Positions 1 to 59,030 of a stretch of 59,030 nt of DNA are shown piece after piece. The stretch lies in IMG/VR virus record IMGVR_UViG_3300048611_000080, positions 1-59,030 of that record. One strand, 5' to 3'. How positions within the stretch are numbered: position 1 is the first letter of the stretch; each line of letters starts with the position of its first letter. The notes beneath the pieces are model-generated. The model did not search any database and was not told the origin of the DNA. It worked only from the letters and a program-made list of their open reading frames with translations. The DNA is from a virus. Made by a program: the position numbers and the translations under genes.

Positions 1-127
1 CGGCGGAGGTAAAGAACAGGACCGTGTTGTTCGCCGGAACATAGACGATGCTCACGGCAGGACGCCTCCGCCGCCCTCAGTGGTGATGATCCAGTCATAG
101 TCGATATCGACATAGAAGGGATCGCCG
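1..127. repeat. Contig end overlap: 1-127 is identical to 58904-59030 (circular closure; unique genome length 58,903 bp)
   Basis: The first 127 nt (cggcggaggtaaagaacagg...gaagggatcgccg) match the last 127 nt of the window by direct comparison. 127 nt is a typical assembler k-mer overlap. Confidence 0.95.
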
Positions 128-588
128 ACGTCTTCGGTTCCAGGCGCGATCGGGGCGCCGCCGCCGGCCGGGGGCGAGGCTGACTCGTCGGTCCATTCTC
201 CAATCGTAGCGGCGGCGCCGTCGATAGTGACATGCGCGCCATCAAGAACGAAATGCACCTGGTTGGCGGCGAACTCCAGCACGTAGGCGAACTCGTCCGA
301 CCGCACGAAGGGACGCACCACGGCGAGACTGTCGCCCTCGGTCAGGACAGGTTCTCCGGCCTCATCGAGGACCGTATCGCCATCCTCCTCCAGCACATAG
401 GCAAGGGCGGTGACGTTGCGAATAAACTTCGAGCCTGGGGCCTTTGCCATCATTCCCTGGGTATAGGGAAAGATATTCTCCATCTGCTCGGCGAGGCGCG
501 AGTAGATATCGATGTCGACGCGCGCCAGCGTCGGCTTGTCTGCCTCGCCGCCGTTGAATGTCGCGACGGTGATGTTCGTTTTTGCCAA
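52..588 (-). CDS. Hypothetical virion protein between the tail tubular A-like and B-like genes
   Basis: 178-aa ORF. Its TGA overlaps the GTG start of the 769-aa gene (GTGA at 52-55, equivalent to 58955-58958 across the junction). No motif recognised. Confidence 0.6.
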   Translation of the reverse strand: MAKTNITVATFNGGEADKPTLARVDIDIYSRLAEQMENIFPYTQGMMAKAPGSKFIRNVTALAYVLEEDGDTVLDEAGEPVLTEGDSLAVVRPFVRSDEFAYVLEFAANQVHFVLDGAHVTIDGAAATIGEWTDESASPPAGGGAPIAPGTEDVGDPFYVDIDYDWIITTEGGGGVLP

Positions 589-593
589 CGGAG

Positions 594-1196
594 CTATCCG
601 TTATAGCGGCGCGAGAACCCATGGCGGGCGGTTTCGTACTGGCCCGGCGGGATCTCGAATGGCCCGTTCTGCTGGGCGTCCCAGAGCTTGGCTTTCGACA
701 GCGCTTTGCGGTCGCCGCGTTCGAGCCGGTCCCAATCGACATTGGACTTGCCGAACACGCCAGCGACCTTGACCGCGATCTTCACGGCAAGGGCGCCCGC
801 GAACAGTTCCGACCACATGCCGGGACTGTCGATCTTCTCTCCGTCGACATAGTCGAGCCAGGTGGTTTCGGAGTTGGTGAGGATGCGGCCCCCGAAGTCG
901 AGATAGTCGATCTGCCCGCATGTTGGATTGGAGGAGGCCGCGACCTTGACGATGCGCTTGCACTTGCCCGGCTTGGTGAACCCGTAGGTCCAGCCGTCGG
1001 GGGTAGGATCGACAGCGGTGAGCAGCGTTTTGGTCATCGAGAAGTTCCAGGAATGCTCCTCGAACAGCTTCTTGACCTCGCGGGTGTAGGCCTGGTTGCA
1101 GCGAACCACCCATGTGGAATCATCGTCAGGACCGCTGGAGGGCGGCTCGCCCAGCCACTCCAGGCTATCATTCACCACATCGGTCTGCGTCGTCAT
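594..1196 (-). CDS. Tail tubular protein A / adaptor (T7 gp11-like)
   Basis: 200 aa (T7 gp11 is 196 aa). N-terminus VVNDSLEWLGEPPSS ... HSWNF resembles remembered T7 gp11 VNDILASIGEPPVS ... RGWTF. Position is downstream of the capsid gene and upstream of a roughly 770-aa gene. Confidence 0.72.
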   Translation of the reverse strand: MTTQTDVVNDSLEWLGEPPSSGPDDDSTWVVRCNQAYTREVKKLFEEHSWNFSMTKTLLTAVDPTPDGWTYGFTKPGKCKRIVKVAASSNPTCGQIDYLDFGGRILTNSETTWLDYVDGEKIDSPGMWSELFAGALAVKIAVKVAGVFGKSNVDWDRLERGDRKALSKAKLWDAQQNGPFEIPPGQYETARHGFSRRYNG

Positions 1197-1723
1197 CAGG
1201 CCGGCTCAGGCTCTTTCGCAGGAGCCTCGGCAACTGCCTTGCGCGGTCTCCCGCCCTTGTTGCGCGGGACCGCGGGCGCCTCACCGGCCAGTTCATCGAT
1301 CTTGGCCTTGGCTTCCTCGGGGGTGATGAACCCTCCGGCCTTCTCCGAGGCCTTGTAGAAGACCGTCCACTTCCGGCCGGACCCCTTGTATTCCATGGAC
1401 CAGCCGTCCGGAAGTTCGCCGACATCGAACATGACAGCGGGAACGATGGCGGCCGTAATGACCTGGTCGATTGTCCCCAGGCAGGCGCGGACCATGAGCC
1501 GCACATACCACGAGCAGTCCTCAGGACGGACATCGATGAAATCGCCGGGGCGAAGCAGCCGGTCGGTCTTGGACCTCGACTGCATCTGCCCGAAATACTC
1601 GGGCGCCAGCACGACATCGAGCGCGTGTTCGGCCGGAACCGTCGCGACATAGGTCCCGAACTGTTTGCCGTCGCGCTCGATTTCGAGGCAGTTCTTGGTC
1701 GGGCAGCGGGTCGTTTCTGGCAT
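1196..1723 (-). CDS. Hypothetical structural-module protein (Lys/Pro/Ala-rich C-terminal tail)
   Basis: 175-aa ORF, start/stop coupled to the gp11-like gene. No motif recognised. Confidence 0.6.
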   Translation of the reverse strand: MPETTRCPTKNCLEIERDGKQFGTYVATVPAEHALDVVLAPEYFGQMQSRSKTDRLLRPGDFIDVRPEDCSWYVRLMVRACLGTIDQVITAAIVPAVMFDVGELPDGWSMEYKGSGRKWTVFYKASEKAGGFITPEEAKAKIDELAGEAPAVPRNKGGRPRKAVAEAPAKEPEPA

Positions 1724-1783
1724 GGTGTCTCCAAAGAATTGGGGCAGGAGCCGAAGCCCCTGCCCAGGTGTAACCGATTGATC

Positions 1784-2113
1784 TTAATCGGAATTTGTGA
1801 TCGTGATCGCCGTCTCGTTCGAGAGGTCGGCAGCGCCGGCCGTCGAGATGCCCATAACGACCATCATCGCATAATCGGCGATAACGTTGGCGACGCCGGC
1901 CGCAGTGAGCATTTCCGACGTTTCGGTCGGAATCGCCGTGGTCCAAACGCGCACAAAGACGAAGTCGCCCTTGTACATGCCGCGCTCCTTGGCGTCGGAG
2001 ATGAACCCAGCCGCGTCGACATCGGTAACGATGTCGACCGTATCCAGCGCCCAGAACCTCATGCCGAGGCCGATGTGAAGCGGGCCGTGCAGCTTGGAAG
2101 TTGCGTAAGTCAT
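1784..2113 (-). CDS. Hypothetical small protein directly after the capsid gene (possible head decoration or accessory protein)
   Basis: 109-aa ORF in the operon frame. The function is inferred from position only. Confidence 0.55.
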   Translation of the reverse strand: MTYATSKLHGPLHIGLGMRFWALDTVDIVTDVDAAGFISDAKERGMYKGDFVFVRVWTTAIPTETSEMLTAAGVANVIADYAMMVVMGISTAGAADLSNETAITITNSD

Positions 2114-2140
2114 TGTGTGTTTTCCTTCTTCGCTGTTCGG

Positions 2141-2995
2141 TTACGCGATTGCGGCGGTGTCGTTGTGGACAGCACGGCAGATGCCGCGCGTCAGGATCGA
2201 CTTGGCGACGTGAACCGCCTTGACCCAGGTTTCGTACCTGTCCTGTCCGCCGTCGTAGTTGATGTAGGTCTCGGGCTCGCCGTCGATCTGGTGGCCGATG
2301 GCTGTGCCGTGGTAGATGTAGCACTTGGCCGTGGCCCCGCCCTTGCCGGTCAAGCCGGTGTGGCGAATCCAGTTGACGCCAAGCCATTTGCGGAACTGCC
2401 CGATCGGCGGAGCGCCTTCAACGAGAGGCTTGATCTCGTTGTAGTCGATCGACACGAAGTCATCGATCGTCTCCATTTGCGCATACCCGTTGGGAGTCAC
2501 GAGGCCCCAGACATTGCCGTCCGGCTCAACATCGTTGTTCCACAGCGTCGTGGTCCACGTCAGGAACGTCGACTTGACGCCGAAGTCGATGGCGGCGTCG
2601 GAGTTGATCGCCACCGAGGTGGCGTCGAGCTGGTCGATGATGGCCTGATCGATCGCCTTGTTGATCGAGGACCGGCCCTTCATCAGCTGGGCGTTGCGGG
2701 TGTTCGGGTTGCCGCGGAACAGGTCGAACTTGTCGATGCGGAACTTCTTGAAGTGTTCCTCCATCGTGCCCGAGACCTGCGAGAGGCCCAGTTGCGAGAC
2801 CGGGATATCGCCGTCACGGGTGCGGACATTGGCCGCGTCCGACGGGTCGACCACGTCCCAGTAGACCACTTCGCCCTTCTGCGCGCCGTCATTGCGGACG
2901 GTCTGCTTCAGAAGCGACTGGTTCCGGTCGTAGTCCATCTTGAATTCGTCGTTGTACTGCTCGCGAAATACGTTGGTGATCTGGTTAACAGCCAT
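2141..2995 (-). CDS. Major capsid protein (HK97-fold size class)
   Basis: 284-aa ORF directly after a scaffold-like gene in a portal-scaffold-capsid order. Strong SD (gaggatgag) 6-8 nt upstream of the ATG. Confidence 0.68.
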   Translation of the reverse strand: MAVNQITNVFREQYNDEFKMDYDRNQSLLKQTVRNDGAQKGEVVYWDVVDPSDAANVRTRDGDIPVSQLGLSQVSGTMEEHFKKFRIDKFDLFRGNPNTRNAQLMKGRSSINKAIDQAIIDQLDATSVAINSDAAIDFGVKSTFLTWTTTLWNNDVEPDGNVWGLVTPNGYAQMETIDDFVSIDYNEIKPLVEGAPPIGQFRKWLGVNWIRHTGLTGKGGATAKCYIYHGTAIGHQIDGEPETYINYDGGQDRYETWVKAVHVAKSILTRGICRAVHNDTAAIA

Positions 2996-3165
2996 GGCTG
3001 CTCATCCTCATTGGGTTGATTGCAGGAATGGCGATGCCGTCCGCCAGGCGGGTTACTCGTTGCCGAGAGCCGCAAGACAGTCTTCGTTTGCTTCGCAGGG
3101 CCGGAAACTGGGTTACTGCGCGCTGGTCTTTCTTCCCTGATCGCCGGGGGAGAAAGCCAGCCTGA

Positions 3166-4131
3166 CTAGGCCGCTTGGCCTCGTTGGTTATGCCGCTCTA
3201 GAGCCGCATAAATCTGTTCCAGTTCGCCACCGGGCTTGGTCAGCTCGGCGAACTTCTTGGGGTCGAAATACTTCATCGAGAGGATGTTCATTTTCCTCTG
3301 TTCGAGATTGTTGGCGGGATCGACGCCGTTGCGGCCGGCTTCGAGGAAGACAGGGTCCTCCACATGATCGCGGCCGATCTTGGCGAATGCCTGCAGAAAA
3401 TCGAAATCGTCGCCCAGCAGCGAGCCGTCGGCGAACTGACGGTCTTTGACCTTTTCCCACGCCTTGCCGAAGTAGTGCTCGACAGCGGCTTGAGCGAAGG
3501 AGACGTTGCGCTTGCCCTCGTTCCCCGGCCAGAGCTTGGTGATCTGTCCTTGGGTCAGCTCCCGCTGGCGGATGGCAGTTGCCTCTGCGAATGCCGCAGC
3601 CTCCTCCTGCTCGAGATAGTAGGCTTCGTGAATGGCGTTGACGACTTCCGGATCGGCGAGGATGCCGCCGCGCTTGTGGAATCTGGCCGTCAGGGCATCC
3701 AGTCGCGTCTTGTCCGCTTCCGTGACCTCGTAGCCTTCGGGCGGCTTGACCTTGATCTCGTATTTTTTCGGATCGTCTGGGATCTTCCGGGCCTTGGCGT
3801 AGGCGGCGCGGTCTTCGTCGGACGCATCCTCTCCGGGGATCATCAGCCGGCGCGGGTCGGTCGCTTTGCTGCGAACATCCTTATAGGCGTTGGCGAACGC
3901 TGGCTCGTCAGTGAACCGCTCCAGCTCCTTTAGGAACTTCTTGTCCTCGCCGGCCAGTTTGCCGCGCCAGTCGTAATCGCTGGAATCGGTCGTGGTCGTG
4001 GTGGTTTTCTTGTCGTCCGTTGTGGACGTCTTGTCGGTTTTGGCGTCCGTCGTCTTCGTTTCAGTCTTGGTCGACGTGTCCGCGGTTTTCGTCTCGGTCT
4101 TGTCGATAGTGTCGACGGTGTCAGTCGTCAT
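3166..4131 (-). CDS. Scaffolding protein (candidate)
   Basis: 321 aa. The N-terminal third is low-complexity Thr/Lys/Asp-rich and the rest is charged and helical-looking. Immediately upstream of the capsid gene. Confidence 0.55.
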   Translation of the reverse strand: MTTDTVDTIDKTETKTADTSTKTETKTTDAKTDKTSTTDDKKTTTTTTDSSDYDWRGKLAGEDKKFLKELERFTDEPAFANAYKDVRSKATDPRRLMIPGEDASDEDRAAYAKARKIPDDPKKYEIKVKPPEGYEVTEADKTRLDALTARFHKRGGILADPEVVNAIHEAYYLEQEEAAAFAEATAIRQRELTQGQITKLWPGNEGKRNVSFAQAAVEHYFGKAWEKVKDRQFADGSLLGDDFDFLQAFAKIGRDHVEDPVFLEAGRNGVDPANNLEQRKMNILSMKYFDPKKFAELTKPGGELEQIYAALERHNQRGQAA

Positions 4132-4441
4132 GCTCTTTCTCCAGTATTCTCTTCACGGCGGCCGGCGCCATCCGCACTTCCGCCAGCGCCATCAGTGTTG
4201 TCGCCACCCAGCGTTTGCCGCCTTGGAACGCCCAGAACTCACCCTGCCCGTATTCCGACTGGCCGACCGCGCACATCGCCAGCAGGTAGCCGACGAAATG
4301 CGCCTGCTGGTGCTTGGTGGCGTTACCGTTGAACAGGGCGCGGATGGCGGCCAGTTCATCGATGCTCGGTTGTGGAGGCTGGTCAGGGCGGAGGATTTGG
4401 CGTGGGGCTTCGGCGCTCTTCGTTCGAAGGTCTTCGGTCAT
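4121..4441 (-). CDS. Hypothetical protein
   Basis: ORF 4121-4474. The ATG at 4441 forms an ATGA overlap with the stop of the 257-aa gene, so that start is preferred. The upstream ATG at 4474 is an alternative. Confidence 0.5.
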   Translation of the reverse strand: MTEDLRTKSAEAPRQILRPDQPPQPSIDELAAIRALFNGNATKHQQAHFVGYLLAMCAVGQSEYGQGEFWAFQGGKRWVATTLMALAEVRMAPAAVKRILEKEHDD

Positions 4442-5211
4442 TGAGCCGTGTTGGTCCTGAGGATGCCGCGCCATCCGGCCGTTACGTCAGTGTTGACGGC
4501 GCTTACATAGGTGCAGCGCATTCCAAAATCGGTCTTCTCCGTCAGCGCCACGCCGGGCGCGAGCGTGTGATAGTAGGGCGCGGTGCTGACGCTGAACTCG
4601 ATCGCCATGCGGTAGAACCCTTCGGAGTTCTGCACGACCGTGGAGAACGTCGCGTCTCTCGTGCTCGACGGCCGGTTGATGCCGAACGTCATCGACGTGA
4701 TCTGCAGCGTGTGGCCCAGCGGGACCGTGTATTGCGACTGCCTCGTGATTCCGTATCCGGTCTCGATCTGCGCCCTGACGGTTGCGCCTGAGACGTCCCT
4801 TATGTTGATCGTACCCGCATTGACGCGGCCGGAGCCTGCTGATGAGACCACCGCCGACTGAACCCGGTAGAGCGCGGCTGGAATCGCAACCGGTGTGGTC
4901 CCATCAAGCGTCACAACCTGCCGGACCTTGCCCCAGGCGGCGTCGAGGCCGTCGATGGTGACCGTTCTGGCGCCGGTTCCAGCGCTTGTGTCGGCCACGG
5001 AGTCAGAGACGATCTCCAGGGCGGTGGCGGCGCTCAGCCATGGGTAGAGACCGCCTCCGCTCCAAATGTCCTCCGGGGCTGTGTCGATGTCTCCGTTATG
5101 GCCGAGTGCGATGATACGCTCGTAACCGGGAAAGAGCAGGTATCCGACCGCCAGTTCGAATGGGATCGATACGATCGAGACCCGGTTTTTGATAAACGAC
5201 ATAGCCCCCAC
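4438..5211 (-). CDS. Conserved-looking virion-associated protein, function unknown
   Basis: 257-aa ORF rich in beta-strand-type sequence (…SDSVADTSAGTGARTVTIDGLD…NAGTINIRD…). Located in the head module. Confidence 0.6.
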   Translation of the reverse strand: MGAMSFIKNRVSIVSIPFELAVGYLLFPGYERIIALGHNGDIDTAPEDIWSGGGLYPWLSAATALEIVSDSVADTSAGTGARTVTIDGLDAAWGKVRQVVTLDGTTPVAIPAALYRVQSAVVSSAGSGRVNAGTINIRDVSGATVRAQIETGYGITRQSQYTVPLGHTLQITSMTFGINRPSSTRDATFSTVVQNSEGFYRMAIEFSVSTAPYYHTLAPGVALTEKTDFGMRCTYVSAVNTDVTAGWRGILRTNTAQ

Positions 5212-5229
5212 CCATTGAGCTGACCGTCA

Positions 5230-6363
5230 TCAGACGGCGGAGAACGGGTCTGCCGGGTTCGAGCCGGCGGGAACGACAAGATCGCCGCGCACGGCCCAGA
5301 CATCGGCGGCGATGTCGACAAGCTCGATCCAGTCGCCGATCTGACCACCCGTGGTCGTGCCGTTGAGCGTGATCGTGTTGTCTGTGGTGGTCGCGGCAAA
5401 GGCGCCTTGGGCTGCAGCGTCATTGTCGAGAATGTTGACCGAGCCCTTCATGGTATCATCGCCCGTGATCGTGATGATGTGATTGTTGGTGTTCACGGCG
5501 GACACGATGAACCGGAATACAGCGCCGGTGCCTGCGGCGGCCGGCAGGGTTGCCGTCGATTCCGCAGCCGAGTGATCGAGCAGGATGATCCTGTCTGCGT
5601 GGGCGGCGACAGTCACGGCAAGCGATGTTCCGCCCACGGCTACAAGCCTGGTCGAGACGTCTGCTATCCGGGTGAGTTCGACAGCCGTGGAGGTCGTCGC
5701 CGCAGCCGTGCCGTCCGTGGAGGTGAGGATGCTCGCCGCAGCGCCGGGATCGCGAAGGGTGATTGTCCGTGCGCCAGCCATAGCGCCGATGACCACCGAT
5801 ACCGTGGTGTCGCCGGTCTGGTCAGTAACCGAGAGCGCGAGCTTGCCGCTTGTCGCAGTCCCGGGGAACAAATCGAGCGTGCCGGCGGCGCCGGATGCCC
5901 CGATATCAATGTTCGTGACATAGAGGTTCTTGAACAGCTTGTCCGTCTTGCCGAGGTCCACATCGTTGGTCGTCTCGGGCGAGATGGCGCCGTCTTCGGA
6001 GTTCCATTGCGTCGTGCCGCCGACCGAGAACGGCAGCGTGGCCGGCCCCTCGATCTGGTCGATGTAGGCGATCCCGTCGATGTAGGCATCCTTGAACCGC
6101 TGGGCGGTCTTTCCAAGGTCGACGTCATCATCCGTTTCCGGGTAGATGAAGCCGTCACCCCAGTTCCATTGGACGGTGCCGTTGACCTTGGCGATGCCGA
6201 TGGTGGCTGGATTGAAGCCCAGCCTCGGCAAGCCGATCAGAAGCTCTGAGAACGTCATGTATTTGGAGCCGGCCGTGGTTGCCGATACATCGACCGCATC
6301 GACCAGATCGTTCGTAGCGACGTCAGCGCCCGACAGTGCGGTGCGTGCAGATACTTTGCCCAT
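5230..6363 (-). CDS. Fibre-like protein with two phage tail-fibre-repeat motifs (head fibre or decoration candidate)
   Basis: 377 aa. There is an internal tandem repeat: aa 63-97 (TVQWNWGDGFIYPETDDDVDLGKTAQRFKDAYIDG) and aa 117-151 (TTQWNSEDGAISPETTNDVDLGKTDKLFKNLYVTN). The DLGxxxxxFKxxY signature is typical of phage tail-fibre repeats. Confidence 0.62.
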   Translation of the reverse strand: MGKVSARTALSGADVATNDLVDAVDVSATTAGSKYMTFSELLIGLPRLGFNPATIGIAKVNGTVQWNWGDGFIYPETDDDVDLGKTAQRFKDAYIDGIAYIDQIEGPATLPFSVGGTTQWNSEDGAISPETTNDVDLGKTDKLFKNLYVTNIDIGASGAAGTLDLFPGTATSGKLALSVTDQTGDTTVSVVIGAMAGARTITLRDPGAAASILTSTDGTAAATTSTAVELTRIADVSTRLVAVGGTSLAVTVAAHADRIILLDHSAAESTATLPAAAGTGAVFRFIVSAVNTNNHIITITGDDTMKGSVNILDNDAAAQGAFAATTTDNTITLNGTTTGGQIGDWIELVDIAADVWAVRGDLVVPAGSNPADPFSAV

Positions 6364-6752
6364 CAGGCAGCCTCCTCAAAGACTTGGGTTACTCCGTCCT
6401 CTTCGAGGACTTGATCGCCGTTTTCATCAATCACGGTGGCGGCCGGCGCAAAGCCCCCGATCGTGTCGTTCAGATTGAGCTTGCCGTAGACCGTGACCTC
6501 GACGGGTCCGGTATCCAGCGTCGTGATCATGGCGCGGAACTTGGCTGCGACCGGGACTTCGACGATCCACGTTCCGTCGAGCGTGAACGTGTCGACCGTG
6601 TGCCAGTCGCTATCGTCGTAGAGGTCCATCTGGAGGGCCACGACCGAAGCCCCGGCCGTGTGATCGAACCGCAGCCAGAAATCCGCGTAGGCCGTGAACA
6701 CGAAGGCGGGGAAGTCCGCCGCTGTCATCGACGCCTGTATCCTCGTCGCCAT
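6363..6752 (-). CDS. Hypothetical head-module protein
   Basis: 129-aa ORF with 1-nt overlaps to both neighbours. Confidence 0.6.
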   Translation of the reverse strand: MATRIQASMTAADFPAFVFTAYADFWLRFDHTAGASVVALQMDLYDDSDWHTVDTFTLDGTWIVEVPVAAKFRAMITTLDTGPVEVTVYGKLNLNDTIGGFAPAATVIDENGDQVLEEDGVTQVFEEAA

Positions 6753-8440
6753 CAGGCGTTCCCCTGTGCCGCTTGTTCAAGCATCTTCATGTTCTCCGGC
6801 TTGGCCTTGAGGGCCATGTCCATCCCGACCGCGGCTTCCTGCTTGGCCGTTTCCTCGGCCTGGGCCTGTTGACGGCTGTCGCGCATCTGTTTCACCAGCT
6901 CCGGATCGCGCGCCCAATCGGTTGGCAGCGTCTCCATGCGGCCGCGCGTGACCTCGTCCCAGTCGATGTTGTCGAGGCTGTCTGGCGAGAGCTCGGCCTG
7001 CACCGCCATGTCGGTCACAAGCTGGCTGGCTTGCTGGGCGCGGAGTTCGCGGTAGGCTTGGCTGAGCGGCGTTTCGAACTCGAAGTTGATGCCCGCGCCC
7101 TGCAGTGGCTCAGGCGCCTCCTCGAATGCGCCCTGTTCGGCGGAGCGCTCGAAGACGCCGTCCATCAGGGTGGCGTTCTCCGCCTCCATGGGCTCGAACA
7201 CCGGGGCGGCAGAGCGGACGTATTCCTCGATCCACTTGCCCGCTTCATAGGCGGTCATCTGCTTTTCAGGCAGCTTCAGCAGGTCCTGGAAGAAGCTGCG
7301 GCCGATCGCCAGTTGCAGCCGGTCGGTGAGTTCGATCCCGAACCGCGGATCGCCGGATTCCAGGTTCTCGATGACCTTGCGGTTGCCGTCTCCCATAGCA
7401 GTGGCGTCATAGTAAGTGATCGCCCCGGCCCTGAGGTTGATCTCTCCGACCACTGCGTCATGGGCCGCGACCTTCGGCGGATCGACCTTCCATTCGACCG
7501 ACTTCAGCAGAGCCTGCTGGGCCACATTCAGGGTCCGCGCATCGGCGAGGGCGACGCCTGCGCAGGGTGAGCGGCCATAAGCCTCGCCCGACACCGTCAT
7601 CCACCTGCGGACGAGATACGGGAACCAGTTGAAATACCCTTCCCCGAGTCCCGCCTCCTTCTCGTCGACCTCGCAGGCCATGTAGATCGACAGGTATTTG
7701 GCCTGCTTGCGGGGCCGCTCGCCCTTCTCATAGTCGTAGAGTTCAAGCGGGGCGACGCAGCGCTGGACCTTGACCTTCTGTTCCGGGTGCTCGTCGCACT
7801 TGTCCCGCCATTCCTTGGGGAGATTGTCCTTGCCGAAGAGGCCAACGGCCTGCTTCAGGGTCAGGTTCATCCGATCGTGGAGTTCGTCGACCTGGCCTTC
7901 GTGGTTCTCCGCCCAGGCGCAATCCTTGAGGTGTACGCACGAGAACAGGAGCCCTGTCCGGTCCTGGTTGTAGGTATGGCGTATGATGGCGTTGCCGAAG
8001 CAGACGTAATCATTGTCGCCTTCCGCCATCGCCCGCGTGAAGTTGGCGGGCGCGTAGTAGACGATATTCCGCAGGGTCCTGGTCGAGCGCTCCAGCCATT
8101 GCTTGTGCGGCTTGGGCTCCATGAGCGCGTCCGGCCGGACCACGCACTTGAACCATTCCTTGCCTCTCGGGCGCAGCATGGCGCCGAGGTTGTTCGCCAT
8201 GTCCCGGCGCATGCGCTGGGGAACTGACGTGAATATCCCGTCGTAGCGCTCATCCCCGTAAGCGCGGTCGCCGAAGAAATCCGCACGCTCAGGGTAGAAG
8301 ATTTCAGCCTGCGCCTGGAACAGCGCGTTGAACGAGTCCTTCTCGGTGAAGAGCTGGTCTCCCCTGGCCTTCCACTTCTTGGCGCGTTCCCGCATTCGGC
8401 CCCGTGAGGCCGCTGTGGATTCTCCCTCGTCGAATGCCAT
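6752..8440 (-). CDS. Portal (head-to-tail connector) protein
   Basis: 562 aa (T7 gp8 is 536 aa). Located after terL and a small ORF, upstream of the scaffold and capsid genes. Confidence 0.72.
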   Translation of the reverse strand: MAFDEGESTAASRGRMRERAKKWKARGDQLFTEKDSFNALFQAQAEIFYPERADFFGDRAYGDERYDGIFTSVPQRMRRDMANNLGAMLRPRGKEWFKCVVRPDALMEPKPHKQWLERSTRTLRNIVYYAPANFTRAMAEGDNDYVCFGNAIIRHTYNQDRTGLLFSCVHLKDCAWAENHEGQVDELHDRMNLTLKQAVGLFGKDNLPKEWRDKCDEHPEQKVKVQRCVAPLELYDYEKGERPRKQAKYLSIYMACEVDEKEAGLGEGYFNWFPYLVRRWMTVSGEAYGRSPCAGVALADARTLNVAQQALLKSVEWKVDPPKVAAHDAVVGEINLRAGAITYYDATAMGDGNRKVIENLESGDPRFGIELTDRLQLAIGRSFFQDLLKLPEKQMTAYEAGKWIEEYVRSAAPVFEPMEAENATLMDGVFERSAEQGAFEEAPEPLQGAGINFEFETPLSQAYRELRAQQASQLVTDMAVQAELSPDSLDNIDWDEVTRGRMETLPTDWARDPELVKQMRDSRQQAQAEETAKQEAAVGMDMALKAKPENMKMLEQAAQGNA

Positions 8441-8715
8441 CAGCCCAGCAGCGTCCCTGTGTCGTAGCCCTCATCGCCGAACTGGCCGCCGGTGAGGATG
8501 GTCGAGGCCAAGCCCTTGCGCTTCTTCGCCTGCCGCCTGGCCTCGCGCTGGGCTTCGAGGATGTCCGGATCGGTCTCGGTCGGCAGTTCCGGCGGGGCCT
8601 CAGGCCCTTTCTCGAACTCCATCCGCGCCCTCTCGAGCTGGGCGGCTGTGGAGCCCAATAGCGGGCTTGTCGGGGCTTTCTTCTTCGACCCGAACAGCTT
8701 GGTGATGAAGCTCAT
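8440..8715 (-). CDS. Small hypothetical protein between terminase and portal
   Basis: 91-aa ORF, coupled to the portal start. Confidence 0.55.
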   Translation of the reverse strand: MSFITKLFGSKKKAPTSPLLGSTAAQLERARMEFEKGPEAPPELPTETDPDILEAQREARRQAKKRKGLASTILTGGQFGDEGYDTGTLLG

Positions 8716-8716
8716 G

Positions 8717-10333
8717 TCAGTTCTTTCGGCCTACGACCTTGGCGTATTGCGCCTTGATGATGGGCAGCGAGTGCGCGTCCGGGCGACGGCGCTGTGACGA
8801 TGTTCGTGCCGACTTGCGCTGCGTGTTCGGCTCGGCCCATGCGAAGATGATCGACCAGGCGATGTCAGGCGACCGGCCGATCCGCTTCGATATCTCTTCG
8901 TTGTCCTCGATCTGGATGACCTTGCGCATATCCTCGTGCTTCTTCTCGCGGAATGCGGTCAGCTCCATGAGGATTTCCCGGCCCGGCGGGAGCGCGATAT
9001 TGTCGCCCTGGTCCGGATCCAGCCCTTCGCGCAGTCTCCAGACCCATTCGGCGCGCTTGTTGGCGAAACCACGAGCCCTTGACCGGTCCATTGCGGTCGA
9101 CGCCATCGCGCCCTTGCAGCGGACCACGTTGAATCCGTTGGTCTCCAGCGTATCGGAGAGACCGCCGCCATATCCGCCGCCGCAGTCGATGTTCATCTGC
9201 GGGTCGTCCTTGGCGGTGTTCACCACCATGGCGACCTTCGCTTCGGTCGCCTTCACATCGGCGCCGGCCTTGATCTTCGGCTCACCGAACACGACGCCGT
9301 GAAGCGGCGTACATACCATGCGGTCGGCGCCGCCGTCGGCGACGTCTATGCCCAGCGAGGTCATCGGCTTGGTCTTCAGTTCCCCCTTGCGGAGCATCCA
9401 TCTTTGCTGGGCCTTGAGAATCCACTCCGCCGGAATGACCTGGCGCTCGGAATCCTCCAGCGTGGTCAAGAACTTTCCCTGCAGGAGGGCGGATTGCAGA
9501 TGCATCGGCAGAGCCGCAAGCTGTGAGGCATAGCCGGTGTCGAGCAGGTCCGGGTTATCGCTCAGGCTCGCCGGGATGAAGGTCCGTGACTTGGGCCTGA
9601 CCTCCATCTCATTGCCGTTGGCGTCGACAACCAGGCCGACATAGTCGCGTTCGACCTCGATCTCATGCCCATTGACGTGGGCGAAGTATCTCAACTCCCC
9701 CGGCTTGGCCGGATTACGGTGTTCAGGATCAAGCCACGGCGCGAACCATTCGAAGATCCACAGCCCCTCAGGCGTCAGAGGCGGATTGGACGCTAGCACC
9801 ACCCTGCATCGCTGATCTGCGATCGCCGTCCGATTCCAGCCGATGATGAAGCGGACAATCGGCTCCTGGAACTGCACCGCCTCATCGAATCCGATGAAGT
9901 CGGCCGCGCGGCCCATATAGGCCTCAGCCTCCTTGTGAGACTCGAAGGCGCCGAACTCTACCGCCCGCCTGATCTTGCCCGGTATCGCCCAGACGTGCTT
10001 CTGCGAGTTGTAGCCGGTCGAGCTTCCGAGAATGCTCGCCAGGCCCGGAACAAGCCCGCCTTCGCCCTCCACATCCTTGAAGTGACGGCGGAACAGGCGG
10101 CTGACACGATGCTCGTTGATCGCCAGCCCCATGAGGAGCTGGGATTTGCCGCCGCCGGCGGCGCCGCCGTAATACAGCAGATCGGCCGGGCTGAAATACG
10201 CCTGCGTCTGAGGCCCAGGATTGGGAACCCAGCGCATTCCCGCCGTCGCCTTGTTGGCGAGGCTCATGACCTCCTTGCGTTCGCTATACGGCAGCGCTTC
10301 GAGGCGCCGGACGATGTCGTCCAGGAGGTTCAT
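8717..10333 (-). CDS. terL: Terminase large subunit
   Basis: 538 aa. Walker A motif YYGGAAGGGKSQL near the N-terminus. Follows a terS-like gene. Confidence 0.85.
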   Translation of the reverse strand: MNLLDDIVRRLEALPYSERKEVMSLANKATAGMRWVPNPGPQTQAYFSPADLLYYGGAAGGGKSQLLMGLAINEHRVSRLFRRHFKDVEGEGGLVPGLASILGSSTGYNSQKHVWAIPGKIRRAVEFGAFESHKEAEAYMGRAADFIGFDEAVQFQEPIVRFIIGWNRTAIADQRCRVVLASNPPLTPEGLWIFEWFAPWLDPEHRNPAKPGELRYFAHVNGHEIEVERDYVGLVVDANGNEMEVRPKSRTFIPASLSDNPDLLDTGYASQLAALPMHLQSALLQGKFLTTLEDSERQVIPAEWILKAQQRWMLRKGELKTKPMTSLGIDVADGGADRMVCTPLHGVVFGEPKIKAGADVKATEAKVAMVVNTAKDDPQMNIDCGGGYGGGLSDTLETNGFNVVRCKGAMASTAMDRSRARGFANKRAEWVWRLREGLDPDQGDNIALPPGREILMELTAFREKKHEDMRKVIQIEDNEEISKRIGRSPDIAWSIIFAWAEPNTQRKSARTSSQRRRPDAHSLPIIKAQYAKVVGRKN

Positions 10334-10402
10334 TGGAAGATTTCACCGATCGATCCGGCGGCGCGGTCGCATTTCGTGCCTCAAATCAGCGATCGAGGCG
10401 CA

Positions 10403-10852
10403 CTATTCTACCGACTGAACGCCCTTTGACAGAAGAAACGCAGCGCGCCTAGCAGCCGATCTGGCGTCCGGCGTCTCCGGATCCTCGGCTGGATCGGTCT
10501 CGCGCGTGTCGACGTGAGCCTTCTCGCTCCAGCCTTTGAACCGCTGCGCCATGTATTTGAGGTTTGCCGGCCCTTGGAACTCGCTGGGCGGTTTTTTCAG
10601 TCCAGACCGCACAGATTTGGCCCAATAGCTCTCGGCCGCTTCCTGCGCGCGCGAAAAGGCTTCCAAAAACTCTTGAAATTCATCGGCCCAGTTGTAAAGC
10701 GTCGCAATCCGCACATCGAGTTCATCGGCCATTTCCGCGACGCACATTCCCTCTTTGCCGCAGGCGACGATCTTCTCGCAGAATTCCTTGCGATACTTCG
10801 ACGGCCTTCCGCCTGGATGCTTTGGCTTAGGGAGGGTTTCAGTGTCAGGCAT
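10403..10852 (-). CDS. terS: Terminase small subunit
   Basis: 149 aa. N-terminal GGRPSKYRKEFCEKIVACGKEGMCVAEMADELDVRIATLYNWADEFQEF is the HTH signature common in small terminases. Confidence 0.7.
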   Translation of the reverse strand: MPDTETLPKPKHPGGRPSKYRKEFCEKIVACGKEGMCVAEMADELDVRIATLYNWADEFQEFLEAFSRAQEAAESYWAKSVRSGLKKPPSEFQGPANLKYMAQRFKGWSEKAHVDTRETDPAEDPETPDARSAARRAAFLLSKGVQSVE

Positions 10853-11069
10853 CGAATTTGTCCTGCCGCGCTTTGAAATGAGGATTCGGCACGAACTGGT
10901 CGAAGCGATCGATCTGCCCGAAAAGTTCGCTTGCCTCAGGCGCAGTCATGTTGGCCCACTTCTTCATGCGGCGCATGACTTCGCGGTCTCGCCAGTAGCG
11001 AACCTCAACCCGATACGCTGCCCAGCTAGCGACGATGAGCGCTGCAATCGCAATGAGCAGTTCAGGCAT
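10845..11069 (-). CDS. Small membrane protein (one N-terminal TM segment)
   Basis: Internal ATG of ORF 10845-11219. Sequence MPELLIAIAALIVASWAAY... 8-nt overlap with the upstream ORF stop. Confidence 0.45.
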   Translation of the reverse strand: MPELLIAIAALIVASWAAYRVEVRYWRDREVMRRMKKWANMTAPEASELFGQIDRFDQFVPNPHFKARQDKFDA

Positions 11070-11292
11070 TGTCTCTGGTCTTCCGAATGGCGTTGTGGAT
11101 TGGGTCGGCTGGTTTTGGCTCAATGGTGATGATATCTGGGCGACCGATCTTTTCGATAGTGATCTCACCGCCATTAAACTTAAGCCATTTCCTGCCCACG
11201 GGCCGAACAGCCTCACCAATGCGCCTAGCCTCCTGCTGAGAAATACACACGGCGTCCATGTGTTCGTTGAACAGGTGGGCGTATATGGTCAT
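11062..11292 (-). CDS. Hypothetical protein, first gene of the packaging/late operon
   Basis: 76-aa ORF preceded by a 280-bp non-coding region. Confidence 0.5.
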   Translation of the reverse strand: MTIYAHLFNEHMDAVCISQQEARRIGEAVRPVGRKWLKFNGGEITIEKIGRPDIITIEPKPADPIHNAIRKTRDNA

Positions 11293-11353
11293 TCTCTCTT
11301 CCGATAGGTGACGCCGCGTTCGTCTAGTGCGATCTGCCGGCGCTTTTGTAACA

Positions 11354-11479
11354 ATACTTCACAACATTGTGACTAGACTTCCAGCAAAACGACACTTTTG
11401 TCGCCCGCATTTCGCGAAGTATCGGTTTGACTTGCCAATACTTCGCTTACCTTAACTCCACGGCCAGCGAATACTTCGC
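11354..11479. promoter_or_regulatory. Cluster of four ATACTTC(G/A)C motifs in the intergenic region upstream of the late/packaging operon
   Basis: ATACTTCAC at 11354-11362, GCGAAGTAT (reverse orientation) at 11414-11422, ATACTTCGC at 11438-11446 and 11471-11479. The last sits in the inverted repeat GCGAA-TAC-TTCGC. Confidence 0.5.
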
Positions 11480-11572
11480 GTCGCTGTTTGAAGCCGCATT
11501 GACAATCAACAAGCGAGACCCGGGGAGGACTTAGCCCCTCGCCCAGGTCTCTAACCGGAAAGGACCCGGCTA

Positions 11573-12094
11573 ATGAAACGTACCACCCAAGAGCGTCCGT
11601 TTGAACAGCAGGCCTGCCTTGCCTTCGTCGGACTCTCGGTTGTCACCGCCACCCTGGGCTTCTGGGCCAAGGGCTGGCTGCCTGGTGTGCTCCTGACCAT
11701 CGCCATGTGCGTGGTCGTCTTTCTCCTGTCCCGCGCTGTGGAGCGGGTGCAGGAGGCCTGGAGCACCAGGAACTGGTTTACCGCCTGGGTCGCGGGCCTA
11801 CTCGCCCTCGGCTTCGGGGTAATCGAGGCGAACCTGAACCACATCGGGCTCGATCACCTCAATACCGCCTATGCATTGGCGCCGGCCGCCTATATCTGGC
11901 CCGCCTGTTTCTTCATCTCCGGCGTGAATGTCTTTGCCAGCTTCGGTTTCGCCCGTGTGCTGGAAGACAAGTCGGAGACCAAGGCCAAGCCCCGCGAAAA
12001 GTCCGCGGATGTCCTGGTCTTCGGGCCGAACCTTCAGGAGCGCCAAACGCTTCGGGAGATCGGCGAAAAACTCCGCGCTTCCGGCGCGATGTAG
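11573..12094 (+). CDS. Multi-pass membrane protein, independently oriented accessory gene (moron)
   Basis: 173 aa with about 4-5 hydrophobic segments. Opposite strand to both flanking operons. Followed by an intrinsic terminator. Confidence 0.65.
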   Translation: MKRTTQERPFEQQACLAFVGLSVVTATLGFWAKGWLPGVLLTIAMCVVVFLLSRAVERVQEAWSTRNWFTAWVAGLLALGFGVIEANLNHIGLDHLNTAYALAPAAYIWPACFFISGVNVFASFGFARVLEDKSETKAKPREKSADVLVFGPNLQERQTLREIGEKLRASGAM

Positions 12095-12114
12095 ACCACC
12101 CTCTCGAAACTCAG

Positions 12115-12144
12115 CCCCCGCCCTCGTGGCGGGGGTTTTTGTTT
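12115..12144. terminator. Intrinsic terminator between convergent genes
   Basis: Stem cccccgcc / ggcggggg with loop ctcgt, followed by tttttgttt on the plus strand. Confidence 0.75.
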
Positions 12145-12488
12145 CAGTTCAAGGTCGCGGTCGCTATAGCGCGGTCTATTCCATTCTCGCTGTAAACTGC
12201 CGTAAGCGCGCCGGGGTCCAGCCCGGTCAAGTCCAGAGAACCGATCGTGAAATCCTGCGCCGCGACCGTTCCGGAAGCCGTGACCGCATCCCCGCCCCCG
12301 GATGAGGTTATCGACAGGCTCCAGTCCTCATTGAGCGAAGCTTCCGTAACTGTCAGGGATACGTCGTCGTCATCCACACCTTCAGTATACTCGGCTGCGC
12401 CGAAGGCCAGCGTGATGCCGTCCAGGCCAAGGGGCGTGGACGTCAGCGCCCTGACGACAGGACGGACAAGGCCGCGAATGATGCTCAT
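12144..12488 (-). CDS. Hypothetical protein
   Basis: 114-aa ORF with an ATGA overlap to the upstream gene. Confidence 0.55.
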   Translation of the reverse strand: MSIIRGLVRPVVRALTSTPLGLDGITLAFGAAEYTEGVDDDDVSLTVTEASLNEDWSLSITSSGGGDAVTASGTVAAQDFTIGSLDLTGLDPGALTAVYSENGIDRAIATATLN

Positions 12489-12841
12489 AGCGCGTCGTAA
12501 TGCTCCAGATTCTTGCGGGCGGACACCGGAATCTCATCGAATGCGGGGTATTCCGCTCGGCCCGGAACCTCGCAGGCCTGGAACCAAAAGCCGCACATGG
12601 TCTCGCCAGGGAAAACCACGAGCTGGGTTTCTTGCCCGTCGAATCTCGACGCCAAGCGATCTGCGATCAACTTGTGAATCGCGTTGGCGCGCCCGTTCGG
12701 ACACGGCCAGGCCCGGTAAACCTCCTCGATCTTACCGGTCCCGCAGAGCCATTGGAGCTCGGCGGAGAGGGCGAGCTCGACTTCCCGCCTTACTGGAAAG
12801 CGCGGGTGAGGGATGATCGGCTTCCGCGTGGGGTCGTTCAC
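12485..12841 (-). CDS. Hypothetical protein
   Basis: 118-aa ORF with a GTG start overlapping the upstream stop (GTGA). Confidence 0.58.
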   Translation of the reverse strand: MNDPTRKPIIPHPRFPVRREVELALSAELQWLCGTGKIEEVYRAWPCPNGRANAIHKLIADRLASRFDGQETQLVVFPGETMCGFWFQACEVPGRAEYPAFDEIPVSARKNLEHYDAL

Positions 12842-12939
12842 GCGCCGGCAACGATAAGAAGCAGGGAGACGATACCGTAGCCGGCGGCGAGAACCAGGAC
12901 GGCCGCAGCCATCAGCCCGAGACGGTAGCGGATCGTCAT
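12838..12939 (-). CDS. 33-aa single-TM peptide (candidate)
   Basis: Manual translation: MTIRYRLGLMAAAVLVLAAGYGIVSLLLIVAGA. ATGA and GTGA coupling on both sides. Below the ORF-track length cutoff. Confidence 0.35.
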   Translation of the reverse strand: MTIRYRLGLMAAAVLVLAAGYGIVSLLLIVAGA

Positions 12940-13052
12940 TTGCGTTTCCGCCTCCCCAGCCTATTCGGGTCCATCATCGCTACGGAAATCACCAGAACAG
13001 CTAGGGAGAATAGGGCTGAGAGGCCGGTCAGGGCCATGAAGGTGGTGTACAT
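12936..13052 (-). CDS. 38-aa single-TM peptide (candidate)
   Basis: MYTTFMALTGLSALFSLAVLVISVAMMDPNRLGRRKRK, the only protein-like part of ORF 12936-13382. Weak SD. Confidence 0.38.
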   Translation of the reverse strand: MYTTFMALTGLSALFSLAVLVISVAMMDPNRLGRRKRK

Positions 13053-13065
13053 GGGGGCTCTGAAT

Positions 13066-13095
13066 GGAAAAGGGCGGCCCGTGAGAGCCGCCCCC
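13066..13095 (-). terminator. Intrinsic terminator-like hairpin at the end of the structured leader
   Basis: Minus strand reads GGGGGCGGC-UCUCACGG-GCCGCCC-UUUUCC. Stem is 13072-13078 / 13087-13093. The U-tract is short (4 U). Confidence 0.5.
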
Positions 13096-13393
13096 TTGAT
13101 CTGGCCTCTACCGTGAGAGTTCCTCCCCACCTGCCGATGAGGCGCACGGATTGCTGCTTCTACCAGACGCGGCCTACTCGCTAGCCCGCCCATGCCTGGG
13201 TAGGGCGAAGGTTTTAGCTCGCACCCTTTCGGGTCTTCTCTCGCCCCTAGGGGCTGTAGGTATCGCGGACCGGGCTTGATACCGGCTGCATCCTGAAGGG
13301 CTGAACCCGCCCCTTCTGCCTCGTCAAACGAGCTGGTCCATCCCAGCCGCCGCGATCTTGTGGCGCCCGTCTCTGGGCGCAATTCTCGAACTT
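13066..13393 (-). ncRNA. Structured non-coding leader or ncRNA of about 330 nt (class not recognised)
   Basis: About 370 bp with no credible coding frame. Nested helices on the minus strand are listed in the findings. A promoter-like element lies upstream and a GC hairpin plus U-tract lies at the 3' end. Confidence 0.4.
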
Positions 13394-13399
13394 GACGTT

Positions 13400-13428
13400 T
13401 TTATGCCCTTATTCGTGACTCGGTTCAA
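13400..13428 (-). promoter_or_regulatory. Sigma70-like promoter candidate reading into the structured leader
   Basis: Minus strand TTGAAC (13423-13428), 17 nt spacer, CATAAA (13400-13405). It overlaps the stop codon of the 208-aa gene. Confidence 0.35.
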
Positions 13429-14051
13429 GCGGCTTCTTCGAGCCTTTCGCCATACTCGTTGTGAATGGCGTCCAACGCGACCGCTAGGGCTTGTACAACC
13501 CGCCCCTGGAGCTTCCCGTTCTTGTAGCCATAGGCCTTGATCATATAGGCGGCCAACGAGAGGTTACGCTTGTGCGGATCGGACGGGTGGATGACGAGGG
13601 CATAAAGGACACGCAAGGACTCGCTGGGGACATTTTTCAGACAAGTCCGCAGGCGGTGCATCTTCTTGAGGGCTTTGCTCCGGCGCGAACTCCAGCCGTC
13701 GAAGCTGGTCTTGACCCTGATCACGTTCCGCGGCCTCTGTGTGGGCATGTAGACGCGCCTGGCCTTAGCGTAGAGGCGAATAGGGTCCGTGTCGCTCCCG
13801 GTGTTGGGCGCCTCCTCGGAGAGCTTGGAAAGGCCGGAGGCAGCAGCGTAGTAGTCGTTCACGATCCGAAGCATGTCGACCGCCGCGCCGGCCTGAGCGC
13901 CGGTAATCTCCCCTGCGTTGAGCAGCCGATCGATGGCGTCGATCTTCTTGATGACACCGCGGCCGGAATTGCCGGTGATGACGATCTCATCCGGCCCCTG
14001 CGGTTTCGGCGTCTGGTAGATTTCGTGCTTTGCCCCGTCCGCCCCTGCCAT
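13425..14051 (-). CDS. Hypothetical protein (208 aa), last large gene of the early-left operon; positional candidate for a late regulator
   Basis: Long ORF with protein-like composition. Any function is inferred from position only. Confidence 0.62.
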   Translation of the reverse strand: MAGADGAKHEIYQTPKPQGPDEIVITGNSGRGVIKKIDAIDRLLNAGEITGAQAGAAVDMLRIVNDYYAAASGLSKLSEEAPNTGSDTDPIRLYAKARRVYMPTQRPRNVIRVKTSFDGWSSRRSKALKKMHRLRTCLKNVPSESLRVLYALVIHPSDPHKRNLSLAAYMIKAYGYKNGKLQGRVVQALAVALDAIHNEYGERLEEAA

Positions 14052-14053
14052 GC

Positions 14054-14179
14054 TTAAGCCCTTTCCTCAAAACGCTGGTCGACGACGAAACCCGGGAACA
14101 GCACAGCCGACAGGATCGCGTAGAAGATGATCCATCCCGGCGTAGCCATTGCGGAGAGTGTGATTGCGGCGCGGGTCAT
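14054..14179 (-). CDS. 41-aa TM peptide (candidate)
   Basis: Manual translation: MTRAAITLSAMATPGWIIFYAILSAVLFPGFVVDQRFEERA. ATGA overlap with the upstream stop. Confidence 0.4.
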   Translation of the reverse strand: MTRAAITLSAMATPGWIIFYAILSAVLFPGFVVDQRFEERA

Positions 14180-14535
14180 GTGATGGGCCTGCTTTTTACC
14201 AGCTCATCCCAGAGGTCCTGGGCGGCGCGCGGGTGATCAGACTTGATCGCCGCGTCTAGCTTTTCATGCATCTCTTTTGTAAGTTTGGTAGGCATTCCGA
14301 CCTTGCTCTCCACTGCTGCGGAGAAGGCGAAGCAGGCAGCGACGAATGCCAATATTGCGAGCACTCCGGTTGCCACTATGATGACAAGGCGCACCGCTAT
14401 CCACGCTTCTTCGACTGGGCTCAGACCCTCATCAATCGTAATTGTCGCCCCTTGAAAGACGGTCAGCCATACTAAAGCTAGGCAGAGGACAACGCATCCG
14501 ACGCAGACCGTCGCAGCTTGGACTCGCTCGCTCAT
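14176..14535 (-). CDS. Two-TM membrane protein
   Basis: Internal ATG (MSERVQAATVCVGCVVLCLALVW...) of ORF 14176-14679, coupled by ATGA to a 30-aa peptide ORF. Confidence 0.55.
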   Translation of the reverse strand: MSERVQAATVCVGCVVLCLALVWLTVFQGATITIDEGLSPVEEAWIAVRLVIIVATGVLAILAFVAACFAFSAAVESKVGMPTKLTKEMHEKLDAAIKSDHPRAAQDLWDELVKSRPIT

Positions 14536-14624
14536 CGCATCGCTCCCAGCGCCCCAGCGCCAAACGCGCAGATCGCGATAAGGGCGATGAAGGTCCAGAA
14601 CATGAGGGGGAGGTTGAGGTTCAT
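14532..14624 (-). CDS. 30-aa TM peptide (candidate)
   Basis: Manual translation: MNLNLPLMFWTFIALIAICAFGAGALGAMR. ATGA overlaps at both ends. Confidence 0.35.
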   Translation of the reverse strand: MNLNLPLMFWTFIALIAICAFGAGALGAMR

Positions 14625-14926
14625 GGCTTAGGAAACTCCGGGACTGGCGCGCTGAGCGTATCGACGCGCTCTTGCACAAGCCGCTCGACGCGGCTCAACA
14701 TGCCGAGCAGATAGGTTCCGTCGGAATGATCCTCGATGCCGGCATAGCCTCTGTCGGAATGGTGCGGACCCCACGCGACGAAGGCGAAGCAACTCACCTG
14801 CCCGGCTTTGGCGCGCTCAAGCAGGCGCTCCAGATGCGCGACGATCTCGGGATTGACCGTGACGGTCGCCTCGATTGCCTCGCCGTTTTCTGCTACGACA
14901 CGGATCACAGCCTCATCCTCCACCAT
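14621..14926 (-). CDS. Hypothetical protein
   Basis: 101-aa ORF. The alternative GTG start at 14908 gives a GTGA overlap with the upstream stop. Confidence 0.58.
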   Translation of the reverse strand: MVEDEAVIRVVAENGEAIEATVTVNPEIVAHLERLLERAKAGQVSCFAFVAWGPHHSDRGYAGIEDHSDGTYLLGMLSRVERLVQERVDTLSAPVPEFPKP

Positions 14927-15198
14927 TCAGCGGCTGAAGCTTTAAGGGCGCGGTCAGTAATCTTCGGCTCTATGTCGGATTTGATCTTGCCGAAGGTGAG
15001 TTCAGCAGCGCGGGAGAGGCAGGCGCGGGCCTTGGTCCGGCAATCCTCGATTATGACCATGCCTTCGTATGTGTCGCGGTCTAGTTCTTCCCAAGTGATG
15101 CCGCGTAGTCCAAGTTCGTCGAGTTCGTAGCGCTGGCAATGCCCATAAATCGCCTTGGCGCATTCCTCGACCAAACGCTGATTGAAATCGTCGGTCAT
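14905..15198 (-). CDS. Hypothetical protein
   Basis: 97-aa ORF in the operon frame. Confidence 0.58.
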   Translation of the reverse strand: MTDDFNQRLVEECAKAIYGHCQRYELDELGLRGITWEELDRDTYEGMVIIEDCRTKARACLSRAAELTFGKIKSDIEPKITDRALKASAAEWWRMRL

Positions 15199-15476
15199 GG
15201 TCCTGCTCCGGGAGCGAGTTGCTGCTCAAGCTCAGCGATGCGCTTGCGCATTTCTTCGGCCTGCACCAACATCCGCATCTGGTCGTCGAAGCGAGTGGCC
15301 TGAACCTCTTGTGCGCAGCCGTATAGCGACTTCCAGTAGCGCGCCTCCTTGGACAACTCTCTGATGCGCTTGGCTGCATAGGTGGTTGCCCATGCCGTTT
15401 CAGGATAGTCGCGGGCGACGCCAGCCAATTCCTGCGCCGCATCGCGCTCGTTCCATTCTTCAGATTCCTTGGACAT
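15195..15476 (-). CDS. Hypothetical protein
   Basis: Internal ATG (MSKESEEWNERDAAQ...) of ORF 15195-15620. Overlaps the upstream stop by 1 nt. Confidence 0.55.
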   Translation of the reverse strand: MSKESEEWNERDAAQELAGVARDYPETAWATTYAAKRIRELSKEARYWKSLYGCAQEVQATRFDDQMRMLVQAEEMRKRIAELEQQLAPGAGP

Positions 15477-16585
15477 CACGCCTCCTTCTTCGCCTGCAGC
15501 ATCGCCTCTCCGGATAGGTCGATGATGTCGTGTTCGGATTCCGCCATCGCAGCGTTGGCCTCGGGGTTGGGCTTGCGAGCAAGATTGATGTAAACACCCT
15601 CGAAGGCGTCGAAGGCCCAAGTTGGGCTGCGCAAAATGAGATTGAGGATGCTGTTGCCAGCCGCCATGTCTTCAAGCTCTGCCCGAGTCACGTAGGACAA
15701 CTCGCCAACGAACGCGGAGACGAATTTACCGTCGCGCTGGACTCGAATAGCGATATCGTCGAGCGCGCTCACATCATTGAAAACGAGTTGTGGCGTCTCC
15801 CCGCCCGCTTCTGTCTCTGCGGCGGGGGTACCCGAGGCTTCTGGGCTGTCCGCGATGATCTGGTAAGCGACTACTTCAACATCTCTTTGAAATGGAATGC
15901 CGTGACGCCAAACATGATGGTCTCGCGCGACTGCGCCCTCTAGTTCGCCGCTTGAGAAGCCGTTCCGATATTTTATAATGACCCGCTCACCCCCGGACAG
16001 CGGGCACGGGCCACCGTCATGCACGAGCCACCGGTTTAGCCAAGTATTCTGCACCTCGTTATACGAGCGAACTCCGACTGCGCATTCGCCCGGCTTAAGC
16101 AGAAGCTCTCCGCCCCCTCCCTCCTGCTGGATGGAGCCTTGGGCGGGCGGGTCTTGCTGGTCGCGCTCGACACGCGGACGATTCATCAGCGCGTCCTGAT
16201 CGACCCAGCCGCGTAGCCACTCATCACGCTCCACGCCTTCGTTGAGGCCCCATGCGCCTTGCTGAGTAAGGCACAGGATGCGAGCACTGCGGCCATCGAA
16301 GTAATGGCTCAGACGCGCATCCTGCTCGGCCCGCTCAGGTGATGAGGGTAAAACGGACGCAGAGGTTTCACCGGCGCCTTGCGAACAGGAATCCATCTCT
16401 GCGGCGGTGGATGTGGGAAGGATGCCGCGAACGTCTTCAGCCTCGACCACAGTTTGCTCCAGCGCAGCTATAGCCGTATCCAAATCGTTAAGCTCGCGAC
16501 AAAGCTTCTCCTCCCGGTCCTCAACCGCCTTTAACTCTTCGCGCCGCTCGTCATGGCGCTTTTTCAGTTCTTCAAGCAGGCTCAT
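15476..16585 (-). CDS. Hypothetical protein with an N-terminal coiled coil
   Basis: 369-aa ORF. No motif recognised. Confidence 0.62.
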   Translation of the reverse strand: MSLLEELKKRHDERREELKAVEDREEKLCRELNDLDTAIAALEQTVVEAEDVRGILPTSTAAEMDSCSQGAGETSASVLPSSPERAEQDARLSHYFDGRSARILCLTQQGAWGLNEGVERDEWLRGWVDQDALMNRPRVERDQQDPPAQGSIQQEGGGGELLLKPGECAVGVRSYNEVQNTWLNRWLVHDGGPCPLSGGERVIIKYRNGFSSGELEGAVARDHHVWRHGIPFQRDVEVVAYQIIADSPEASGTPAAETEAGGETPQLVFNDVSALDDIAIRVQRDGKFVSAFVGELSYVTRAELEDMAAGNSILNLILRSPTWAFDAFEGVYINLARKPNPEANAAMAESEHDIIDLSGEAMLQAKKEA

Positions 16586-16600
16586 TCTCGTCTCCGTCGC

Positions 16601-17029
16601 CTATGCGGCTTGTTGGGTGTGTGTCTCTTCGGTCTCACGGAAATCTTCGAGGGCGTCTTCGAGACCGAAAGGCGCGTTGCGCTCCAGCCAATGGCAAAGC
16701 GCGGACTTGCAGACACCCATTCCCTTCGCGGTCTTGGTCAAGCTCCATCCGGCCGACCGACAAAGCGCAACCAACTCAAGCCGCGCGGCTGGATCGAATC
16801 CTTTGGACCTTCCGAGTATGCCGTTTTCAGCCAGGGCGGCGTGGTCGCTGGGGTCCACGTATTTTTGACAGAACAGCGTCACGCCGGCGCGTGTGAGGTT
16901 CCACCTGTCCGCAAGCCAGCTCAGGCTTTGGCCTTCGACCAAAGCTGTCCGAATATCCGCCATGCGCCGGCGAAGCCGCGTTTCCGGAAGTCCGTCCCGC
17001 CCGCCCTTGTGGGGTCCGCAATCGTTCAT
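16601..17029 (-). CDS. DNA-binding protein with two HTH-like segments
   Basis: 142 aa. Segments ...GQSLSWLADRWNLTRAGVTLFCQKY... and ...AGWSLTKTAKGMGVCKSALCHWLERN... resemble IS/terminase-type HTHs. Confidence 0.55.
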   Translation of the reverse strand: MNDCGPHKGGRDGLPETRLRRRMADIRTALVEGQSLSWLADRWNLTRAGVTLFCQKYVDPSDHAALAENGILGRSKGFDPAARLELVALCRSAGWSLTKTAKGMGVCKSALCHWLERNAPFGLEDALEDFRETEETHTQQAA

Positions 17030-17448
17030 GCCGCCCTCCTCACGACCACGACGACGCGCTCGGCAGGGATGGTGTCATCCCATCCGGCGCTCACCCGCTC
17101 GCAAAGGGCGTCGTCGTCGGTTACTGTTCCGGACAGAAGATCGAGCAGCGGCTTGATCCGGTTGTCGACATCGGCCCTGCGCTTGATGCGGCCGGCGTTG
17201 ATGACCGCCGCGAACCTGCCGGGAATGTGGCCGGGCTTCTGAAGCGTCAGTTCGTCGAACGCCTGCTTGTGCCAGCGACGGTATTCGGCGCTCCGCACCC
17301 TGCCCTTGCCGGGTATGTTGGACCAGGCCGAGTTGACGGACGGAGGCAGCGGCAGGCTCAACGTCACGCAGTCGGCCTGCATGACACGCGCGGTATCGAG
17401 AACCCGCAGGCCCTTGCCTTCGATGTCCTTGAGGGTCCAGGCGGTCAT
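17026..17448 (-). CDS. rusA: RusA-family Holliday junction resolvase
   Basis: 140 aa. Contains LPPSVNSAW ... EYRRW ... RRADVDNRIKPLLDLL ... DDD, the RusA signature. Confidence 0.75.
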   Translation of the reverse strand: MTAWTLKDIEGKGLRVLDTARVMQADCVTLSLPLPPSVNSAWSNIPGKGRVRSAEYRRWHKQAFDELTLQKPGHIPGRFAAVINAGRIKRRADVDNRIKPLLDLLSGTVTDDDALCERVSAGWDDTIPAERVVVVVRRAA

Positions 17449-17882
17449 GCCGCGATCTCCACGATGCGGGTTTCAAACGGCGGGCGGATTTTCCGCGCCG
17501 GCCTGTCGCCATGGGCCTGCTTCATGTGCTCGGCACAGTAGGGCTTGCCTTCCGCCGTCGTATGGCCGCAGAATTTGTGCGGGCGGGTCTCCGAGGTCGG
17601 CCAGCGGCACATGCCGTCCTTGAGATCCATGACGCCGACATTGAGCGGGACCAGCGCCGTGAAACTCACGGACCTGAGATGGAAGTTTCTCTCTCGCTTG
17701 AACTTCGGCGGTATAAGCTGCCTGGCGGGCCTTCCGCCTCCCCGCTTGAGGCCAAGGCGATCAAGCTTGCCAGTGACCGCGCCCCGGCTGACGCCCTTGA
17801 GAGCCCGCGCGATCTGGCCGGCGCTGTGCCCGCTCGTCCACATCGACTTCAGCAACTCTACGCGGTCGGGGGTCCAGGTCAT
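17445..17882 (-). CDS. gcrA: GcrA-like cell-cycle regulator homologue
   Basis: N-terminus MTWTPDRVELLKSMWTSGHSAGQIARALKGVSRGAVTGKLDRLGL and C-terminus CRWP...FCGH...GKPYCAEH match the GcrA family of Alphaproteobacteria. Confidence 0.8.
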   Translation of the reverse strand: MTWTPDRVELLKSMWTSGHSAGQIARALKGVSRGAVTGKLDRLGLKRGGGRPARQLIPPKFKRERNFHLRSVSFTALVPLNVGVMDLKDGMCRWPTSETRPHKFCGHTTAEGKPYCAEHMKQAHGDRPARKIRPPFETRIVEIAA

Positions 17883-18202
17883 GCTGCTAACCTCAGTTCA
17901 TCGCGGCCGGGTTTGAGCTGGAGCCGGTACTCGTTGAGAAGCCCAGCCAGGCGCGGGTTGCGCCTTTCGAGCCGCGTGATCTTCTTGCGCGCGAGATAGA
18001 CAGTCGCCATGCACCGACCGCCGAATGCCTTGCCGATGGTCGCGTAGCTGTGGCCTGATAGCTCCCACGCCAGCGCCATAGCCACCTGACGCGGCCATGC
18101 GATGTGGCGCTCACGCCGCGCGCTTCGGATTTCCGAAAGGTCCAGGCCTTCGCGTTCGCAAACGGCGCGCTGGATATCCTGAATTGTCGGCCGCCCTTCC
18201 AT
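17879..18202 (-). CDS. DnaA domain IV-like DNA-binding protein
   Basis: RERHIAWPRQVAMALAWELSGHSYATIGKAFGGRCMATVYLARKKI resembles the DnaA C-terminal HTH domain. Confidence 0.68.
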   Translation of the reverse strand: MEGRPTIQDIQRAVCEREGLDLSEIRSARRERHIAWPRQVAMALAWELSGHSYATIGKAFGGRCMATVYLARKKITRLERRNPRLAGLLNEYRLQLKPGRDELRLAA

Positions 18203-18222
18203 GCTAAAACTCCCTGTGGTGG

Positions 18223-18951
18223 TTACTGCCCGGTCGCGTTGATTTCAGCTTCAAGCGCGTCAGCCTGTTGGTTCAGTTCCTTGGCCCAGTCAGGATCGGT
18301 GCGGGCGGCGCGGCGGGCCTCGAAGCGAAGCCACTCCTGCTTGTCGAGAGGGCGCATATTTTGCACCGCATCCGGAAGCCTGTTCTTCTCGGTCGTCTTG
18401 AGGGCTGTGGCGGCGCGCACCGACACGGCGGTCTGGATTTCCTTCCGAGGCGCAATGCGCGCGTCGAGGATTTCCTTGAGTTCGCCCCATGAAGGGAACC
18501 ACTTACCGGTCCAATTGATCAGCGTGTCCCGAACAATGTCGCCGGGATAGGCGCGGAGCCGCTTGACGTACGCCATAACTGCTAGCGCGCCCTCTTCCGC
18601 AGAGCCGCCTCGCCGGATCGCAATGGTGGACAACTCGCCAAGCCAATTGCCCATTTCATCGTCGCTGGCCGGCGCCAGGCTTTCTGAGATGATGCGCTTG
18701 CAGGTGATGAGATCAGTGGTTTCGCCCACACTGACGTCGGCGCGGTCAACCACTTCCCGAAACCACGTGTACTCGCCCGTCTTCGGGTCCGTCGGATATA
18801 GGAGCTTGTGCCTCACCGAAACCCTTAAGGAGTGCGAGGCCAGCGAGGATATCATTGCTTCCGTGTTTGCTTCCGGATCTTGCTCCACGACCGCTGGCGG
18901 CATGAGCACCGCGGCGGCCAGCTTGGCCTTGACCAGCTTGTTCATTGGCAA
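18223..18951 (-). CDS. Hypothetical replication-module protein
   Basis: 242-aa ORF. High third-position GC through the region it shares with the upstream ORF. Confidence 0.6.
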   Translation of the reverse strand: MPMNKLVKAKLAAAVLMPPAVVEQDPEANTEAMISSLASHSLRVSVRHKLLYPTDPKTGEYTWFREVVDRADVSVGETTDLITCKRIISESLAPASDDEMGNWLGELSTIAIRRGGSAEEGALAVMAYVKRLRAYPGDIVRDTLINWTGKWFPSWGELKEILDARIAPRKEIQTAVSVRAATALKTTEKNRLPDAVQNMRPLDKQEWLRFEARRAARTDPDWAKELNQQADALEAEINATGQ

Positions 18952-19663
18952 TCTCCGTTTCTGGGAGTGGGGTTCGGCGCTTGTCGCGCGCCTTCAAAAT
19001 CGGTTGTTCGAAGTATTCTAGGCTCGCTACGCGCTTGCCCTTCGCGTGTAGGCCTGCCGCGGTTTCTGTGATTCCGGTCCGCACATCGTCGCGCGTGCAT
19101 GGCTCGCCGCCTGCCTCGGGATTCATCAAACGACGAATGGCGCTAAGCCCTTGCCCCTCGAATTTGTCGATAAGCGAGCCGTTCGCCCACTGCCGACAAT
19201 CAGCTTCGAGTGGATCAAGGTTTTGGTCGCGCGCAGGCGCGCTACTCTCCTCATCCATATATTCTGGTTCTGTATCTGTATTCGCGCGCGTTGATCTCGC
19301 GTGAGATTCCTGCGCCTTGTCTTTATTGGGGTTCGATCTATTCTTGGCCTTACCGAGTTGATACTCTGCTTGCTTGGTGAGCTCACCGTCCGCGCGCGGA
19401 TTGCTCAGCGTGCCGTCAGCAGCGACGAGCTTGCCCATCGAGATCAGTTGATCTCGGATGCCTGGCCGACCGTCTTTGCCGATCCATTTCGTGATTGAGC
19501 AGCCGATGTAGCGTGAGATATGTTTCGGCTCGTCGCTGATCGGCCCGCCGCGCGTGTACATCAGGTTCAGAACCATGATGTACGCACCCTTCAGTTCGAG
19601 GGACATTTCCTGTGTCCCCTCGAAGAAGTCGCGCGGATACATCGGATAATATGGAAGGGTCAT
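18746..19663 (-). CDS. DUF1376 (YdaU-like) replication-associated protein
   Basis: Start at MTLPYYPMYPRDFFEGTQEMSLELKGAYIMVLNLMYTRGGPI (DUF1376 signature). The last 68 codons overlap the next gene out of frame. Confidence 0.68.
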   Translation of the reverse strand: MTLPYYPMYPRDFFEGTQEMSLELKGAYIMVLNLMYTRGGPISDEPKHISRYIGCSITKWIGKDGRPGIRDQLISMGKLVAADGTLSNPRADGELTKQAEYQLGKAKNRSNPNKDKAQESHARSTRANTDTEPEYMDEESSAPARDQNLDPLEADCRQWANGSLIDKFEGQGLSAIRRLMNPEAGGEPCTRDDVRTGITETAAGLHAKGKRVASLEYFEQPILKARDKRRTPLPETEIANEQAGQGQAGRRGAHAASGRGARSGSKHGSNDILAGLALLKGFGEAQAPISDGPEDGRVHVVSGSG

Positions 19664-19791
19664 TGGGCGGCCCTCCCGTAGGATTGGCGCCGCACCTGTT
19701 CTTCCATACACCGCAGAACCTGCTCGGCGCAGGCGGGCGCATTCCGGAAGACCTCTGCTCCGGTGAAGTGAAGAACAGCCCATCCATTCAT
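19660..19791 (-). CDS. 43-aa ORF (candidate)
   Basis: Manual translation: MNGWAVLHFTGAEVFRNAPACAEQVLRCMEEQVRRQSYGRAAQ. ATGA overlaps at both ends. Confidence 0.35.
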   Translation of the reverse strand: MNGWAVLHFTGAEVFRNAPACAEQVLRCMEEQVRRQSYGRAAQ

Positions 19792-19922
19792 GGCGAAGTG
19801 CCGATCGCGCGCGTGGCCCACGGTGGCGTTGGGAAATCGTCAAGCGAGTCTTTGGGCTCTGTCCGCTGCGCCATCACGGCGTGCGATACGTTTCCAAGCT
19901 TATTTCCAACGGTCGCGTTCAT
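19788..19922 (-). CDS. 44-aa ORF containing a methyltransferase N-terminus-like motif (DDFPTPPWATRA); possible gene remnant
   Basis: Internal ATG of ORF 19788-20030: MNATVGNKLGNVSHAVMAQRTEPKDSLDDFPTPPWATRAIGTSP. Confidence 0.33.
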   Translation of the reverse strand: MNATVGNKLGNVSHAVMAQRTEPKDSLDDFPTPPWATRAIGTSP

Positions 19923-20086
19923 GCCGCCCTCGCCTGCGCATGGATGTGCGCGCCAGGATCGGGATGATGGTCCGCGCAATAGCGGATGCCTTTGAACAGA
20001 TAAGGCGTGTTGCGGTTGCAGACGGAGCACTGAGGCCGCATGTCTGCATCTTCGAAAAGTTTGGACGCGATGTGCTTCTTAGCCAT
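19919..20086 (-). CDS. 55-aa Cys-containing (zinc-ribbon-like) protein
   Basis: MAKKHIASKLFEDADMRPQCSVCNRNTPYLFKGIRYCADHH... ATGA coupling downstream. Confidence 0.45.
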   Translation of the reverse strand: MAKKHIASKLFEDADMRPQCSVCNRNTPYLFKGIRYCADHHPDPGAHIHAQARAA

Positions 20087-20432
20087 GGGGAATGGCCGCG
20101 CGCGCGTCGTGGATCGCTTCCTCGAAAACCTCAGTCGGCCACGGGTATTCGAAGGCCGCGTAGCGCCAGGGCTCGACCGCGCATTTCTGAACGTGCTCGA
20201 TGAAGCGGACGGGGTCGCCCTCAGTGCGCCACGGCAGGTTCGGTAAGTGGCGCATAGCTGCGGATGATGTCGCGTGCGCCACGGCAGGTTCGGTAAGATC
20301 AGCGATTGCCTTCGGCTCCAGCCGGCGCATCGCGCAATGGACCTGACGGCCTTTCGGGTAGACGTTCGTCTTGCCGCTGAAGTAGGCGGCCCACTCGGCT
20401 TCTTCTTCGGGTGTCCAGCGCTTACCGGCCAT
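20079..20432 (-). CDS. Hypothetical protein containing the 24-bp direct repeat pair
   Basis: 117-aa ORF. See the repeat feature at 20224-20297. Confidence 0.52.
   Translation of the reverse strand: MAGKRWTPEEEAEWAAYFSGKTNVYPKGRQVHCAMRRLEPKAIADLTEPAVAHATSSAAMRHLPNLPWRTEGDPVRFIEHVQKCAVEPWRYAAFEYPWPTEVFEEAIHDARAAIPHG
20224..20297. repeat. Perfect 24-bp direct repeat, two copies 50 bp apart
   Basis: gtgcgccacggcaggttcggtaag occurs at 20224-20247 and 20274-20297. The two copies are read in different frames of the 117-aa ORF (LTEPAVAH vs LPNLPWRT). Confidence 0.9.
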
Positions 20433-20838
20433 GGGGGCGCTCCGGGGCTACAAGGTAGGCGCGGCTGATGAATTGGGAGAAGGCCGCAAGCTGGTCGCGC
20501 AAATCGGCGGGACGGGCTTTCTTCAGGTCGGGAAGCTCGCAATGCTGCGAGAGGTCCCAGGCCAGCAGGATGCAGTCACTGGGCGAGCTTTCGAGCTCGG
20601 CAACGCGGTCTTCCAGTTCGTCGACCTTGCGCTCAAGCTCTCGGTTGTCGTCTTTCAGACCGCGAATTTCGGTCTCAGCTTCTTCAAGCTGGTCTTCCAC
20701 GCCGTCGCCAATCGGGTAGAGCCGATCTGTCAACCAGTCGCGCGTTCCCTCATCCAGAACCGCTAGAAAGTCGGCCAGTTCATGATTGGTGGCGCGGCGC
20801 AGGTCTTCAGCGAGAGATCGGGGGTCAAGCAGCCTCAT
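20422..20838 (-). CDS. Hypothetical coiled-coil protein
   Basis: Start at MRLLDPRSL..., preceded by the SD gggggagg. Acidic coiled-coil centre. Confidence 0.55.
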   Translation of the reverse strand: MRLLDPRSLAEDLRRATNHELADFLAVLDEGTRDWLTDRLYPIGDGVEDQLEEAETEIRGLKDDNRELERKVDELEDRVAELESSPSDCILLAWDLSQHCELPDLKKARPADLRDQLAAFSQFISRAYLVAPERPHGR

Positions 20839-21077
20839 CTTCGCGCCTCCCCCGGTAAGAGGCCGGCAAGACGCTTCGGAACGCGCTGCGCGTCCGGCTT
20901 TGTTTCGGCGGGGGGATGATCTATCTTTGAAAGGCTGGTCGCTTGCACGTATCGGTTCCTTCATCAACCGAGATTGCTTTGGCTGGCGCTTCTGCGGTCG
21001 GAGCCGGGTTGTCGCCGGCTTCGGCCGCGTTCTTTACGGGGGCGGTTTTTCCTTGGGTCTGAGAGCGGAGGTCATGC

Positions 21078-21275
21078 TCAATGCCTCCAGCCGTCTTTGT
21101 CGAAGATGGTCTTTGATCCCGGCGGCATGCGTGGAGGCGTGTCGCGGTCAGAGGGATTGCACTCGCGGCACGGCATCCCGGCGCCGCACTCACAACCGCT
21201 CGCGTTCCACGGCTTGTCCGCGTGGTTCTCGCAGACCCAGCCTTCGTCATTGCAAACAGCGCAGCGCTCGCTCAT
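21078..21275 (-). CDS. 65-aa Cys-rich (zinc-binding-like) protein
   Basis: MSERCAVCNDEGWVCENHADKPWNASGCECGAGMPCRECNP... ATGA overlap with the upstream gene. Confidence 0.55.
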   Translation of the reverse strand: MSERCAVCNDEGWVCENHADKPWNASGCECGAGMPCRECNPSDRDTPPRMPPGSKTIFDKDGWRH

Positions 21276-21544
21276 CCTTCCCTCCGCCCGGTGGGTGGAT
21301 GGGGTGTGGGAACGAACCAATCGTAACCCTGAGCCCGCCAGCGCTTCTGGACAGAGGCCCACTGCGATGATGAAGTGATGCGCTTGCGCTTCCACTGCTT
21401 GCCAAAGCGAACGCGATAGCTCGCAGTGAACGGCTGGAATGCATCAGCCATCAGCGCGTCATAGGCGCGCTTGCCCTCTACAATGTCCTCACGGGTGAGC
21501 AGACGGTAGCTGATGCCTTGGAGTTCGACGAAGCGCTCGCTCAT
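21272..21544 (-). CDS. Hypothetical protein
   Basis: 90-aa ORF, coupled to both neighbours. Confidence 0.58.
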   Translation of the reverse strand: MSERFVELQGISYRLLTREDIVEGKRAYDALMADAFQPFTASYRVRFGKQWKRKRITSSSQWASVQKRWRAQGYDWFVPTPHPPTGRREG

Positions 21545-21795
21545 GCCTCACCTTCGGGATTTTCCAACGCATAATCCCACCCCATTTGCGCTGAGATCGT
21601 CATGTCAGCATCGAAGCCAAAGTGGTTGTTCTCAGGTCGGGGCAAGCCCAACGCTTGGCGGCTCATGCCCAATGAAAAAGCGTCATCGAATTGTTCGTCG
21701 CGGGACTTACTGTCGTCTGTCGGGTCTGGCGGTGAGAGATGGTTGGCCCAATAGCCCGCCTGAAGGTCACCGAGTTTCAACTCGCGCTCGCTCAC
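21541..21795 (-). CDS. Hypothetical protein
   Basis: 84-aa ORF with a GTG start in a GTGA overlap. Confidence 0.52.
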   Translation of the reverse strand: MSERELKLGDLQAGYWANHLSPPDPTDDSKSRDEQFDDAFSLGMSRQALGLPRPENNHFGFDADMTISAQMGWDYALENPEGEA

Positions 21796-21941
21796 AACTG
21801 CCCCCGCCGTTGCGAGTTGGAATCGGCTACGCGCCGAGCTTCAGCCTCTGGGGTTGGGGGGACGAGGCTTAGGCTCGACGCGATCGGAGCACAGAGGCTC
21901 CAATTGGAAAAGAGTTTCCGGTTTTTGGAAAAGGTTTTCAT
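21792..21941 (-). CDS. 49-aa ORF (candidate)
   Basis: Manual translation: MKTFSKNRKLFSNWSLCAPIASSLSLVPPTPEAEARRVADSNSQRRGQL. ATGA and GTGA coupling. Confidence 0.3.
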   Translation of the reverse strand: MKTFSKNRKLFSNWSLCAPIASSLSLVPPTPEAEARRVADSNSQRRGQL

Positions 21942-22135
21942 CCCGCCCTCCGCTTCGCAGCCTGGCGCTCAGCGTGACGGCGCTGTTGCCGCGTCATGGG
22001 AAGCGCGACAGTCTCGGGTTCGATCTCAGGCTGGGGCTCGGGTGCGCGCGCAGGCTGTTGTTCGTCTGCAACGCGCAGCACGCCAGTCGCACAAAGCGCC
22101 ATCACCGCCGCAAGCATTCCTGGCGATCGTCTCAT
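21938..22135 (-). CDS. 65-aa protein with an N-terminal signal-like segment; first gene of the early-left operon
   Basis: Internal ATG (MRRSPGMLAAVMALCATGVLRV...) of ORF 21938-22282. Confidence 0.4.
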   Translation of the reverse strand: MRRSPGMLAAVMALCATGVLRVADEQQPARAPEPQPEIEPETVALPMTRQQRRHAERQAAKRRAG

Positions 22136-22324
22136 CCCGCCCCCCGAAGAGGACCGGCGCGAGTCATCGAACTGATGAGAACCTTTGGCGTACATTGAAA
22201 ATGCAACTGCCCGGTCGCATCTATCCTGTGAGCATTTACATGCTGCATGCATGTTTTGCGGGTCTGCCCTATGGGCAGGCACGTTGCTTCTGTGACAGAC
22301 TCACGGAAGTTGGTCGGCGCCGGG

Positions 22325-22354
22325 GCTTGACCTAAGAACGTATTAGGAACATTA
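22325..22354 (+). promoter_or_regulatory. Sigma70-like promoter candidate for the 77-aa plus-strand gene
   Basis: TTGACC (22326-22331), 17 nt spacer, CATTAT (22349-22354). The -35 reads CTTGAC from 22325. Confidence 0.42.
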
Positions 22355-22377
22355 TCCCGTTCTCGGATAGTTTTCCC

Positions 22378-22611
22378 ATGGCCCTTGGGGGGCGCCCGAT
22401 GCTCGGAAAAATGCTTATGGATGGGCCTTCCGCCTTGGAAGTGACCGAGGAATACGTCACCGCCACCGGCACTTCCGGGGGCCATGAGGTCTGCCAGGTC
22501 TGGCAGCGGGCGCACGCCGACATGATGGCGGCCGAGTACTTTGACCGGCTTATGAAGGGAAAGGGGCCGCCTGCCCTGCTCGCCTGCTTCGTCAATGGCG
22601 GGGTGAAGTAG
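22378..22611 (+). CDS. Hypothetical 77-aa protein, independently transcribed
   Basis: High third-position GC in this frame by manual codon reading. The competing minus-strand ORFs look like GC-rich shadow ORFs. Confidence 0.5.
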   Translation: MALGGRPMLGKMLMDGPSALEVTEEYVTATGTSGGHEVCQVWQRAHADMMAAEYFDRLMKGKGPPALLACFVNGGVK

Positions 22612-22613
22612 GC

Positions 22614-22820
22614 TCATGAGACGGACTCAAGCTCGTCTTCGAGCTTCGCCAGCCGCATTTCAGCGGCCTCAAGCGTTTCCGGGAACATTCGCGACTTGGA
22701 GGTCTTGAGGTCCTTCAGGCGTCCGCCGTCGAGCAAAATCTTTCGCGAGACTGTGCTAAGCTTAAGCCCCGCCTTCTTGGCGTAGCGCTCGGCCCGGGTA
22801 ACAAGGTCGCGTGTGGTCAT
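22614..22820 (-). CDS. Small switch-region regulator candidate (68 aa), probably translated from a leaderless mRNA
   Basis: MTTRDLVTRAERYAKKAGLKLSTVSRKILLDGGRLKDL... The ATG lies 7 nt downstream of the -10 element of the leftward promoter. Confidence 0.55.
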   Translation of the reverse strand: MTTRDLVTRAERYAKKAGLKLSTVSRKILLDGGRLKDLKTSKSRMFPETLEAAEMRLAKLEDELESVS

Positions 22821-22826
22821 GCGGCC

Positions 22827-22855
22827 ATAAAATGGGATGCTTCCCATTCTGTCAA
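22827..22855 (-). promoter_or_regulatory. Leftward switch promoter
   Basis: Minus strand TTGACA (22850-22855), 17 nt spacer, TTTTAT (22827-22832). Operator O1 fills the spacer. Confidence 0.5.
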
Positions 22856-22903
22856 GGGATACTTCCCATTTTGTTGCGTTCGGGGGGCGTGGGATGCGTA
22901 CCA
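22833..22903. promoter_or_regulatory. Operators O1-O3 (14-bp palindrome family TGGGAT-N2-ATCCCA)
   Basis: TGGGATGCTTCCCA at 22833-22846, AGGGATACTTCCCA at 22855-22868, TGGGATGCGTACCA at 22890-22903. Confidence 0.65.
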
Positions 22904-23211
22904 CTATGAACATGCGCGAGCGCATCCGCGCCGAGATGGACGCCCAAAGCGTCACGGCAAAGGAGCTAGCCCGGAAGGCTAAGCTCAACGAGACCTACGT
23001 CCGGGACCTTCTTGAGGGGCGGTCGCAGGACCCAAAACTATCGAAAATCCTTGCAGTTGCGCAAGCCTTGGGTAAGGATTTGTCCTGGCTGGTCGAGGGC
23101 GTCGAACCCTCCGAACTGGCTGAGATCATTCGCCGGCTCCCCGCCCGCTCAAGGGCCGAGGTGGTCGACTTCGCCCGCTACAAGGAACGCCAGACCAAGG
23201 GCGATTCCTAG
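22894..23211 (+). CDS. XRE-family HTH regulator (candidate phage repressor, CI/Cro-type)
   Basis: ...MRERIRAEMDAQSVTAKELARKAKLNETYVRDLLEGRSQDPKLSKILAVAQALGKDLSWLV is a canonical HTH_3 domain. Start is uncertain (ATG at 22894, 22906 or 22912). Confidence 0.75.
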   Translation: MRTTMNMRERIRAEMDAQSVTAKELARKAKLNETYVRDLLEGRSQDPKLSKILAVAQALGKDLSWLVEGVEPSELAEIIRRLPARSRAEVVDFARYKERQTKGDS

Positions 23212-23241
23212 GACCCCTCCCAAAACCCCGTAAAAGAAAAG

Positions 23242-23284
23242 TGGGACCTATCCCATTTTTGCTCTTGCGGTGGGATGCATCCCA
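23242..23284. promoter_or_regulatory. Operators O4-O5
   Basis: TGGGACCTATCCCA at 23242-23255 and the perfect palindrome TGGGATGCATCCCA at 23271-23284. Confidence 0.65.
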
Positions 23285-23293
23285 TGCTTAAGT
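23265..23293 (+). promoter_or_regulatory. Rightward early promoter candidate
   Basis: TTGCGG (23265-23270), 17 nt spacer, TTAAGT (23288-23293). O5 occupies the spacer. Confidence 0.4.
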
Positions 23294-23315
23294 CCTCTCC
23301 AGCCCCCAAGCGGGG

Positions 23316-23780
23316 ATGGAGATGGAACAGATGGTGACGGAACTTCAAACCCTGATCGAAAGCGAAGGCGACGAAAAGTCGTGGGAGCGCGCGGGCCTCA
23401 CCTGCAAGATGCTTCGCCATGACAACCTGAAGCACTGGTGCGGCTATGTCGGCCTACATGCTGCCCATCCCTCGCATGGCAAAGGCTACGATGACATCGA
23501 CGTCGATGTCCACGGCGGGCTGACCTACGCCCGCGCCAACTTCCCCTACTGTCTGCCGGACGGTTTGTGGTGGGTTGGCTTCGATTGTGCCCACAGCGGC
23601 GACTGCGTCCCCGGAATAAATTCAGCGAGGCACGGCATCGAAGCCTTCGTGCTCGCGATGGGCAACTTCGCTGACGCCGGAGGTAGCGAAGATCGCGACG
23701 TCTACCGCACCGCTGAGTGGGTCGAGGCTGAGACCAACAAGCTCGCCGATCAACTCGCGAATTTCAAACCCACCCCCTGA
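23316..23780 (+). CDS. Conserved-looking hypothetical protein (His/Cys/Asp-rich motifs HWCGYVG, HGGLTY, WWVGFDCAH)
   Basis: 154-aa ORF, first gene of the early-right operon. Confidence 0.62.
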   Translation: MEMEQMVTELQTLIESEGDEKSWERAGLTCKMLRHDNLKHWCGYVGLHAAHPSHGKGYDDIDVDVHGGLTYARANFPYCLPDGLWWVGFDCAHSGDCVPGINSARHGIEAFVLAMGNFADAGGSEDRDVYRTAEWVEAETNKLADQLANFKPTP

Positions 23781-23829
23781 ACAACGACCAACGCCCCCAA
23801 GCGGGACCAGGACTGACCGGAGAAGAGAG

Positions 23830-24201
23830 ATGGCATTCGAAGGCGACCTTCAGAAATTTACACCGGTCGAAGTCGACGAGGTCGGACAGATCATCCTCAA
23901 AGCGAGAGAGCTTCTGAGTGATCCGGCGAAGTGGTGCAAGGGCTACCACACAAACGCGGGCGCATACTGCATTCTCGGCGCCATCGGTGCACGCGACTGG
24001 AATGACGGCGCAGATGAAGAGGTCATCGAGCGCATAGAGAGCGCGTTGCCGCTTCTGTTCCGTCTACGCGCCTACGTGTTCGATAGTTGGTCCAACCTCA
24101 AGCCTGCTGTAGCGGCATTCAACGACGCGCCATCCACCACCCACGCCGACATTCTCGCGCTCCTCGACCGCGCCGCCTCTGCACATAGGAGGGGTGAGTG
24201 A
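23830..24201 (+). CDS. Hypothetical protein
   Basis: 123-aa ORF. The motif KWCKGYHTNAGAYCILGA is recurrent in small phage proteins. Confidence 0.6.
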   Translation: MAFEGDLQKFTPVEVDEVGQIILKARELLSDPAKWCKGYHTNAGAYCILGAIGARDWNDGADEEVIERIESALPLLFRLRAYVFDSWSNLKPAVAAFNDAPSTTHADILALLDRAASAHRRGE

Positions 24202-24497
24202 TGGCTGCTGTGTTTCACACGCCGTGGGAGACAGACGGCATCCAAATCTACAACGCGCTTGGCCGCAAAGTCGGGCGCGCACACCGGGCGAGTGGCGAAG
24301 ATCGGGCAGCCGTGACTGCGCTGTGGACCGCCGCTCCTGCTCTCTACGAAGCGCTGAAGGAAGCGGCCGACATGCTCGAAGCGTGCGAGCGGCGCCTTCG
24401 TCAGAATGGCAGCTTCGAGCAGGCCAAGGTTGTTGACGAACAAGTCGGCAAAGCCCGCGCCGCCCTGGCTTCCGCTTCTGGTCATGGGGGAGAGTGA
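24198..24497 (+). CDS. Hypothetical protein
   Basis: 99-aa ORF. GTG/ATG start overlaps the upstream stop. Confidence 0.58.
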   Translation: MMAAVFHTPWETDGIQIYNALGRKVGRAHRASGEDRAAVTALWTAAPALYEALKEAADMLEACERRLRQNGSFEQAKVVDEQVGKARAALASASGHGGE

Positions 24498-24730
24498 TGG
24501 GCGTCTTCACTGTCACCATGCCGATTGCTGGTCACGCTGTTCGATCGGTTGAGGCCAAGGATCGCGCAGAGGCAATTCAAAAAGCCTTCGAGAACGTCAC
24601 GCTCAGCGACATCGAGTCTTGGGAAGCACTCGACCGCTTTCACCAGGGGAATATCTCACACTGCCCACAGCCTTGGGAAGTCACCGTGGAAAATGAAGAC
24701 GGTGAAGAAATAGAGGACGACGACCAATGA
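24494..24730 (+). CDS. Hypothetical acidic protein
   Basis: 78-aa ORF, coupled. Confidence 0.58.
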   Translation: MMGVFTVTMPIAGHAVRSVEAKDRAEAIQKAFENVTLSDIESWEALDRFHQGNISHCPQPWEVTVENEDGEEIEDDDQ

Positions 24731-24909
24731 CCCGCCGCCCCACCGCCGCAGACGAACTCCACGCCATGCTGAAGTATCGCGCCTTCAACGTCACCGTATG
24801 GCTCGCAAGATCAGCGGAGGTCAGGGGGTTCGATCTGGCCTCTCAGATCCATCGCTCGGAGAAGCGCGGGGACATTCGCGCGGAGTTTGCACGGAGGGCT
24901 GTGCTGTGA
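24727..24909 (+). CDS. Hypothetical protein
   Basis: 60-aa ORF with an ATGA overlap. Confidence 0.5.
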   Translation: MTRRPTAADELHAMLKYRAFNVTVWLARSAEVRGFDLASQIHRSEKRGDIRAEFARRAVL

Positions 24910-25304
24910 CCGTCCACGTCTTTCCTAAAGACGCCGAGCGGCAAGCCAAGTCGCTTGAGCTTTCCCACCGGGTCTGGCGGCACCGCGACTGCAAGGAAGC
25001 CTTGAGCCGCGAACTTGCCTGCCTCCACGGCGAGATCAAAGGCGTCGGCGGGCTCTATGAGCATGCTCAGTTCGAGAAGACCGCCGAAGCCGGCGCGAAG
25101 ATCGCCTACATCACGCGACAGATGCTCCTTGCCGACCAGGGCAACATATCGTGGGAGGAAGCCCGCGACAACGTCTGGGTAGGCGCCGACTGTGCGCCAA
25201 CGGAATCCGATCTCGAAGAAGCGAAGACGAGGATCGCGGCGCGCATCAGCGACAAGGCTGGTCTGTTCGATCTTGCTGTCGAGATAGCGAGGCCGATCCT
25301 ATGA
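24906..25304 (+). CDS. Hypothetical protein
   Basis: GTG at 24906 (GTGA overlap) within ORF 24798-25304. Confidence 0.55.
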   Translation: MTVHVFPKDAERQAKSLELSHRVWRHRDCKEALSRELACLHGEIKGVGGLYEHAQFEKTAEAGAKIAYITRQMLLADQGNISWEEARDNVWVGADCAPTESDLEEAKTRIAARISDKAGLFDLAVEIARPIL

Positions 25305-25486
25305 GCATCTACCCCATCATCACACTCGGCGACATCCTTCTGCAATTAGAGAAGGCCGCTCTCTGCGCTCGCATCGACTCTATCGCAGACGAGCTGAGAG
25401 CGGAAGCGGATCGGCTGAAGCAAGAGCGCGAACAACGGATCGGCGACAGCCTGGACAGGGTGATCACTATCGGGAGGGCGTCGTAA
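25301..25486 (+). CDS. Hypothetical protein
   Basis: Internal ATG (MSIYPIITLGD...) with an ATGA overlap. Confidence 0.5.
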   Translation: MSIYPIITLGDILLQLEKAALCARIDSIADELRAEADRLKQEREQRIGDSLDRVITIGRAS

Positions 25487-25758
25487 TGGCCGCTAGCAGA
25501 GCAGACATTGAGTCCTGGTTCAATAGCGGCGTCGCCGAAGGTCATACGCACATGGTCGTCGTGTGCGACACCTTCGATCACGAGGATTTCCCTGCGTATT
25601 TCGACAGCGCAGAAGACGCGCGCGAGAAGGTCGCCAAGCCAAGCTCCATGGAGCGCATCATGGAAGTCTACTACCTCAAAGACCCGCTCGACGAGCAAAT
25701 CAATCAGCACCGCTGTTTCAACTACGGCCCCGCCTCCCCTCAGACGGGAGGGGAATGA
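25486..25758 (+). CDS. Hypothetical protein
   Basis: 90-aa ORF. Confidence 0.58.
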   Translation: MAASRADIESWFNSGVAEGHTHMVVVCDTFDHEDFPAYFDSAEDAREKVAKPSSMERIMEVYYLKDPLDEQINQHRCFNYGPASPQTGGE

Positions 25759-25946
25759 TGACGCTGGCCGAGAAGAAAGAAATCCGGCGCATGGTCGCGG
25801 ACCTGATCTGCTCTGCGGGATGCGACTGCTGCCGGAACACACGGATCTGGGAGAAGGCCCAAGCTGAGTTGGCGAAGAAGCTCGGTGTGAGCCGCTACAA
25901 GGATGGCTCCGGTTTCAACTTCACAAAGTTCGAGAGCAAGCCATGA
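25755..25946 (+). CDS. Hypothetical Cys-containing protein
   Basis: Internal ATG (MMTLAEKKEIRRMVADLICSAGCDCCRN...) with an ATGA overlap. Confidence 0.5.
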   Translation: MMTLAEKKEIRRMVADLICSAGCDCCRNTRIWEKAQAELAKKLGVSRYKDGSGFNFTKFESKP

Positions 25947-26146
25947 CCCCCTCCGAGAAGATAGCAGAGAAGCTTTTCGACGTCATCGCCGTGAACATCA
26001 AGACGCTTGCCGAGCGGATCATGGAAACCCGGCTGACCAAGCTAGACGCCGAAGCGTTTGTGAAGATCGCCGTCTTTCGACGCGGCGTCGAGGAAGAATT
26101 CTACAAGACCGAACCGCATCCGTACACGCCAAAGGCCGCCCCATGA
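25943..26146 (+). CDS. Hypothetical protein
   Basis: 67-aa ORF with an ATGA overlap. Confidence 0.55.
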   Translation: MTPSEKIAEKLFDVIAVNIKTLAERIMETRLTKLDAEAFVKIAVFRRGVEEEFYKTEPHPYTPKAAP

Positions 26147-26520
26147 CCGACATAGCAGATAAGCTGGCGGAACTTGAACGCCTGTTTGCGAAGGCGACGA
26201 TGGGGCCGTGGACTAGAGAGTCCGACAGCGAAACTAGCTGGGCGTGCTTTCTCTGTGGCAAGGACGGGCAAGCGACCGGTGAGGTCTATCCCAACAATGG
26301 GGAGAACGACGCCGCCCTCATCATCTTCCTGGTGAACGAAGCGCGCGCCCTGCTCAGGCGCGCGGCGCAGGTGGAGGAGGTGCTGAAGAAATGCGATGCG
26401 CTCGCTATCGCTGCGCTGATCAACACAACGTCGGAACGCGCGCAAGTAATTCAAGACGCGCTGGATGATGTTCTCGGCATCGCTCGCGCCGCCCTCTCAC
26501 CCCCAGGAGACGAGAGATGA
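26143..26520 (+). CDS. Hypothetical protein (ead/Ea22-like 'ATMGPW' N-terminus)
   Basis: Internal ATG (MTDIADKLAELERLFAKATMGPWTRE...) with an ATGA overlap. Confidence 0.55.
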   Translation: MTDIADKLAELERLFAKATMGPWTRESDSETSWACFLCGKDGQATGEVYPNNGENDAALIIFLVNEARALLRRAAQVEEVLKKCDALAIAALINTTSERAQVIQDALDDVLGIARAALSPPGDER

Positions 26521-26951
26521 CGCAAGACGAACGCTATGCGCGCCTGTCTGCCGCGTTGGACCTCCCAACAAGCACGGGAAGGCTCGGCGGGCCAAGAACT
26601 GAAGTTTTTTGCACTGACCTTTGCTGGCTCATGGAGCAATTCGTCGAGCAGTCCGCATCCCTTGAAGCAGCTAGGGGGAGATGCGCGGAGCTGGTCGAGG
26701 CACTGAAGCCGTTCGCTGAAGCCGCTGGTGATGAGTCCTTCGTGGGCCACCCGGGATTTCCAGAAGACGGCATCGCACCGACTGGCCCCTACGGTGATGC
26801 CCTGTCTCTCTATCTCGTGGCGTGGCCCGGTGAAGATCACGAATTACGAACAGACGATTGCAGGTTCACGCTTGGCGATCTCCGCCACGCCGCCGCTCTC
26901 CTCAACGAAGCCGAGCGCGCGGCTGCAATCAGAGACGGAGTCGGACTGTGA
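26517..26951 (+). CDS. Hypothetical protein
   Basis: 144-aa ORF. Confidence 0.58.
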   Translation: MTQDERYARLSAALDLPTSTGRLGGPRTEVFCTDLCWLMEQFVEQSASLEAARGRCAELVEALKPFAEAAGDESFVGHPGFPEDGIAPTGPYGDALSLYLVAWPGEDHELRTDDCRFTLGDLRHAAALLNEAERAAAIRDGVGL

Positions 26952-27061
26952 CCCTCACCCCCGCTGAATGGATCGCTGGAGGCCTGATCGCAGCGTTTGC
27001 AGTCCCGATGATCGCATGGGGCTTGGCGAGCGCTCGTGGAGTGGCGCCGAGAAGGAAGTGA
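26948..27061 (+). CDS. 37-aa TM peptide (candidate)
   Basis: GTG start in a GTGA overlap. Sequence VTLTPAEWIAGGLIAAFAVPMIAWGLASARGVAPRRK. Confidence 0.33.
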   Translation: MTLTPAEWIAGGLIAAFAVPMIAWGLASARGVAPRRK

Positions 27062-27072
27062 AGGAGTGAAAA

Positions 27073-27819
27073 ATGTCAGCACTAGCTAAGCATGAACCTG
27101 GGCAGGTAGCGCCCGCACAAACACCGCCTGACCCGTTCATGGCGATGATTCAGCAGGCATCGGACAAGCCTGAACTTATACCGCAAATCCGCGAGCTTGT
27201 CGCTATCCGCAACGAGGAAATCGCACGGCTGGCGCGGGTCGCTTATGCAGCCGCTCTGGCGGAGATGCAGCCTGAGCTTCCGGCTGCAGCACATCGTGGG
27301 CTCAACACCAACACCAACAAGAGCTATGCGAAATGGGAGGACATCCACGTCCTCATCTCTCCAGTCTTGGCGCGGTTCGGGTTCTCTCTGTCATTCAAGA
27401 CGGAGGTCACCGGCGACAAGGTCGTGGTGACCGCGATCTTGAGCCACCGCGAGGGACACAACGACCAGACATCCCTGCCGCTTCCTATCGACGCCGGCGC
27501 CGGCCGCAATGCGGTTCAGGCCGTGGGCTCAACGGTAAGCTACGGCAAACGCTACACCGCCTGCGCGCTTCTGAACATCAGAACCAGCGAAGATGACGAC
27601 GGGCACGGGGCTGGCGGCGTCATCAACGAGAGCCAGGCGAAGGTCTTCACGGACCTTGTCGAGACGCACAAGGCCAACCTCACAAAGCTGCTGAAGTACG
27701 TGAAGGCCGAAAGCGTCGAGACGATGACGCAGGCGCAACTCGACACCGCAACCGAGGCGCTGAATCGCTGGATCGACGGCGAGAAGACCAAAGCCGAGAA
27801 GAAGGCTGCCGCGAAATGA
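27073..27819 (+). CDS. erf: ERF-family single-strand annealing protein
   Basis: 248 aa. ...YAKWEDIHVLISPVLARFGFSLSF... and ...AVGSTVSYGKRYTACALLNIRTSEDDDG... match the Erf signature. Strong SD (gaaggag). Confidence 0.75.
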   Translation: MSALAKHEPGQVAPAQTPPDPFMAMIQQASDKPELIPQIRELVAIRNEEIARLARVAYAAALAEMQPELPAAAHRGLNTNTNKSYAKWEDIHVLISPVLARFGFSLSFKTEVTGDKVVVTAILSHREGHNDQTSLPLPIDAGAGRNAVQAVGSTVSYGKRYTACALLNIRTSEDDDGHGAGGVINESQAKVFTDLVETHKANLTKLLKYVKAESVETMTQAQLDTATEALNRWIDGEKTKAEKKAAAK

Positions 27820-28433
27820 TCCTGCAGGGCTCACCTGAGTGGCATCAGGCCAGACTCGGCAAGGCGACCGCCTCGCGGATTGCCGACGTGATCGCGCGCA
27901 CGAAGTCTGGCTACTCGACCTCGCGCGCCAATTACGAGGCCGAGCTTATCGTCGAACGCTTGACGGGCATGGAAATCCCGAAGTTCACCAGCGCGGCCAT
28001 GCAACACGGCATCGACACGGAACCGCAGGCGAAGGATGCCTACGCCTTCATGCGTGACTGCGATGTGGAGATTGCCGGGTTCGTCGAGCATCCGAGCATT
28101 GAGATGGCTGGCGCCAGCCCTGACGGGTTCGTGGGCGAGCATGGGCTTGTTGAGGCGAAGTGCCCCATCACGGCAACCCATATCGCAACCCTTCTAACCG
28201 GCGCGATCCCGGGCGAATACCTCACGCAGATGCAATGGCAGATGGTCTGCACCGGCAGGAAGTGGGTCGACTACATCAGCTTCGATCCAAGGCTCCCGGC
28301 CCGGATGCAATTGTTCATCAAGCGTGTGGATCGCGACAACGCGAAGATCGCCGAACTGGAGAAGGAGGTCCGCGCCTTTCTCGATGGCGTCACCGCCAAG
28401 ATTGCCGAGCTGGAGAAGGTCGCCGCAGCATGA
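27816..28433 (+). CDS. YqaJ-type (lambda Exo-like, PD-(D/E)XK) recombination exonuclease
   Basis: MILQGSPEWHQARLGKATASRI... and ...GASPDGFVGEHGLVEAKCP... are YqaJ family motifs. Confidence 0.78.
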   Translation: MILQGSPEWHQARLGKATASRIADVIARTKSGYSTSRANYEAELIVERLTGMEIPKFTSAAMQHGIDTEPQAKDAYAFMRDCDVEIAGFVEHPSIEMAGASPDGFVGEHGLVEAKCPITATHIATLLTGAIPGEYLTQMQWQMVCTGRKWVDYISFDPRLPARMQLFIKRVDRDNAKIAELEKEVRAFLDGVTAKIAELEKVAAA

Positions 28434-28879
28434 GCCGCATCGCCTTCGTCCTTGCCGATGCTGAAAGCCGCGATGAAGCGGCCCGCCTCTGCATGTCGGC
28501 CCCAGAGGGAACCTACGTCGAGTTCAAGGACGAGGCGCGGACACGCACAGAGCTTCAAAACAAAAAGATGTGGCCGATGCTTACCGAAATCAGCCGGCAG
28601 GTTTCATGGCCGCCATACCCGCAGAACGGCGTGCAGCTTTCACCGGAAGACTGGAAACTGATCATGCTCGACGCGCTAGGCCATGAGATGCGGCTGATAC
28701 CAAACGCAGGGTTGAATGGCTTCGTGAACCTGGGTCGGTCGTCATCGGTCCTGAAGGTCGGCGAGTTCCGCGATCTCATAGAGATCATCTACGCGTTCGG
28801 GGCGCAGCACGGCGTCAAGTTTCGAGAGCCCAAAGCCGAGCCCGAGCCTGACCAAGCCGCTGAGAGGGAGAGGGCGTGA
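28430..28879 (+). CDS. ninB: NinB/Orf-family recombination mediator
   Basis: ELQNKKMWPMLTEISRQVSW... and ...VGEFRDLIEIIYAFGAQHGVKF parallel lambda NinB LDQNRKLWACLGDVSRQVEW... and ...VGEFAELLELIQAFGTERGVKW. Confidence 0.8.
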   Translation: MSRIAFVLADAESRDEAARLCMSAPEGTYVEFKDEARTRTELQNKKMWPMLTEISRQVSWPPYPQNGVQLSPEDWKLIMLDALGHEMRLIPNAGLNGFVNLGRSSSVLKVGEFRDLIEIIYAFGAQHGVKFREPKAEPEPDQAAERERA

Positions 28880-29121
28880 TGGGTGAACGCAAGTTCACGA
28901 AAGACGAAATGGCGAAGATGGCTGCGGGTACGTGCATTGCGCGCATCGTCAACATTCGGCAGGGCCTCGAACGCAAAGACGAAATCGGAACGGTTACTGT
29001 GGCTGACGTTGATAAGGCAGAGTCAGCGGCGTGGGATGCGATCCGCATCTTCTTGAACGCAATCGGGCACGACAAAGTCGCCATCGTGCATGACAAACTG
29101 AGGGGGTGGCGCGATGCCTGA
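28876..29121 (+). CDS. Hypothetical protein
   Basis: 81-aa ORF, coupled. Confidence 0.55.
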   Translation: MMGERKFTKDEMAKMAAGTCIARIVNIRQGLERKDEIGTVTVADVDKAESAAWDAIRIFLNAIGHDKVAIVHDKLRGWRDA

Positions 29122-29383
29122 CACTCCTGAAGAAACCGCGCTGCGCGACATGGTCGATCGCTGGGTAGCCGAGGCTGAAGCCCTCGGCTGGAAGGCTGTC
29201 GTCATGCTCAGCATCTCGGCTGAGGACCGCACCGGATACACGCTCGGCGCCGCATCTGAATCCCTGTCGCCAGCGCAGGAAACCATGCTCCTCGGCATGT
29301 GTCTTGTCGAGGCGGAAGACGAGATGGAGAAGCTTCATCCCGCCGCTTTGCTTGAGGCGAGAGAGGCGGATGGCAATGCCTGA
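29114..29383 (+). CDS. Hypothetical protein
   Basis: 89-aa ORF. Confidence 0.55.
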   Translation: MPDTPEETALRDMVDRWVAEAEALGWKAVVMLSISAEDRTGYTLGAASESLSPAQETMLLGMCLVEAEDEMEKLHPAALLEAREADGNA

Positions 29384-29801
29384 CACCCTCGCAGAGATCC
29401 CGAAGCTAGCGGTTCGCGAGCCTGTCCCCGCTCAGAAGCGCAAGCCGCTTACCCGCCGGCAGTTTGCCGAGTTGATCTTGAGGCAGGAGGGCCGCTGCGG
29501 GTGTGGCTGCGGGGAACGCCTCAAGGCTGACGAGATCGTGGATGAGCATCTTCACGCTTTGAATCTCGGCGGCGGAAACGAGCTTACCAACCGCTCGCTC
29601 TGGCGCAAGCAGTGCTCTCAGAAGAAGACGGATGAGCACGACAAACCTCTAGCGGCAAAGGGCGCACGCTTGAGGGGCGAGACCTGCAACGGGCCGAAGC
29701 GCAAAATCCAAGGCCGCTCCACGTTCGGCAAGCCGGAAGTGTCGACCTTGAGCAAAGCTCATCGCGCGAAAGTTAGAGAGAGGATCGGGATCGGGAAGTG
29801 A
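29370..29801 (+). CDS. HNH endonuclease
   Basis: CGCGCGERLKADEIVDEHLHALNLGGGNELTNRSLWRKQCSQKKT is an HNH motif with flanking Cys pairs. Confidence 0.75.
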   Translation: MAMPDTLAEIPKLAVREPVPAQKRKPLTRRQFAELILRQEGRCGCGCGERLKADEIVDEHLHALNLGGGNELTNRSLWRKQCSQKKTDEHDKPLAAKGARLRGETCNGPKRKIQGRSTFGKPEVSTLSKAHRAKVRERIGIGK

Positions 29802-29953
29802 AGCTGCACATCGTTGAAAAAGTCGGGATAGGCATAATCGCTGGCGCCTTCGTAGGGATGGTGATGCGGCCGGGTTTGGCGGCAATCATCGTCGAACTCA
29901 TAGGCATTGCCACGTTGCTTTTCGGTCAACAACTTCGTCACAGCAAGCGATGA
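29798..29953 (+). CDS. 51-aa two-TM peptide (candidate)
   Basis: Manual translation: VKLHIVEKVGIGIIAGAFVGMVMRPGLAAIIVELIGIATLLFGQQLRHSKR. GTGA and ATGA overlaps. Confidence 0.4.
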   Translation: MKLHIVEKVGIGIIAGAFVGMVMRPGLAAIIVELIGIATLLFGQQLRHSKR

Positions 29954-30207
29954 CCCTCCGCCCCACCCCGCTCCACCTTTCCATCATAGCCGGCGCCTGG
30001 CTGCTTGGCCTCACGGTTCTCTACATCGAGCTTCGGTCGAAGGTGAACTTCGCAACCGCCGATCATGTGGCCGAGCTGGAGTGTCGTGTCGCAGCGGTTG
30101 AGACGCTCGCGACAAACCTTAGAGCGCTTGAGGCGGATGAAGGATGCGAGGCGCAGGCCGCAGAGTGGAAGGCTGTTGTGAGGGAAGCAAGGGTGACAGA
30201 GCGATGA
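29950..30207 (+). CDS. Membrane-anchored coiled-coil protein
   Basis: 85-aa ORF with an N-terminal TM segment (LSIIAGAWLLGLTVLYI). Confidence 0.55.
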   Translation: MTLRPTPLHLSIIAGAWLLGLTVLYIELRSKVNFATADHVAELECRVAAVETLATNLRALEADEGCEAQAAEWKAVVREARVTER

Positions 30208-30446
30208 CCGACACAGAACGCTGCCTTAAATACGCTTGGCTGAATCCCCTTGCGGGTCGGAAACCGCGCGACCGCTTCGAACACATCGCGGAGGCGATAA
30301 TCAGCGACCTACGTGACCGGCACACGATCAAGTGGGGCTTCGATAATCTGGACCAAGAGGTCAGCGAAGAGATCGTGGAGGCGCTCGCCGCCATCGTGAA
30401 GGAAGTCTACCGCGAGGAACTTCCACATCCGGAGGATTGGAAATGA
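30204..30446 (+). CDS. Hypothetical protein
   Basis: Internal ATG (MTDTERCLKYAWLNP...) with an ATGA overlap. Confidence 0.55.
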   Translation: MTDTERCLKYAWLNPLAGRKPRDRFEHIAEAIISDLRDRHTIKWGFDNLDQEVSEEIVEALAAIVKEVYREELPHPEDWK

Positions 30447-30679
30447 CCGGACATCTCGACGACTGGCCCGACGACGATCAGGACGACTGCTGGCAGTGCG
30501 GCGGCGAAGGCGGCTGGGCTAGCTGCATGGAAGACTGCTGCCCATACGAAGGCGGCGAGGAGGCGTGTGACGATCCTGCGTGCTGGGTGCGATGTGATGT
30601 CTGCAACCCGCGCAAGCCGAAGAAGGACGACGCCTCCACCGAAGGCGGCGAGCCCCGCCCTGCCGGAGGCGCGGGATGA
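30443..30679 (+). CDS. Cys-rich acidic small protein (zinc-binding-like)
   Basis: 78 aa with 10 Cys (CWQCGGEGGWASCMEDCCPYEGGEEACDDPACWVRCDVC). Confidence 0.55.
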   Translation: MTGHLDDWPDDDQDDCWQCGGEGGWASCMEDCCPYEGGEEACDDPACWVRCDVCNPRKPKKDDASTEGGEPRPAGGAG

Positions 30680-30927
30680 CGGGGAGCCGTGAAAAGCCTG
30701 CGGTTCGTCCTTGGCCCCGCTGGATGCGGGCTGAGACGGCCGCGGCCTATTGCGATGAGGTGTCAACTGAGGCTTTCCTGCGCGCCGTGGGGCTGGGGCT
30801 CTATCCCAAAGCCCATGACGTACCGGGGAAGGGCAATCGATGGCTGCCGGAAGAGCTGGACCAGGCGATACAAAAGAACGTCTCAGAGAGAGACGAGCGG
30901 GACGTAAATCTCGTAGACCTCGTATGA
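30676..30927 (+). CDS. xis: Excisionase / AlpA-type HTH protein
   Basis: 83 aa. RWMRAETAAAYCDEVSTEAFLRAV...GNRWLPEELDQAI. ATGA-coupled to the integrase gene. Confidence 0.62.
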   Translation: MTGSREKPAVRPWPRWMRAETAAAYCDEVSTEAFLRAVGLGLYPKAHDVPGKGNRWLPEELDQAIQKNVSERDERDVNLVDLV

Positions 30928-32165
30928 TCGCGATCAATGATCTCCCGCGCTACATGCTTCCGAAGGCGCTCGCTGGCGGCGAGATCGCCTACTATTGGTC
31001 GCCCACCGACAAAGCGTTGGCGGATTCGGGAATGGAGCGTCAGCGCCTCGGAAGAGACTACGCCAAGGCGCGCGAGGCTGCCAGTGCTCTTAACGACCGC
31101 CTCGACTTCTGGAAGATCCACAAGCGGTTTCCAGATGATGCGGCGAATGACGCTCCCCTGCCCGGCACAATCGATGCGGTCTTTGTGCGATACCAGGAGC
31201 TGAACCCATCGAAGCCCGGCGCGTTCAAGAAGCTCAAGCCGAAGCAGCAGAAGGACTATCAGCGCCTGATGCGGCGCTTTGCCAACCACAAACTCAAGAC
31301 GGGCCGCAGGCTGGGCGACATGCCGGCGAACAGGCTGGACGCACGCACCGCCGATGCCGTCTATGAAAAGCTGCTCTACGATGAGGATGGATACGCCCGG
31401 CGCCGCGTGACCAATCACACAATAGCGATCTGCCGGAAAGCGTTCAACGTGGTGGCGCGGTCCAACCCGGAATGGATGCCGATCAAGAACCCGTTCGACG
31501 GGATGACGCTGGACACATCCTCAGCCGAGACGACGCCCGCGACCTATGCAGACCTCGTGGCCTTCGAGAAGAAAGCCGCCGAGATGGACCTGCCAGAGAT
31601 GGCCTTCGCCGCAAGGGCTGCATGGGAGCTGCTACAGCGCGTCGAGGAAATCTGCACGACGTTTGCGTGGACGCACTGGCGCCCGCTGGATAATCCCGAT
31701 GCGGTCTTTCTCGGCTTCGCAAAAAACAAGAATCCGGTGTGGAAACCTTTGGGCGAACGGGATGAAAAAGGGCGCTGGATAGCGTACTATCCCGAGCTTG
31801 AAGAACGCCTCGAAGCGGTGCCCAAGCGCGGGATGCTGGTCATGGTCCACAACGCGACGAAGGGCAGGAAGAAAGCCGATGGCTCGTCCGTCAAGGCCGT
31901 CTTCCGTCCGTACACAACCAGGTTCATGCAGAAGCGCGCCCGCCTGATCCGCGACGCCGCCGAGCTTCCGCCGCACGTCACCATGGAGACGTTCCGCCAT
32001 GGCGGGCTGACCGAGCTGGGCAGCGCCGGGCTTCCCGACACGCTGGCGCAGGCGCTCAGCCGCCACAAGCAGCGCGCCACGCTCGACCGCTACATCCACA
32101 CCGACGTTGACCAGATGAAGAAGGGCGCCCGGCTCAGGCTGGCGCACAGGAGAGGTGAGACGTGA
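30924..32165 (+). CDS. int: Tyrosine integrase
   Basis: 413 aa from MIAINDLPRY. The C-terminal catalytic region has ...ETFRHGGLTELGSAG... and ...LSRHKQRATLDRYIH (HxxR box and catalytic Tyr context). attP lies about 300 bp downstream. Confidence 0.8.
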   Translation: MIAINDLPRYMLPKALAGGEIAYYWSPTDKALADSGMERQRLGRDYAKAREAASALNDRLDFWKIHKRFPDDAANDAPLPGTIDAVFVRYQELNPSKPGAFKKLKPKQQKDYQRLMRRFANHKLKTGRRLGDMPANRLDARTADAVYEKLLYDEDGYARRRVTNHTIAICRKAFNVVARSNPEWMPIKNPFDGMTLDTSSAETTPATYADLVAFEKKAAEMDLPEMAFAARAAWELLQRVEEICTTFAWTHWRPLDNPDAVFLGFAKNKNPVWKPLGERDEKGRWIAYYPELEERLEAVPKRGMLVMVHNATKGRKKADGSSVKAVFRPYTTRFMQKRARLIRDAAELPPHVTMETFRHGGLTELGSAGLPDTLAQALSRHKQRATLDRYIHTDVDQMKKGARLRLAHRRGET

Positions 32166-32410
32166 AAGAGGACTTGACTGGCTGGGTTATGAAATGGTGC
32201 TGGGCCGCCGCGGCCGTTTCGTTTCTCGCGGGCGTTTTGGTTTCCGGGGGGATGATGATAGCGGCCAGCCTCATGCCGCTATCCGAACAGAGTGTGGATG
32301 CGACATGGCGTGCGACAAACGCCATCTACCCGTTCCTTGGGGTCACCGGCGGCTTCATGCTCGTCTTCCTGATCGCGTGCCTGATCGAGATCGTCCGCAT
32401 GAAGTACTGA
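32162..32410 (+). CDS. Small multi-TM membrane protein at the att-proximal end
   Basis: 82 aa with a GTG start (GTGA overlap with int) and three hydrophobic segments. Confidence 0.55.
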   Translation: MKEDLTGWVMKWCWAAAAVSFLAGVLVSGGMMIAASLMPLSEQSVDATWRATNAIYPFLGVTGGFMLVFLIACLIEIVRMKY

Positions 32411-32431
32411 GTCAGAATGCCAGTCAGAATG
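32411..32431. repeat. attP arm-type repeats (two direct copies of GTCAGAATG)
   Basis: gtcagaatg at 32411-32419 and 32423-32431. Confidence 0.55.
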
Positions 32432-32467
32432 GAAGTAGACGAAAGTGGGAAAAACCGTTATAAATCA

Positions 32468-32519
32468 TGGTAGTGGGGGCGGGAATCGAACCCGCGACCT
32501 CAGGATTATGAGTCCTGCG
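32468..32519 (-). other. attP core: 3' portion (anticodon arm to CCA) of a tRNA(CAU) gene; not a complete tRNA
   Basis: Minus strand reads GCAGGACTCATAATCCTGAGGTCGCGGGTTCGATTCCCGCCCCCACTACCA. This contains an anticodon stem-loop (CAT), a T arm GCGGG-TTCGATT-CCCGC, the 3' acceptor strand and CCA. No D arm or 5' acceptor strand lies upstream. Confidence 0.8.
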
Positions 32520-32551
32520 CGGACGAGTAAAAATCCTTTGGTTTCAATAGC

Positions 32552-32619
32552 CGTTCTGACAGTTTACGGCGTGTTCCCGGCAAGCAAATTCATAGACTTA
32601 GCGTGGCTGTCAGAATGCC
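32552..32619. repeat. attP arm-type repeats on the other side of the core
   Basis: cgttctgac at 32552-32560 (inverted copy, GTCAGAACG) and gtcagaatgcc at 32609-32619. Confidence 0.5.
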
Positions 32620-32679
32620 CCCGCGCCAAAGCCCGCCGCCTTGCGTGGGTGGGGCTGTGAGTAATTGAAGGAGAAGGAA

Positions 32680-32943
32680 ATGGCTTTGAAGGAACTGACC
32701 GCAACGACTGAGCGGCGAGTGAAGGTCGTGCCCGGAGATGACCCACCGGCGCCGGAGGTGATGGCGCAAGCCATCGTGGATATTGCCGAGGCGATGAAAC
32801 GCCTGTCTCAGACCCGGCTATCCGAAAGCACCCTGCATCTTCTGATCTCCCATGCCGCGAAGGTGCCGCAGCGGGATGTGAAGAACGTGCTGTGGGCTCT
32901 CCGCAACCTTGAAAGCGTATACCTCAAACCGAAGGCGAAGTGA
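32680..32943 (+). CDS. Hypothetical protein
   Basis: ATG preceded by the SD gaaggagaagg. 87 aa. Confidence 0.55.
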   Translation: MALKELTATTERRVKVVPGDDPPAPEVMAQAIVDIAEAMKRLSQTRLSESTLHLLISHAAKVPQRDVKNVLWALRNLESVYLKPKAK

Positions 32944-32946
32944 ACC

Positions 32947-33393
32947 ATGTCCGAATGGCAAACAGCGACGTGTTATCGGTGCAAGATTGTCTTCGCTATC
33001 TCGATGAACCTCTATAACACCCTGGTTCGGTCAGAGGCGAATTTCTACTGCCCACACGGCCATCAGCAGCATTACACGCTTGGCCCTTCCGAGGAAGACA
33101 GGCTCCGCCAGGAACGCGACCGGCTGAAACAGCGCCTCGCTCAGAAAGATGATGAGATTGCCGCCGCATGCCGGACAATCGACGCTGAGCGCGAAAAGCG
33201 CGACCATGAGCGCCGACGCGTCTCAGCCGCCAAAGGACAGATCACCAAGCTGAAGAGGCGGGCCTCGGCCGGCATCTGTCCATGTTGCACGCGCCACTTC
33301 ACCGACCTAGAGCGGCACATGGCGTCCAAACACCCGGACTTCACGAAACAGCCCGACGCAGCCGACAATGTCGTCAAGCTGAAGACCGCCTAA
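32947..33393 (+). CDS. Zinc-finger plus coiled-coil protein
   Basis: 148 aa. CYRC...CPHGH at the N-terminus, a coiled coil, and CPCC...H...H at the C-terminus. Confidence 0.6.
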   Translation: MSEWQTATCYRCKIVFAISMNLYNTLVRSEANFYCPHGHQQHYTLGPSEEDRLRQERDRLKQRLAQKDDEIAAACRTIDAEREKRDHERRRVSAAKGQITKLKRRASAGICPCCTRHFTDLERHMASKHPDFTKQPDAADNVVKLKTA

Positions 33394-33431
33394 CCCCGGC
33401 TGTCTAGCGGGTGTGGGTTGAAGGAGAAGGA

Positions 33432-34214
33432 ATGGCGATGAGCGCGGTAGATAGAACAACAGTCGGCGTGCTTGGTGTTATCGTTGGCGCCACCTTGATG
33501 ATGTTCGTCTGCCCTTGGAGACACACTCCTCCAGCCCCGGTTGCGCCAGCCCCGATGCTATCAGAGGACGCAACGCCCCGCGATCACTACCGCGGGTTGC
33601 CGCCCCCTGAGTTTCGAGGAGAATGGGTCGGGACCGTGCGCTTCGTCGATGACGTCTCCAAGTTTTGCAGCGACAGCGCCTATGCTTGTCTTTCCGTTCA
33701 ACTGGGCCAGATCATCATGCCCAATCCATGCACTTCAGACAAGGTGGCGGAGGTCGGCTGGAGCGGCCGATCAGGCTTTCTGATGATGCTGAGGCGCGGC
33801 TCGCCATGGGATGAAGAAAACTATCGCACGACAATGTGTCATGAAATCGGCCACGCTCATGGCTGGCCGGGAAATCATTGGATCGCGGCTGAAAGCGAGA
33901 TTGCTCAGATCGAACGAGACATGATCGAATTGCTCTATGAGGATGATCAGGTGCAGGGCGGAATGCCTGAGGAGTCACTTCTCAGATGGCGGTCATTCGG
34001 AAAGGCTGGCGAGGCCGCTATCGCCCGCCTGGATGCGAGAGGCGACGTGGATAGGCGCAACACGCAAACAGGACCCGTTATCCGTCTTAGCCGGTGCAAA
34101 TACTGGAAAATGCGTCAGGAGCGTGAGGGGGACGGGGAAGAGCAATTGTCCGCTTGGGGGTGCGGCCAGTGGCTCAACGGCGATCCAAACACGATGCCCG
34201 AACATCCGCACTAA
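33432..34214 (+). CDS. Membrane-anchored or secreted HExxH zinc-metalloprotease-like protein
   Basis: N-terminal hydrophobic segment (VGVLGVIVGATLMMFV) and MCHEIGHAHGW (HEIGH at 33840-33854). The SD gaaggagaagg is identical to that of the gene at 32680. Confidence 0.58.
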   Translation: MAMSAVDRTTVGVLGVIVGATLMMFVCPWRHTPPAPVAPAPMLSEDATPRDHYRGLPPPEFRGEWVGTVRFVDDVSKFCSDSAYACLSVQLGQIIMPNPCTSDKVAEVGWSGRSGFLMMLRRGSPWDEENYRTTMCHEIGHAHGWPGNHWIAAESEIAQIERDMIELLYEDDQVQGGMPEESLLRWRSFGKAGEAAIARLDARGDVDRRNTQTGPVIRLSRCKYWKMRQEREGDGEEQLSAWGCGQWLNGDPNTMPEHPH

Positions 34215-34235
34215 CCCCCTACCTGGAGACCTGAC

Positions 34236-34712
34236 ATGGAAGAGAGCGCGGACCCCAAGGCTGTACTGTCGAGGGCTAGGGAGGCTGGCTACGCGACCTT
34301 CGATAAAGCTACAGTGAACGAAGGCCCGTTCTACCGAGAAGCCTTGAGTGAAGCCATCGACGCCTTCATGGCCGAGATCGGCAAAGAGCTAGTCCTCGTG
34401 CCGAAGCGAGGGTTTGCGGTCATCGTAAGCAACAATGATGGCGGCGTTGCTTCATATCACGGCACGCTGGACGATGCCAGAAGGTGGCTGACCGACTATC
34501 TCACTGGCGAGGATAGTGACCCGCCATTTTCGGAATGGCCAGAGGATCAGCAAAAAGAGACGATGCGTGATCTGGCTGAACTGACCGGTGAATATGTTGA
34601 AAGTGTTCGTGGCAGCCAAGCGTGGAAAGAGTGGGCGTATGTGGCGCCTGTCGACCTCGCCATGATCGAAGCCGCCTCAGGCGTTGCAGGTGAAGAAGGA
34701 ATGGAGGGGTAG
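34236..34712 (+). CDS. Hypothetical acidic protein
   Basis: 158-aa ORF. Confidence 0.58.
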   Translation: MEESADPKAVLSRAREAGYATFDKATVNEGPFYREALSEAIDAFMAEIGKELVLVPKRGFAVIVSNNDGGVASYHGTLDDARRWLTDYLTGEDSDPPFSEWPEDQQKETMRDLAELTGEYVESVRGSQAWKEWAYVAPVDLAMIEAASGVAGEEGMEG

Positions 34713-34958
34713 ATGACTGATGCTGAAAATGAACTCGCGCGGCTAACGGCTTTCCTCCATTCTAAGCGCCTGCATCCTGACTACGAGTACAGCACGACCG
34801 ATGGTCCTCGCAAAGCATTCTATGAAGACGCTCCCGAGGGCGACGGCTGGGAACGGAACATCGAGGAAGGGCGTAATGGCTGGGAGCGTTTCGACTACCA
34901 CGAAGAGGCTTACTGGCGCCGGAAGCTCCCCGCCCCTCCCCAGAAGGGAGAGGGGTAG
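34713..34958 (+). CDS. Hypothetical protein
   Basis: 81-aa ORF, directly abutting the upstream stop. Confidence 0.55.
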   Translation: MTDAENELARLTAFLHSKRLHPDYEYSTTDGPRKAFYEDAPEGDGWERNIEEGRNGWERFDYHEEAYWRRKLPAPPQKGEG

Positions 34959-35189
34959 ATGACGCCCTGGCGTGCTGGGGAAATTCTCAGCGTTACGGAA
35001 GTACTACGGCACATTCCACATATGGTTGACCGCAACTATTTTTACGAGCGTCACGAGGCGGCACGGGCACAAGAACTACCGCTTTTGGACTGCCTCGGCT
35101 ATCCTGTCACGATGCGGGAAATTGATGAGGCGCTCGATGTGCTGCTCAATGCCGCCCCGCCCGCCAACGAACCAAGGGAGGAGACGTGA
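34959..35189 (+). CDS. Hypothetical protein
   Basis: 76-aa ORF. Confidence 0.55.
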   Translation: MTPWRAGEILSVTEVLRHIPHMVDRNYFYERHEAARAQELPLLDCLGYPVTMREIDEALDVLLNAAPPANEPREET

Positions 35190-35383
35190 TGGATGCGCGG
35201 GTTGTCTTGGAAATCGCCATGTGGTTCTTGGTGGTCTGCGAACTGCTGTGCGGGGGATTTCTAGTTTTCACGGCGCGCCACGACCCCCATCCGCTCAACG
35301 TGCTACGCTACTTCGGAGTGGTTGGCGTCTGTTCAGCTCCGCTGATGGCCGCAATGATTTGGTGGACGTTTCATCTCAGCTAG
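35186..35383 (+). CDS. Two-TM small membrane protein
   Basis: 65 aa with an ATGA overlap. Confidence 0.52.
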   Translation: MMDARVVLEIAMWFLVVCELLCGGFLVFTARHDPHPLNVLRYFGVVGVCSAPLMAAMIWWTFHLS

Positions 35384-35444
35384 CCCCACCCCGCCGCCCA
35401 TAGAGCAAACAGAAGACACATAAGCGCTGCAGAGAGGAAAAGAG

Positions 35445-35636
35445 ATGGACGATGGCTGTACTTGCGATAATTGCAGACGCAAGTTTCGTGTGGATGTTGT
35501 TGTCGACGACGATCTCTGGGAGCGGATTCGACCGGCACACAAGGCTAACGGCGCCGGTCTGTTGTGTGGTCCGTGCATTCTAAGCAGTCTCGAAGACGAA
35601 CAGCAGTTCGCAGCGTTTCGTCTAATGCCGGCCTAA
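35445..35636 (+). CDS. Zinc-ribbon-like small protein
   Basis: 63 aa. CTCDNC...CGPC. Confidence 0.5.
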   Translation: MDDGCTCDNCRRKFRVDVVVDDDLWERIRPAHKANGAGLLCGPCILSSLEDEQQFAAFRLMPA

Positions 35637-35761
35637 CCCGCCATCCCGGCCCAGCTGAGCGCAGCATACCCAAGCGCAAGAAGCGCTGCAGAGAGGCAAG
35701 CGGATGCTACTATGGAGGGGAGCTTTCCGGGACGGCGGTGGTAGCGGAGGTCGAGGGACAT
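35633..35761 (-). CDS. 42-aa TM peptide (candidate)
   Basis: Manual translation: MSLDLRYHRRPGKLPSIVASACLSAALLALGYAALSWAGMAG. Directly after the 77-aa minus-strand gene. Confidence 0.33.
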   Translation of the reverse strand: MSLDLRYHRRPGKLPSIVASACLSAALLALGYAALSWAGMAG

Positions 35762-35762
35762 G

Positions 35763-35996
35763 CTAGCCGATCTTCGGGCGCAGAGGCCACATCACATGCC
35801 AAGTGAAGGCGTAGATGGCGACAAGCGAAATGGCGTCCATGAACGTACTGAGTGTGACTTCCTTGCCTTCACCGAAATCGTCGAACGGGTTGATGCCCAT
35901 GACTCTGACGCCGACGAGCCAAGTGAACAGCAGCACATAGCCGATCTGGCGGACAGCGGGCCATTGGATTTTGTTGTCCTTGTAGAGTCCGAACAT
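35763..35996 (-). CDS. 77-aa two-TM membrane protein (holin-like or exclusion-like; function unknown)
   Basis: High third-position GC in this frame. The overlapping plus-strand ORF 35760-36110 looks non-coding. Confidence 0.55.
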   Translation of the reverse strand: MFGLYKDNKIQWPAVRQIGYVLLFTWLVGVRVMGINPFDDFGEGKEVTLSTFMDAISLVAIYAFTWHVMWPLRPKIG

Positions 35997-36033
35997 GGTA
36001 TAGTCTCCGTTGCTGATAAAGGGATGAAAGACG

Positions 36034-36249
36034 ATGAGCGAGGAAGGCGGTCAGATGATGCTAGGGATTGCCATGACGACGGCGATCTTTGTGCCTTTTG
36101 CTTTCGGTAACGTCGTGGCCGCGCATAGTAAGCGCGGCTATCGCATGGACCGCTACGACCTCGCCGCACTGGCTACTGTGATAGCGGGCATGGCCGTGGT
36201 CACCTTCGGTCTTTGCGCTCTGGGCATATGGATTGAGTTCTCGCGCTAG
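36034..36249 (+). CDS. Two-TM small membrane protein
   Basis: 71-aa ORF. Confidence 0.48.
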   Translation: MSEEGGQMMLGIAMTTAIFVPFAFGNVVAAHSKRGYRMDRYDLAALATVIAGMAVVTFGLCALGIWIEFSR

Positions 36250-36306
36250 TGCGCACTCCAGCCCTTCCGGGCCATGGTATATAGTCTCCTGTGTTGAGAG
36301 GTAGAG

Positions 36307-36513
36307 ATGAACGACGACGTCATTGAAATTGAGATCAAGCACATCGACACGAGGCCGATTCCACCCTACGTCGTGAAGTTTCGCGATGGATCAGAGCGGA
36401 CGTTCTGGGAGAAGCCTTCAATGACCGCAGCCGAATGGGCCGAAGCGGTCAGCATGACGGAGACGAGGATCGAGGCGGCGCCGGACTGTAAATTCAGCGT
36501 GGGCTCGGCATAG
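36307..36513 (+). CDS. Hypothetical protein, last plus-strand gene
   Basis: 68-aa ORF. Its 3' end converges on and overlaps the o-spanin 3' end. Confidence 0.5.
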   Translation: MNDDVIEIEIKHIDTRPIPPYVVKFRDGSERTFWEKPSMTAAEWAEAVSMTETRIEAAPDCKFSVGSA

Positions 36514-36754
36514 CGCAGTAGTCCCGCCACTTCACCGCGAATGTCTCAGCATGAGCGCGCCAGAGATCGGAGGCGTCCAGCGGTATAGGCTCAGGACGGA
36601 AAAGGTCGCAATCATCGGCTTTCTGTTTCGCCACTTCGGCTTCCAGCACCGCCGTATACGATGGCATAGAGATCGGGGTCTCGTGCGCGCAGCTCGTCAG
36701 GGCTGCTAGAGACAACGTGATCGCGAGCAGTTTGCTCGGCATGGGTAACGGCAT
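36494..36754 (-). CDS. o-spanin (outer-membrane lipoprotein, Rz1-like)
   Basis: MPLPMPSKLLAITLSLAALTSC... with lipobox LTSC. SD gaggaaag. Starts inside the i-spanin gene in another frame and extends beyond it (overlapped architecture). Confidence 0.7.
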   Translation of the reverse strand: MPLPMPSKLLAITLSLAALTSCAHETPISMPSYTAVLEAEVAKQKADDCDLFRPEPIPLDASDLWRAHAETFAVKWRDYCAMPSPR

Positions 36755-36980
36755 CGGTTCTTTCCTCTGAGATTTCACGGCGCTTGGTTTCGATCTTCGC
36801 GGCTTCAATGGCGGCGCGCTCGCGCTGTTTGGCGCGCTCCTTCTCAACCGCCTCCTTGTTCTTGGCCTTGATGTACGCCTTGCCAAGAAAGATGAAGAGG
36901 ATAACGACGCCGATCCAGGTAAGGGCTTCGCGAACCGGCTTGGGAAGGCCGGTCCAGAATGCGGTGATGGCGGGGATCAT
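36612..36980 (-). CDS. i-spanin (Rz-like)
   Basis: N-terminal TM segment (ALTWIGVVILFIFLGKAYI) followed by a charged coiled coil. Start codon uncertain. Confidence 0.6.
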   Translation of the reverse strand: MIPAITAFWTGLPKPVREALTWIGVVILFIFLGKAYIKAKNKEAVEKERAKQRERAAIEAAKIETKRREISEERTDAVTHAEQTARDHVVSSSPDELRARDPDLYAIVYGGAGSRSGETESR

Positions 36981-37055
36981 GATTTGTGTCACACGAAAAA
37001 GGTAGCGTGGGCGCGCGAACGACTTAGAGTATGCGCAATCCACATGGAGCCACAC

Positions 37056-37226
37056 ATGCAAACCTACGACCGATGGAAACACCTTACCTTCCGGCTTGAT
37101 GTTGATCTTCTTGCGGCGCTCGAAGCGGCCTCAAAGCGCGAGGGTATGGAAAGATCATTCGTGATACGCAAAGCTCTGAGAGCCTACCTTAAATCTCAGG
37201 ACCGTCTTACTTCAGCGGCCTCGTAG
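37056..37226 (+). CDS. Ribbon-helix-helix (CopG/Arc/Mnt-type) protein, 56 aa, antisense to the late operon
   Basis: MQTYDRWKHLTFRLDVDLLAALEAASKREGMERSFVIRKALRAYLKSQ... has a beta-strand then two helices in the RHH pattern. SD ggag lies 7 nt upstream. Confidence 0.68.
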   Translation: MQTYDRWKHLTFRLDVDLLAALEAASKREGMERSFVIRKALRAYLKSQDRLTSAAS

Positions 37227-38424
37227 CCTTCGCCTTGCCCCACCACTCGACGAACTCGCCTGCGATCATCACGGCAAGCCCCGAGAACATCTCGGTTACG
37301 ATCGGATCAGAGACGCCGTTGAGCAGTGCAGTCGATCCGGTCTTCGCCATCCATAGACGTCCGGCGACCACGAGAAGCAGGCCCCAGAATCTCCGGCTGA
37401 GCAAAAGCGACTTGCAGTTGTCCGACCAGTCCTTGGAATTGCGGACTGCATCGACAGCGGAGGTCTGCTGCCCGACCGGAGCCGGCGGAGCTTGAATCCT
37501 CGGAGGGACCGCCGTGGGCGATGGAGTTCGGGACGGCGGCCCCTCCCCTGCCGGGTTGGACTCTACTGACTCTACGCTGGCAGGATTGGATTGGGGCGGC
37601 GGCACAGCAGGCGCGGGCGCCGGAGGACTGGGATCGACCGACGCCTCGCGCACCGCCTCGACGGGCTCCGGAGGCCGCGCAGAAGCTTCAATGGGCTCGG
37701 GTACGGGTGAGCCCCCAACAGCCTCAACCTTACCAGCGGGCTCCGGAGAGTCACTGGGGGGCATCTCAATTTTGTCGGGGTCGAACACGTAGGGTTTGGT
37801 CTTGTCCTTGCCCAGCTCGATCAGAAAGAACGCATCGGGCGTATGATTGAAGTCGATTTCGTCGTCTGCCGTGACCTTCCAGGGAAAGTTCCTCGGCTCC
37901 CAAAGAATCTGCGGGATAGGCGCTCCGGCGTAGACGCACGCCCTGCGACAGGAGCGCATGTAGATGCCCTTGTCCCGCTTGCCGGCGTTGATGTTCCAGC
38001 GTGTGAATTGCGGGATGATCGCGTCCAGGTTGTTGGGATTGAAGTTGATACGCTTGAGTAGCGTCGAGCCCAAAAAATTGTTGGCGCCATAATGGTGGAC
38101 GAAGTCGAATAGCGCATCGAACTGGGCCTGTGTCAGGTGATGATCGATCGCCGCCGAGATGACATGCTCGGTTTCTTCTGCGTCCTCATCGAACAGCCGG
38201 TCTGCTTCGGCTTGCGTGATCTGGAGGCCCTTGCAGGGTTTGCCCTGATAGAACTTTCCATCGATCAGGCCGCGAACGGGCTTGGGATTGGTGTCGGCCC
38301 TCCCGTAGCCAATGGTCCAGTGAGGCGGGTCTTGCGTGTCGAGATAGCCGTCGAGCCTGAGACCTTCGGACATCTTCGTCCGTCTTTTCTGGTCCTGACT
38401 CGCTCGCATGACCATGTCAGTCAT
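37207..38424 (-). CDS. T4-type (GH24) lysozyme with a Pro-rich linker and C-terminal membrane anchor
   Basis: SEGLRLDGYLDTQDPPHWTIGYG parallels T4 lysozyme [22 protein letters not shown] (catalytic Glu/Asp/Thr spacing). About 100 aa of Pro/Ala/Ser linker. C-terminal hydrophobic segments (FWGLLLVVAGRLW; FSGLAVMIAGEFV). Confidence 0.8.
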   Translation of the reverse strand: MTDMVMRASQDQKRRTKMSEGLRLDGYLDTQDPPHWTIGYGRADTNPKPVRGLIDGKFYQGKPCKGLQITQAEADRLFDEDAEETEHVISAAIDHHLTQAQFDALFDFVHHYGANNFLGSTLLKRINFNPNNLDAIIPQFTRWNINAGKRDKGIYMRSCRRACVYAGAPIPQILWEPRNFPWKVTADDEIDFNHTPDAFFLIELGKDKTKPYVFDPDKIEMPPSDSPEPAGKVEAVGGSPVPEPIEASARPPEPVEAVREASVDPSPPAPAPAVPPPQSNPASVESVESNPAGEGPPSRTPSPTAVPPRIQAPPAPVGQQTSAVDAVRNSKDWSDNCKSLLLSRRFWGLLLVVAGRLWMAKTGSTALLNGVSDPIVTEMFSGLAVMIAGEFVEWWGKAKATRPLK

Positions 38425-39767
38425 TCAGCGGCCTGAAGCGGACGTTTGTCATCGTCGCTTTCCTCGGTTGGCTCTTCCGGCGGTTCGGTTTCTGGCGTTT
38501 CGACGAATGGAACGAGGTCGGTTCCCGCCTCCGGCGCTTCCTCGGCCGGCGCCTCAGGCTCAGCCTCTGCGTCGACCGGCTCAGCATCGGGAGGGGATTC
38601 GGGCTCGGCCGGGTTCGTGGTCTCTTCCGGCTCGTCCTCATCAACATATTCGGCGCTCATCTCAGCGATGGCGGCTTCCACCCGCTGCCGCTCGGCGGCC
38701 TCGCGTTTGGCAAGTTCGCTCCGCATGTCCTCGATCGCCTGCTTGGCTTCAACGACCTTCTTCTTCTTCGTCTTGGTCTTGACCGCCCTTTGGGCGCCCT
38801 CTCCGAGATTGGCTTTGCGTCGGGTGAGTTCGTCGGCCTGGGCCTGCAAGTCCTTGAACGCATCGACCGAGATGTTGATCTTGCGGCTCTTCGCGTCCGC
38901 AAGGTGCATCCGGTAAAGCGCATCCGGGAGAACAATAGCGATCGAGTCAGCGACCAGCACCCAGAAGATTATGAACAGGACGCCGGCAATGTAGATCGAC
39001 CAGTCGGAGGGCTCGGCCGTCCAGGTGAAGAGCTGGGCGAGGCCGACAAACAGCGGCGACCAGTGCTCATTTGTGGCAAGGCCTGCCGCGTCATCGGTCC
39101 TCTGCTGGCCGCCTGAAGCGATCAGTTCCGTGATCTGCGCATTGATGGGAGTCTTCTCGGCTACCGCCCTGTCTTCGAGCGCGGTCCGGCGCTCGCGCAG
39201 GCCGTCGCTGCGCCTGTCGTTGGCGGCGAGCTTGTCGGTATCGAGATTGATAATCTCCTTGTTGATCGGCTCGACCGCAGCCGCAAGCTGCGTGTCGATG
39301 TCGGCCACCTGCTTGCGAAGCTGGGCCAGAAGCGCATCGTTGGTGTCGGTCCTGGCTTCTGCGACCGCCTCGACCGCATTGGCGTTGTCCCGCTTGCCCT
39401 CCAGCGCCTTGAGGCCGAAGCCGGTTGCGTGCAGGATGACGATCGCTGCAATGAACCCCCCGACGATCCTCACCGCATAGGCGTGCTTCTTCAGCCCCAT
39501 CAGCGTCAGCTTGGTGGCGAAAACCAAGAACAGCGCCGCGAAGGCGCGGAACATCCAGCCGATCTGCTGGAACCTGTCTGGGTTGACGCCCGAGCCTTCC
39601 CCGAGACCTCGGGAGAAATGCCCGTCCATCAACATCAGGTTGTAGAAGATGGTGAGGAATATGAAGTAGCCGAGGAACATGGCCCATGTGCCGGCGAACC
39701 ATTCCGCGAACTGATTTTTCAGCCAGCGCGCCGCCGAGCCCATCTCGGCCATTGTCGGGGTGCGCAT
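38421..39767 (-). CDS. Large membrane protein with a central coiled coil and an acidic Pro/Glu-rich C-terminus
   Basis: 448 aa. Four or more hydrophobic segments flank a coiled-coil region. Confidence 0.62.
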   Translation of the reverse strand: MRTPTMAEMGSAARWLKNQFAEWFAGTWAMFLGYFIFLTIFYNLMLMDGHFSRGLGEGSGVNPDRFQQIGWMFRAFAALFLVFATKLTLMGLKKHAYAVRIVGGFIAAIVILHATGFGLKALEGKRDNANAVEAVAEARTDTNDALLAQLRKQVADIDTQLAAAVEPINKEIINLDTDKLAANDRRSDGLRERRTALEDRAVAEKTPINAQITELIASGGQQRTDDAAGLATNEHWSPLFVGLAQLFTWTAEPSDWSIYIAGVLFIIFWVLVADSIAIVLPDALYRMHLADAKSRKINISVDAFKDLQAQADELTRRKANLGEGAQRAVKTKTKKKKVVEAKQAIEDMRSELAKREAAERQRVEAAIAEMSAEYVDEDEPEETTNPAEPESPPDAEPVDAEAEPEAPAEEAPEAGTDLVPFVETPETEPPEEPTEESDDDKRPLQAAE

Positions 39768-40225
39768 CAGTTGGGTATCCCAAACCGGCCGTTGGTCGCC
39801 ATGTAGATCAGGATGGCCGCAACGGTTGCGAGGCTCACCCCGCCGCCGCCGTAGGTGACGACCGGATGCCAGCCACGCCGCTCCTGCTGCGGCGTTGATG
39901 CGAGTGCCGCGATCGTGGCGTTGAGGGCGTTGATCGCCACCGTCAGCCGGCCCTCGGATTCGGTGACCGCCTTATAGATGGCGGAAGCATTTTCTTTTTC
40001 TGCGTGCTGGAATGCTCCGCGGACCTCAACGCGAAAGTCGCTGAGGCGTCCCAAAAAGTCTTCCCTCAGTTTGTCATCTCCGGCCGTTGCGTGCTCCATG
40101 AGTATGGACGCATCGTCCTTGCCAAGCTTGCCAAGCATGCGCTCATCGAGGCGTTCTATCAGCCGCTCGACTCCGCCCAAGCGATCTCGCAAGCGGTCCA
40201 TGACGCTCTTTTCATCTTCTGCCAT
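39767..40225 (-). CDS. Coiled-coil protein with a C-terminal TM anchor
   Basis: 152 aa. ...GGGGVSLATVAAILIYMATNG at the C-terminus. Confidence 0.58.
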   Translation of the reverse strand: MAEDEKSVMDRLRDRLGGVERLIERLDERMLGKLGKDDASILMEHATAGDDKLREDFLGRLSDFRVEVRGAFQHAEKENASAIYKAVTESEGRLTVAINALNATIAALASTPQQERRGWHPVVTYGGGGVSLATVAAILIYMATNGRFGIPN

Positions 40226-40257
40226 TTAGTTCCCCAGTCCTTTGCGGTGCGGATTCG

Positions 40258-40872
40258 TCAGTCCAGCCACCGGAAGCGTCGGTTGCGCTCTTCCAGATCG
40301 GTAAGCTCGGCATTTTCTTCTTCGGTCATGTCCGGCAGCGCCCGGCTTTGGGTTGGCTTCGTGCCGTCGACACGGTATTGTCTGAGCGCATTCCATCGAC
40401 GGAACATTCGCTCGGTAAACTTCTCAGGGCTCTCGTCCGGAAGCATCAGGCCGTGGAACGCGCGGGGGATGCCGGTCTCATCGGGGCCGTACTCATCGGC
40501 CGGCGGTTGCTCCGCCTCCTTCGCGGCGAGCTTTTCGGACAGTTCCGCGACCTTGGCTCGAAGCGCGTCGATGTCCTCCCCTGACAGCTTCTCCTCTCCG
40601 TCAGAAACCCCGCCCCCGGCTTCTACATGTTGGGGGGAGAGGGGGGCGGACGGCGGCGCTGGAACCTCGACGGCAGGCGCGGATACCGGCACTTCGTCTA
40701 AGTGCGCGTACCAGTCCGCGAGCGCGCCGAGCATATCTTCATGCTGAGCCAGCAGCTTCCGGTTTCCGGAGCGGATCATCCGGTACATGGCGACGTAGGC
40801 CTCCCTGCGCTCATTCCATGAGGCAATAGGCTCGCCCTTCGCCCGGCGGGGGCGTTCTGGTTGCTGGTTCAT
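40258..40872 (-). CDS. Hypothetical protein
   Basis: 204-aa ORF. Confidence 0.58.
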   Translation of the reverse strand: MNQQPERPRRAKGEPIASWNERREAYVAMYRMIRSGNRKLLAQHEDMLGALADWYAHLDEVPVSAPAVEVPAPPSAPLSPQHVEAGGGVSDGEEKLSGEDIDALRAKVAELSEKLAAKEAEQPPADEYGPDETGIPRAFHGLMLPDESPEKFTERMFRRWNALRQYRVDGTKPTQSRALPDMTEEENAELTDLEERNRRFRWLD

Positions 40873-40972
40873 GGTGAGGGTCCATACGGAAGCGGCCCCC
40901 GGCTCGGTTGAGTGGGGGCGGTGGAGAGGTTAGGTGTGTGAAATTAGTGTGGCCGTGGGATCGGAGGTCCGC

Positions 40973-41227
40973 TTAGTCGTACTTCGTCCCTTGGACTTTC
41001 CTGCAAGCCAGCATTGCGAAACGCGAAACTTTCATCTTGCTGGACTTTGTCCAATCGCAGATGGTGTAGCGGACGCTCTCGACGACCCACAGTTGGCCGT
41101 TGGCGTCAAGTTCCTCTCCGACACGCGGAACACTCGGCATCATCGCTTTTAGGACAATTCTCCCGACGGTCTGCGGATTCGCGTCCTCGCCGTCCTCAGC
41201 CTCTATGGTCCAAAGAAAATCAGCCAT
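40973..41227 (-). CDS. Hypothetical protein
   Basis: Internal ATG (MADFLWTIEAEDGEDANPQ...) of ORF 40973-41377. 8-nt overlap with the upstream ORF. Confidence 0.5.
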   Translation of the reverse strand: MADFLWTIEAEDGEDANPQTVGRIVLKAMMPSVPRVGEELDANGQLWVVESVRYTICDWTKSSKMKVSRFAMLACRKVQGTKYD

Positions 41228-41414
41228 CGGATCCGTCACTGGCCGAGCTGAGGAAGATGTTGTCTTTGAAGACTGGGCCGGGTTTCCGCCAGAACTGCCA
41301 CCAGTGTTTGCGGAAACCCGGCCGCATGTCGATCCGGAACCCACTGCCCGTGCAGTTTTTGATTTGCACTTCATCACATTTGATGAAGCTGATACCGCTG
41401 TCTTCGTTGCTCAT
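41220..41414 (-). CDS. Hypothetical protein
   Basis: 64-aa ORF, ATGA-coupled upstream. Confidence 0.5.
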   Translation of the reverse strand: MSNEDSGISFIKCDEVQIKNCTGSGFRIDMRPGFRKHWWQFWRKPGPVFKDNIFLSSASDGSDG

Positions 41415-41626
41415 TCCTGTAACCTTCGCCGCAACACTCGCAGTCCGTTCTTTGCTGAATCGCGATACTGGGGCTTGTTCTCTTCCGCGACATTTGTCCG
41501 CCAGATTTCAAAGCGTTTGTCATACCGCTCTGACCTCAAGCTGAAGTGGGCAAAAATTTCTACCGCTTCACGCTCGATTGCTTCCTCATCTATTGGCGCA
41601 TCTGCTCTTGATGCCGCGCTGTCCAT
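41411..41626 (-). CDS. Hypothetical protein
   Basis: 71-aa ORF. Confidence 0.52.
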   Translation of the reverse strand: MDSAASRADAPIDEEAIEREAVEIFAHFSLRSERYDKRFEIWRTNVAEENKPQYRDSAKNGLRVLRRRLQE

Positions 41627-41757
41627 TAGTCGGCGGACTCGGAGTATTCGGTCATTGGGCCGTCAACCGCGTGCGGGAAGAACACGAAACCAGTCATCGC
41701 GGCGAGCATGATGCAGGCGAAGCCGCCAATGAGGAGTATCGCCTGAAGTCTGTTCAT
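41626..41757 (-). CDS. 43-aa TM peptide (start uncertain)
   Basis: MNRLQAILLIGGFACIMLAAMTGFVFFPHAV... within ORF 41626-41892. Longer starts would overlap the divergent methyltransferase gene. Confidence 0.4.
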   Translation of the reverse strand: MNRLQAILLIGGFACIMLAAMTGFVFFPHAVDGPMTEYSESAD

Positions 41758-41803
41758 GGCCTGATTTGACACCATTCTGCGCATTGCTTCAAGGTAGGAA
41801 CCC

Positions 41804-42580
41804 ATGCTCGCCGAGTCTATCTCTGTGACCCTTGATACCGTGGCGGATCCTGCTTTCCGCGCGCGTGCTTTCCATGAGTACAAGATCGTCACCCGTTATC
41901 TCGGACGGGTGGCTGACAACACCCGCATTCTCGACTTCGGATGTGGTGAAGGCATCGCCGCTGCGTCCTTCGCCTTGCGGCATCCCTCTGCGAAGGTTTT
42001 TGGAACCGACATTCAGACTGTGAACCCCGAACGGCTGCGCGCGAAACTGGAAAAACTCGTAGCGGCTCCATTGCCCGCCAACCTCGATCTCCGTCTCATT
42101 CCTCCATCCAGCCTGCCTGACGACATCCACGATCTCGACATCATCTACTCCTGGTCCGTGTTCGAGCACGTCCGCGCCGATCTCATCGTTCCGATCCTCA
42201 AGATGCTGCGCGAACGGCTGAGGCCAAGCGGCAAGTTCTTTCTCCAGATCGACCCGCTCTATTTCTCGCCCCGAGGCGCGCATCTCTACGGCGCCATCCC
42301 CGAGCCATGGTGTCATCTGCTTCACCAGACCGACGTGCTCCACGAGAAGCTGCTTGCCTCTTCGCTTCCAGACGCATCCAAGTCCCGGCTATGGGAGCAG
42401 TACCGAACACTTAACCGCGCGACCGCCGATGACATTACCGACGCCTGTGTCGAGGCGGGTTTCACAGTCGCGAAACGTGAGACGCTGAAGTCGGACCTTG
42501 AGTCGCCGGCGCCGCTTCTTCGCGCCTATTCGCGCGAGGCTCTGACCACCAGCGAGCTTCGGCTGCTGCTTGCACATTAG
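41804..42580 (+). CDS. Class I SAM-dependent methyltransferase (Methyltransf_11/23-like; no DNA-MTase motif seen)
   Basis: ILDFGCGEGIAA (motif I), FGTDI (motif II-like) and DIIYSWSVFEHV. Opposite strand to the flanking late genes. Its 3' end overlaps the tail-fibre stop by 4 nt. Confidence 0.75.
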   Translation: MLAESISVTLDTVADPAFRARAFHEYKIVTRYLGRVADNTRILDFGCGEGIAAASFALRHPSAKVFGTDIQTVNPERLRAKLEKLVAAPLPANLDLRLIPPSSLPDDIHDLDIIYSWSVFEHVRADLIVPILKMLRERLRPSGKFFLQIDPLYFSPRGAHLYGAIPEPWCHLLHQTDVLHEKLLASSLPDASKSRLWEQYRTLNRATADDITDACVEAGFTVAKRETLKSDLESPAPLLRAYSREALTTSELRLLLAH

Positions 42581-45435
42581 GACAGGACCAGCGGGCGGGC
42601 TGACTTGTAGGTGCCGCTCCACTCGAACCGGATCGGCGTGCCAACAACCATGTGCGTTCCCGCAATGACGGTCGTGGCGGTGTTTGGCTGCGCGAAATGA
42701 AACTGGCAGGTGGCGGCGTTTCCGTTCATCCTCAGGACAATTTCGGTTGTTCCTGCCGGGACGCTTGTCAGCCCCGCTGCCGCCCTGTTCATCACCGGAA
42801 TGTAGTCCGATTCATTCGCATCGCTGAACGCCGTGCGGGGAAAGCCGCTCAGGCGAAACTCACCAGAGCCTGAGCCGAGAGTCGTTATCCGAACCTGGAC
42901 CCTTGCCCGTACCCTGACGATACCAGGCTCAACCTCTTCCCAATCGCAATTTTGCGCGTCGATCTGCCAGGCATCCGCATCCACGGTGGAGAGGAACGGC
43001 GTAAGGTTGACCGATCCAGCCCGCGGCTTCGCTGGCATGGCATAAGAGTCGACATTAGTAAGCGTGATCCGCTCGACGCCGCCTGGCGGCGAGATGAGTT
43101 CATAGTCCTTGTAGGTGCTCCTGTTGACGCTCGCGGCCTCATAGATCGGCGTGTAAATGTTCTTGAACCGCGGTCCCTTGGCGACGTTGTTGCCGCCCGT
43201 GTGAGCGACTGAGTTGATCGTCGTATTTTCGGTGTAGATGCCGCGGTCGCCACTGTCGGCAGTTCCCACCTGCTCGATAAGTGGGCTTTCGATGACGCCG
43301 CCGCTTGCGCCCAAGAGCGCGATCGCTGAGTTGCGCGACGCATCGTTGGTGTACTGCGAAATATCGGTTGTTCCGCGGCGCCGGCCGAAGCCGATGATGC
43401 TGACGCCGGAGCCGATGCGGAACGGATATGCGCGGATGATAATCGGCGTCTGGTCGCTCATCTCAATGAGGATGTCGTCGATCGTCGACACGCGGGGCGG
43501 CTGCGTCGGCGTGCCGGCGTTGGCCATATGGATTCCGTCCGCACAGCTGATTATCGATCCGCCGCGGATCTGCACAATGCCCAAGTCACGCTTCGCGGTG
43601 ATGCCGACGCCGCAGTCATAGATCAGGTTGTTGAGAATGTCGCAAGCGCGCCCGTCATCTGCTGGATCATAGCCGGCAGTCGATTGACCGCTGGCGTAAA
43701 TCCCGGCGTCGCAGAATCGTCCGATGCGGTTTCCAGCCGCTTCGAACTGATCGATATCGACATAGGAAATGCCGGAGTCGCCGCTCCAATACGCCTCGGC
43801 GACATAGGAGAGCCCGGACACATCAAAGGTATCATCGTCGATCCTGGTTACGGTGTGGGGACCGGTGGAATACGCGGCCGACCCCCAGATGCGGATCGTT
43901 TCTCCGGTGTCGATACCGCCGCCACCAGCCGCACAAAGCTGGGAGCAGGTGAACCTGGCGTCACCCGATCCGTTGTCCGCGACGTTTGTGATCGGAAATC
44001 CGGACGCGCTGAAATCGGCCGGCTGCGCATAGGCCATCCGACCCGCTCCGCCGTGAAGGTGAGCGCCCTTAACGCTCCACCGCCGCGCGCGAGTCACGCC
44101 AAGCGCGGTGTTGGACGTTGTGTTCCAGGCGAAGGTCCCGCCAGAGACGTCGACCTCGCCACCGCGCCATTTGACGTCATAGGTATTACCTGGCCCAAGA
44201 AAATCGAACAGTTTGTCGGTTGAGGGCGCGTAGTATCCGAACGCGACGCCAGGCTGACATGCGACGTTGATGTGTCCGACGGTCGGATTGTAAGAAAGCG
44301 GCGACAACAGGTATTGTTGACCAGCGGTCTCAGGCGCCTCGAACACGCTGCGCTTGCCGGTCTCCATGCCGGCCTTGATGAACTCCAGAATGCGGTCGCG
44401 GTTGTCGCGGCCTAGCTTGACGCCGAATAGACTGGACTCCATGTCCGGGCGCCGCGTCAAAATGCGGTTGATGTAGATGGTCGAGCCATCGCGGAGCCAT
44501 TTTAGCCGCTCGCCGGCCTGCGCGACCTGATCGTAGCCGGTCTCCGTTACAAGGTTCGCGCCTTCCTCGAAGGTGATCTCGTCGCCGGCGTCGATCTCGA
44601 GCTCGCCAGACGACCCATCCGGGAACGCGCTGGCATCAATAGACGTGACCGTATCCGAGGTCCCGCTTTCGGCCTGGAGCGTGTGGGCGGATTTAGTGGC
44701 CGTCGCCACGCCCGACACGATGGGCAGGTTGGTGATCGCAACGCCGTTGGGAATGATTCCACCGCCCAGCCCGTCAGCCACCGTCTGAACATCGCCGATA
44801 TTGTCCGCGACGGTCTCGATGTCCTCCAGCGCGTCGAAAACTCCGACGACTTCGGCGTCTATGGCGGCGACCTGCTCGATGGCCTCGGCAATGCCCGCAA
44901 CGGTTGTCAGGTCAGGCTCATCGGAATGGTCGAACGAACCATCGGAATTGCGGATCAGGAACGCAGCGCCGGTAGTCGGCGGGGACGGGAATGCCGCGTT
45001 GGCCGTGGCGTCGGCGAACTGCAGCGGAACGGTCCGATCGAGCCGCGCCTTCAGTTCCTGCTGAAACTCGCCGACCTTGTCGAACCTGGACTCGACGCTC
45101 TCCGCATTGAACGACCCGCCGGTGGTGAGGTCGAGGTCTTGCGTATACGCTTGCACCCGCTCGGCGAGGATGCGCTGGGTCGATGTCAGAACCGCCTGCG
45201 AGCCGGTGAGTGTGAATGTCCGTGCGTCCTGCGTACCGCCTACCGAGTAGTCGGTATCCAGGACGAGGACCGTTCCGGCGTCGTTGTCCGTTGTAGCCGT
45301 CGCATAGCGGGTCAGCTTGACATGAGACGTCGAGACGAAACGGATCGGGACCGAGTTCTCGTCATTCAGCGAATACGGTCCCAAGGTGCCGTTGCCGAGG
45401 ATGCTAACTCGTGGAATTTGGACGACGAGAGTCAT
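42577..45435 (-). CDS. Tail fibre / tailspike protein
   Basis: 952 aa, last gene of the T7-order virion module (gp17 position). The Gly/Ser/Thr/Asn-rich central part is compatible with a beta-helix spike. Confidence 0.68.
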   Translation of the reverse strand: MTLVVQIPRVSILGNGTLGPYSLNDENSVPIRFVSTSHVKLTRYATATTDNDAGTVLVLDTDYSVGGTQDARTFTLTGSQAVLTSTQRILAERVQAYTQDLDLTTGGSFNAESVESRFDKVGEFQQELKARLDRTVPLQFADATANAAFPSPPTTGAAFLIRNSDGSFDHSDEPDLTTVAGIAEAIEQVAAIDAEVVGVFDALEDIETVADNIGDVQTVADGLGGGIIPNGVAITNLPIVSGVATATKSAHTLQAESGTSDTVTSIDASAFPDGSSGELEIDAGDEITFEEGANLVTETGYDQVAQAGERLKWLRDGSTIYINRILTRRPDMESSLFGVKLGRDNRDRILEFIKAGMETGKRSVFEAPETAGQQYLLSPLSYNPTVGHINVACQPGVAFGYYAPSTDKLFDFLGPGNTYDVKWRGGEVDVSGGTFAWNTTSNTALGVTRARRWSVKGAHLHGGAGRMAYAQPADFSASGFPITNVADNGSGDARFTCSQLCAAGGGGIDTGETIRIWGSAAYSTGPHTVTRIDDDTFDVSGLSYVAEAYWSGDSGISYVDIDQFEAAGNRIGRFCDAGIYASGQSTAGYDPADDGRACDILNNLIYDCGVGITAKRDLGIVQIRGGSIISCADGIHMANAGTPTQPPRVSTIDDILIEMSDQTPIIIRAYPFRIGSGVSIIGFGRRRGTTDISQYTNDASRNSAIALLGASGGVIESPLIEQVGTADSGDRGIYTENTTINSVAHTGGNNVAKGPRFKNIYTPIYEAASVNRSTYKDYELISPPGGVERITLTNVDSYAMPAKPRAGSVNLTPFLSTVDADAWQIDAQNCDWEEVEPGIVRVRARVQVRITTLGSGSGEFRLSGFPRTAFSDANESDYIPVMNRAAAGLTSVPAGTTEIVLRMNGNAATCQFHFAQPNTATTVIAGTHMVVGTPIRFEWSGTYKSARPLVLS

Positions 45436-45494
45436 GAAACTTTCCTTCCCGTCTGCTTGCGCAGCGGGTTGCGGTTCGGTTCAGAAGATCGGGG

Positions 45495-48400
45495 TCAGTT
45501 CGCGGGCGGAGGCCCGAAGAAGATCGCGGCGGGATTGTCGGTCTCGCCGTTCCACAGGGCTTGGGCGCCAAGAACGGATGCCTGCACCTGTCCTGCGGGG
45601 TAGTGGAAGACCATGCCGGCCGCTCGGTTGGCCGGCTTCCAGAAGCTCTGATCGAAGTCGGCTTCAGCGACCGCCGAGCCCATCTGGTTCAACTCACTGA
45701 AGATCGCGAGGCCCGCCGGACCCTTGTAACCATAGCTGTCATCGCCGCGCGCCGAACCGGCGAACTGCGAGACGCCGACGAATGGACCAAAGAGGAACGC
45801 CACTTGCTCGCGCGCGTACCGCTCCGCCCACTCCTCAGGCTCGTCATCATCACCGATGCCGCGCGTGAGGAGGTCAAGGGTCATCTTGCCCGCAACGGGA
45901 ACCGCAGCGAGGATCATCAGGTCCAACGACAGCGCTGCGATCTGCCCAGCCGTTCGTGCATTCCTGACGCGCTGGACGCCGAGGTTATAGGTCGTGATCA
46001 TATAGCTCATGAAGTTGGTCAGGATGCGCAGAAGCGCCGCGTATTTGGTCCCGGCCCCCGATTGCATCGCCGCGAGCTGGTGAAGCTCCCCGCCGCCCTG
46101 TGCGTCCACCACCGCCTGATCCGCCATGGCGATGGCGTCGCCTTCCTCCGCTCCATAGTGCTGCGCTTTGAAATAAGCCCCGTACCAGGTCGGCATGTCG
46201 ACGCCGTAGAACTGAGTATTCGCCATCAGGGCGAAGCCGTTGCGCACCATCCAGCGGTGCGCCATGCGCAGGTGGCGGGGAATGAACGAAGGCGTCCACT
46301 TGTTCTTCACCGCATCTAGCAAAGACGCCATTTCCGGGCTCTGCGTCTGGCGCCGATGACGCATGAATTCCGAGCGTTCCATGATCCAATCGGCCGAGGA
46401 CTGAAGCGTTGCAGCATCCTTGCCCATGCGGGCGTAGCCCTTGGCGACCCATGGGCCGCCGACACGGACAACCGAGTTGGAAGCGCCGAGGACCTGCAAT
46501 GCCGCTGTCGATGCCTTCCACGCAAGGCCAACGACGGTGGCCCCATTCCTCAGATGAGCGAGAAGGCCGGAGGTTCCCTCCATCCCGAACTTGGCGGTCA
46601 CGAGCTGGCTGACGATGGTGTTGTAGATTTGCCGACCATGACGCCCGACAATCGCATCCTCGACCTCGCGTCGCTTAATGATCCTGCCGATGTCGAACAG
46701 GATTTCTTCGGTCGCGATCGAGCGGGCGACTTCGTCTAGGTGCTGAACGATGACATCCAGGGCGGAGAGACGAAGCGGCAGTGTGACTTTGCCCTTGACC
46801 CGCTCGCGCGTGTAGCCTTCACGTCTGCGCTGCCCGATATTGCCGGTCTGCGGCAGGGCGTCGGCCTCGATGGCCCGCTGGCCGGTTTTGGATGACAGCT
46901 TGGGATCGAACTTCAGAGGGTAATATCCGCCGGCATAGATGCCGAAGCGGGTCGCGATCTGAAGCGGCTGCTCTTTTGACATCGGCGCGCCATGGACGGA
47001 TTCATGCACGCGGTTTGCTTCCGGGAACCATGTGTCGAGGTAGTTCCATGTGCTCTGCACCCAGTCCCAATCGCGCTTGGAGAGCGTGTCGAGAACTTCC
47101 TGAACTTGCCCCTCGTTCCACCCATAGGCGTCCATGAGGCGCTTGCGGTTGACGGCATTGCCCCAGTTGAGGGCGATGGCGAGGCGGCCCTGTGTGGTCA
47201 GCGAGCGGCCGATTCCATTGAAGCGGCGGCGGTCACGATAGAAGCGTTCCTGCTCCGCCTGAGTGTAGGCGCCGAACAGCCCGATCACATCCTCGCCCAT
47301 CTGCTTGCGCAGGCTGGAGAGATGTGCAAATGCGGCGTTGAGCGGCTTCACGATGTAGCGCCAGAAGACCCCACCGTCCTTGCCGCCCGCGAACTGGTGC
47401 GCCAGGGAGTGCAGCGTCCGATGCATGGCGAAGTATTTCTGCACCGAGCCTTTGACGATCTCACCTGCCGTGTCCGTCTCGAGCGGTTCGGGCGGCTTCT
47501 GGTTCGGCTGATTGGTTTCGACCTCGGCGGCGATATCCTCCGCCGCCAGAGACAGCCGGCGGCGCTCGCCTTCCTTGATCAGCCGGTCCTTGAGCGTCGC
47601 CAGCCGCCAGATCATGTCGGCTTCCGCCCTGACGCTCTCCAGCTCTTCGACAGTGAGGCTCTTGTAGTTGCGGGCCTCTGCGCCTTCGGCCAGTGCGGCA
47701 AGCGCCTGTGAGCGTTCCAGCGCCTCTGCGGCGGCAACGCGCTGTTCCTCCGACGTCTTTGTCGGGTCCTGATAGGCGGCGAAAGGATCGATGCCGGCCA
47801 TCTGCGCCTGGATCCATTGGGCGCGGGACGCCCTGCGGCCTTCCTGCCGCTTGCTTTCCGGGCGGAGCATGTAGTCGTCGAGAAGCCCGTTCATCTGCGA
47901 GGCGTAATCTTCGCCTGCCGAGAATAGCCGCTGCTGCTTGGTCTTGGACCCGTAGGCGATCAGATGCTTGCGGGTCTTCTCAGCATCCTCCGCCATCTTC
48001 CGACCTTCGCGGAACATGTGAAGGTTGACGAGCTGATAGCGCTTGAACTGCGCCGCCTCGTCGAACTTGCCCTTTCCGGCAGCCTCCATCGCTTTCCTGC
48101 CCCAGCGCTGTTCGAGGATCAGCCACTGGTTGTAGTTCAGAACCTCACGCACCTGCTTGGTGCGGAGGTTTTCCTGCGCCTGCTGCTTGGCGAGATTGCC
48201 GGCGAATTGCTGGCCTGCCGCCTTGGCGAGAGCTTCGAGCTCGATCTCGAAATGCCGCTGCTGTACCTCGTTGCGGGCGAACTTCTCCGCTTCCTGCATG
48301 ATGGTCCCGTCCTTGAACGGGTCGCCGTGTCTGGCGATCATGCGCTGTTCGGTGAGCTGCTTGATGAGGGCGTTGCGGCGCGGACCCTCTCTCAGGCCCT

Positions 48401-51400
48401 GCAGGAGAGCGTTGCCGTCCGGCATGTCGAAGAACGGGGCCGCCTCATCGGGGCCGATGGCGTTTTCCGTCTGGCCCGTGAGTGCTGTCTCGATCTTGGC
48501 CCGCAGAACAGCGCCGTCTTTCTCGGCTATGTCGATGCCTTGACCGTCGAACCACTGTTCCCATGTCTCGGCGTCGCGGATTTTCTGGACCGTGTCGATG
48601 TCAGTCCGGCTATAGAGTGGCCCCTGCCCGCCGACGTCATTGCCAAGCGCGTCGAGAAAGTCGTTGTCGTCCGGCGGGCTTTCGCCGCTGAAATATCCTT
48701 CCTCCCAAGCCGCAACCGCTGCATCATGAATACTGTAGGAGCGAACGCGCTTGTTGTCTTTGGTCTCGTCGGCCAGCAAACCGGGGGCAGTCTTGCGCTC
48801 CCCGATCATCGACTTGATCTCGCCGCCCGGATCGCGGATGCCGCTATAGGCTATCTTGTCGTTGCCTGAGCCGATGTAGCGCCTGCGGGCGAGGAACTGC
48901 CAGAGCGAGCGAGGCTTCTTCTGGTTGAGCGTCCGGCGCACGTCTCGCGCGATCTCTAGGAACTGGTCCGCATCCGTCGCCGCCGCACTGTAGGCGCGGA
49001 CCTCGGGAGGAAGCTTGGCTAGCGCGTCCTCGCCATATTGCTCGCGGACGGCATTGAGGTCGAGGCGCATGGGCGGGAGGTTAGGGGGTGGCACGGTGCG
49101 GCCCGAACTGCCAGTCTGCGCCAGCATTTCCTCATCGTTCGTCCACGTGCTTCCGAGTTCCTGATCGGCTTCGGGCTGGCGAACCATGGCGCCTTCGACG
49201 AACACGTTGATGTGGCCTGACCACGGATCGCGGACACCGACATAGCCTTCGGCTTTCAGCCTCGCGAACAGCGCTTTGGCCTGCGGCGTGTCGTCCGGCT
49301 TCTCGTAGTTCTCAAGTCCTCGGGACGTTTCCTCATCCAGATCGAACAGCTTGCCGTTGATCCTCCAAGCATCGATCTTACCTGTCTGTCCGCCCCACTC
49401 GGCGCCGATCCACGGCTCCTCTGCGGAGTACAGACCGTTGCCGAGACGCCCCTTTTCCACCTCGCCAAGAACGTCTTCGCCGCTGCCGCGATAGACAAGC
49501 AGGCCGCTACTGACTTCGCCCGATGCTGGGGCCTTTATGTCGGCTTCCGTGCCTGATGTGGCATACCACGCATGGACCCCGGCCTTGTCCATGTCGGCCA
49601 GAGTCGGCCACTTCTTCGGGTTGTAGACGCCGTGCTCAAGCTTGATGTCGCCGAGAGCGAACACGACGCGCGCGAGGTCATGGTGGTAGCCATCGTTCCC
49701 GCCTGGAAAGGCGATGATCCGGCCAGCATCGGTCCTGAACAGCAGGATGATCGGGACGACATTGTCATCCATCATCCGCTGGCGCAGGGCTGCCAGACTC
49801 TCGTCCGTGGCGTTCGGCTCGAAATATTTGGTGTTGTCTAGGAAGCCGTCAGCCTGCAACAGAGCGGACACGGCTTCAGCTTCGATAGCTGCCGCGTCGA
49901 TGAAGTCGCCCTGCGTTGACCTCCAACCGCCGCCTGACAGCCACTGGTAGGCGCGCTGTTCCGGACGCTCGTCGACTTCGGATGTGACCTCGGCGCGGAC
50001 CTGACGTTCTTCCGATCGCCACCAGGCTTTCTGGTTACGCTCGTAATCCTCCATGAGCCGGGCCATGAGGTCGGCTTCGGCCCGCTCTCTGGCGGCTAGC
50101 AGACGCGCCTTGGTGCGCTCGAATGCCTTCTCGGTGATGACGCCTTTGTCCAGCAGCGCCTTCGCCATCTGCTCGCTGTCACGCGCTGAGGTCTGGGTCG
50201 CGGCCTTGATGGCTTCCTCGGTTGCAAGCATGCGGTCGAATACGGCGCGGATTTCGTCGTTGAGGCGGACGCGGCGCCCGATCTGGGTTATGCTCTTATA
50301 GATGCGGAGGAGCCATTGCTTCAGCGTGGCAAAGACCGAGCGGAGACTGGTCGATGGGGCCTTGCCTTCGCGAAGATAGGCCTCGAATGTCTCGGCGAAG
50401 GCTTCGTGGACGTCGCGTCCCTCTTCCGTGACCCGGCCCTGCGCATCGAACATCGCCGTCCAGTTTGGCGACTTGCCCTTCCATTCGAGGATGGCGGCTA
50501 GCTGTTCCTGCACGAACGGGTGAGGCGTCTCGGTTTGCGCCATCTTCCACAGCGTATCAAGATACCAGTGAGAGGCTTCGTGGACGAAGGTGGAGAGATT
50601 GGAGGATTCGAACAGGCGGATGACAGAGCGGTCGGCGCGGGGCGTGAATGAACCGCGCATGTCGCCTTGGGCGAACGCCATCTTCGAGCGCGCCGCCTCG
50701 ACCCGGTCGGCATACTTCGACCGCATCGCCCTGATCTGGTTCTTGGCCTTGGCCGGATCGCGATCCGGGAACATGACCTGCGCGATGTCGGCAACGTCGG
50801 CGCCGCGCGCCAGCATGCGGATCACGCCCTCAGTCTCAGGCGCTTGCGGTCTCCCGCCGACCAGCTTTTCGGATGGGAACCCCTTCTTCTCCGCCCGGCC
50901 AAGGTAGACCGACACAGCGGTCTCGGTGACCTTGCCCTCCTCTCCGCCCATGCGGACGGCAATCTCATCGTTTGTTAGACCTTCGCTGGCGGCCTTCCAC
51001 GCCTCAAATTCGTTTTCGCTCAAGACACTGGACGCACGTGTCAGGGTTTCGTCATCGATTGGTGCGGGCGTCCGTCTGGTTTGTTGCGGAAGAGCGTCGG
51101 CGTCTTCCTCGCCGGTCAGCGCCGCGACGACATCGAACCCCATCTCTTTCCACAACGCTTCCGGGTCCTGCCCCGTCCGCTCCGCCAGCGTCACCACCAT
51201 CTCGCCTGCAATGGCTGCCTGCGTGTTGGCGGTCTCGGTGTTGAACAGCTTGGTGTTGGCTACCTGCTCGCGTATGGTTTCGCGAACGCGATCAGCGGAG
51301 TCGGCGAAGGTCTGTTCGGTCGTGGCCGAGGTTTCCCGCGCCTTCTGCTCCTCCTCGAACACGGCTTTCATGGCCTCGTGTTCCTTGGCCGTGAAGTCGT

Positions 51401-53285
51401 CAGCGCGGAGGCGCATGTTCGGGGCAAGGGCGGCGTGCAGGGTTTCCCCTGATATGCCGATCTCTTTCTTTGCGGTTCCGAGGACTGCGGCGTAGTTGCC
51501 GGCAGGGATCACCACGTCATCACCCGACTGGATCGCCGCGACCATCTCGGCAGGATCGATGCGGAACGCCTGGGAGAGCTGTTCGGGGGTCAGGTCGTTG
51601 GCCTGCGCGAACTCGTTGATCGCCTCGGACGACACGCGCACGCTCTCCAGCGGGCCATCCTTGGTCACCGCTGCAACGGCTTCCCGGTATTTCTCAGGCA
51701 ACCGTGTGAGGAGCTTGGAGTCCTTTGCTCCCTGCGCCATGGCTTCGAAGGTGCGCTCCAGATCTTCGGAGCGTCGTTGCTGGGCGTTCTGCTCGAATTG
51801 CCGCGCCAGGGTGTCGACGCCCTGCGCCAGGGTCGTTTGCGCGCCGGACTGGACAACGGTGGCGACCGCCGTTTGCAGCGCCGCCGATGGCCGTTCGGCC
51901 AGGAACTCCGCCAGCGTCTTCTCCGGATTTAGGCTCGCCCATGTCGAGGCATCCTGAAGCAGTGTCGCCGCCTGCTCGCTTGCCCCTTCGGCGATGAGGT
52001 TGTTGCGGAGGGTCGTGAGGAACCCGGTCTTATTCGCGATGTCGCCGAACAGCTGCGACATCGGAATTTTCTCGGTGACGTATTCGATGGCGCCCTGAGT
52101 GACTGCATATTCCGTCGCCTCGTAGACGCTCAGCCCCTGTTCGCGGGCCTCGACATAAGACGGGCCTGTCGTGGCAATCGTCGCAGTCCCGATCGCCGGC
52201 AGCGGCGTCTTTGTAATCGCCGAGACGACAAGGCCTGGAGACTGGACCAGAAGAGACTGGACGCCGGAATAGACGCCGGCCTCGATGTCGTTCATCCCCG
52301 TAGGCGTCAGGCGCTCGCGCTCCCGCTTTGCCCCCAGCGCCAGCTGACCCAATGCACGCGAGGTCTGCGGCAGCAGATCAGCTTCATCGCGCGGCTTCTG
52401 CGGCAGGCGCCCGCTCTCGATGAACGCTCCCCGCTGGGCCTGCGTCATCTTTTCGCCGGTAATCGACATCAGCGCAGGCGATGACGGGCTGCGGAGATAG
52501 TCATCGATGAAGTCGGCGATCATCTGGCCCGTGCCGGCAAAGCCCTCGCCCAGTGCGGCTGGCGCCGATTGAGCGCCGGCCCCGATCAGCTTTCCGGCCC
52601 GCTCCCACCATTCAAGATTGTCGAGATCGTCGTGCGCGACATCGAAGTTCGCTCGGTCGCGCGCCCAATCACGCAGGAGCGGGGCGGATTCATAGACGCG
52701 GTCGATCTCGCGGGCCTGATCTGCGGCCCGGAAGCTTTCCCGGTTCTGCTCGACCTCGATCCGGTTGACGCCGGACTTGTCTGCAAGGTCGATATCCTGC
52801 GCCGCCTGTTCGGGCGTGGTCGGGCTGTCGAGCAGGCGGGAGCGGGTTTCGGACGCCAGCCGGGCTGCGTCGCGCTCGGCCTTGTAGGCGCGCAGATCGG
52901 TAATGTCGGCTTCGCTGAGCCCCAAACTGGGCGGTCCGCCGATTCCATCCTCACCGGACCCATATTGAGGTTCGCCCTCGATGTCGGCTCGCGTCAGGGC
53001 CGGGGACCGGCCTAAAGATGTATAGCCGCGTATCGGATCGTCTTCATCCGGCTCGATCACGGGTGCGGATGTCGAGCCTAGATATTCTCCCTGCGAACGC
53101 TTTGCCGGCCAGCCGGGGAGCGGATTGTCGCCGATCAGCGGATCGACCTTCGGCCTGGTGACCAAGGGCGTTTCGATGGCGCGCTTCAGCCTCGCCTCGT
53201 TCTCCTCGTTGACGCGGGCCATGGCGACTTCTTCGGCGAAGTCGGCGATGGCTCGACTTGCCGGAGAGCGAGGAACCGTAGCCAT
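45495..53285 (-). CDS. Giant (2596-aa) virion-associated polyvalent/internal ejection protein (T7 gp16 position)
   Basis: Single uninterrupted ORF. Contains an HExxH zincin motif (FVHEASHWY, nt 50568-50582) with a downstream HEAFAETFEAY, two LuxR/sigma-region-4-like HTH segments (aa 755-800 and 821-858, nt about 50712-51023), coiled-coil stretches and hydrophobic segments near the C-terminus. Confidence 0.8.
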   Translation of the reverse strand: MATVPRSPASRAIADFAEEVAMARVNEENEARLKRAIETPLVTRPKVDPLIGDNPLPGWPAKRSQGEYLGSTSAPVIEPDEDDPIRGYTSLGRSPALTRADIEGEPQYGSGEDGIGGPPSLGLSEADITDLRAYKAERDAARLASETRSRLLDSPTTPEQAAQDIDLADKSGVNRIEVEQNRESFRAADQAREIDRVYESAPLLRDWARDRANFDVAHDDLDNLEWWERAGKLIGAGAQSAPAALGEGFAGTGQMIADFIDDYLRSPSSPALMSITGEKMTQAQRGAFIESGRLPQKPRDEADLLPQTSRALGQLALGAKRERERLTPTGMNDIEAGVYSGVQSLLVQSPGLVVSAITKTPLPAIGTATIATTGPSYVEAREQGLSVYEATEYAVTQGAIEYVTEKIPMSQLFGDIANKTGFLTTLRNNLIAEGASEQAATLLQDASTWASLNPEKTLAEFLAERPSAALQTAVATVVQSGAQTTLAQGVDTLARQFEQNAQQRRSEDLERTFEAMAQGAKDSKLLTRLPEKYREAVAAVTKDGPLESVRVSSEAINEFAQANDLTPEQLSQAFRIDPAEMVAAIQSGDDVVIPAGNYAAVLGTAKKEIGISGETLHAALAPNMRLRADDFTAKEHEAMKAVFEEEQKARETSATTEQTFADSADRVRETIREQVANTKLFNTETANTQAAIAGEMVVTLAERTGQDPEALWKEMGFDVVAALTGEEDADALPQQTRRTPAPIDDETLTRASSVLSENEFEAWKAASEGLTNDEIAVRMGGEEGKVTETAVSVYLGRAEKKGFPSEKLVGGRPQAPETEGVIRMLARGADVADIAQVMFPDRDPAKAKNQIRAMRSKYADRVEAARSKMAFAQGDMRGSFTPRADRSVIRLFESSNLSTFVHEASHWYLDTLWKMAQTETPHPFVQEQLAAILEWKGKSPNWTAMFDAQGRVTEEGRDVHEAFAETFEAYLREGKAPSTSLRSVFATLKQWLLRIYKSITQIGRRVRLNDEIRAVFDRMLATEEAIKAATQTSARDSEQMAKALLDKGVITEKAFERTKARLLAARERAEADLMARLMEDYERNQKAWWRSEERQVRAEVTSEVDERPEQRAYQWLSGGGWRSTQGDFIDAAAIEAEAVSALLQADGFLDNTKYFEPNATDESLAALRQRMMDDNVVPIILLFRTDAGRIIAFPGGNDGYHHDLARVVFALGDIKLEHGVYNPKKWPTLADMDKAGVHAWYATSGTEADIKAPASGEVSSGLLVYRGSGEDVLGEVEKGRLGNGLYSAEEPWIGAEWGGQTGKIDAWRINGKLFDLDEETSRGLENYEKPDDTPQAKALFARLKAEGYVGVRDPWSGHINVFVEGAMVRQPEADQELGSTWTNDEEMLAQTGSSGRTVPPPNLPPMRLDLNAVREQYGEDALAKLPPEVRAYSAAATDADQFLEIARDVRRTLNQKKPRSLWQFLARRRYIGSGNDKIAYSGIRDPGGEIKSMIGERKTAPGLLADETKDNKRVRSYSIHDAAVAAWEEGYFSGESPPDDNDFLDALGNDVGGQGPLYSRTDIDTVQKIRDAETWEQWFDGQGIDIAEKDGAVLRAKIETALTGQTENAIGPDEAAPFFDMPDGNALLQGLREGPRRNALIKQLTEQRMIARHGDPFKDGTIMQEAEKFARNEVQQRHFEIELEALAKAAGQQFAGNLAKQQAQENLRTKQVREVLNYNQWLILEQRWGRKAMEAAGKGKFDEAAQFKRYQLVNLHMFREGRKMAEDAEKTRKHLIAYGSKTKQQRLFSAGEDYASQMNGLLDDYMLRPESKRQEGRRASRAQWIQAQMAGIDPFAAYQDPTKTSEEQRVAAAEALERSQALAALAEGAEARNYKSLTVEELESVRAEADMIWRLATLKDRLIKEGERRRLSLAAEDIAAEVETNQPNQKPPEPLETDTAGEIVKGSVQKYFAMHRTLHSLAHQFAGGKDGGVFWRYIVKPLNAAFAHLSSLRKQMGEDVIGLFGAYTQAEQERFYRDRRRFNGIGRSLTTQGRLAIALNWGNAVNRKRLMDAYGWNEGQVQEVLDTLSKRDWDWVQSTWNYLDTWFPEANRVHESVHGAPMSKEQPLQIATRFGIYAGGYYPLKFDPKLSSKTGQRAIEADALPQTGNIGQRRREGYTRERVKGKVTLPLRLSALDVIVQHLDEVARSIATEEILFDIGRIIKRREVEDAIVGRHGRQIYNTIVSQLVTAKFGMEGTSGLLAHLRNGATVVGLAWKASTAALQVLGASNSVVRVGGPWVAKGYARMGKDAATLQSSADWIMERSEFMRHRRQTQSPEMASLLDAVKNKWTPSFIPRHLRMAHRWMVRNGFALMANTQFYGVDMPTWYGAYFKAQHYGAEEGDAIAMADQAVVDAQGGGELHQLAAMQSGAGTKYAALLRILTNFMSYMITTYNLGVQRVRNARTAGQIAALSLDLMILAAVPVAGKMTLDLLTRGIGDDDEPEEWAERYAREQVAFLFGPFVGVSQFAGSARGDDSYGYKGPAGLAIFSELNQMGSAVAEADFDQSFWKPANRAAGMVFHYPAGQVQASVLGAQALWNGETDNPAAIFFGPPPAN

Positions 53286-54983
53286 CTACTGCGCCGCCTC
53301 GATCTGCCGGTAGATCGCCATGGTTTCAGCCGGCGTCGGCTTGTTTCCTGTGTTGCGGTAGAACGTGTCCTCGATGCGCGCTATGATATCCGGGTCCAGT
53401 TGCCCGGCCCCCACCATGCCCTCCATGCCGGTCCCAATAAGATCGTTCACGGCGAGGCCGAACTGTCCCGGCGCTGCAAAGCCCCGACTGCCCATGGCGC
53501 GAGCGATGAAGTCCCGCGTCTCGTCTTTGGTGATGGGCTTGCCGGTCGCCGCCTGGTCCTTGGCGTAGCCGCGCAGCAGGCCAAGCACCTCCGTGGCCTC
53601 CTTTTTCTGATTCTGCGTTCCGATCTTCCAGTCCTCGGGCGCAACGCGCTTCAGCTCCTGGGTCAGTTCCGTCATCGACGCATCGACTGGCTGCGATACC
53701 TGGCCCTGTATCCGGCGCTTGGTGATCTCGTCACGAACCGCCTGCTGGTCTTCGAGCGTGAGATTGTCGAACTTCCGCCTGGCGTCAGTCGACCACTTGT
53801 CGTAACCGGCGACGAACCGCTCCGGCAGCATGGTCTCAAGCTCGTTGCGGAAATTGGTCGATTGGATTTTCCAGAACTGCTTTTCGGTATAGCCCATCGT
53901 GCCTTCAGCATCGCGGGCGTTCTCGAATGCACGGATGGAGCCCAGCCGGTCGGGGTCGATTTCCGCACGCAAGGACGGCGGTGCATTTCCGATCTTGCCA
54001 CCCCCTTCGACATGAGCCCACATCGCCTCTTCCAGTCCGTCTTGATGTTCGTTTTCCGCCTGATCCGCCATGAGGCGCAGCCGGTTGCCGCGCTCCTCGA
54101 CTTGCGTTCGGAGCCTGGCGTCTTCGATCTTGCCGGTTTCCTTGACGAACCTGCCGTAATCGCCTTCAGCCTTGGCCCAGAGATCATCGGTCATCGTGAC
54201 CACACGGGCATCGAACTTGGCGTCCTGCAGACCCTTCTCGATCGCCTGACGCTTGGCCGGGTCGAGTTCCTTGTAGTTGGCCTTGAACTGGGCTTCGGCC
54301 TCGGCCACGCGACCGTCACGGACCAACGCATCGACATTGGCCGTGACCCGCGCCGTCTTGTCGTCGACAATCCACTTGTCGAGTTGGGCAAGCTGTAGGG
54401 CTGCGTCGTCCTTTTCCAGCACGCCGCTCTGCGCCTGCCTACCGATCAGATTGCGCTGGGCGTTCACTGACTCAACGAACGTCTTTTCCTCGATCGCCAT
54501 ATCCCCGATTGCGGCTTGCAGCGCAGCGGATTCCTTAATGATCCCGGCGCGCATATCGGTAAGCTGACGCTTGCGGGTTAGGTCTCTCGCCTTCAGGACT
54601 CCATTCGACTGCCATTGCGTCTTGGCGCGTTCGGTCCACATCGCCTTAGCGCCCTGCGGAACGATCTCGGCATTCTTCGAGATGACCGCATCCGAGGCTT
54701 CCTTGAACCGGGTCTCGATGGTTGCGGCGTCGATGGTCCCGTCGGTTTCAAGCTTCCGGTATTCCCGGTCGATGTCCTCGCGGGTTTTCCTGTCGGCCTC
54801 TGTGACCTTCCTGTCGATATCGGCCTTTTCGATCCGTCTGGCGACCTCGCCTAAGGCGCTAGCAGCTTGTGCAGCCGCCTCCCATGCTCCGCTTGAGCGG
54901 TCTTCCACCACGGGAACATTGACGACGCGGCGGGTCTGCTGGGCAGGGCCAGCCAAATCAACCGCTCTTGGAATTCTAGCCAT
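53286..54983 (-). CDS. Internal virion protein (T7 gp15 position)
   Basis: 565 aa, highly charged and helical. Abuts the giant ORF start. Confidence 0.55.
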   Translation of the reverse strand: MARIPRAVDLAGPAQQTRRVVNVPVVEDRSSGAWEAAAQAASALGEVARRIEKADIDRKVTEADRKTREDIDREYRKLETDGTIDAATIETRFKEASDAVISKNAEIVPQGAKAMWTERAKTQWQSNGVLKARDLTRKRQLTDMRAGIIKESAALQAAIGDMAIEEKTFVESVNAQRNLIGRQAQSGVLEKDDAALQLAQLDKWIVDDKTARVTANVDALVRDGRVAEAEAQFKANYKELDPAKRQAIEKGLQDAKFDARVVTMTDDLWAKAEGDYGRFVKETGKIEDARLRTQVEERGNRLRLMADQAENEHQDGLEEAMWAHVEGGGKIGNAPPSLRAEIDPDRLGSIRAFENARDAEGTMGYTEKQFWKIQSTNFRNELETMLPERFVAGYDKWSTDARRKFDNLTLEDQQAVRDEITKRRIQGQVSQPVDASMTELTQELKRVAPEDWKIGTQNQKKEATEVLGLLRGYAKDQAATGKPITKDETRDFIARAMGSRGFAAPGQFGLAVNDLIGTGMEGMVGAGQLDPDIIARIEDTFYRNTGNKPTPAETMAIYRQIEAAQ

Positions 54984-54986
54984 GCA

Positions 54987-55493
54987 TCATCCGCCGAAGG
55001 TGGCTTTCCACGACGACGAGCCCACGGCGCTTCCGATGCTGGACAGCAGCGAGGCCGTCGCCCCATAGCTCGCGGCCTTGCCCATGGCCTGAAAAGACCG
55101 CGCCTGTTGCGCGCCTGTGGTCCGCGTGACGGCGGCGGCGTAGCGGTCCTGCCGTGCCGAATCCTCTGCCTCGGCCATTGTCAGTAGGCTTTCCATGGAC
55201 GCTTCACGGATGGTCTCGTCGGTGATCGCCAGAACGGTGGCGTCGGTGGTGTCCCCGCCGCCGGCCGCGGCCGCCGCCCGCTGCGACGACATGATCTCCT
55301 TGGCCCGCTTGGCGATGCGCTCGGAATTGTAGGTCCCGACCGCCAACCCCTGGCGCGCACGGGTTTCGAGCTGGCGGGCCTCGGCTTCAGCCGCCATCTG
55401 GGCGCGCTCCGCCGATATCTTGTAGGCCTGCTCTTCCTTTTTGCTGGCCTTGTACTGGGTGACGGCCCCGAAAATGTCGAAAATAAATGACAT
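54987..55493 (-). CDS. Internal virion protein (T7 gp14 position)
   Basis: 168 aa, Ala-rich and helical, with a Gly/Ser-rich C-terminus. Confidence 0.5.
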   Translation of the reverse strand: MSFIFDIFGAVTQYKASKKEEQAYKISAERAQMAAEAEARQLETRARQGLAVGTYNSERIAKRAKEIMSSQRAAAAAGGGDTTDATVLAITDETIREASMESLLTMAEAEDSARQDRYAAAVTRTTGAQQARSFQAMGKAASYGATASLLSSIGSAVGSSSWKATFGG

Positions 55494-55572
55494 TACGACC
55501 TTTCACGGACCGGGGCGGCGTCAGCGCTTACCGACCTCTCGTCGCGAGGAATTGTTGGCATTTGTTATGGAG

Positions 55573-56046
55573 CTAAGACCGCTTGGGAGAACGCCCGGTC
55601 AGCCAGCCCCATCTCCTTCCTGCGCGGATCGCCATGATTGCATAGGCGCCCACTCCGAATTCCTTCGCTAAGACCTTGGTTGGCCTGTCGTCTGCGTCGA
55701 TTGCCAAGACTTGGTCCATGGTCAGCTTGGCGCACGGATGCCTACCATGCCTTAGGTCGGTTCCGTGTTCATGCATGTCAGCCATGTTCTCGGCGCGCGT
55801 AGCCCACTTTAGATGCAGCGGATGCATACACCCTGCGTGACCCTGCCCGCACTTATGCGCCGCCTGCGCTCGTGGAAACGGGGGCGGTCCATTGACAAGC
55901 TCACACATGTATCTGTGGGCGAGCACCAACTTGCCGCCGCGTCGAATCTGGCCGTACCCCATGTTGTTGCGGGTGAACGGCCAGATCAGACACTCTTCGG
56001 AACTGTAGTTGATGTGATCCCGAATAAACCGCTCGCACTTGCCCAC
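55573..56046 (-). CDS. Free-standing HNH homing endonuclease (HNH_3-like)
   Basis: CLIWPFTRNNMGYGQIRRGGKLVLAHRYMCELVNG...AHKCGQGHAGCMHPLHLKWATRAENMADM. Confidence 0.78.
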   Translation of the reverse strand: MGKCERFIRDHINYSSEECLIWPFTRNNMGYGQIRRGGKLVLAHRYMCELVNGPPPFPRAQAAHKCGQGHAGCMHPLHLKWATRAENMADMHEHGTDLRHGRHPCAKLTMDQVLAIDADDRPTKVLAKEFGVGAYAIMAIRAGRRWGWLTGRSPKRS

Positions 56047-56088
56047 GTTTCGACTCCGCTTTACTGGAGCCTCACGATGGATTACGTT

Positions 56089-56117
56089 CTATCACCACGT
56101 CAATCACTTTGTGATAG
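56089..56117. promoter_or_regulatory. Inverted and direct ATCAC repeats upstream of the RHH gene (operator candidate)
   Basis: CTATCAC (56089-56095), ATCAC (56103-56107), GTGATAG (56111-56117). Confidence 0.45.
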
Positions 56118-56126
56118 GTAGCGATA

Positions 56127-56297
56127 GTGGCCGAACGCACTGCCCAGATCAGTTTCAAGATGACGCCGGAGCTTAAGTCTGCCATCGAAGCTGCCGCGAT
56201 TGCCGATTCTCGCTCCGTCTCCTCCCTAGTGATCAAGGTCCTGACCGACTGGGCCAAGACGCACGGCCATCTGCCCGACAAGCCAAAGCGGCGTTAG
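56127..56297 (+). CDS. Ribbon-helix-helix (CopG/Arc-type) protein, 56 aa, antisense to the late operon
   Basis: Manual translation (below the ORF-track cutoff): VAERTAQISFKMTPELKSAIEAAAIADSRSVSSLVIKVLTDWAKTHGHLPDKPKRR. RHH pattern, high third-position GC. The GTG is the first start after an in-frame stop. Confidence 0.62.
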   Translation: MAERTAQISFKMTPELKSAIEAAAIADSRSVSSLVIKVLTDWAKTHGHLPDKPKRR

Positions 56298-56652
56298 TTA
56301 GGACAAGTATCCACTCCGCCTCAGAAGGGTCCACGGGGCGGAACCCGAGACGCTTGAGCCATTCCCTCGCCCGCGGAATTGTGTCGTCCAGCTTCGCCCG
56401 GATTTCGGTCGCTCCTGCCCGCCCTACGGCGTGGAGCAGGTCCAGCGACTTCCGGTGGATGCCGTGCGGAAACTCTCCCCTGCCCCCGAAGGACGCCCAC
56501 CAGCGGTTATCATCCCCGACAAAGCAGCAGCCGATCGCCACCAGATCGCTATCCCGCCGGCAGGCGAACCCCACCATGCGGGACGGATCGGGATAGACCT
56601 CGACCCCCCATTCCTCGAAATGCTCGGGGCCTAGGTCGTCATACCGGATCAT
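56233..56652 (-). CDS. GNAT-like acetyltransferase-fold protein (tentative)
   Basis: Start MIRYDD in an ATGA overlap with the tubular-B-like stop. ...WWASFGGRGEFPHGIHRKSLDLLHAVGRAGATEIRAKLDDTIPRAREWLKRLGFRPV resembles the GNAT beta4-alpha3-beta5-alpha4 core. The last roughly 30 codons have low third-position GC and the final 65 nt (56233-56297) overlap the RHH gene. Confidence 0.42.
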   Translation of the reverse strand: MIRYDDLGPEHFEEWGVEVYPDPSRMVGFACRRDSDLVAIGCCFVGDDNRWWASFGGRGEFPHGIHRKSLDLLHAVGRAGATEIRAKLDDTIPRAREWLKRLGFRPVDPSEAEWILVLTNAALACRADGRASWPSRSGP

Positions 56653-58958
56653 CCGGACTTTTCGTTGGTTTCCAGATGCGGAACCATGCCGAGTAAGGTT
56701 GCCGGACCCGCCGTGGGCATCAGTATGCATACCCTCGGGTCCTTGCCGGATGCGCCCTCGAAGGGCAGGTTCTTGTCGTCGGTGATCTCCACCATGGCGG
56801 CGTCGTAGCTGGCCGGATCGGCCCCGCGGAGCACGCTCATGTTCGTAAAATCGCGTCCCCATTTGAGCGCGCCCGGCGCCGTCCGGTAGGGCAGAAGCCC
56901 GATCCGGGTTATCTTCCGGTCCTGGGTAAGCGCCGTTCCCGTGTTGGCCCCGCCCATGACGCGAGGAGATTTGTATTTCCCATCATAGAGCAGCCCGACA
57001 ACGGCATAGGTGGCGGCGTAGGTCAGTGTGATCGCCCCGCCCGAGACCGTGAACGGACCCTGCTGATAGCCGCCGGTCCAGGCATGGACGGTCTCGCCCT
57101 CGAGATGGTCGAGACCGGTGATGCTGGTGGTCGAGACGCCGGAATACTCGACCGCATCCCTCAACCGCCAGACATCCTCCATGTTCTCCCAGGCTTCGGG
57201 AGCGAGCTTTTCCAGATGGCGAACGGTCGAGCCGTCAATCGTCCGGCGGACGACGAAGTAAATCTGATCCTCGACGTCTCCGGGAACGCAGCAGACGCTC
57301 TCGTAGAAGGCCCCCTCGTCGATCAGCCGGCACCAGGCGACGACGCCCTCGGTCGGCTCGAACAGGAGCACCGCCATGTGTCCGTCATCGCAGGGTATCC
57401 ATATCCTTGGCTCCGGATTGTACTGGACCGCCCCCTCCAGAGCGCCATCGTCGGTTCCCTCATCCCCGAAGATGAACCGGTGCAGCCGGGTCAGCTCGTT
57501 GAGTTCGTATCTCTCCCCGGTAAGCTCCATGCGGAACAGCTTGCGGCGGCTACGGTCGATGAACCCGACATCATCATCGATGACAAACCCATCCGCCGTG
57601 GTCGAGGACCCGCGCCGCGATCTCGGCCTGGATTTAGCCGTGGTCGGCGTGATCACATCGTCGAGCGCGTTGGTCCCGATCTCGGCCTCGCGCGCATCCA
57701 TCCCGATCATCAGCCGGGATATGCCCTTCATCCAGACAGCCGACCCCCAGCCGCCGGTGACCCTCCGGGTAAACGCCTTGGCGTCGTCGGCTCCGATCTC
57801 GAAGCCTTCGAAATCATCCGATTCCGAGGCCCAGAATCGGTCGTCGCGCCCAAGCCACAGCCTGCCATCGGCTAGAGCGGGGGCGGCAGGCCAGCCGGCG
57901 ACGTCCGACCAGGCGCCGAACGCCCAGTCTGTGGTCGCCGTCGTCTTACCGACCGGGCGCAGGATGTCGATCGTCACAGAGTTGTCGGCATTGACCTGGT
58001 AGATACGAGCGATGCCTTCGGTCGATCCGTTGGCGTGGGTCAGCGAGACGGTTGCGGTTCCACTCGTCCATGCCGTGGCGAGAACGCGGTAATAGATGAT
58101 CTGGTTGTCGAGATCGTCGTCATAAGTGGTCGAGGTCGTGGTGGCGTGGGTCTGGTAGGTGACCCAGTTGAGTTCGTTGCCGACGCTGCGCTGGAGCACC
58201 AGGGTTCCGCTGAACGTGCCCGTGATGTCGAGCGTGAACTTGCGATTGTCGCCGGTTCCGGTGACCCGGACGTTTTCGGTATGCTCGTCGATCGCATCGA
58301 TGGACGCCGTTATGAACTGGCCCTGGTGAAGTAGCCTGATCAGGGCGCCGGCATGGGCGGCGCGGAAGACCGGGGCCGAAGCTGAGAGCGTGGCCGAGCC
58401 GGTGCGGGAGTTGGCTGTCATCGTCGTTGATGTGACGTTGAGATTGGCGAAGGGTCCGCTTTCCGGCTGGTACTGTCGCAGGCTCCACGATTTGGCGCCC
58501 CTGCGCTCCAATACGCGGGTCTGCACGCCCTTGGTCGCAATCCAGGCGACATCGAAGCTCTGCTCAAACCGCAGGGTCCTGAGATGCGTTTCCTGCCATG
58601 GCGTCGTGAGCGTCAGGTCTCCCCCGGTGACAGCCTGGAAGCCCGAGAGTTCAGCCGCGCCTAAATCCGCATCGACATAGCCGATGTCCGGCAGGCGGAA
58701 CTCGACATAGTAGGGCGAGACCCCGGGCGTGATGGTGATAAGATGCTCGCCGGGGTAGAGCGTGATATCGGTGAATATCTCCTGTCCGCCCGCGCTGGTT
58801 CCCGCCCGCATCTTGAGCGGGCGCCGGTCGGTCGAGAACTGGAACGTGACCTCGTCGTCCGGCGCTGCCGTCGTGATCTCCGAGCGCGCCACCGCCTCGC
58901 TGCCGGCGGAGGTAAAGAACAGGACCGTGTTGTTCGCCGGAACATAGACGATGCTCAC
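56649..58958 (-). CDS. Tail tubular protein B / nozzle (T7 gp12-like)
   Basis: 769 aa (T7 gp12 is 794 aa). Position follows the gp11-like gene. The GTG start lies inside the terminal overlap. Confidence 0.6.
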   Translation of the reverse strand: MSIVYVPANNTVLFFTSAGSEAVARSEITTAAPDDEVTFQFSTDRRPLKMRAGTSAGGQEIFTDITLYPGEHLITITPGVSPYYVEFRLPDIGYVDADLGAAELSGFQAVTGGDLTLTTPWQETHLRTLRFEQSFDVAWIATKGVQTRVLERRGAKSWSLRQYQPESGPFANLNVTSTTMTANSRTGSATLSASAPVFRAAHAGALIRLLHQGQFITASIDAIDEHTENVRVTGTGDNRKFTLDITGTFSGTLVLQRSVGNELNWVTYQTHATTTSTTYDDDLDNQIIYYRVLATAWTSGTATVSLTHANGSTEGIARIYQVNADNSVTIDILRPVGKTTATTDWAFGAWSDVAGWPAAPALADGRLWLGRDDRFWASESDDFEGFEIGADDAKAFTRRVTGGWGSAVWMKGISRLMIGMDAREAEIGTNALDDVITPTTAKSRPRSRRGSSTTADGFVIDDDVGFIDRSRRKLFRMELTGERYELNELTRLHRFIFGDEGTDDGALEGAVQYNPEPRIWIPCDDGHMAVLLFEPTEGVVAWCRLIDEGAFYESVCCVPGDVEDQIYFVVRRTIDGSTVRHLEKLAPEAWENMEDVWRLRDAVEYSGVSTTSITGLDHLEGETVHAWTGGYQQGPFTVSGGAITLTYAATYAVVGLLYDGKYKSPRVMGGANTGTALTQDRKITRIGLLPYRTAPGALKWGRDFTNMSVLRGADPASYDAAMVEITDDKNLPFEGASGKDPRVCILMPTAGPATLLGMVPHLETNEKSG

Positions 58959-59030
58959 GGCAGGACGCCTCCGCCGCCCTCAGTGGTGATGATCCAGTCA
59001 TAGTCGATATCGACATAGAAGGGATCGCCG
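58904..59030. repeat. Second copy of the contig end overlap (identical to 1-127)
   Basis: Direct sequence comparison. Confidence 0.95.

Follow-up and report, generated by a model that had tools for sequence, protein, structure and literature searches.

The interval between the 208-aa gene and the first late open reading frame (ORF) of this phage reads, with moderate confidence, as the late-operon control cassette of a temperate phage, in which antitermination would be exerted through the 208-aa protein at the promoter. The terminator that ends the leader is probably read through with the help of this protein. We refer to the whole stretch of DNA analyzed (59,030 nt) as the window. The gap between the 208-aa gene and the first late ORF spans 372 bases (13053–13424), and gene orientation beyond it is that of a single late operon of ~35 kb. 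The elements of the cassette and the flanking genes are collected in Table 1.

Table 1. Coordinates of the cassette elements and neighboring genes in the window
Feature	Position	Strand	Remarks
208-aa gene	13425..14051	-	final gene of the early-left operon; candidate regulator (antiterminator) of the late genes
Putative -35, TTGAAC	13423..13428	-	contains the TGA stop (13425-13427) of the 208-aa gene; read from the sequence
Promoter spacer, CGAGTCACGAATAAGGG	13406..13422	-	17 nt; conserved GTC..(G/A)AA core; candidate regulator-binding element
Putative -10, CATAAA	13400..13405	-	consensus in relatives CAnnWW
Predicted transcription start	13392..13393	-	A, 7-8 nt past the -10; placed by spacing alone
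Early-transcribed motif, TTCGAGAATTGCGC	13377..13390	-	conserved in relatives; candidate sigma-dependent pause or loading element
First hairpin, GCGCCC-AGAGAC-GGGCGC	13363..13380	-	-12.7 kcal/mol, z -2.86; no U-tract
Leader interior	13098..13362	-	variable, non-coding, no detectable function; z +0.24
Intrinsic terminator	13066..13097	-	13-pair hairpin (13097-13068) followed by UUUUCC; -22.7 kcal/mol, z -4.65
First late ORF, 38-aa single-pass membrane protein	12936..13052	-	begins 14 nt past the terminator
Second small membrane-protein ORF, 33 aa	12838..12939	-	overlaps the preceding stop (ATGA)

A sequence-only reading of this DNA had proposed a promoter-like TTGAAC-17-CATAAA element overlapping the stop codon of the 208-aa gene, and this element is present on the minus strand with exactly that spacing. 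It was not listed by a generic promoter scan because its -10 hexamer lacks the final T. The putative promoter is backed by its conservation in relatives and not by the consensus match itself. The absence of the usual final T also suggests that the promoter may need activation rather than be constitutive. In the related loci, the predicted start sits in a conserved GCCA/GTCA context. Readings of the spacer as a GANTC/GcrA site or as a palindromic operator, judged by eye, were inconsistent across loci and were dropped.

The gap is non-coding. GC content by codon position is ~0.60/0.45/0.78 in the genuine genes of this region, compared with 0.69/0.64/0.62 over the leader part of a 148-aa ORF, and tblastn of the leader interior against the ORFs of relatives gave no match. 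ATG-started ORFs in the transcribed direction of the gap reach at most 14 codons. Coding readings of the gap were ruled out by codon-position GC and the absence of homology, and the long ORF over the leader had been rightly suspected of being a shadow ORF.

The same cassette lies directly after the gene in 15 of the 15 loci with a close homologue of the 208-aa gene. The layout noted earlier from the window, in which a gene, a promoter, a terminated leader, and late genes follow one another as in lambda, therefore holds throughout the close relatives. In each locus, the homologue is the last early gene and is followed by a non-coding gap of 93–460 nt, small ORFs, and terminase. The order of elements is a -35 TTGAC, a spacer of 17–18 nt with a GTC..AAA core, a -10 CAnnWW, the motif, a GC hairpin, the terminator, small membrane-protein genes, and terminase, and the pattern can be written as TTGAC-N17-CAnnWW-N14-TTCNAGAATTG. 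The TTGAC of the relatives usually includes the gene's own TGA stop. Across 14 aligned loci, TTGA of the -35 and the second base (A) of the -10 are invariant, and the first base (C) of the -10 and the AA of the spacer (alignment columns 22–23) are nearly so. Mean column identity in this alignment is 62%, with proteins down to 42–50% identity, and the DNA stays conserved for ~55 nt beyond the stop, a stretch that takes in the spacer, the -10, and the early-transcribed motif. In L020 and L021, the gene ends in TAA and a TTGACG element is found 16 nt further downstream. The -35 is therefore maintained independently of the coding sequence. L015 carries an HNH-like ORF inserted exactly at the junction, with the motif and terminator resuming right after it.

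Leader length varies widely among these loci. The terminator lies ~40 nt past the predicted start in L002, L010, L016, L018, and L024, ~90 nt in L014 and L021, ~165 nt in L001, L004, L005, and L020, and ~300–325 nt in L006, L008, and the window. These distances were checked by eye; an automated finder had miscalled the window (+61) and L006 (+65) and missed L016. Distant homologues (L024, L026, L027, and L028, 24–27% identity) also have the promoter right after the gene and keep parts of the cassette. L028 retains the motif as TCCCAAAATTCGCC, L024 has an immediate terminator, and no terminator was evident in L026 and L027. A search for related loci with the single protein found nothing, and the relatives were reached by alignment query only. 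A phage database gave no match by DNA or by protein. One further match, L022 (a Methanosarcinales MAG; E 3e-4 over 29 matched residues), was set aside as spurious.

The GC-rich terminator hairpin with a U-tract, also described from the sequence beforehand, folds more stably than expected by chance. Its core consists of 9 GC-rich pairs, and 0 of 200 dinucleotide shuffles fold as well. The U-tract is only four U long, and the equivalent terminators of relatives end in a TTTT(G/C)CATT tail. The 38-aa ORF that follows matches a 39-aa ORF of L001 (tblastn, 56% identity), and in most loci the terminator is likewise followed first by tiny membrane-protein ORFs. The 33-aa ORF has a codon-position GC of 0.71/0.47/0.76. 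The distance from the terminator to the first late ORF is too short for another late promoter. Given the order of promoter and terminator together with this distance, regulated read-through would be the sole productive use of the promoter. More hairpins lie within the late operon, at 12137–12113 and 12089–12073.

The early-transcribed motif occurs as a single exact site in the 59-kb window and includes a -10-like hexamer, GAGAAT (13382–13387), at about +7 to +12. Counted as A2, T6, and at least 4/6 matches, a -10-like hexamer is found in the early transcript of 7 of 11 lineages against a background of 10%. It is absent in L020 and L021 and reaches just 3/6 in four other loci. At the position of the first hairpin, relatives have a GC hairpin of differing sequence. 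In five loci, this hairpin serves as the terminator.

Folding energies were compared with those of dinucleotide shuffles (n = 100 for the whole leader, n = 200 for the terminator). The whole 381 nt gave a z of -0.83, with 19 of 100 shuffles folding equally well, the 263-nt interior (13100–13362) gave +0.24, and three sub-regions of the leader gave -1.35, -0.96, and +0.08. Better-than-chance folding is limited to the first hairpin and the terminator. The leader had been described as highly structured, and every helix on which that description drew is complementary at the coordinates given for it, the 13201–13208/13241–13249 pair with a one-base bulge; for the leader as a whole, folding energy beyond chance was not found. 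Since the leader folds no better than its shuffles, the nested helices are a chance expectation for a sequence of 61% GC. An Rfam scan, which had been suggested as a check, gave no match at the gathering score for either the window or the 13 loci scanned. A relaxed scan of the region with Rfam 15 (E up to 10) returned just E 1.6 and E 6.1, the latter being the terminator hairpin alone, and a tRNA/tmRNA scan found none.

The interior is also not conserved. Among 14 other loci, 13 either lack it or have unrelated sequence in its place. In the closest relative (L001), the unrelated replacement is also shorter, and in five loci nothing is left of the interior. With the leader as query, nhmmer and blastn found just the first 85 nt elsewhere, and a promoter-plus-motif pattern scan found nothing. 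A leader-pattern scan of viral contigs gave L030 as its sole match, a chance hit within a terminase-like gene. The interiors of the window and L008 share the short blocks CAAGATCGCGG, CCGCGATACC, and TAGCGAG..AGGCC, and their global alignment scored 60.5 compared with 29.6 ± 6.9 for shuffles. They also share a closing helix, ATCGCGG/CCGCGAT, and have hairpins of differing sequence at matching places. A conserved structured RNA common to the two was rejected: the block similarity is real, the inner helices differ, and there is no third homologue. Homologous leaders were too few to form a set for covariation, and RNAalifold on a second conserved non-coding block of relatives gave no consensus. 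The gap is not a new structured RNA and should be annotated as a late promoter and terminator, not as an ncRNA.

The 208-aa ORF has a gene-like codon-position GC of 0.60/0.44/0.79. Its protein has 15 close homologues, each always encoded by the last early gene before the cassette, and just 20 clusters of this small family were found among 1.84 billion representative proteins. No match was found in Pfam, PHROGs, or NCBIfam. The AF2 model (pLDDT 77.7) was compared with BFVD by Foldseek, which returned nine phage proteins at a probability of at least 0.96, reaching 1.0, to uncharacterised phage proteins; one match is annotated DUF6456 (E 1.9e-4, TM 0.40). Fold and sequence searches of the PDB gave nothing significant. 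The fold matches, all at E above 0.6, were mostly sigma-factor chains. One family member has a weak Sigma70_r4_2 match, and the C-terminal half of the model is predicted to be a helical bundle with weak resemblance to sigma region 4. The most conserved segment, DPIRLYAKARRVYxPTQRPRNV..FDGW, is basic and of low model confidence.

The following course, from the transcription start and the pause to DNA binding and the role of the 208-aa protein as antiterminator, is our inference. The promoter would be of the sigma-70 type, and without the factor, polymerase would make a ~328-nt dead-end RNA (13393 to ~13066), the counterpart of lambda 6S RNA. As the last product of the early-left operon, the 208-aa protein would engage polymerase at the promoter, probably via the conserved element in the spacer, and confer terminator resistance on it. 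Polymerase would meanwhile pause at the -10-like sequence of the early transcript. Once modified, the enzyme would pass the 13066–13097 terminator and the two hairpins of the late operon into the late genes. The target cassette would be unusually compact, with the stop codon of the regulator inside the -35 and, in some phages, a terminator ~40 nt past the start.

This arrangement resembles the lambda Q/QBE/PR'/6S/tR' system, where the regulator gene is likewise the last early gene and the late promoter follows directly. The -35 lies ~44 nt past the Q stop in lambda, whereas it overlaps the stop of the candidate regulator here. Both have a -10-like element in the early transcript, less uniform among relatives here, and both have one long late operon, which here would likewise need processive read-through. 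The terminated leader is 194 nt long in lambda and ~328 nt here, and small membrane-protein genes come next (holin S in lambda). The 208-aa protein shows no sequence similarity to lambda Q: the protein and 29 family members gave no Pfam match at E up to 10, the Q families (Q-lambda PF03589, Q82 PF06530, and Q21) and AlpA included, and hhalign against lambda Q gave E 0.83. The host, too, is probably a different one, an alphaproteobacterium; GcrA-like proteins are encoded by this phage and by its relatives.

Experiments support GafZ as an antiterminator; its target has a binding element placed between -35 and -10 and an untranslated leader of 229 nt, with a terminator downstream (PMC11150451). 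GafZ also tracks with polymerase. The conserved spacer of our cassette matches the position of the Q, AlpA, and GafZ binding elements (PMC11150451) and may be bound in the same way. Our locus and GafZ/PgtaT/terGTA of Caulobacter crescentus have in common a long untranslated leader with a terminator downstream, an element (a candidate one here) placed between -35 and -10, and, probably, an alphaproteobacterial context. The modeled sigma-like helical C-terminal part may be a further likeness to GafZ, as may the DUF6456-annotated phage protein among the BFVD matches. However, the GafZ element is a GC palindrome (GCGCCCG-CTGGCGC), whereas the conserved core here is GTC..AAA. terGTA consists of three 150-bp repeats after the first gene, in contrast to the simple hairpin before the first gene here, and the GafZ/GafA systems are gene transfer agents whereas this is an autonomous temperate phage. 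GafZ and GafA, as machine-read supplement sequences, match DUF6456 (PF20057), their C-terminal domain, at 1e-44 and 8e-57, respectively; the 208-aa family has no match to that Pfam model. Profile–profile comparison of the 208-aa alignment with the alignment of the GafZ cluster (P0043) by hhalign gave E 0.093 and a probability of 0.6%. A sequence link of the family to DUF6456 thus failed with the real GafZ cluster. AlpA/ABE of Pseudomonas aeruginosa likewise involves a factor that is loaded at the promoter, between or near core elements, and reads through intrinsic terminators (PMC11150451). The 208-aa protein shows no sequence similarity to AlpA and no significant fold similarity (7xyb_G, E 7.8).

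The same cassette could instead operate by RNA recognition, the 208-aa protein binding the nascent transcript at the motif and hairpin and either riding with polymerase, like lambda N at nut, or blocking the terminator hairpin, like BglG at RAT. Early in the transcript, the linear motif is conserved and the hairpin behind it varies in sequence, which fits a boxA/boxB architecture; the five loci in which that hairpin is the terminator also favor RNA recognition. A string similar to AAGTTCCAGA turns up again immediately 5′ of the terminator, in L014 and L021 and, in part, in L020, L006, and L008, and the basic, low-confidence, probably disordered conserved segment of the protein resembles an arginine-rich RNA-binding peptide. 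We nevertheless consider RNA recognition unlikely. The promoter spacer is conserved too, although it is untranscribed. Unlike lambda nut, the cassette has no boxA consensus and its element lies at most ~35 nt from the start of a dedicated promoter. The C-terminal helical bundle, with its weak likeness to sigma region 4, is more typical of DNA binding, and no RNA-binding domain was detected in the protein with Pfam. It is similarly improbable that the 208-aa protein acts as an ordinary activator, or as a sigma-like factor, for a weak late promoter, with the terminator serving as a leaky attenuator or insulator and no terminator-resistant polymerase being formed. This reading would account for the imperfect -10 of a promoter that the generic scan passed over, and for the weak sigma-like matches of fold and sequence. 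GafA of Rhodobacter was itself at first taken for an activator or an alternative sigma factor (PMC9638019), and the distant L026 and L027 have the promoter with no evident terminator. A stable terminator ~40–325 nt past the promoter, kept in all 15 close loci, is hard to explain unless it is overcome, and the additional hairpins inside the late operon argue against the activator reading too.

We find it very improbable that the ~330-nt RNA is itself the functional product, whether as a structured ncRNA, a riboswitch-like sensor, or a put-like RNA acting without a protein. It would form a discrete unit from promoter to terminator, and the partial block similarity and common closing helix of the window and L008 would agree with such a role. 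The HK022 put elements also lie directly downstream of a promoter and ahead of terminators. put is a conserved two-stem-loop RNA that acts without a phage protein, whereas here one simple hairpin is conserved in position and the remaining leader is neither conserved nor unusually stable. The stand-alone, riboswitch-like, and put-like alternatives raised by the sequence-only reading thus found no backing in Rfam, in folding energy, or in conservation of the interior, which even the closest relative lacks; homology searches recovered just the first 85 nt, and the viral-contig pattern scan yielded a chance match in a coding region. There is hardly more to be said for the view that the hairpin is the terminator of the early-left operon and that the conserved C-terminal codons (Ala-Ala-stop) give rise to the promoter-like sequence as a by-product. 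GCnGCTTGA does encode a conserved AA-stop, and the terminator does come after the last early gene. Yet conservation runs on well past the stop into the transcribed motif, and the promoter is kept at a new position behind a TAA stop in L020 and L021 and also in the distant L024 and L026. With only 14 nt separating the terminator from the first late ORF, there is no space there for another late promoter.

Q-type antitermination is a textbook mechanism, but to our knowledge the protein families that carry it out are few and unrelated to one another, and nearly all of them come from enterobacterial phages. A recent addition is GafZ, from the gene transfer agent of Caulobacter. We tentatively suggest, as a possibility short of probable, that the 208-aa protein founds a new family of antiterminators in alphaproteobacterial temperate phages, loaded at the promoter, processive, and structurally related to GafZ/DUF6456. 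If so, these phages would be free-living counterparts of a regulator used by gene transfer agents, and the cassette may link phage late control to gene transfer agent regulation. With its sharply defined target, it would offer a compact, testable system for a sigma-like protein that confers terminator resistance on an alphaproteobacterial polymerase. Its natural variation is useful in this respect: the leader can be anywhere between 40 and 325 nt long, the promoter is displaced in L020 and L021, and an HNH-like ORF interrupts the junction in L015. A small Bac_DnaA_C protein (17879–18202) is encoded in the same operon. Its BLASTP comparison with GafY was not significant; both proteins match the same Pfam family, and under the new-family reading the small protein would be the GafY counterpart.

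Codon-position GC in the phage-like contig (59 kb, 61% GC) marks out two leftward gene sets. One extends from about 21.8 kb to 13425; the other, a long one, reaches from 13052 to 52 and is continued, likewise leftward, at 58958-37207. Between 22.4 and 36.5 kb lies a rightward arm. Based on the arrangement of gene sets and terminases, the gene for the 208-aa protein (13425-14051) is the last early-left gene, and all that lies left of it belongs to the late operon, which the sequence-only reading had assumed. The Bac_DnaA_C/GcrA-like/RusA/HTH_23 set of the early-left operon was found again in relatives. The ERF/YqaJ pair and the weak integrase-family match are consistent with a temperate phage.

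Features of the window around the early-late junction and in the flanking arms
Feature	Position	Strand	Remark
-35 TTGAAC	13428-13423	-	contains TGA stop of the 208-aa gene (13427-13425)
Promoter spacer	between TTGAAC and CATAAA	-	17 nt
-10 CATAAA	13405-13400	-	
Terminator	13097-13068	-	13-pair hairpin, ends UUUUCC
First late ORF	starts 13052	-	38-aa membrane protein
Small terminase	10403-10852		
Large terminase	8717-10333		
Bac_DnaA_C helix-turn-helix protein, GcrA-like protein, RusA, HTH_23 protein	16601-18202	-	leftward early arm
ERF and YqaJ recombinase pair; weak integrase-family match	27073-28433 and 30840-32165	+	rightward arm

The promoter, helices, and terminator reported earlier for the gap after the 208-aa gene are all present, and every listed helix is complementary at its stated coordinates. 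The gap is non-coding, because GC by codon position in the leader part of the 148-aa ORF (0.69/0.64/0.62) is unlike that of genes here (about 0.60/0.45/0.78) and none of the relatives has, past the homologous gene, an ORF that matches the leader interior. A scan for tRNA and tmRNA genes was negative.

The 208-aa protein had no match in the phage database; a large protein collection yielded 14 homologues with 45-84% identity, and an alignment query reached a few more. The family is very small, with 20 clusters among 1.84 billion representatives. In every related locus (L numbers), the homologue closes a replication/early module (DnaA_C, GcrA, primase-helicase etc.); 93-460 nt of non-coding sequence separate it from small ORFs, and terminase comes after these. 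The homologue at L014:146-745 has an in-frame TAG (..AGLD*LRIVE..) and is otherwise intact; this could reflect a pseudogene, a sequencing error, or recoding.

Sequences were anchored downstream of the stop codon, and 14 were aligned. The -35 TTGA is invariant and encloses the gene's TGA stop in 12 of the 14, the 17-18 nt spacer has a conserved core GTC..(G/A)AA with a nearly invariant AA, and the second base of the -10, consensus CAnnWW, is always A. A GCCA/GTCA context lies 3' of the -10 at the expected start position, followed by an early-transcribed motif, (A)AGTTC(C/G)AGAATTGCGC, and directly after it a hairpin that is GC-rich and varies in sequence. Across these 68 nt, column identity averages 62%, while the proteins diverge to 42-50% identity. 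The window has a single exact copy of the motif TTCGAGAATTGCGC. That selection acts on the DNA elements of the cassette themselves is shown by three natural variants. Where the gene stops in TAA (L020/L021), the promoter, TTGACG-17-CAGATA, is displaced 16 nt onward. In L015, an HNH-like ORF sits exactly at the junction, and right after its stop the motif and terminator are nearly identical to those of L002. Even in the distant homologues (24-27% identity; L024, L026, L027, L028), a promoter closely follows the gene; TCCCAAAATTCGCC is retained in L028, and L024 has an immediate terminator. A promoter-like match arisen by chance is thus unlikely, as the elements are conserved and are kept even when displaced from the stop codon. 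The HNH-endonuclease-like ORF of L015 (L015:700-1400, about 193 aa) is inserted between regulator stop and cassette and has its own TGA within TTTGAGAC; the -35 to -10 spacing there appears disturbed.

An intrinsic terminator with a characteristic TTTT(G/C)CATT tail was present in each of the 15 close loci, at varying distance from the predicted start. This distance is about 40 nt in L002, L010, L016, L018, and L024, where the hairpin after the motif is the terminator, about 90 nt in L014 and L021, about 165 nt in L001, L004, L005, and L020, and about 300-325 nt in L006, L008, and the window. In L001, the closest relative (84% protein identity), the first 83 nt match the window at about 96% identity, and so does the terminator tail; an unrelated, shorter interior lies between them. 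Short interior blocks are common to the window and L008 only (alignment score 60.5 vs 29.6 ± 6.9 shuffled); the inner helices of L008 are unlike the window's, and no third homologue of this interior was found. We regard the 265-nt interior as most probably unconstrained filler, comparable to the variable region between PR' and tR' of lambdoid phages.

Folding did not bear out the description of this leader as highly structured. The whole 381 nt gave -153 kcal/mol vs -147.7 ± 6.4 for dinucleotide shuffles (z -0.83), the 263-nt interior a z of +0.24, and three leader sub-regions -1.35, -0.96, and +0.08. Above-chance folding was confined to the first hairpin at 13363-13380 (z -2.86) and the terminator (-22.7 kcal/mol, z -4.65; 0 of 200 shuffles as stable). 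The Rfam scan proposed in the sequence-only reading, run on the window and 13 related loci, gave no match at gathering score; at relaxed thresholds, a Caulobacter sRNA model was matched, by its terminator hairpin only (E 6.1). With no excess folding, no Rfam match, and an unconserved interior, a functional structured RNA is unlikely. The sequence-only observation is confirmed in part: its lambda-like layout (gene, promoter, terminated leader, late genes) is supported in outline, but the reading as a stand-alone ncRNA, riboswitch-like element, or HK022 put RNA is not supported.

The order of promoter, then terminator, is conserved, and in the window only 14 nt separate the terminator from the first late ORF; regulated read-through into the late genes would therefore be the only productive reading. 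If the terminator served only to end the early operon, it should precede the late promoter instead of following it. Processive modification of polymerase would fit, since further hairpins stand in the late-transcription path at 12137-12113 and 12089-12073 (the latter then U5), around an antisense membrane-protein gene. This 173-aa gene (11573-12094, plus strand; weak DUF2243 match) lies antisense within the late operon with GC hairpins on both sides and looks like a moron with its own terminators, to be crossed by late transcription.

Most simply, the regulator would be the 208-aa protein, because its gene and the cassette are strictly linked, it is the last product of the early operon, and the untranscribed promoter spacer has a conserved element at exactly the position of the lambda Q, AlpA, and GafZ elements (PMC11150451). 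At about +7 to +12, the early transcript reads GAGAAT, a hexamer resembling a -10. Similar hexamers are present in 7 of 11 lineages vs 10% of background windows, a measure of conservation and not of independent events because the lineages are related. A sigma-dependent promoter-proximal pause at this hexamer could be the loading point, which we infer with caution since the hexamer is missing in L020/L021. Recognition at the RNA level, N/nut-like or RAT-like, is a less likely alternative: the conserved linear motif and hairpin are nut-like, a similar AAGTTCCAGA string stands again just before the terminator in some loci, and RNA binding by the conserved basic protein segment would be possible. 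An ordinary activator paired with a leaky attenuator is also possible, the -10 being imperfect. Read as antitermination, the cassette would be a variation on a known type of control, attached to an uncharacterised protein family; functional statements about it derive from sequence and synteny.

The 208-aa protein matched no Pfam, PHROG, or NCBIfam family and showed no relation to lambda Q. Its AlphaFold model (29 sequences, pLDDT 77.7) has a small N-terminal beta hairpin, two helices, and a confident four-helix C-terminal part; the basic segment DPIRLYAKARRVY.PTQRPRNV..FDGW is highly conserved and of low model confidence. PDB fold matches were all insignificant and mostly sigma-factor chains, and one family member had weak Sigma70_r4_2 and ECF sigma matches. 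Among predicted viral structures, nine uncharacterised phage proteins matched at a probability of at least 0.96, one of them annotated DUF6456, the domain that GafA and GafZ, regulators of gene transfer agents, carry. Antitermination by GafZ has experimental support; its binding element lies between -35 and -10, and an untranslated leader of 229 nt and a terminator come downstream (PMC11150451). GafZ/GafA sequences were taken from machine-read supplement text, and the GafZ text agrees at 97% identity with a real GafZ cluster (P0043). Comparisons of the family with GafZ/GafA, by single sequence and by profile-profile alignment, reached only E of about 0.1 and a probability <1%, with colinear aligned segments. 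These values are insignificant, so DUF6456 membership is not established and the model-based resemblance is a lead only; the family may be a phage counterpart of GafZ. The early-left operon also encodes a 107-aa Bac_DnaA_C protein, which is not similar to Caulobacter GafY by BLASTP. GafY matches the same Pfam family, which suggests a GafY/GafZ-like pair.

Several minor features were observed in the relatives. A second conserved non-coding block (..CACTAGC..GAGCCGTCAGC..GACGGGCGGGCTCAC..CACTAT..) lies between terminator and first small ORF in L014, L020, L021, L024, L008, L006, and L028; it is absent from the window, and RNAalifold on a rough alignment gave no clear consensus. A palindrome, GTTTCACGTGAAAC, recurs downstream of the cassette in L001 (about 2090-2150), L005, L009, and L014, sometimes with GAGTTAACGTTC nearby, and may be an operator; the window has no match allowing up to 2 mismatches. 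A small conserved helix-turn-helix ORF (51-62 aa, ..RTVSDIVNGRTYA..) lies in the leader region of L009 (146-298 of the downstream extract) and L028 (784-972), between promoter and small membrane-protein gene, with no counterpart in the window leader. In the window itself, the structural region contains one 2596-aa ORF with gene-like codon bias (45495-53285, minus strand). The early control region (22300-22880) has a good plus-strand promoter, TTGACC-17-CATTAT, at about 22327-22355, and inverted motifs AAATGGGATGCTTCCCATT / GGGATACTTCCCATTTT, probably repressor operators, are repeated at about 22825-22870, overlapping a minus-strand TTGACA.

Follow-up and report, generated by a model that had tools for sequence, protein, structure and literature searches.

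What kind of protein is encoded by a single reading frame of 2596 codons in a short-tailed phage, and what could it contribute to infection, is the question raised by the minus-strand gene at 45495..53285 of the window, the whole 59,030-nt stretch of viral DNA that was analysed. The original prediction assigned the product to the slot of T7 gp16 and described it as a polyvalent mosaic with a zincin-type HExxH motif and tandem LuxR/sigma-like helix-turn-helix (HTH) segments. The open reading frame and all of the motifs quoted in that prediction are present in the translation: FVHEASHWY lies at aa 900-908 (nt 50562-50588, minus strand), HEAFAETFEAY at aa 960-970 (nt 50376-50408, minus strand), and the two HTH-like motifs at aa 755-802 and aa 821-858. 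The position given for the HExxH region, about 50380-50582, was accurate, as was the size comparison with T7 gp16 (2596 aa versus 1318 aa, approximately twofold). The frame begins with an ATG that directly abuts the stop codon of the upstream gene (53286..54983), and an identical protein from a JGI contig (P0001) is on record. The gene is thus real, but not without precedent, since giant podophage proteins of this kind make up a very large family.

The surrounding gene order is that of a podophage virion module, with the giant located, as originally described, between the gene in the gp15-like position and the tail fibre. Down the minus strand, a 769-aa tail protein (56649..58958; phrog_376), which is tail-tube-B-like and occupies the tubular-tail-B position by synteny, is followed by a 209-aa open reading frame, an HNH endonuclease, a 168-aa internal virion protein (54987..55493; phrog_418), a 565-aa Bbp11-like protein in the IVP-C position (53286..54983), the giant, and a 952-aa tail fibre or spike-like protein (42577..45435) with N-terminal tail PHROG matches and a weak Beta_helix match. 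The 565-aa protein shows weak similarity to Bbp11 of phage BPP-1 but is shorter, and the alignment offset suggests that approximately 160 N-terminal residues are missing; no muralytic domain was detected in it. Terminase, portal, and integrase are also encoded in the genome. The location of the giant gene between the internal-virion/tail-tube genes and the tail fibre is also that of polyvalent proteins, which are encoded among late or virion genes.

The giant matches phrog_9880 with an E-value of 7.5e-289, a family labelled 'unknown function'. A tblastn comparison connects it to Bbp10 of BPP-1 (E 4e-91, spanning aa 191-2591), and similar matches were obtained with the giants of Caulobacter phage Jess A, Pseudomonas phage AF, and Xanthomonas phage CP2. 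The same gene order is found in BPP-1, AF, Jess A, and the contig of homologue P0005. Bbp10 is listed as the equivalent of IVP-D (T7 gp16) in epsilon15-like podophages (Table 2 of Hardies et al. 2016, PMC4819975), and internal virion proteins are described in the same work as hosts of domains destined for the cytoplasm. The placement in the T7 gp16 slot is therefore supported both by synteny with BPP-1, AF, and Jess A and by homology to a protein published as a divergent IVP-D homologue. A direct comparison of the family alignment (A2) with epsilon15 gp17 by hhalign was not significant (E 0.033, probability 1.5%, 45 columns), and searches of the PDB with the whole protein and with the full-length family profile gave no match; because of this weak profile comparison and the empty PDB profile search, the link to IVP-D rests on synteny and the published assignment of Bbp10. 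A fold search of BFVD returned only fragments of the same family.

Collectively, we assign a probability of roughly 0.6 to the reading in which the giant serves a temperate epsilon15/BPP-1-related podophage as an internal virion (ejection) protein of the gp16/IVP-D class, built on the plan of a polyvalent protein, for which we infer packaging, ejection, self-cleavage, and DNA binding. Such giants of short-tailed phages are most likely carried in the capsid and injected with the DNA. Our literature search found no report of virion incorporation, ejection, or cleavage for the giant or any homologue, and the cryo-EM paper on BPP-1 identified only the two capsid proteins.

A BLAST map against 73 homologues divides the conserved sequence of the family into three blocks, A (aa ~150-730), B (aa ~875-1120), and C (aa ~1390/1600-2596), with one hypervariable cargo slot between A and B and another between B and C. 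In relatives, slot 1 can be as short as 30 aa or as long as 2184 aa, and slot 2 varies between 1 and 2028 aa; in the giant they measure 157 aa and, from anchor to anchor, 489 aa, respectively. Slot 2 of the giant is composed of two small modules, after which, from about aa 1390 onwards, the sequence is conserved in the closest relatives only. This fixed A-B-C scaffold with two cargo slots was worked out in the present analysis and is not taken from Iyer et al. 2017. Block A (51096..52838, minus strand), as delimited by the BLAST map and alignment A2, includes a helical region, an invariant R528, and an LPD22 domain at aa 154-239 (52569..52826, minus strand; Pfam PF18834, E 1e-15, score 58.2 bits, cut-off 28.6), in which D219 and D220 are conserved or invariant in the family alignments. 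LPD22 is a marker of polyvalent proteins (Iyer, Burroughs, Anand, de Souza, Aravind 2017; PMC5512222). Homologues carry a range of further domains in the same polypeptide, namely ART-PolyVal (PF18760), GGDEF (PF00990), RadC (PF04002), GNAT (PF00583), SLT (PF01464), LPD3, and LPD23, while in the giant itself LPD22 and the HExxH block are joined by the predicted HTH pair and the two slot 2 modules. The LPD22 match and the swapped effector domains of the homologues bear out the earlier description of this protein as polyvalent.

Block C covers aa 1391-2596 (45495..49115, minus strand) and is conserved family-wide from about aa 1600. It is helical and, on the BLAST map and alignment A2, contains the invariant residues G1972, N2046, G2120, Y2121, P2123, D2127, R2162, S2305, R2311, and P2563. 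The strongest hydrophobic segment of the protein, which resembles a transmembrane helix, lies here at aa 2446-2464 (45894..45950, minus strand; Kyte-Doolittle 19-residue mean 1.77), and weaker ones are found at aa 2248-2266 and aa 2494-2512, giving the giant the C-terminal membrane-type character of IVP-D proteins. The strongest segment is also the only place where the weak hhalign overlap with epsilon15 gp17 falls. Block C is presumed to be the ejectosome or membrane part of the protein. A second HExxH string, HESVH at aa 2094, was dropped as a candidate site, since its residues are not conserved in the alignment; it is probably a chance occurrence.

The zincin-like motif resides in block B, the core of which spans aa 875-1000 (50286..50663, minus strand) and contains the invariant residues H902, E903, H906, E961, A964, G974, P977, and Y996. 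It continues into a helical extension at aa 1001-1122 (49920..50285, minus strand) with long helices, invariant R1018 and A1021, and a SHOCT-like helix at aa 1039-1063. An HExxH motif is expected by composition at 0.033 per protein. None of the four residues H902, E903, H906, and E961 varies across 26-27 aligned homologues of only 19-35% identity, and the motif can therefore not be attributed to chance; E968 is near-invariant and is located, together with E961, in the helix at 954-973. In AlphaFold2 (AF2) model 1 (mean pLDDT 86.5), a beta-hairpin, the HExxH helix (897-916), and the glutamate helix are predicted, of which the two strands preceding the HExxH helix (878-882 and 887-891) are absent, with low pLDDT, from model 2. 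No match was found between block B and the peptidase models of Pfam, NCBIfam, and PHROG, and 26 members scanned singly gave no Pfam family and phrog_9880 as the sole PHROG. The best hit of a PDB profile search, Spartan/SprT, was centred on the HExxH motif but was not significant (E 0.2). No zincin appeared among the top 50 matches listed for each Foldseek search, and the search with block B alone was dominated by its long helices. The proposal of a gluzincin-like site is thus upheld as far as the invariance of the four site residues and the predicted location of the motifs on helices are concerned, whereas the fold itself found no zincin counterpart in Pfam, PDB profiles, or Foldseek.

The original prediction also saw in the HExxH region part of an injected mosaic of effectors, a reading that needs correction, since the module is no particular acquisition of this phage. 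No other block is as widely conserved across the family as block B, which was found by an exhaustive search of representatives in 11,968 clusters (~12,000, at 50% identity), the best 150 of which were listed. MPTase has been described as a hub domain of polyvalent proteins with a proposed role in self-processing (Iyer et al., PMC5512222). Because of its family-wide conservation, block B fits this role of a processing peptidase better than that of a host-directed weapon.

Candidate processing sites are found in the linkers of the giant. A short motif, an acidic residue followed by [A/S/M]L[A/P]Q, occurs at aa 731 and aa 1387, the former as ALPQ (aa 731-734; 51084..51095, minus strand), and looser versions are seen as AFAQ at about aa 870 and ALLQ at about aa 1144; these positions correspond to the A/slot 1, slot 2/C, slot 1/B, and B/slot 2 junctions, respectively. 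The five closest proteins contain 17 copies of [ASM]L[AP]Q where 2.2 are expected; the count of 17 includes homologous, and hence not independent, positions and was reached in 0 of 2000 shuffles. Outside the close clade the enrichment is mild, with 39 observed against 29 expected.

Slot 1 is predicted to be two tandem HTH domains of the LuxR/FixJ type, unit 1 at aa 745-802 (50880..51053, minus strand) and unit 2, a second LuxR-like helical unit, at aa 816-873 (50667..50840, minus strand). In Pfam, unit 1 gives sub-threshold matches to GerE (E 0.066, 13.3 bits against a gathering score of 23.5) and, over the same residues, to Sigma70_r4_2 (E 0.079). PDB profile searches matched the two units independently, unit 1 to VraR-type proteins (E 0.24-0.95) and unit 2 to the NarL C-terminal domain (1je8 and 8u3b; E 0.7-0.9); NarL/VraR-type proteins made up eight of the ten best matches, each below significance. 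The AF2 model is confident for both units (pLDDT mostly 77-96 for unit 1 and 92-95 for unit 2) and shows unit 1 as a compact four-helix fold with helices at 745-754, 757-767, 772-780, and 788-800. Foldseek matches of high probability (0.66-0.92; rmsd 1.3-5.4 Å), which have E-values above 1 and were taken for the HTH pair jointly rather than per unit, were VpsT, FixJ, StyR, and EvgA, the closest being VpsT with an rmsd of 1.3 Å over 52 columns at 27% identity; RcsB was matched with a probability of 0.33 and an rmsd of 7.4 Å. The notion of LuxR/sigma-like tandem HTHs is consequently favoured by converging sub-threshold sequence matches and by a confident model whose best folds are of the LuxR/FixJ type. 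Among the homologues found, only P0002 and P0005, and in part P0004, share the pair. Word-index homologue searches started from the HTH segment or from the slot 2 sequence gave no matches; as they also missed the known relatives, they carry no information.

The cargo of slot 2 is less readily interpreted. Module 1 (aa 1153-1252; 49530..49829, minus strand) is a small alpha/beta domain with a conserved HHD, shared only by P0002 and P0003, for which AF2 gave a pLDDT mostly of 65-93, with two blocks of ten residues above 85; neither Pfam, PDB, nor Foldseek searches returned a match. Module 2 (aa 1253-1390; 49116..49529, minus strand) is shared only by P0003, carries an N-terminal VYRGS...GLYSAEEP motif, and ends in the MLAQ linker (aa 1387-1390); its model is unreliable (pLDDT ~28-64), and it likewise had no match in PDB and Pfam. 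The N-terminal motif is weakly similar to ART-PolyVal (PF18760), and this assignment was rejected in view of the missing Pfam match and an insignificant score of 0.9 bits with a home-made HMM built from 21 ART domains of the family.

A mechanism can be proposed in which a few copies of the giant are packed in the capsid core with the other internal proteins and expelled through the tail at infection. The helical, partly hydrophobic block C would help to build or anchor a trans-envelope conduit, as T7 gp16 does, and the N-terminal two-thirds would enter the cytoplasm; the putative block B metallopeptidase could cleave the giant at the inter-module linkers and free the cargo. Once freed, the LuxR-type domains might bind DNA ahead of all phage gene expression, their target being either the entering phage genome or promoters of the host. 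In its most specific form, that Bbp10-like giants are self-processing polyproteins whose HExxH...E site cuts linkers beside exchangeable cassettes, here releasing an injected tandem LuxR-type factor that redirects host RNA polymerase, the proposal is speculative and, taken as a whole, rather improbable. If it were true, the injected pair would be a protein-level analogue, in a temperate podophage, of the injected RNA polymerase of N4, and would direct host RNA polymerase to, or away from, certain promoters at a stage preceding phage gene expression. Block B could alternatively be a true metallopeptidase that acts as an effector, cleaving host proteins such as defence proteins, envelope proteins, or transcription factors instead of its own polyprotein. 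Host cleavage is indeed one possible MPTase role in polyvalent proteins (Iyer et al., PMC5512222), and invariant residues of catalytic type would suit it; however, the effector domains of this family are its variable parts, whereas block B is fixed between the cargo slots in nearly every member regardless of cargo, which is better suited to polyprotein housekeeping and makes a host-directed peptidase unlikely. We give equally little credence to a purely structural role for the HExxH...E block, in which it would serve the capsid core or ejectosome as a module that is non-catalytic, possibly stabilised by metal, and only superficially like zincins. The lack of a significant peptidase profile or fold match, the very long helices, typical of ejection proteins, into which block B runs on, and the N4 virion RNA polymerase, which is packaged unprocessed and needs its MPTase-containing region for encapsidation (PMC5512222), all agree with a structural module, but the invariance of the four gluzincin-defining residues, H, E, H, and the later-helix E, at 19-35% identity is hard to explain in structural terms.

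The HTH domains, for their part, might hold or guide the DNA of the phage itself instead of manipulating the host, either as an anchor for the genome end in the core or as a clamp at the cytoplasmic exit of the ejectosome. [quoted passage not shown] A DNA-handling role in the core would nevertheless be expected to be conserved, while the pair is confined to the closest relatives and sits in a slot where other members carry ART, GGDEF, or RadC; moreover, LuxR-type domains are normally sequence-specific transcription factors. A guiding function is accordingly possible but doubtful. Finally, a lysis or muralytic function is suggested by the database labels 'lysis protein' and 'lysin containing a beta/gamma crystallin motif' on homologues from Jess A, RapA, OANV1, and Nostoc and Microcystis phages, and one distant homologue, P0072, does contain an SLT domain. 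The label goes back to a short pattern match in Bbp10, however, and the genome carries a separate Phage_lysozyme protein. In agreement with the earlier remark that a lytic transglycosylase motif is lacking, a Pfam search of the giant at E<=1 yielded no domain of the lysozyme, SLT, or peptidoglycan peptidase kind, and a lytic role is very improbable.

With the giant regarded as a polyvalent IVP-D-class protein, its interest lies in the fact that, of all virion components, the ejection proteins of podophages are the least well understood, and that polyvalent proteins are almost wholly computational predictions. The gp16-class scaffold of epsilon15/BPP-1-like phages emerges as a carrier whose cargo, held in two defined slots, can include predicted DNA-binding domains of the transcription-factor type, and its HExxH module is very widespread yet uncatalogued, being found in the ~12,000 clusters without a Pfam model. 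Predictions of cleavage sites, catalytic residues, and a DNA-binding fragment follow for cultured relatives, namely BPP-1, the Caulobacter Rauchvirus phages, and phage AF. Nothing is overturned by these results, as the polyvalent concept and the IVP-D assignment had both been published.

The closest known counterparts are the Bbp10-like giants of BPP-1, Jess A (gp39), AF (gp16), and CP2 and of Vibrio and cyanophage relatives, which align as homologues across blocks A, B, and C (25-31% identity, E-values as low as 2e-118), possess the same invariant HExxH...E, and are likewise encoded downstream of the IVP-A/B/C-like genes, next to the tail fibre gene that follows. The present giant is longer than Bbp10, AF gp16, and Jess A gp39 by 400-550 aa, its genome measures 58.9 kb compared to 42-48 kb in Bbp10-type isolates, and no similarity of this genome to any isolate was found at the DNA level. 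T7 gp16 and epsilon15 gp17 resemble it in gene position, large size, mostly helical character, and a C-terminal hydrophobic segment, whereas it is about twice as long as T7 gp16 and does not have the N-terminal transglycosylase, which is T7-specific rather than universal. The pre-ejectosome proteins gp26 and gp27 of cyanophage A4 (PDB 9K2V) are likewise helical ejection proteins of very large size, and their genes lie at a similar place in the genome, between other ejection-protein genes and the tail fibre; they have been seen by cryo-EM in the capsid core, binding DNA, and no homology to the giant was detectable by hhalign (E 0.34-0.65). Its predicted HTH units share with the LuxR/FixJ/NarL (GerE) domains the pattern LSExE...W...G.TN.EIA...V...V and a four-helix model, but score below the Pfam gathering threshold, have a five-residue insertion in the turn of unit 1, and are tandem-duplicated within a structural polyprotein without a receiver or ligand domain. 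The polyvalent proteins of Iyer et al. 2017, for which delivery with the DNA and self-processing were proposed, are similar to the giant as multi-domain polypeptides encoded among virion genes, with LPD22, a zincin-like HExxH hub module, and, in its relatives, ART-PolyVal, GGDEF, RadC, and GNAT; block B differs in being unmatched by Pfam at E<=5, including MPTase-PolyVal (PF18818), and HTH domains were described there as infrequent only. The virion RNA polymerase of N4, gp50, is also ejected as a giant protein, an IVP-D homologue that houses an MPTase-like HExxH domain together with an activity bound for the cytoplasm. The giant contains no RNA polymerase module, and its cargo is instead a predicted pair of small DNA-binding-type domains, but N4 gp50 is functionally the nearest precedent for the delivery of a transcription-related activity together with the DNA.

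The 2596-aa protein is encoded by an ORF at 45495-53285 (-), the ATG of which abuts the stop codon of the upstream gene, and an identical protein (P0001) is on record from a 59,030-nt JGI contig. Window positions 1-127 and 58904-59030 form an exact 127-nt terminal overlap, leaving 58,903 unique bp, so that the circular assembly is a complete genome; together with the terminase, portal, integrase, and lysozyme genes encoded in it, this indicates a complete temperate phage genome. The structural operon runs across the window ends of this circular assembly. No close DNA relative was found among sequenced phages over the 19 kb compared (40000-59030).

The sole significant Pfam domain in the protein is LPD22 (PF18834; aa 154-239, E = 1e-15), which belongs to the 'large polyvalent protein associated domains' defined by Iyer et al. 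2017 (PMC5512222), and its PHROGs match is phrog_9880 (E = 7.5e-289), labelled 'unknown function'. Homologues with 25-31% identity were detected by tblastn in several podophage groups: the Caulobacter phages Jess A and SR18 and their relatives (genus Rauchvirus), Bordetella phage BPP-1, in which Bbp10 matches aa 191-2591 (E = 4e-91), and podophages of Vibrio, Xanthomonas, Pseudomonas (AF), Cobetia, Octadecabacter, Nostoc, and Microcystis. The genes of BPP-1 are ordered bbp13, bbp12, bbp11, bbp10, bbp9, and mtd, and those of AF as IVP-A, IVP-B, structural lysozyme, a 2213-aa giant protein, holins, and tail spike; the same order is found in Jess A and in the contig of the close relative P0005. 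This is in agreement with the order in the window, which is tail-tube-B-like gene, small ORFs, phrog_418 internal virion protein, 565-aa Bbp11-like protein, the 2596-aa protein, and tail fibre. Since Hardies et al. 2016 (PMC4819975) list Bbp10 as the homologue of the epsilon15-group IVP-D, the equivalent of T7 gp16, the original prediction was right to place the protein in the gp16 slot, and through that published analysis the assignment is one of homology, not of position alone. An hhalign comparison of the family alignment with epsilon15 gp17 did not reproduce that link, giving no significant match (E = 0.033 for 45 columns in the hydrophobic segment near the C-terminus). Profile searches of the PDB with the protein and with the family alignment returned no matches, and no similarity was seen between this family and the pre-ejectosome proteins of A4 resolved by cryo-EM.

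Several neighbouring features were also recorded. An HNH endonuclease ORF at 55573-56046 (-) (phrog_59 and others, E = 1e-19) is positioned within the run of tail-tube and internal-virion-protein genes and probably arose by insertion of a homing endonuclease. The 565-aa protein in the IVP-C position (53286-54983 (-)) aligns to BPP-1 Bbp11 at an offset of ~160 aa, suggesting that it is N-terminally shorter, and the Pfam scan detected no muralytic domain in it. A lysozyme domain was identified in one place only, as the N-terminal Phage_lysozyme match (E = 2e-22) of a 405-aa protein (37207-38424 (-)), where it is followed by an extension of ~250 aa. On the strand opposite to the tail-fibre gene, and directly downstream of it, lies a SAM-dependent methyltransferase gene (41804-42580 (+)). 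Two 44-nt direct repeats at 35404-35447 and 35663-35706 (+) share 73% identity, and each has GAGATG or GGATG at its end; they resemble an upstream/RBS element that is repeated for two small genes of the plus strand. In the head module, a 97-nt imperfect duplication (5929-6025 and 6091-6187, 70% identical) within the ORF at 5230-6363 points to an internal repeat in its 377-aa protein.

An index search retrieved 74 proteins including the query, 1572-4535 aa long, with LPD22 on record in 63. A BLAST segment map divides the protein into conserved blocks A (aa ~150-730), B (aa ~875-1120), and C (aa ~1600-2596, or from ~1390 in the closest clade), separated by two variable slots. Slot 1 ranges from 30 to 2184 aa among the homologues (median 642; 157 aa here) and slot 2 from 1 to 2028 aa (median 74; 489 aa here), and the extra Pfam domains vary from one homologue to another, including ART-PolyVal, PF18814, LPD23, LPD3, GGDEF, RadC, GNAT, SLT, and others. 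This variety, along with LPD22, supports the earlier assignment to the polyvalent proteins. Block C of the four closest relatives (P0002-P0005) is 64-71% identical to that of the query and their slot contents are unlike, indicating that cargo is exchanged among otherwise similar phages.

Slot 1 of the protein is filled by two HTH segments (aa 755-802 and 821-858), which among the retrieved homologues recur only in P0002, P0005, and partly P0004. Two Pfam models, GerE (E = 0.066) and Sigma70_r4_2 (E = 0.079), match aa 754-801 below threshold. In a search of the PDB with a three-sequence HTH profile, LuxR/NarL-type DNA-binding domains account for eight of the ten best matches (E = 0.24-0.95), with VraR-type domains matching unit 1 and NarL matching unit 2. 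Both units have pLDDT values mostly of 77-96 in a second AlphaFold2 model built on a shallow alignment. Of the Foldseek matches listed, obtained with a 661-residue query and with poor E-values, those at probabilities of 0.66-0.92 are VpsT, FixJ, StyR, and EvgA, and RcsB is present at 0.33; VpsT superposes with an rmsd of 1.3 A over 52 columns at 27% identity. The profile matches, the model, and the Foldseek matches together bear out the predicted HTH folds, and the segments are likely two tandem LuxR/FixJ-type HTH domains with putative DNA-binding function. A scan of the genome for repeated operator-like sites found none.

Slot 2 holds two modules, neither of which matches Pfam or the PDB. The first (aa 1153-1252; 49530-49829) is shared with P0002 and P0003 only and is modelled fairly confidently as a small alpha/beta domain with invariant HHD and NATD motifs, for which Foldseek gave no match. 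The second (aa 1253-1390; 49116-49529) is shared with P0003 only; its start, VYRGS...GLYSAEEP, resembles the ART-PolyVal domains of relatives, with VYRG for VYHG and a histidine at the expected position of the catalytic glutamate. The ART-PolyVal profile score is 0.9 bits, which is not significant, and the model is poor; this module could be a degenerate ADP-ribosyltransferase-like domain.

The motifs quoted in the original prediction, namely the two HTHs, FVHEASHWY (aa 900-908; 50562-50588 (-)), and HEAFAETFEAY (aa 960-970; 50376-50408 (-)), are all present, and the composition of the protein predicts 0.033 HExxH motifs. A second HExxH, HESVH in block C (aa 2094-2098; 47007-47021), lacks conservation beyond the closest relatives and is thus probably a chance occurrence. 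In an alignment of 26 block B sequences, 27-67% identical to the query, H902, E903, H906, E961, A964, G974, P977, Y996, R1018, and A1021 are invariant and E968 nearly so. The AlphaFold2 model of block B (mean pLDDT 86.5) shows a beta-hairpin, the HExxH helix, a short helix, and one that bears both E961 and E968, followed by very long helices; the hairpin is absent from the second model. Within the long helices, a SHOCT-like helix (aa 1039-1063; 50097-50171; E = 1.4e-4, below the Pfam cut-off) is limited to the close clade. The signature and the order of elements are those of the gluzincin type and of the polyvalent-protein 'MPTase' hub, making block B a plausible candidate peptidase. No Pfam family matched the 26 members scanned, and no zincin was among the best 50 Foldseek matches listed per search. 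An exhaustive search detected block B in representatives of 11,968 clusters, of which 6,675 reach E<=1e-30, and almost all of these are proteins of 1-3.3 kaa. It is therefore a very common, uncatalogued core part of the protein class rather than something peculiar to this phage. Short representatives (605-970 aa), which may partly be fragments, and P0075, in which four stretches match block B, indicate that it is not confined to full-length giants and can be present in several copies. In P0004, slot 1 (aa ~828-990) contains LPD23 and then an extra HExxH (LLHEAQHAIQEEE...) besides the conserved block B, so that this polypeptide has two zincin-like motifs.

Among the five closest proteins, the motif [A/S/M]L[A/P]Q, usually preceded by acidic residues, was observed 17 times against 2.2 expected, counting homologous positions, and 0 of 2000 shuffles reached 17. 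It is found repeatedly at the junctions of block A with slot 1, slot 1 with block B, block B with slot 2, and slot 2 with block C; the query has ALPQ at aa 731 (51084-51095) and MLAQ at aa 1387 (49116-49127), with the looser AFAQ at aa ~870 and ALLQ at aa ~1144. The wider family shows weak enrichment (39 observed, 29 expected) and instead has a Q-G-x-R-G-x-F stretch before block B. These linkers are candidates for cleavage by the adjacent HExxH domain or by the prohead protease.

On the established family membership, synteny, block and slot anatomy, invariant catalytic-type residues, and HTH-like folds, a mechanism could be outlined from T7, N4, and P22 biology and the polyvalent-protein hypothesis. 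The protein would be packaged within the capsid core and ejected via the tail, block C, which contains a TM-like segment at aa 2446-2464, would help to form an envelope-spanning conduit, the N-terminal parts would reach the cytoplasm, and block B would cut the chain at the linkers, thereby freeing the cargo. Block B might alternatively be a host-directed peptidase, as the original prediction implied, or purely structural. The invariant H902, E903, H906, and E961 favour a peptidase, whereas significant profile or fold matches to zincins are lacking; the best profile match to a solved structure is Spartan/SprT (E = 0.2). The original prediction is partly supported: its protein class and gene position hold, and the profile and structure check upheld the HTH folds and not the zincin fold. 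The presence of block B in so many clusters argues against a special weapon of this phage, and it is better read as the constant processing module of the family. A database label of 'lysin' found no support in the Pfam scan of the protein. The HTH domains, in turn, might handle the phage's own DNA, by analogy with T7 gp16-C and the A4 core.

Compared with known systems, injected effectors of the polyvalent type and ejection proteins of the gp16 class have both been published already, and the homologues are abundant; what the present analysis adds is modest, namely a LuxR-type HTH pair as cargo, a scaffold with two explicitly defined slots, the finding that block B is so widespread and yet uncatalogued, and the linker motif.

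Follow-up and report, generated by a model that had tools for sequence, protein, structure and literature searches.

The window analysed here comprises 59,030 nt of viral DNA. In the region under study a tail tubular B-like (nozzle) gene, a 139-aa open reading frame (ORF) with a GNAT fold, a free-standing HNH endonuclease gene and a gene for a T7 gp14-like internal virion protein lie in this order on one strand, and a 56-aa RHH gene lies between the second and the third of them on the opposite strand (Table 1). Coordinates, strands and the 65-nt overlap between the 3' ends of the RHH ORF and the 139-aa ORF (56233-56297), as given in the initial annotation, were all confirmed on rechecking. The length of this overlap is no more than the chance expectation. 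The start codon of the 139-aa ORF is joined to the TGA of the tail tubular B-like gene in an ATGA (tcat at window positions 56649-56652, the reverse complement). This coupling is conserved in relatives, so that late expression of the 139-aa gene, which had been presumed, is plausible. Both ORFs are real genes: seven close homologues and 142 family representatives were found for the 139-aa ORF, and the homologues of the RHH ORF, at 55-80% identity, gave dN/dS values of about 0.06-0.24 with dS near saturation. Scans of the 59-kb window for tRNA genes and Rfam families were empty.

Table 1. Features of the locus (window coordinates)
Feature	Position	Strand	Remarks
Internal virion protein B (IVP-B; T7 gp14-like) gene	54987..55493	-	168 aa; phrog_418 internal virion protein E 1.7e-12; Pfam T7_gp14 E 0.031
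Relic of the ancestral GNAT-fold 3' end	55503..55514	-	CCCGGTCCGTGA = Pro-Gly-Pro-stop, severed from the gene by the insert
Insertion (proposed mobile cassette)	55515..56299		785 bp; divergent RHH and HNH genes, shared intergenic region, nothing else
HNH endonuclease gene	55573..56046	-	157 aa; GTG start, GGAG 9 nt upstream; late-operon strand
Putative RHH operator	56089..56127		CTATCAC-N15-GTGATAG; a third half-site, GATAG, adjoins the start codon
Putative RHH DNA-binding protein gene	56127..56297	+	56 aa; GTG start; weak profile matches, two-helix model, homologues
GNAT-fold ORF	56233..56652	-	139 aa; ATG start
C-terminal tail (21 aa) and stop of the GNAT-fold ORF	56233..56298	-	non-homologous; antisense to the RHH 3' end
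Conserved GNAT-fold core (residues 1-118)	56299..56652	-	T7 gp13/IVP-A slot; GC3 0.78
Tail tubular B-like (nozzle) gene	56649..58958	-	769 aa; phrog_376 tail protein E 1.9e-107
Cassette-free junction sequence			...GAGTGGATACTTGTCCTCCCGGTCCGTGAAAGG...

The GNAT-fold gene in the virion module

Scans of the 139-aa protein with Pfam, NCBIfam and PADLOC gave no usable match, and the PHROG scan gave phrog_1249 ('acetyltransferase') at E 0.006; hence, a family alignment and a structure model were needed for the fold assignment. The AlphaFold model (pLDDT 95.7) shows the mixed beta-sheet/helix topology of GNAT proteins (b1-a1-(a2)-b2-b3-b4-a3-b5-a4-b6-b7), with its elements at E2-6, H9-15, E26-33, E36-45, E51-57, H65-78, E83-87, H95-102 and E113-117. 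When this model was compared with the PDB by Foldseek, every one of the best 50 of 120 matches at E<=0.001 was an acetyltransferase or GNAT-domain protein by its description (E 1e-5 to 3e-4, TM 0.46-0.74), and small viral GNAT proteins matched at TM up to 0.85. A PDB sequence profile search with the family gave only marginal GNAT matches (RimI, E 0.24), and nothing was found by blastn of positions 54900-57400 or tblastn of the 139-aa protein against a phage collection. The GNAT-like assignment made in the initial annotation is therefore borne out by the model and the fold search, but the acetyl-CoA site expected with it is not canonical. At the b4-a3 junction the pyrophosphate-binding motif Q/R-x-x-G-x-G/A is replaced by xPxx[VIL]H[RK] in this family (F-P-H-G-I-H-R in the window); the position of the last Gly is occupied by His in 65 of 68 family sequences and the first Gly is kept in only 10 of the 68. 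Members of the family are also shorter than usual GNATs.

The gene occupies a well-defined slot. The tail tubular B-like protein is 71-78% identical in eight related loci (L001, L003, L004 and L015-L019), and tblastn with it returned matches under annotated tail tubular protein B of Pelagibacter and Burkholderia podoviruses. Eight relatives lack an RHH gene here and keep a small GNAT-fold gene directly before the gp14-like virion gene. In L001, L003 and L004 the gp14-like gene, 62-65% identical to that of the window, follows the GNAT-fold gene directly, with neither an RHH nor an HNH gene and no sequence between them, and the same cassette-free order was found by tblastn in L015-L018. In the cultured podoviruses Burkholderia KL4 and Pelagibacter Greip an annotated acetyltransferase gene stands in front of IVP-B and overlaps tail tubular B at the latter's end, and the order tail tubular B, small gene, IVP-B is common to the window (before the insertion), L001, L003, L004, L015-L018, KL4, Greip and T7. 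This slot has been described as that of an acetyltransferase-like IVP-A family including T7 gp13, a link published at HHpred level (PMC4819975). The profile of the family studied here matched KL4 gp54 with E 5.7e-4, aligning the His-Arg motif and a W..LGF motif; the match to Greip gp9 (E 0.23) and that of family alignment A3 to T7 gp13 by hhalign (E 0.085, probability 0.7%) were not significant. The members of the T7 gp13/IVP-A family (KL4 gp54 'GNAT family acetyltransferase', BcepC6B gp13, Greip gp9) share with the window gene the slot and a size of about 120-150 aa, whereas the window copy alone bears a foreign 21-aa tail. On this synteny, the core of the 139-aa gene appears to be an ordinary, conserved phage virion-module gene.

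A 785-bp insertion at the 3' end of the GNAT-fold gene

Comparison of collinear relatives places the presence or absence of 785 bp at a defined site: the stretch is missing in L001, L003, L004 and L015-L018 and was seen in this genome only. Homology on the left side ends at 56300-56304 in the comparisons with L001, L003 and L004 (at 56300 against L001). On the right side the match to L004 begins again at 55514. Here lies the relic CCCGGTCCGTGA, which pairs in the alignment with the 3' terminus of the L004 gene, CCTGGTCCGTGA; the spacer beyond it and the ATG that opens the gp14-like gene are likewise shared. These boundaries put the insertion within the final codons of the GNAT-fold gene. The GC content of the insert is 0.579, versus 0.611 for the window. 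The idea that the gp14-like gene owes its start codon to the insert was rejected, since L004 shows the spacer plus ATG to be ancestral.

Because the insertion cut off the native stop codon, the ORF reads on for 21 codons into the insert, and the 65-nt overlap with the RHH gene is a by-product of this, its length being set by the position of the first stop in frame. The seven closest homologues are 118-123 aa long and all lack the 21-aa tail. C-termini past about residue 116 vary freely among the relatives, and the L015 version, of 157 aa, reads into the gp14-like gene in another frame. The drop in third-position GC that had been described is real within residues 119-139 (GC3 0.43, GC2 0.86, against GC3 0.78 for residues 1-118), but it does not hold just before the overlap, where residues 100-118 are at 0.68. 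The overlapped part of the RHH gene has GC3 0.86 in the RHH frame, and the values of the tail are the codon signal of this frame on the opposite strand. Thus, the tail is best explained as read-through into the insert, antisense to a sequence selected as RHH coding, and not as the evolved, overprinted extension proposed earlier.

The RHH gene, its putative operator and the HNH gene

The profile matches of the 56-aa protein were weak but concordant. The Pfam matches, to NikA-like at E 0.001 and to TacA1 at E 0.0033, did not reach the cut-off; the TacA1 match covered model positions 2-38 of 80 with 17.8 bits (cut-off 21). Among the PHROGs, Arc-like repressor families were matched from E 2.3e-4, and the best match, at E 1.8e-6, was phrog_2685 ('partition protein ATPase'); a PDB sequence profile search with the protein gave nothing significant. 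The monomer model (pLDDT 68) has an extended N-terminus, helices at 14-26 and 31-45 and a 10-residue tail. Upstream of the gene, in a region that the initial annotation had called repeat-rich, an inverted repeat is indeed present at 56089-56117 (arms 56089-56100 and 56106-56117), with a further GATAG at 56123-56127. These repeats, the profiles and the model together indicate that the 56-aa protein looks like an RHH protein with its own putative operator, in agreement with the original call.

The putative operator is kept upstream of the RHH homologues in L009, L023 and L026. In L012 and L014 it is changed coordinately, to CTCTTAC...GTGAGAG or CTAAGAG...AAGAG, together with a change of the RHH strand residues from QI to TL. 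Conserved in five other contexts and covarying with the strand residues, the repeats behave as a putative RHH operator would. Nowhere else in the 59-kb genome do the half-sites pair. No site passed a sigma-70 consensus promoter scan of positions 55300-56900, and terminator-like hairpins in the scanned region were at chance level; the RHH homologues elsewhere retain their own promoter-like region along with the inverted repeat.

The HNH protein has an HNH nuclease domain (phrog_59 HNH endonuclease, E 1.5e-19; phrog_1872, E 4.5e-19; Pfam HNH_3, E 4.9e-4) and a C-terminal helix-turn-helix-like region. Its homologues, at 35-55% identity, sit in unrelated phage contexts with the motif region conserved. 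A search of viral contigs with the HNH protein found no relative, and no paralogue of either the RHH or the HNH gene was found in the window. In four of the six contexts in which RHH homologues were examined (L009-11, L012/13, L023) they adjoin an HNH gene; in the other two, L014 and L026, no HNH gene lies within the short contigs and the RHH gene heads other small genes. The RHH-HNH link therefore seems to be frequent, not obligate. When the RHH alignment was searched against viral contigs nothing was found, and against genome contigs it gave one distant RHH beside an integrase in an Omnitrophota MAG, which was uninformative.

Proposed history of the locus and rival explanations

We consider it about 80% probable that what is seen here is the scar left by a mobile element that entered the late (virion) operon of a temperate podovirus whose gene order is T7-like. 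The ancestral order would have been tail tubular B, the small ATGA-coupled GNAT-fold gene and the gp14-like gene. A cassette consisting of the HNH gene on the late-operon strand, the RHH gene on the opposite strand and an 80-bp intergenic region with the putative inverted-repeat operator would then have entered the last codons of the GNAT-fold gene, severing it from its stop and extending its translation into the insert. An RHH dimer would bind the operator and repress its own promoter and probably also the divergent HNH promoter, and the HNH gene would be expressed mainly by read-through of late transcripts. The endonuclease may cut cassette-free alleles in co-infecting relatives, whereby the cassette would spread by homing. 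Homing is inferred here rather than observed, since the searches yielded no relative with the cassette at this site and no exact donor of it; RHH matches went no higher than 80% identity and HNH matches no higher than 50-55%. The GNAT-fold protein would act in virion assembly or ejection, as T7 gp13 does, and not as a toxin. Going one step further, RHH and HNH may form a self-contained, self-regulated mobile cassette in which the repressor travels with the nuclease gene, on either side of it, and silences the nuclease, as it might in the prophage, until late transcripts read through. We put this forward tentatively, as a possibility to which we give rather less than even odds. If it is true, the control logic would be akin to that of the C-proteins of restriction-modification systems; a literature search on RHH proteins and HNH homing endonucleases in phage found no such cassette or control logic described.

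In a rival reading, the RHH gene has no functional tie to its HNH neighbour. It would instead be an independent self-regulated accessory module of the Arc/Mnt type, to whose conserved region HNH genes home, both having been co-converted here; its role could be the regulation, in the lysogen, of something else, or damping of a leaky late operon by convergent transcription. The same promoter-like region and putative operator precede different cargo, namely an 84-aa membrane protein (L012, L014), an 80-aa protein (L026) and HNH202/203 (L009, L023), and three HNH lineages, only 33-40% identical to one another, lie on either side of the RHH gene, the pattern that one would expect of parasites on a conserved site. 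However, the insert has just these two genes, RHH and HNH, between its boundaries, which points to their having moved as one unit; the operator pairs found only at this locus leave no other obvious target in the genome, and no cargo lies downstream of the RHH gene here. An independent module is therefore rather unlikely in our view. The fallback reading in the initial annotation, that these might be simple autoregulated accessory genes, was nearly right as far as the RHH gene is concerned. An artefact of assembly, with the cassette mis-joined to the phage contig, would account for its presence in a single genome lineage, but its probability is practically negligible: an independent Logan assembly of SRR33185946 is base-for-base identical in the region, the 7,904 bases compared showing 0 mismatches, both flanks run precisely into the phage operon with the 12-nt relic, and the two ends of the contig overlap by 127 nt, closing it. 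Hardly more credible is the view that selection maintains the 21 added residues as a new, functional C-terminus, in true overprinting on the RHH gene. In its favour, no break interrupts the ORF and two assemblies contain the extended form, but the tail has the low GC3 described above, lacks any homologue and stands where relatives, including the 157-aa version, vary freely.

The initial annotation had proposed a type II toxin-antitoxin-like pair (TacAT/AtaRT/KacAT-like) in convergent arrangement, in which the RHH protein or antisense transcription restrains a late acetyltransferase toxin. In the TacAT, AtaRT and KacAT systems the toxin acetylates aminoacyl-tRNA and arrests growth. An RHH protein and a GNAT-fold protein are indeed encoded side by side here, the GNAT fold was confirmed, the RHH protein weakly matches TacA1/DUF1778 (JGI labels a 98%-identical copy DUF1778), and the phage carries an integrase, so that a lysogenic state exists. 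Unlike in those systems, however, the two genes are convergent, not co-operonic, and have separate histories: the GNAT-fold gene keeps its slot alone in the eight related loci and in the cultured phages, the RHH gene arrived with the HNH gene on an insertion seen in this genome only, and among the RHH homologue contexts examined none has a GNAT neighbour. The toxin-binding C-terminal part of the antitoxin is missing, the 56-aa protein ending after two helices and a 10-residue tail and its TacA1 match stopping at model position 38 of 80. The GNAT-fold protein, for its part, has about 118 residues of its own, belongs to a virion-module family and lacks the canonical CoA motif; no GNAT toxin was present among its PDB sequence matches at E<=1 or the 50 fold matches listed, and NCBIfam and PADLOC gave no match. 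The toxin-antitoxin reading is thus largely refuted by these comparative data, and we consider it very improbable.

The insertion reading is mainly of corrective value. An RHH gene beside a GNAT-fold gene invites annotation as a toxin-antitoxin pair, and the JGI label already points that way; in comparative context, the two appear to be unrelated neighbours joined by an insertion. The event is an ordinary mobile-element insertion, and it would provide a clear, datable example of a homing-endonuclease cassette in the last codons of a gene of an essential operon, where the gene was not destroyed but gained a tail and now overlaps another gene in antisense. The recurrence of the RHH-operator module beside HNH genes offers a modest lead on the regulation of phage homing endonucleases.

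Free-standing HNH homing endonuclease genes are known in phages, e.g. I-HmuI of SPO1 and the mob genes of T4. The HNH gene described here, a putative homing endonuclease gene, resembles them in being intact, with a C-terminal helix-turn-helix-like region, present or absent between collinear relatives, located at the end of a conserved gene on the operon strand and provided with homologues in unrelated phages; it differs in that a divergent RHH gene with a putative operator lies inside the same insert. In P22, the immI region with its small RHH repressor genes arc and mnt lies among the late/structural genes of a temperate podovirus; its transcription units diverge, and its operator is an inverted repeat. 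Although the partner here is an HNH endonuclease and not an antirepressor, and no sequence relationship is detectable beyond the RHH superfamily, the RHH gene of the window is similarly embedded and divergent, has a putative operator and gives the Arc-like PHROG matches mentioned above.

The virion gene and its GNAT-fold product

The phage genome in the window is closed: its two ends (1-127 and 58904-59030) form an exact 127-nt repeat, giving a circle of ~58.9 kb (about 58,903 bp). Genes for portal/adaptor, large terminase and endolysin are present, no tRNA genes or Rfam families were found anywhere in the window, and the phage is probably temperate, because a tyrosine integrase is encoded. 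The late operon, on the minus strand, is arranged as in T7: capsid, tail tubular A-like, tail tubular B-like, the 139-aa gene, gp14-like, a 565-aa gene and a 2596-aa giant. The giant protein differs in length among relatives (2980 aa in the related locus L001).

Features of the locus and of the surrounding phage genome
Feature	Position	Strand	Remarks
Tail tubular A-like gene	52-588		late operon, running on across window ends
Capsid gene	2141-2995		late operon, running on across window ends
Tyrosine integrase, 441 aa	30840-32165	+	phrog_1, E 6e-15
Giant protein, 2596 aa, IVP-D position	45495-53285	-	precomputed LPD22 domain match
gp14-like internal virion protein gene	directly after relic stop and spacer	-	phrog_418, E 1.7e-12
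Relic of ancestral stop	55503-55514		split from GNAT-fold gene by insert
Insert, 785 bp	55515-56299		RHH and HNH genes only
HNH endonuclease, 157 aa (HNH157)	55573-56046	-	phrog_59, E 1.5e-19; Pfam HNH_3, E 4.9e-4
Inverted repeat upstream of RHH	56089-56095 (CTATCAC), 15 nt, 56111-56117 (GTGATAG)		then GATAG abutting start codon
Ribbon-helix-helix (RHH) ORF, 56 aa	56127-56297	+	GTG start
139-aa ORF (GNAT fold)	56233-56652	-	
Tail tubular B-like gene, 769 aa	56649-58958	-	phrog_376, E 1.9e-107

Both small ORFs, the 65 nt shared by their 3' ends (56233-56297), the overlap of the 139-aa ORF's ATG with the TGA of the 769-aa gene (56649-56652 reads tcat, the reverse complement of ATGA) and the repeats upstream of RHH were all found where the initial annotation had placed them. 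Its suggestion that the 139-aa protein is GNAT-like was right at the fold level, because an AlphaFold model built from 68 family sequences (pLDDT 95.7, pTM 0.87) showed GNAT topology and, of 120 Foldseek matches in the PDB at E<=0.001, the best 50 all carried acetyltransferase or GNAT-domain descriptions (E 1e-5 to 3e-4, TM 0.46-0.74). Small GNAT proteins among viral models also matched (TM up to 0.85). The acetyl-CoA signature Q/R-x-x-G-x-G/A is absent; at that site the family reads x-P-x-x-[VIL]-H-[RK], with His66 present in 65 of the 68 sequences, and Asp89, Trp98, Gly103 and Phe104 are near-invariant. No GNAT toxins occurred among the PDB sequence matches or the fold matches listed for this family, and NCBIfam and PADLOC searches returned nothing for the protein.

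An exhaustive profile search gave 142 family representatives, mainly of 110-150 aa. In three related loci (L001, L003 and L004) the start of the homologue overlaps the tail tubular B gene by the same 4 nt, and the gp14-like gene comes directly after it; the same order was observed in L015-L018, at 44-45% identity. The tail tubular B protein matches those of Burkholderia phages KL4, BcepC6B and vB_E332 and of many Pelagibacter podoviruses, in which the gene overlapping its end is annotated as acetyltransferase. In KL4 and Greip, tail tubular A and B are followed by the acetyltransferase gene (141 and 150 aa) and then by the next virion gene, which is IVP-B-like in the Greip annotation and a 'hypothetical protein' in KL4. 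The family profile matched KL4 gp54 (E 5.7e-4) with the His-Arg and W..LGF motifs aligned. Comparison with T7 gp13, which occupies the internal virion protein A (IVP-A) slot, was not significant (E 0.085), so that assignment to the gp13 family depends on synteny and on the paper describing an acetyltransferase-like IVP-A family (PMC4819975).

Insertion of a 785-bp cassette

The locus is an ordinary, tidy insertion of a mobile cassette into a podovirus virion gene of known type. Seven close homologues of the 139-aa protein (72-86% identity) are all 118-123 aa long, and their alignment stops at about residue 118, leaving the final 21 residues without counterpart. DNA homology with L001 (on the window's reverse strand) extends to 56300 (...GAGTGGATACTTGTCCT) and then ends; for L003 and L004 it ends at 56302 and 56304. 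The L004 alignment resumes at 55514 with CCCGGTCCGTGAAAGGTCGTAATGTCATTT. Its L004 counterpart, CCTGGTCCGTGA, ends the GNAT-fold gene there (three final codons plus stop), and the spacer and gp14-like ATG come next. The ancestral stop has therefore been kept as a relic, 785 bp away from its gene. The RHH stop codon ends 2 nt within the left boundary of the insert, and the RHH and HNH genes diverge from an 80-bp intergenic region containing the repeats.

The junction lies within codon 118 and the frame then stays open for 21 insert codons up to the first stop, which explains both the 65-nt overlap and the codon-position signal. The reported decrease in third-position GC is real in the tail (residues 119-139), with an abrupt onset at residue 119. 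The tail combines low GC3 with a GC2 of 0.86 because selection on the overlapped stretch acts in the RHH frame, where the GC3 is 0.86.

In L015 (3001-3474), a more distant relative, the 157-aa version has 40 C-terminal residues overlapping the gp14-like gene in another frame. This shows that the C-terminus of this gene has been extended repeatedly; C-terminal ends are loose across the family. A terminator-like hairpin on the RHH strand (56644-56656, +, CCGGATCATCCGG, then a T-rich run) sits exactly at the tail tubular B/GNAT-fold junction, ~350 nt past the RHH stop; the region holds 2 terminator-like sites vs 1.1 expected by chance.

The RHH operator and the HNH genes

The RHH homologues share 55-80% identity, with dN/dS of about 0.06-0.24 at a dS near saturation. 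Six contexts were found, the window included: divergent HNH157 (window); a divergent 92-aa gene and a downstream overlapping 202-aa NUMOD4-HNH gene (L009-L011); a downstream overlapping 203-aa HNH gene (L023); a divergent 227-aa HNH gene, 40% identical to that of the window, with a downstream gene for a putative 84-aa membrane protein (L012/L013); a divergent 91-aa gene with the same 84-aa gene (L014); and a downstream 80-aa gene (L026). An HNH gene thus adjoins RHH in 4/6 contexts. This recurrent pairing of operator-bearing RHH and HNH endonuclease genes is the sole mildly new element, and no description of it was found in a full-text literature search. HNH157 homologues (35-55% identity) lie in unrelated phage contexts (by a DNA polymerase gene, by lysozyme and BNR protein genes, among small genes), scattered as free-standing homing endonuclease genes are. 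No paralogues of RHH or HNH were found in the window.

About 90 nt upstream of RHH are conserved across homologues, including a -35/-10-like pair and the putative operator. The half-site (G/A)TGATAG accompanies the strand SQISFK or AQISFK (window, L009, L023), GT(A/G)AGAG or CTAAGAG accompanies ATLSFK (L012, L014), and L026 has the right arm GTGAGAG with a strand of the first group. This coordinated change, together with the conserved upstream region, supports the repeats as a self-operator that RHH would bind. No second half-site pair was found elsewhere in the window.

At its GTG start (56123-56129, GATAGTGG) the window has one A fewer than the homologues (GATAGATGG; compared with L009 1610-1617 and L023 231-238), which leaves the frame intact and alters the start codon and the spacing to the third half-site. 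The operator spacer (56100-56110, - strand GATTGACG) carries a GTCAAT (TTGAC on the minus strand) conserved in the window, L009, L023 and L026; a leftward promoter embedded in the operator might use it as its -35, but no convincing -10 was found at normal spacing from it. The conserved 84-aa protein (L012 1541-1795, L014 1595-1849; 76% identical between both) follows RHH with a ~50-nt overlap, has a hydrophobic core and may be membrane protein cargo under RHH control.

Proposed mechanism and alternatives

Late transcripts would run from tail tubular B through the GNAT-fold gene and the cassette into the gp14-like gene, antisense to RHH and sense to HNH. RHH would bind its operator and repress its own promoter, and probably also leftward transcription into the HNH gene, whose product may help the cassette to spread into relatives that lack it. 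The GNAT-fold protein would take the role of IVP-A in virion assembly or ejection, its 21 extra residues presumably being a tolerated accident.

The initial annotation had instead proposed a toxin-antitoxin-like pair. Its observation was confirmed and its fold calls hold, but this interpretation was wrong and retains very little probability: RHH and the GNAT-fold gene are not co-inherited, no RHH homologue in the other contexts neighbouring a GNAT gene and no RHH gene lying at this site in L001, L003, L004, L015-L018, KL4, Greip and the other phages compared, and neither the operon structure nor the antitoxin architecture fits. Because RHH also heads non-HNH cargo, it might be an independent regulated module merely targeted by HNH genes, which we consider unlikely, with a probability of roughly one in eight. 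Insertion of a mobile cassette also accounts for the tail; a selected, overprinted C-terminus is highly improbable, since the tail is without homologue and has a GC3 of 0.43, whereas that of the core (residues 1-118) is 0.78. Least probable is a mis-assembly joining cassette to phage, as the Logan assembly of SRR33185946 was identical to the window across the 7,904 bases compared.
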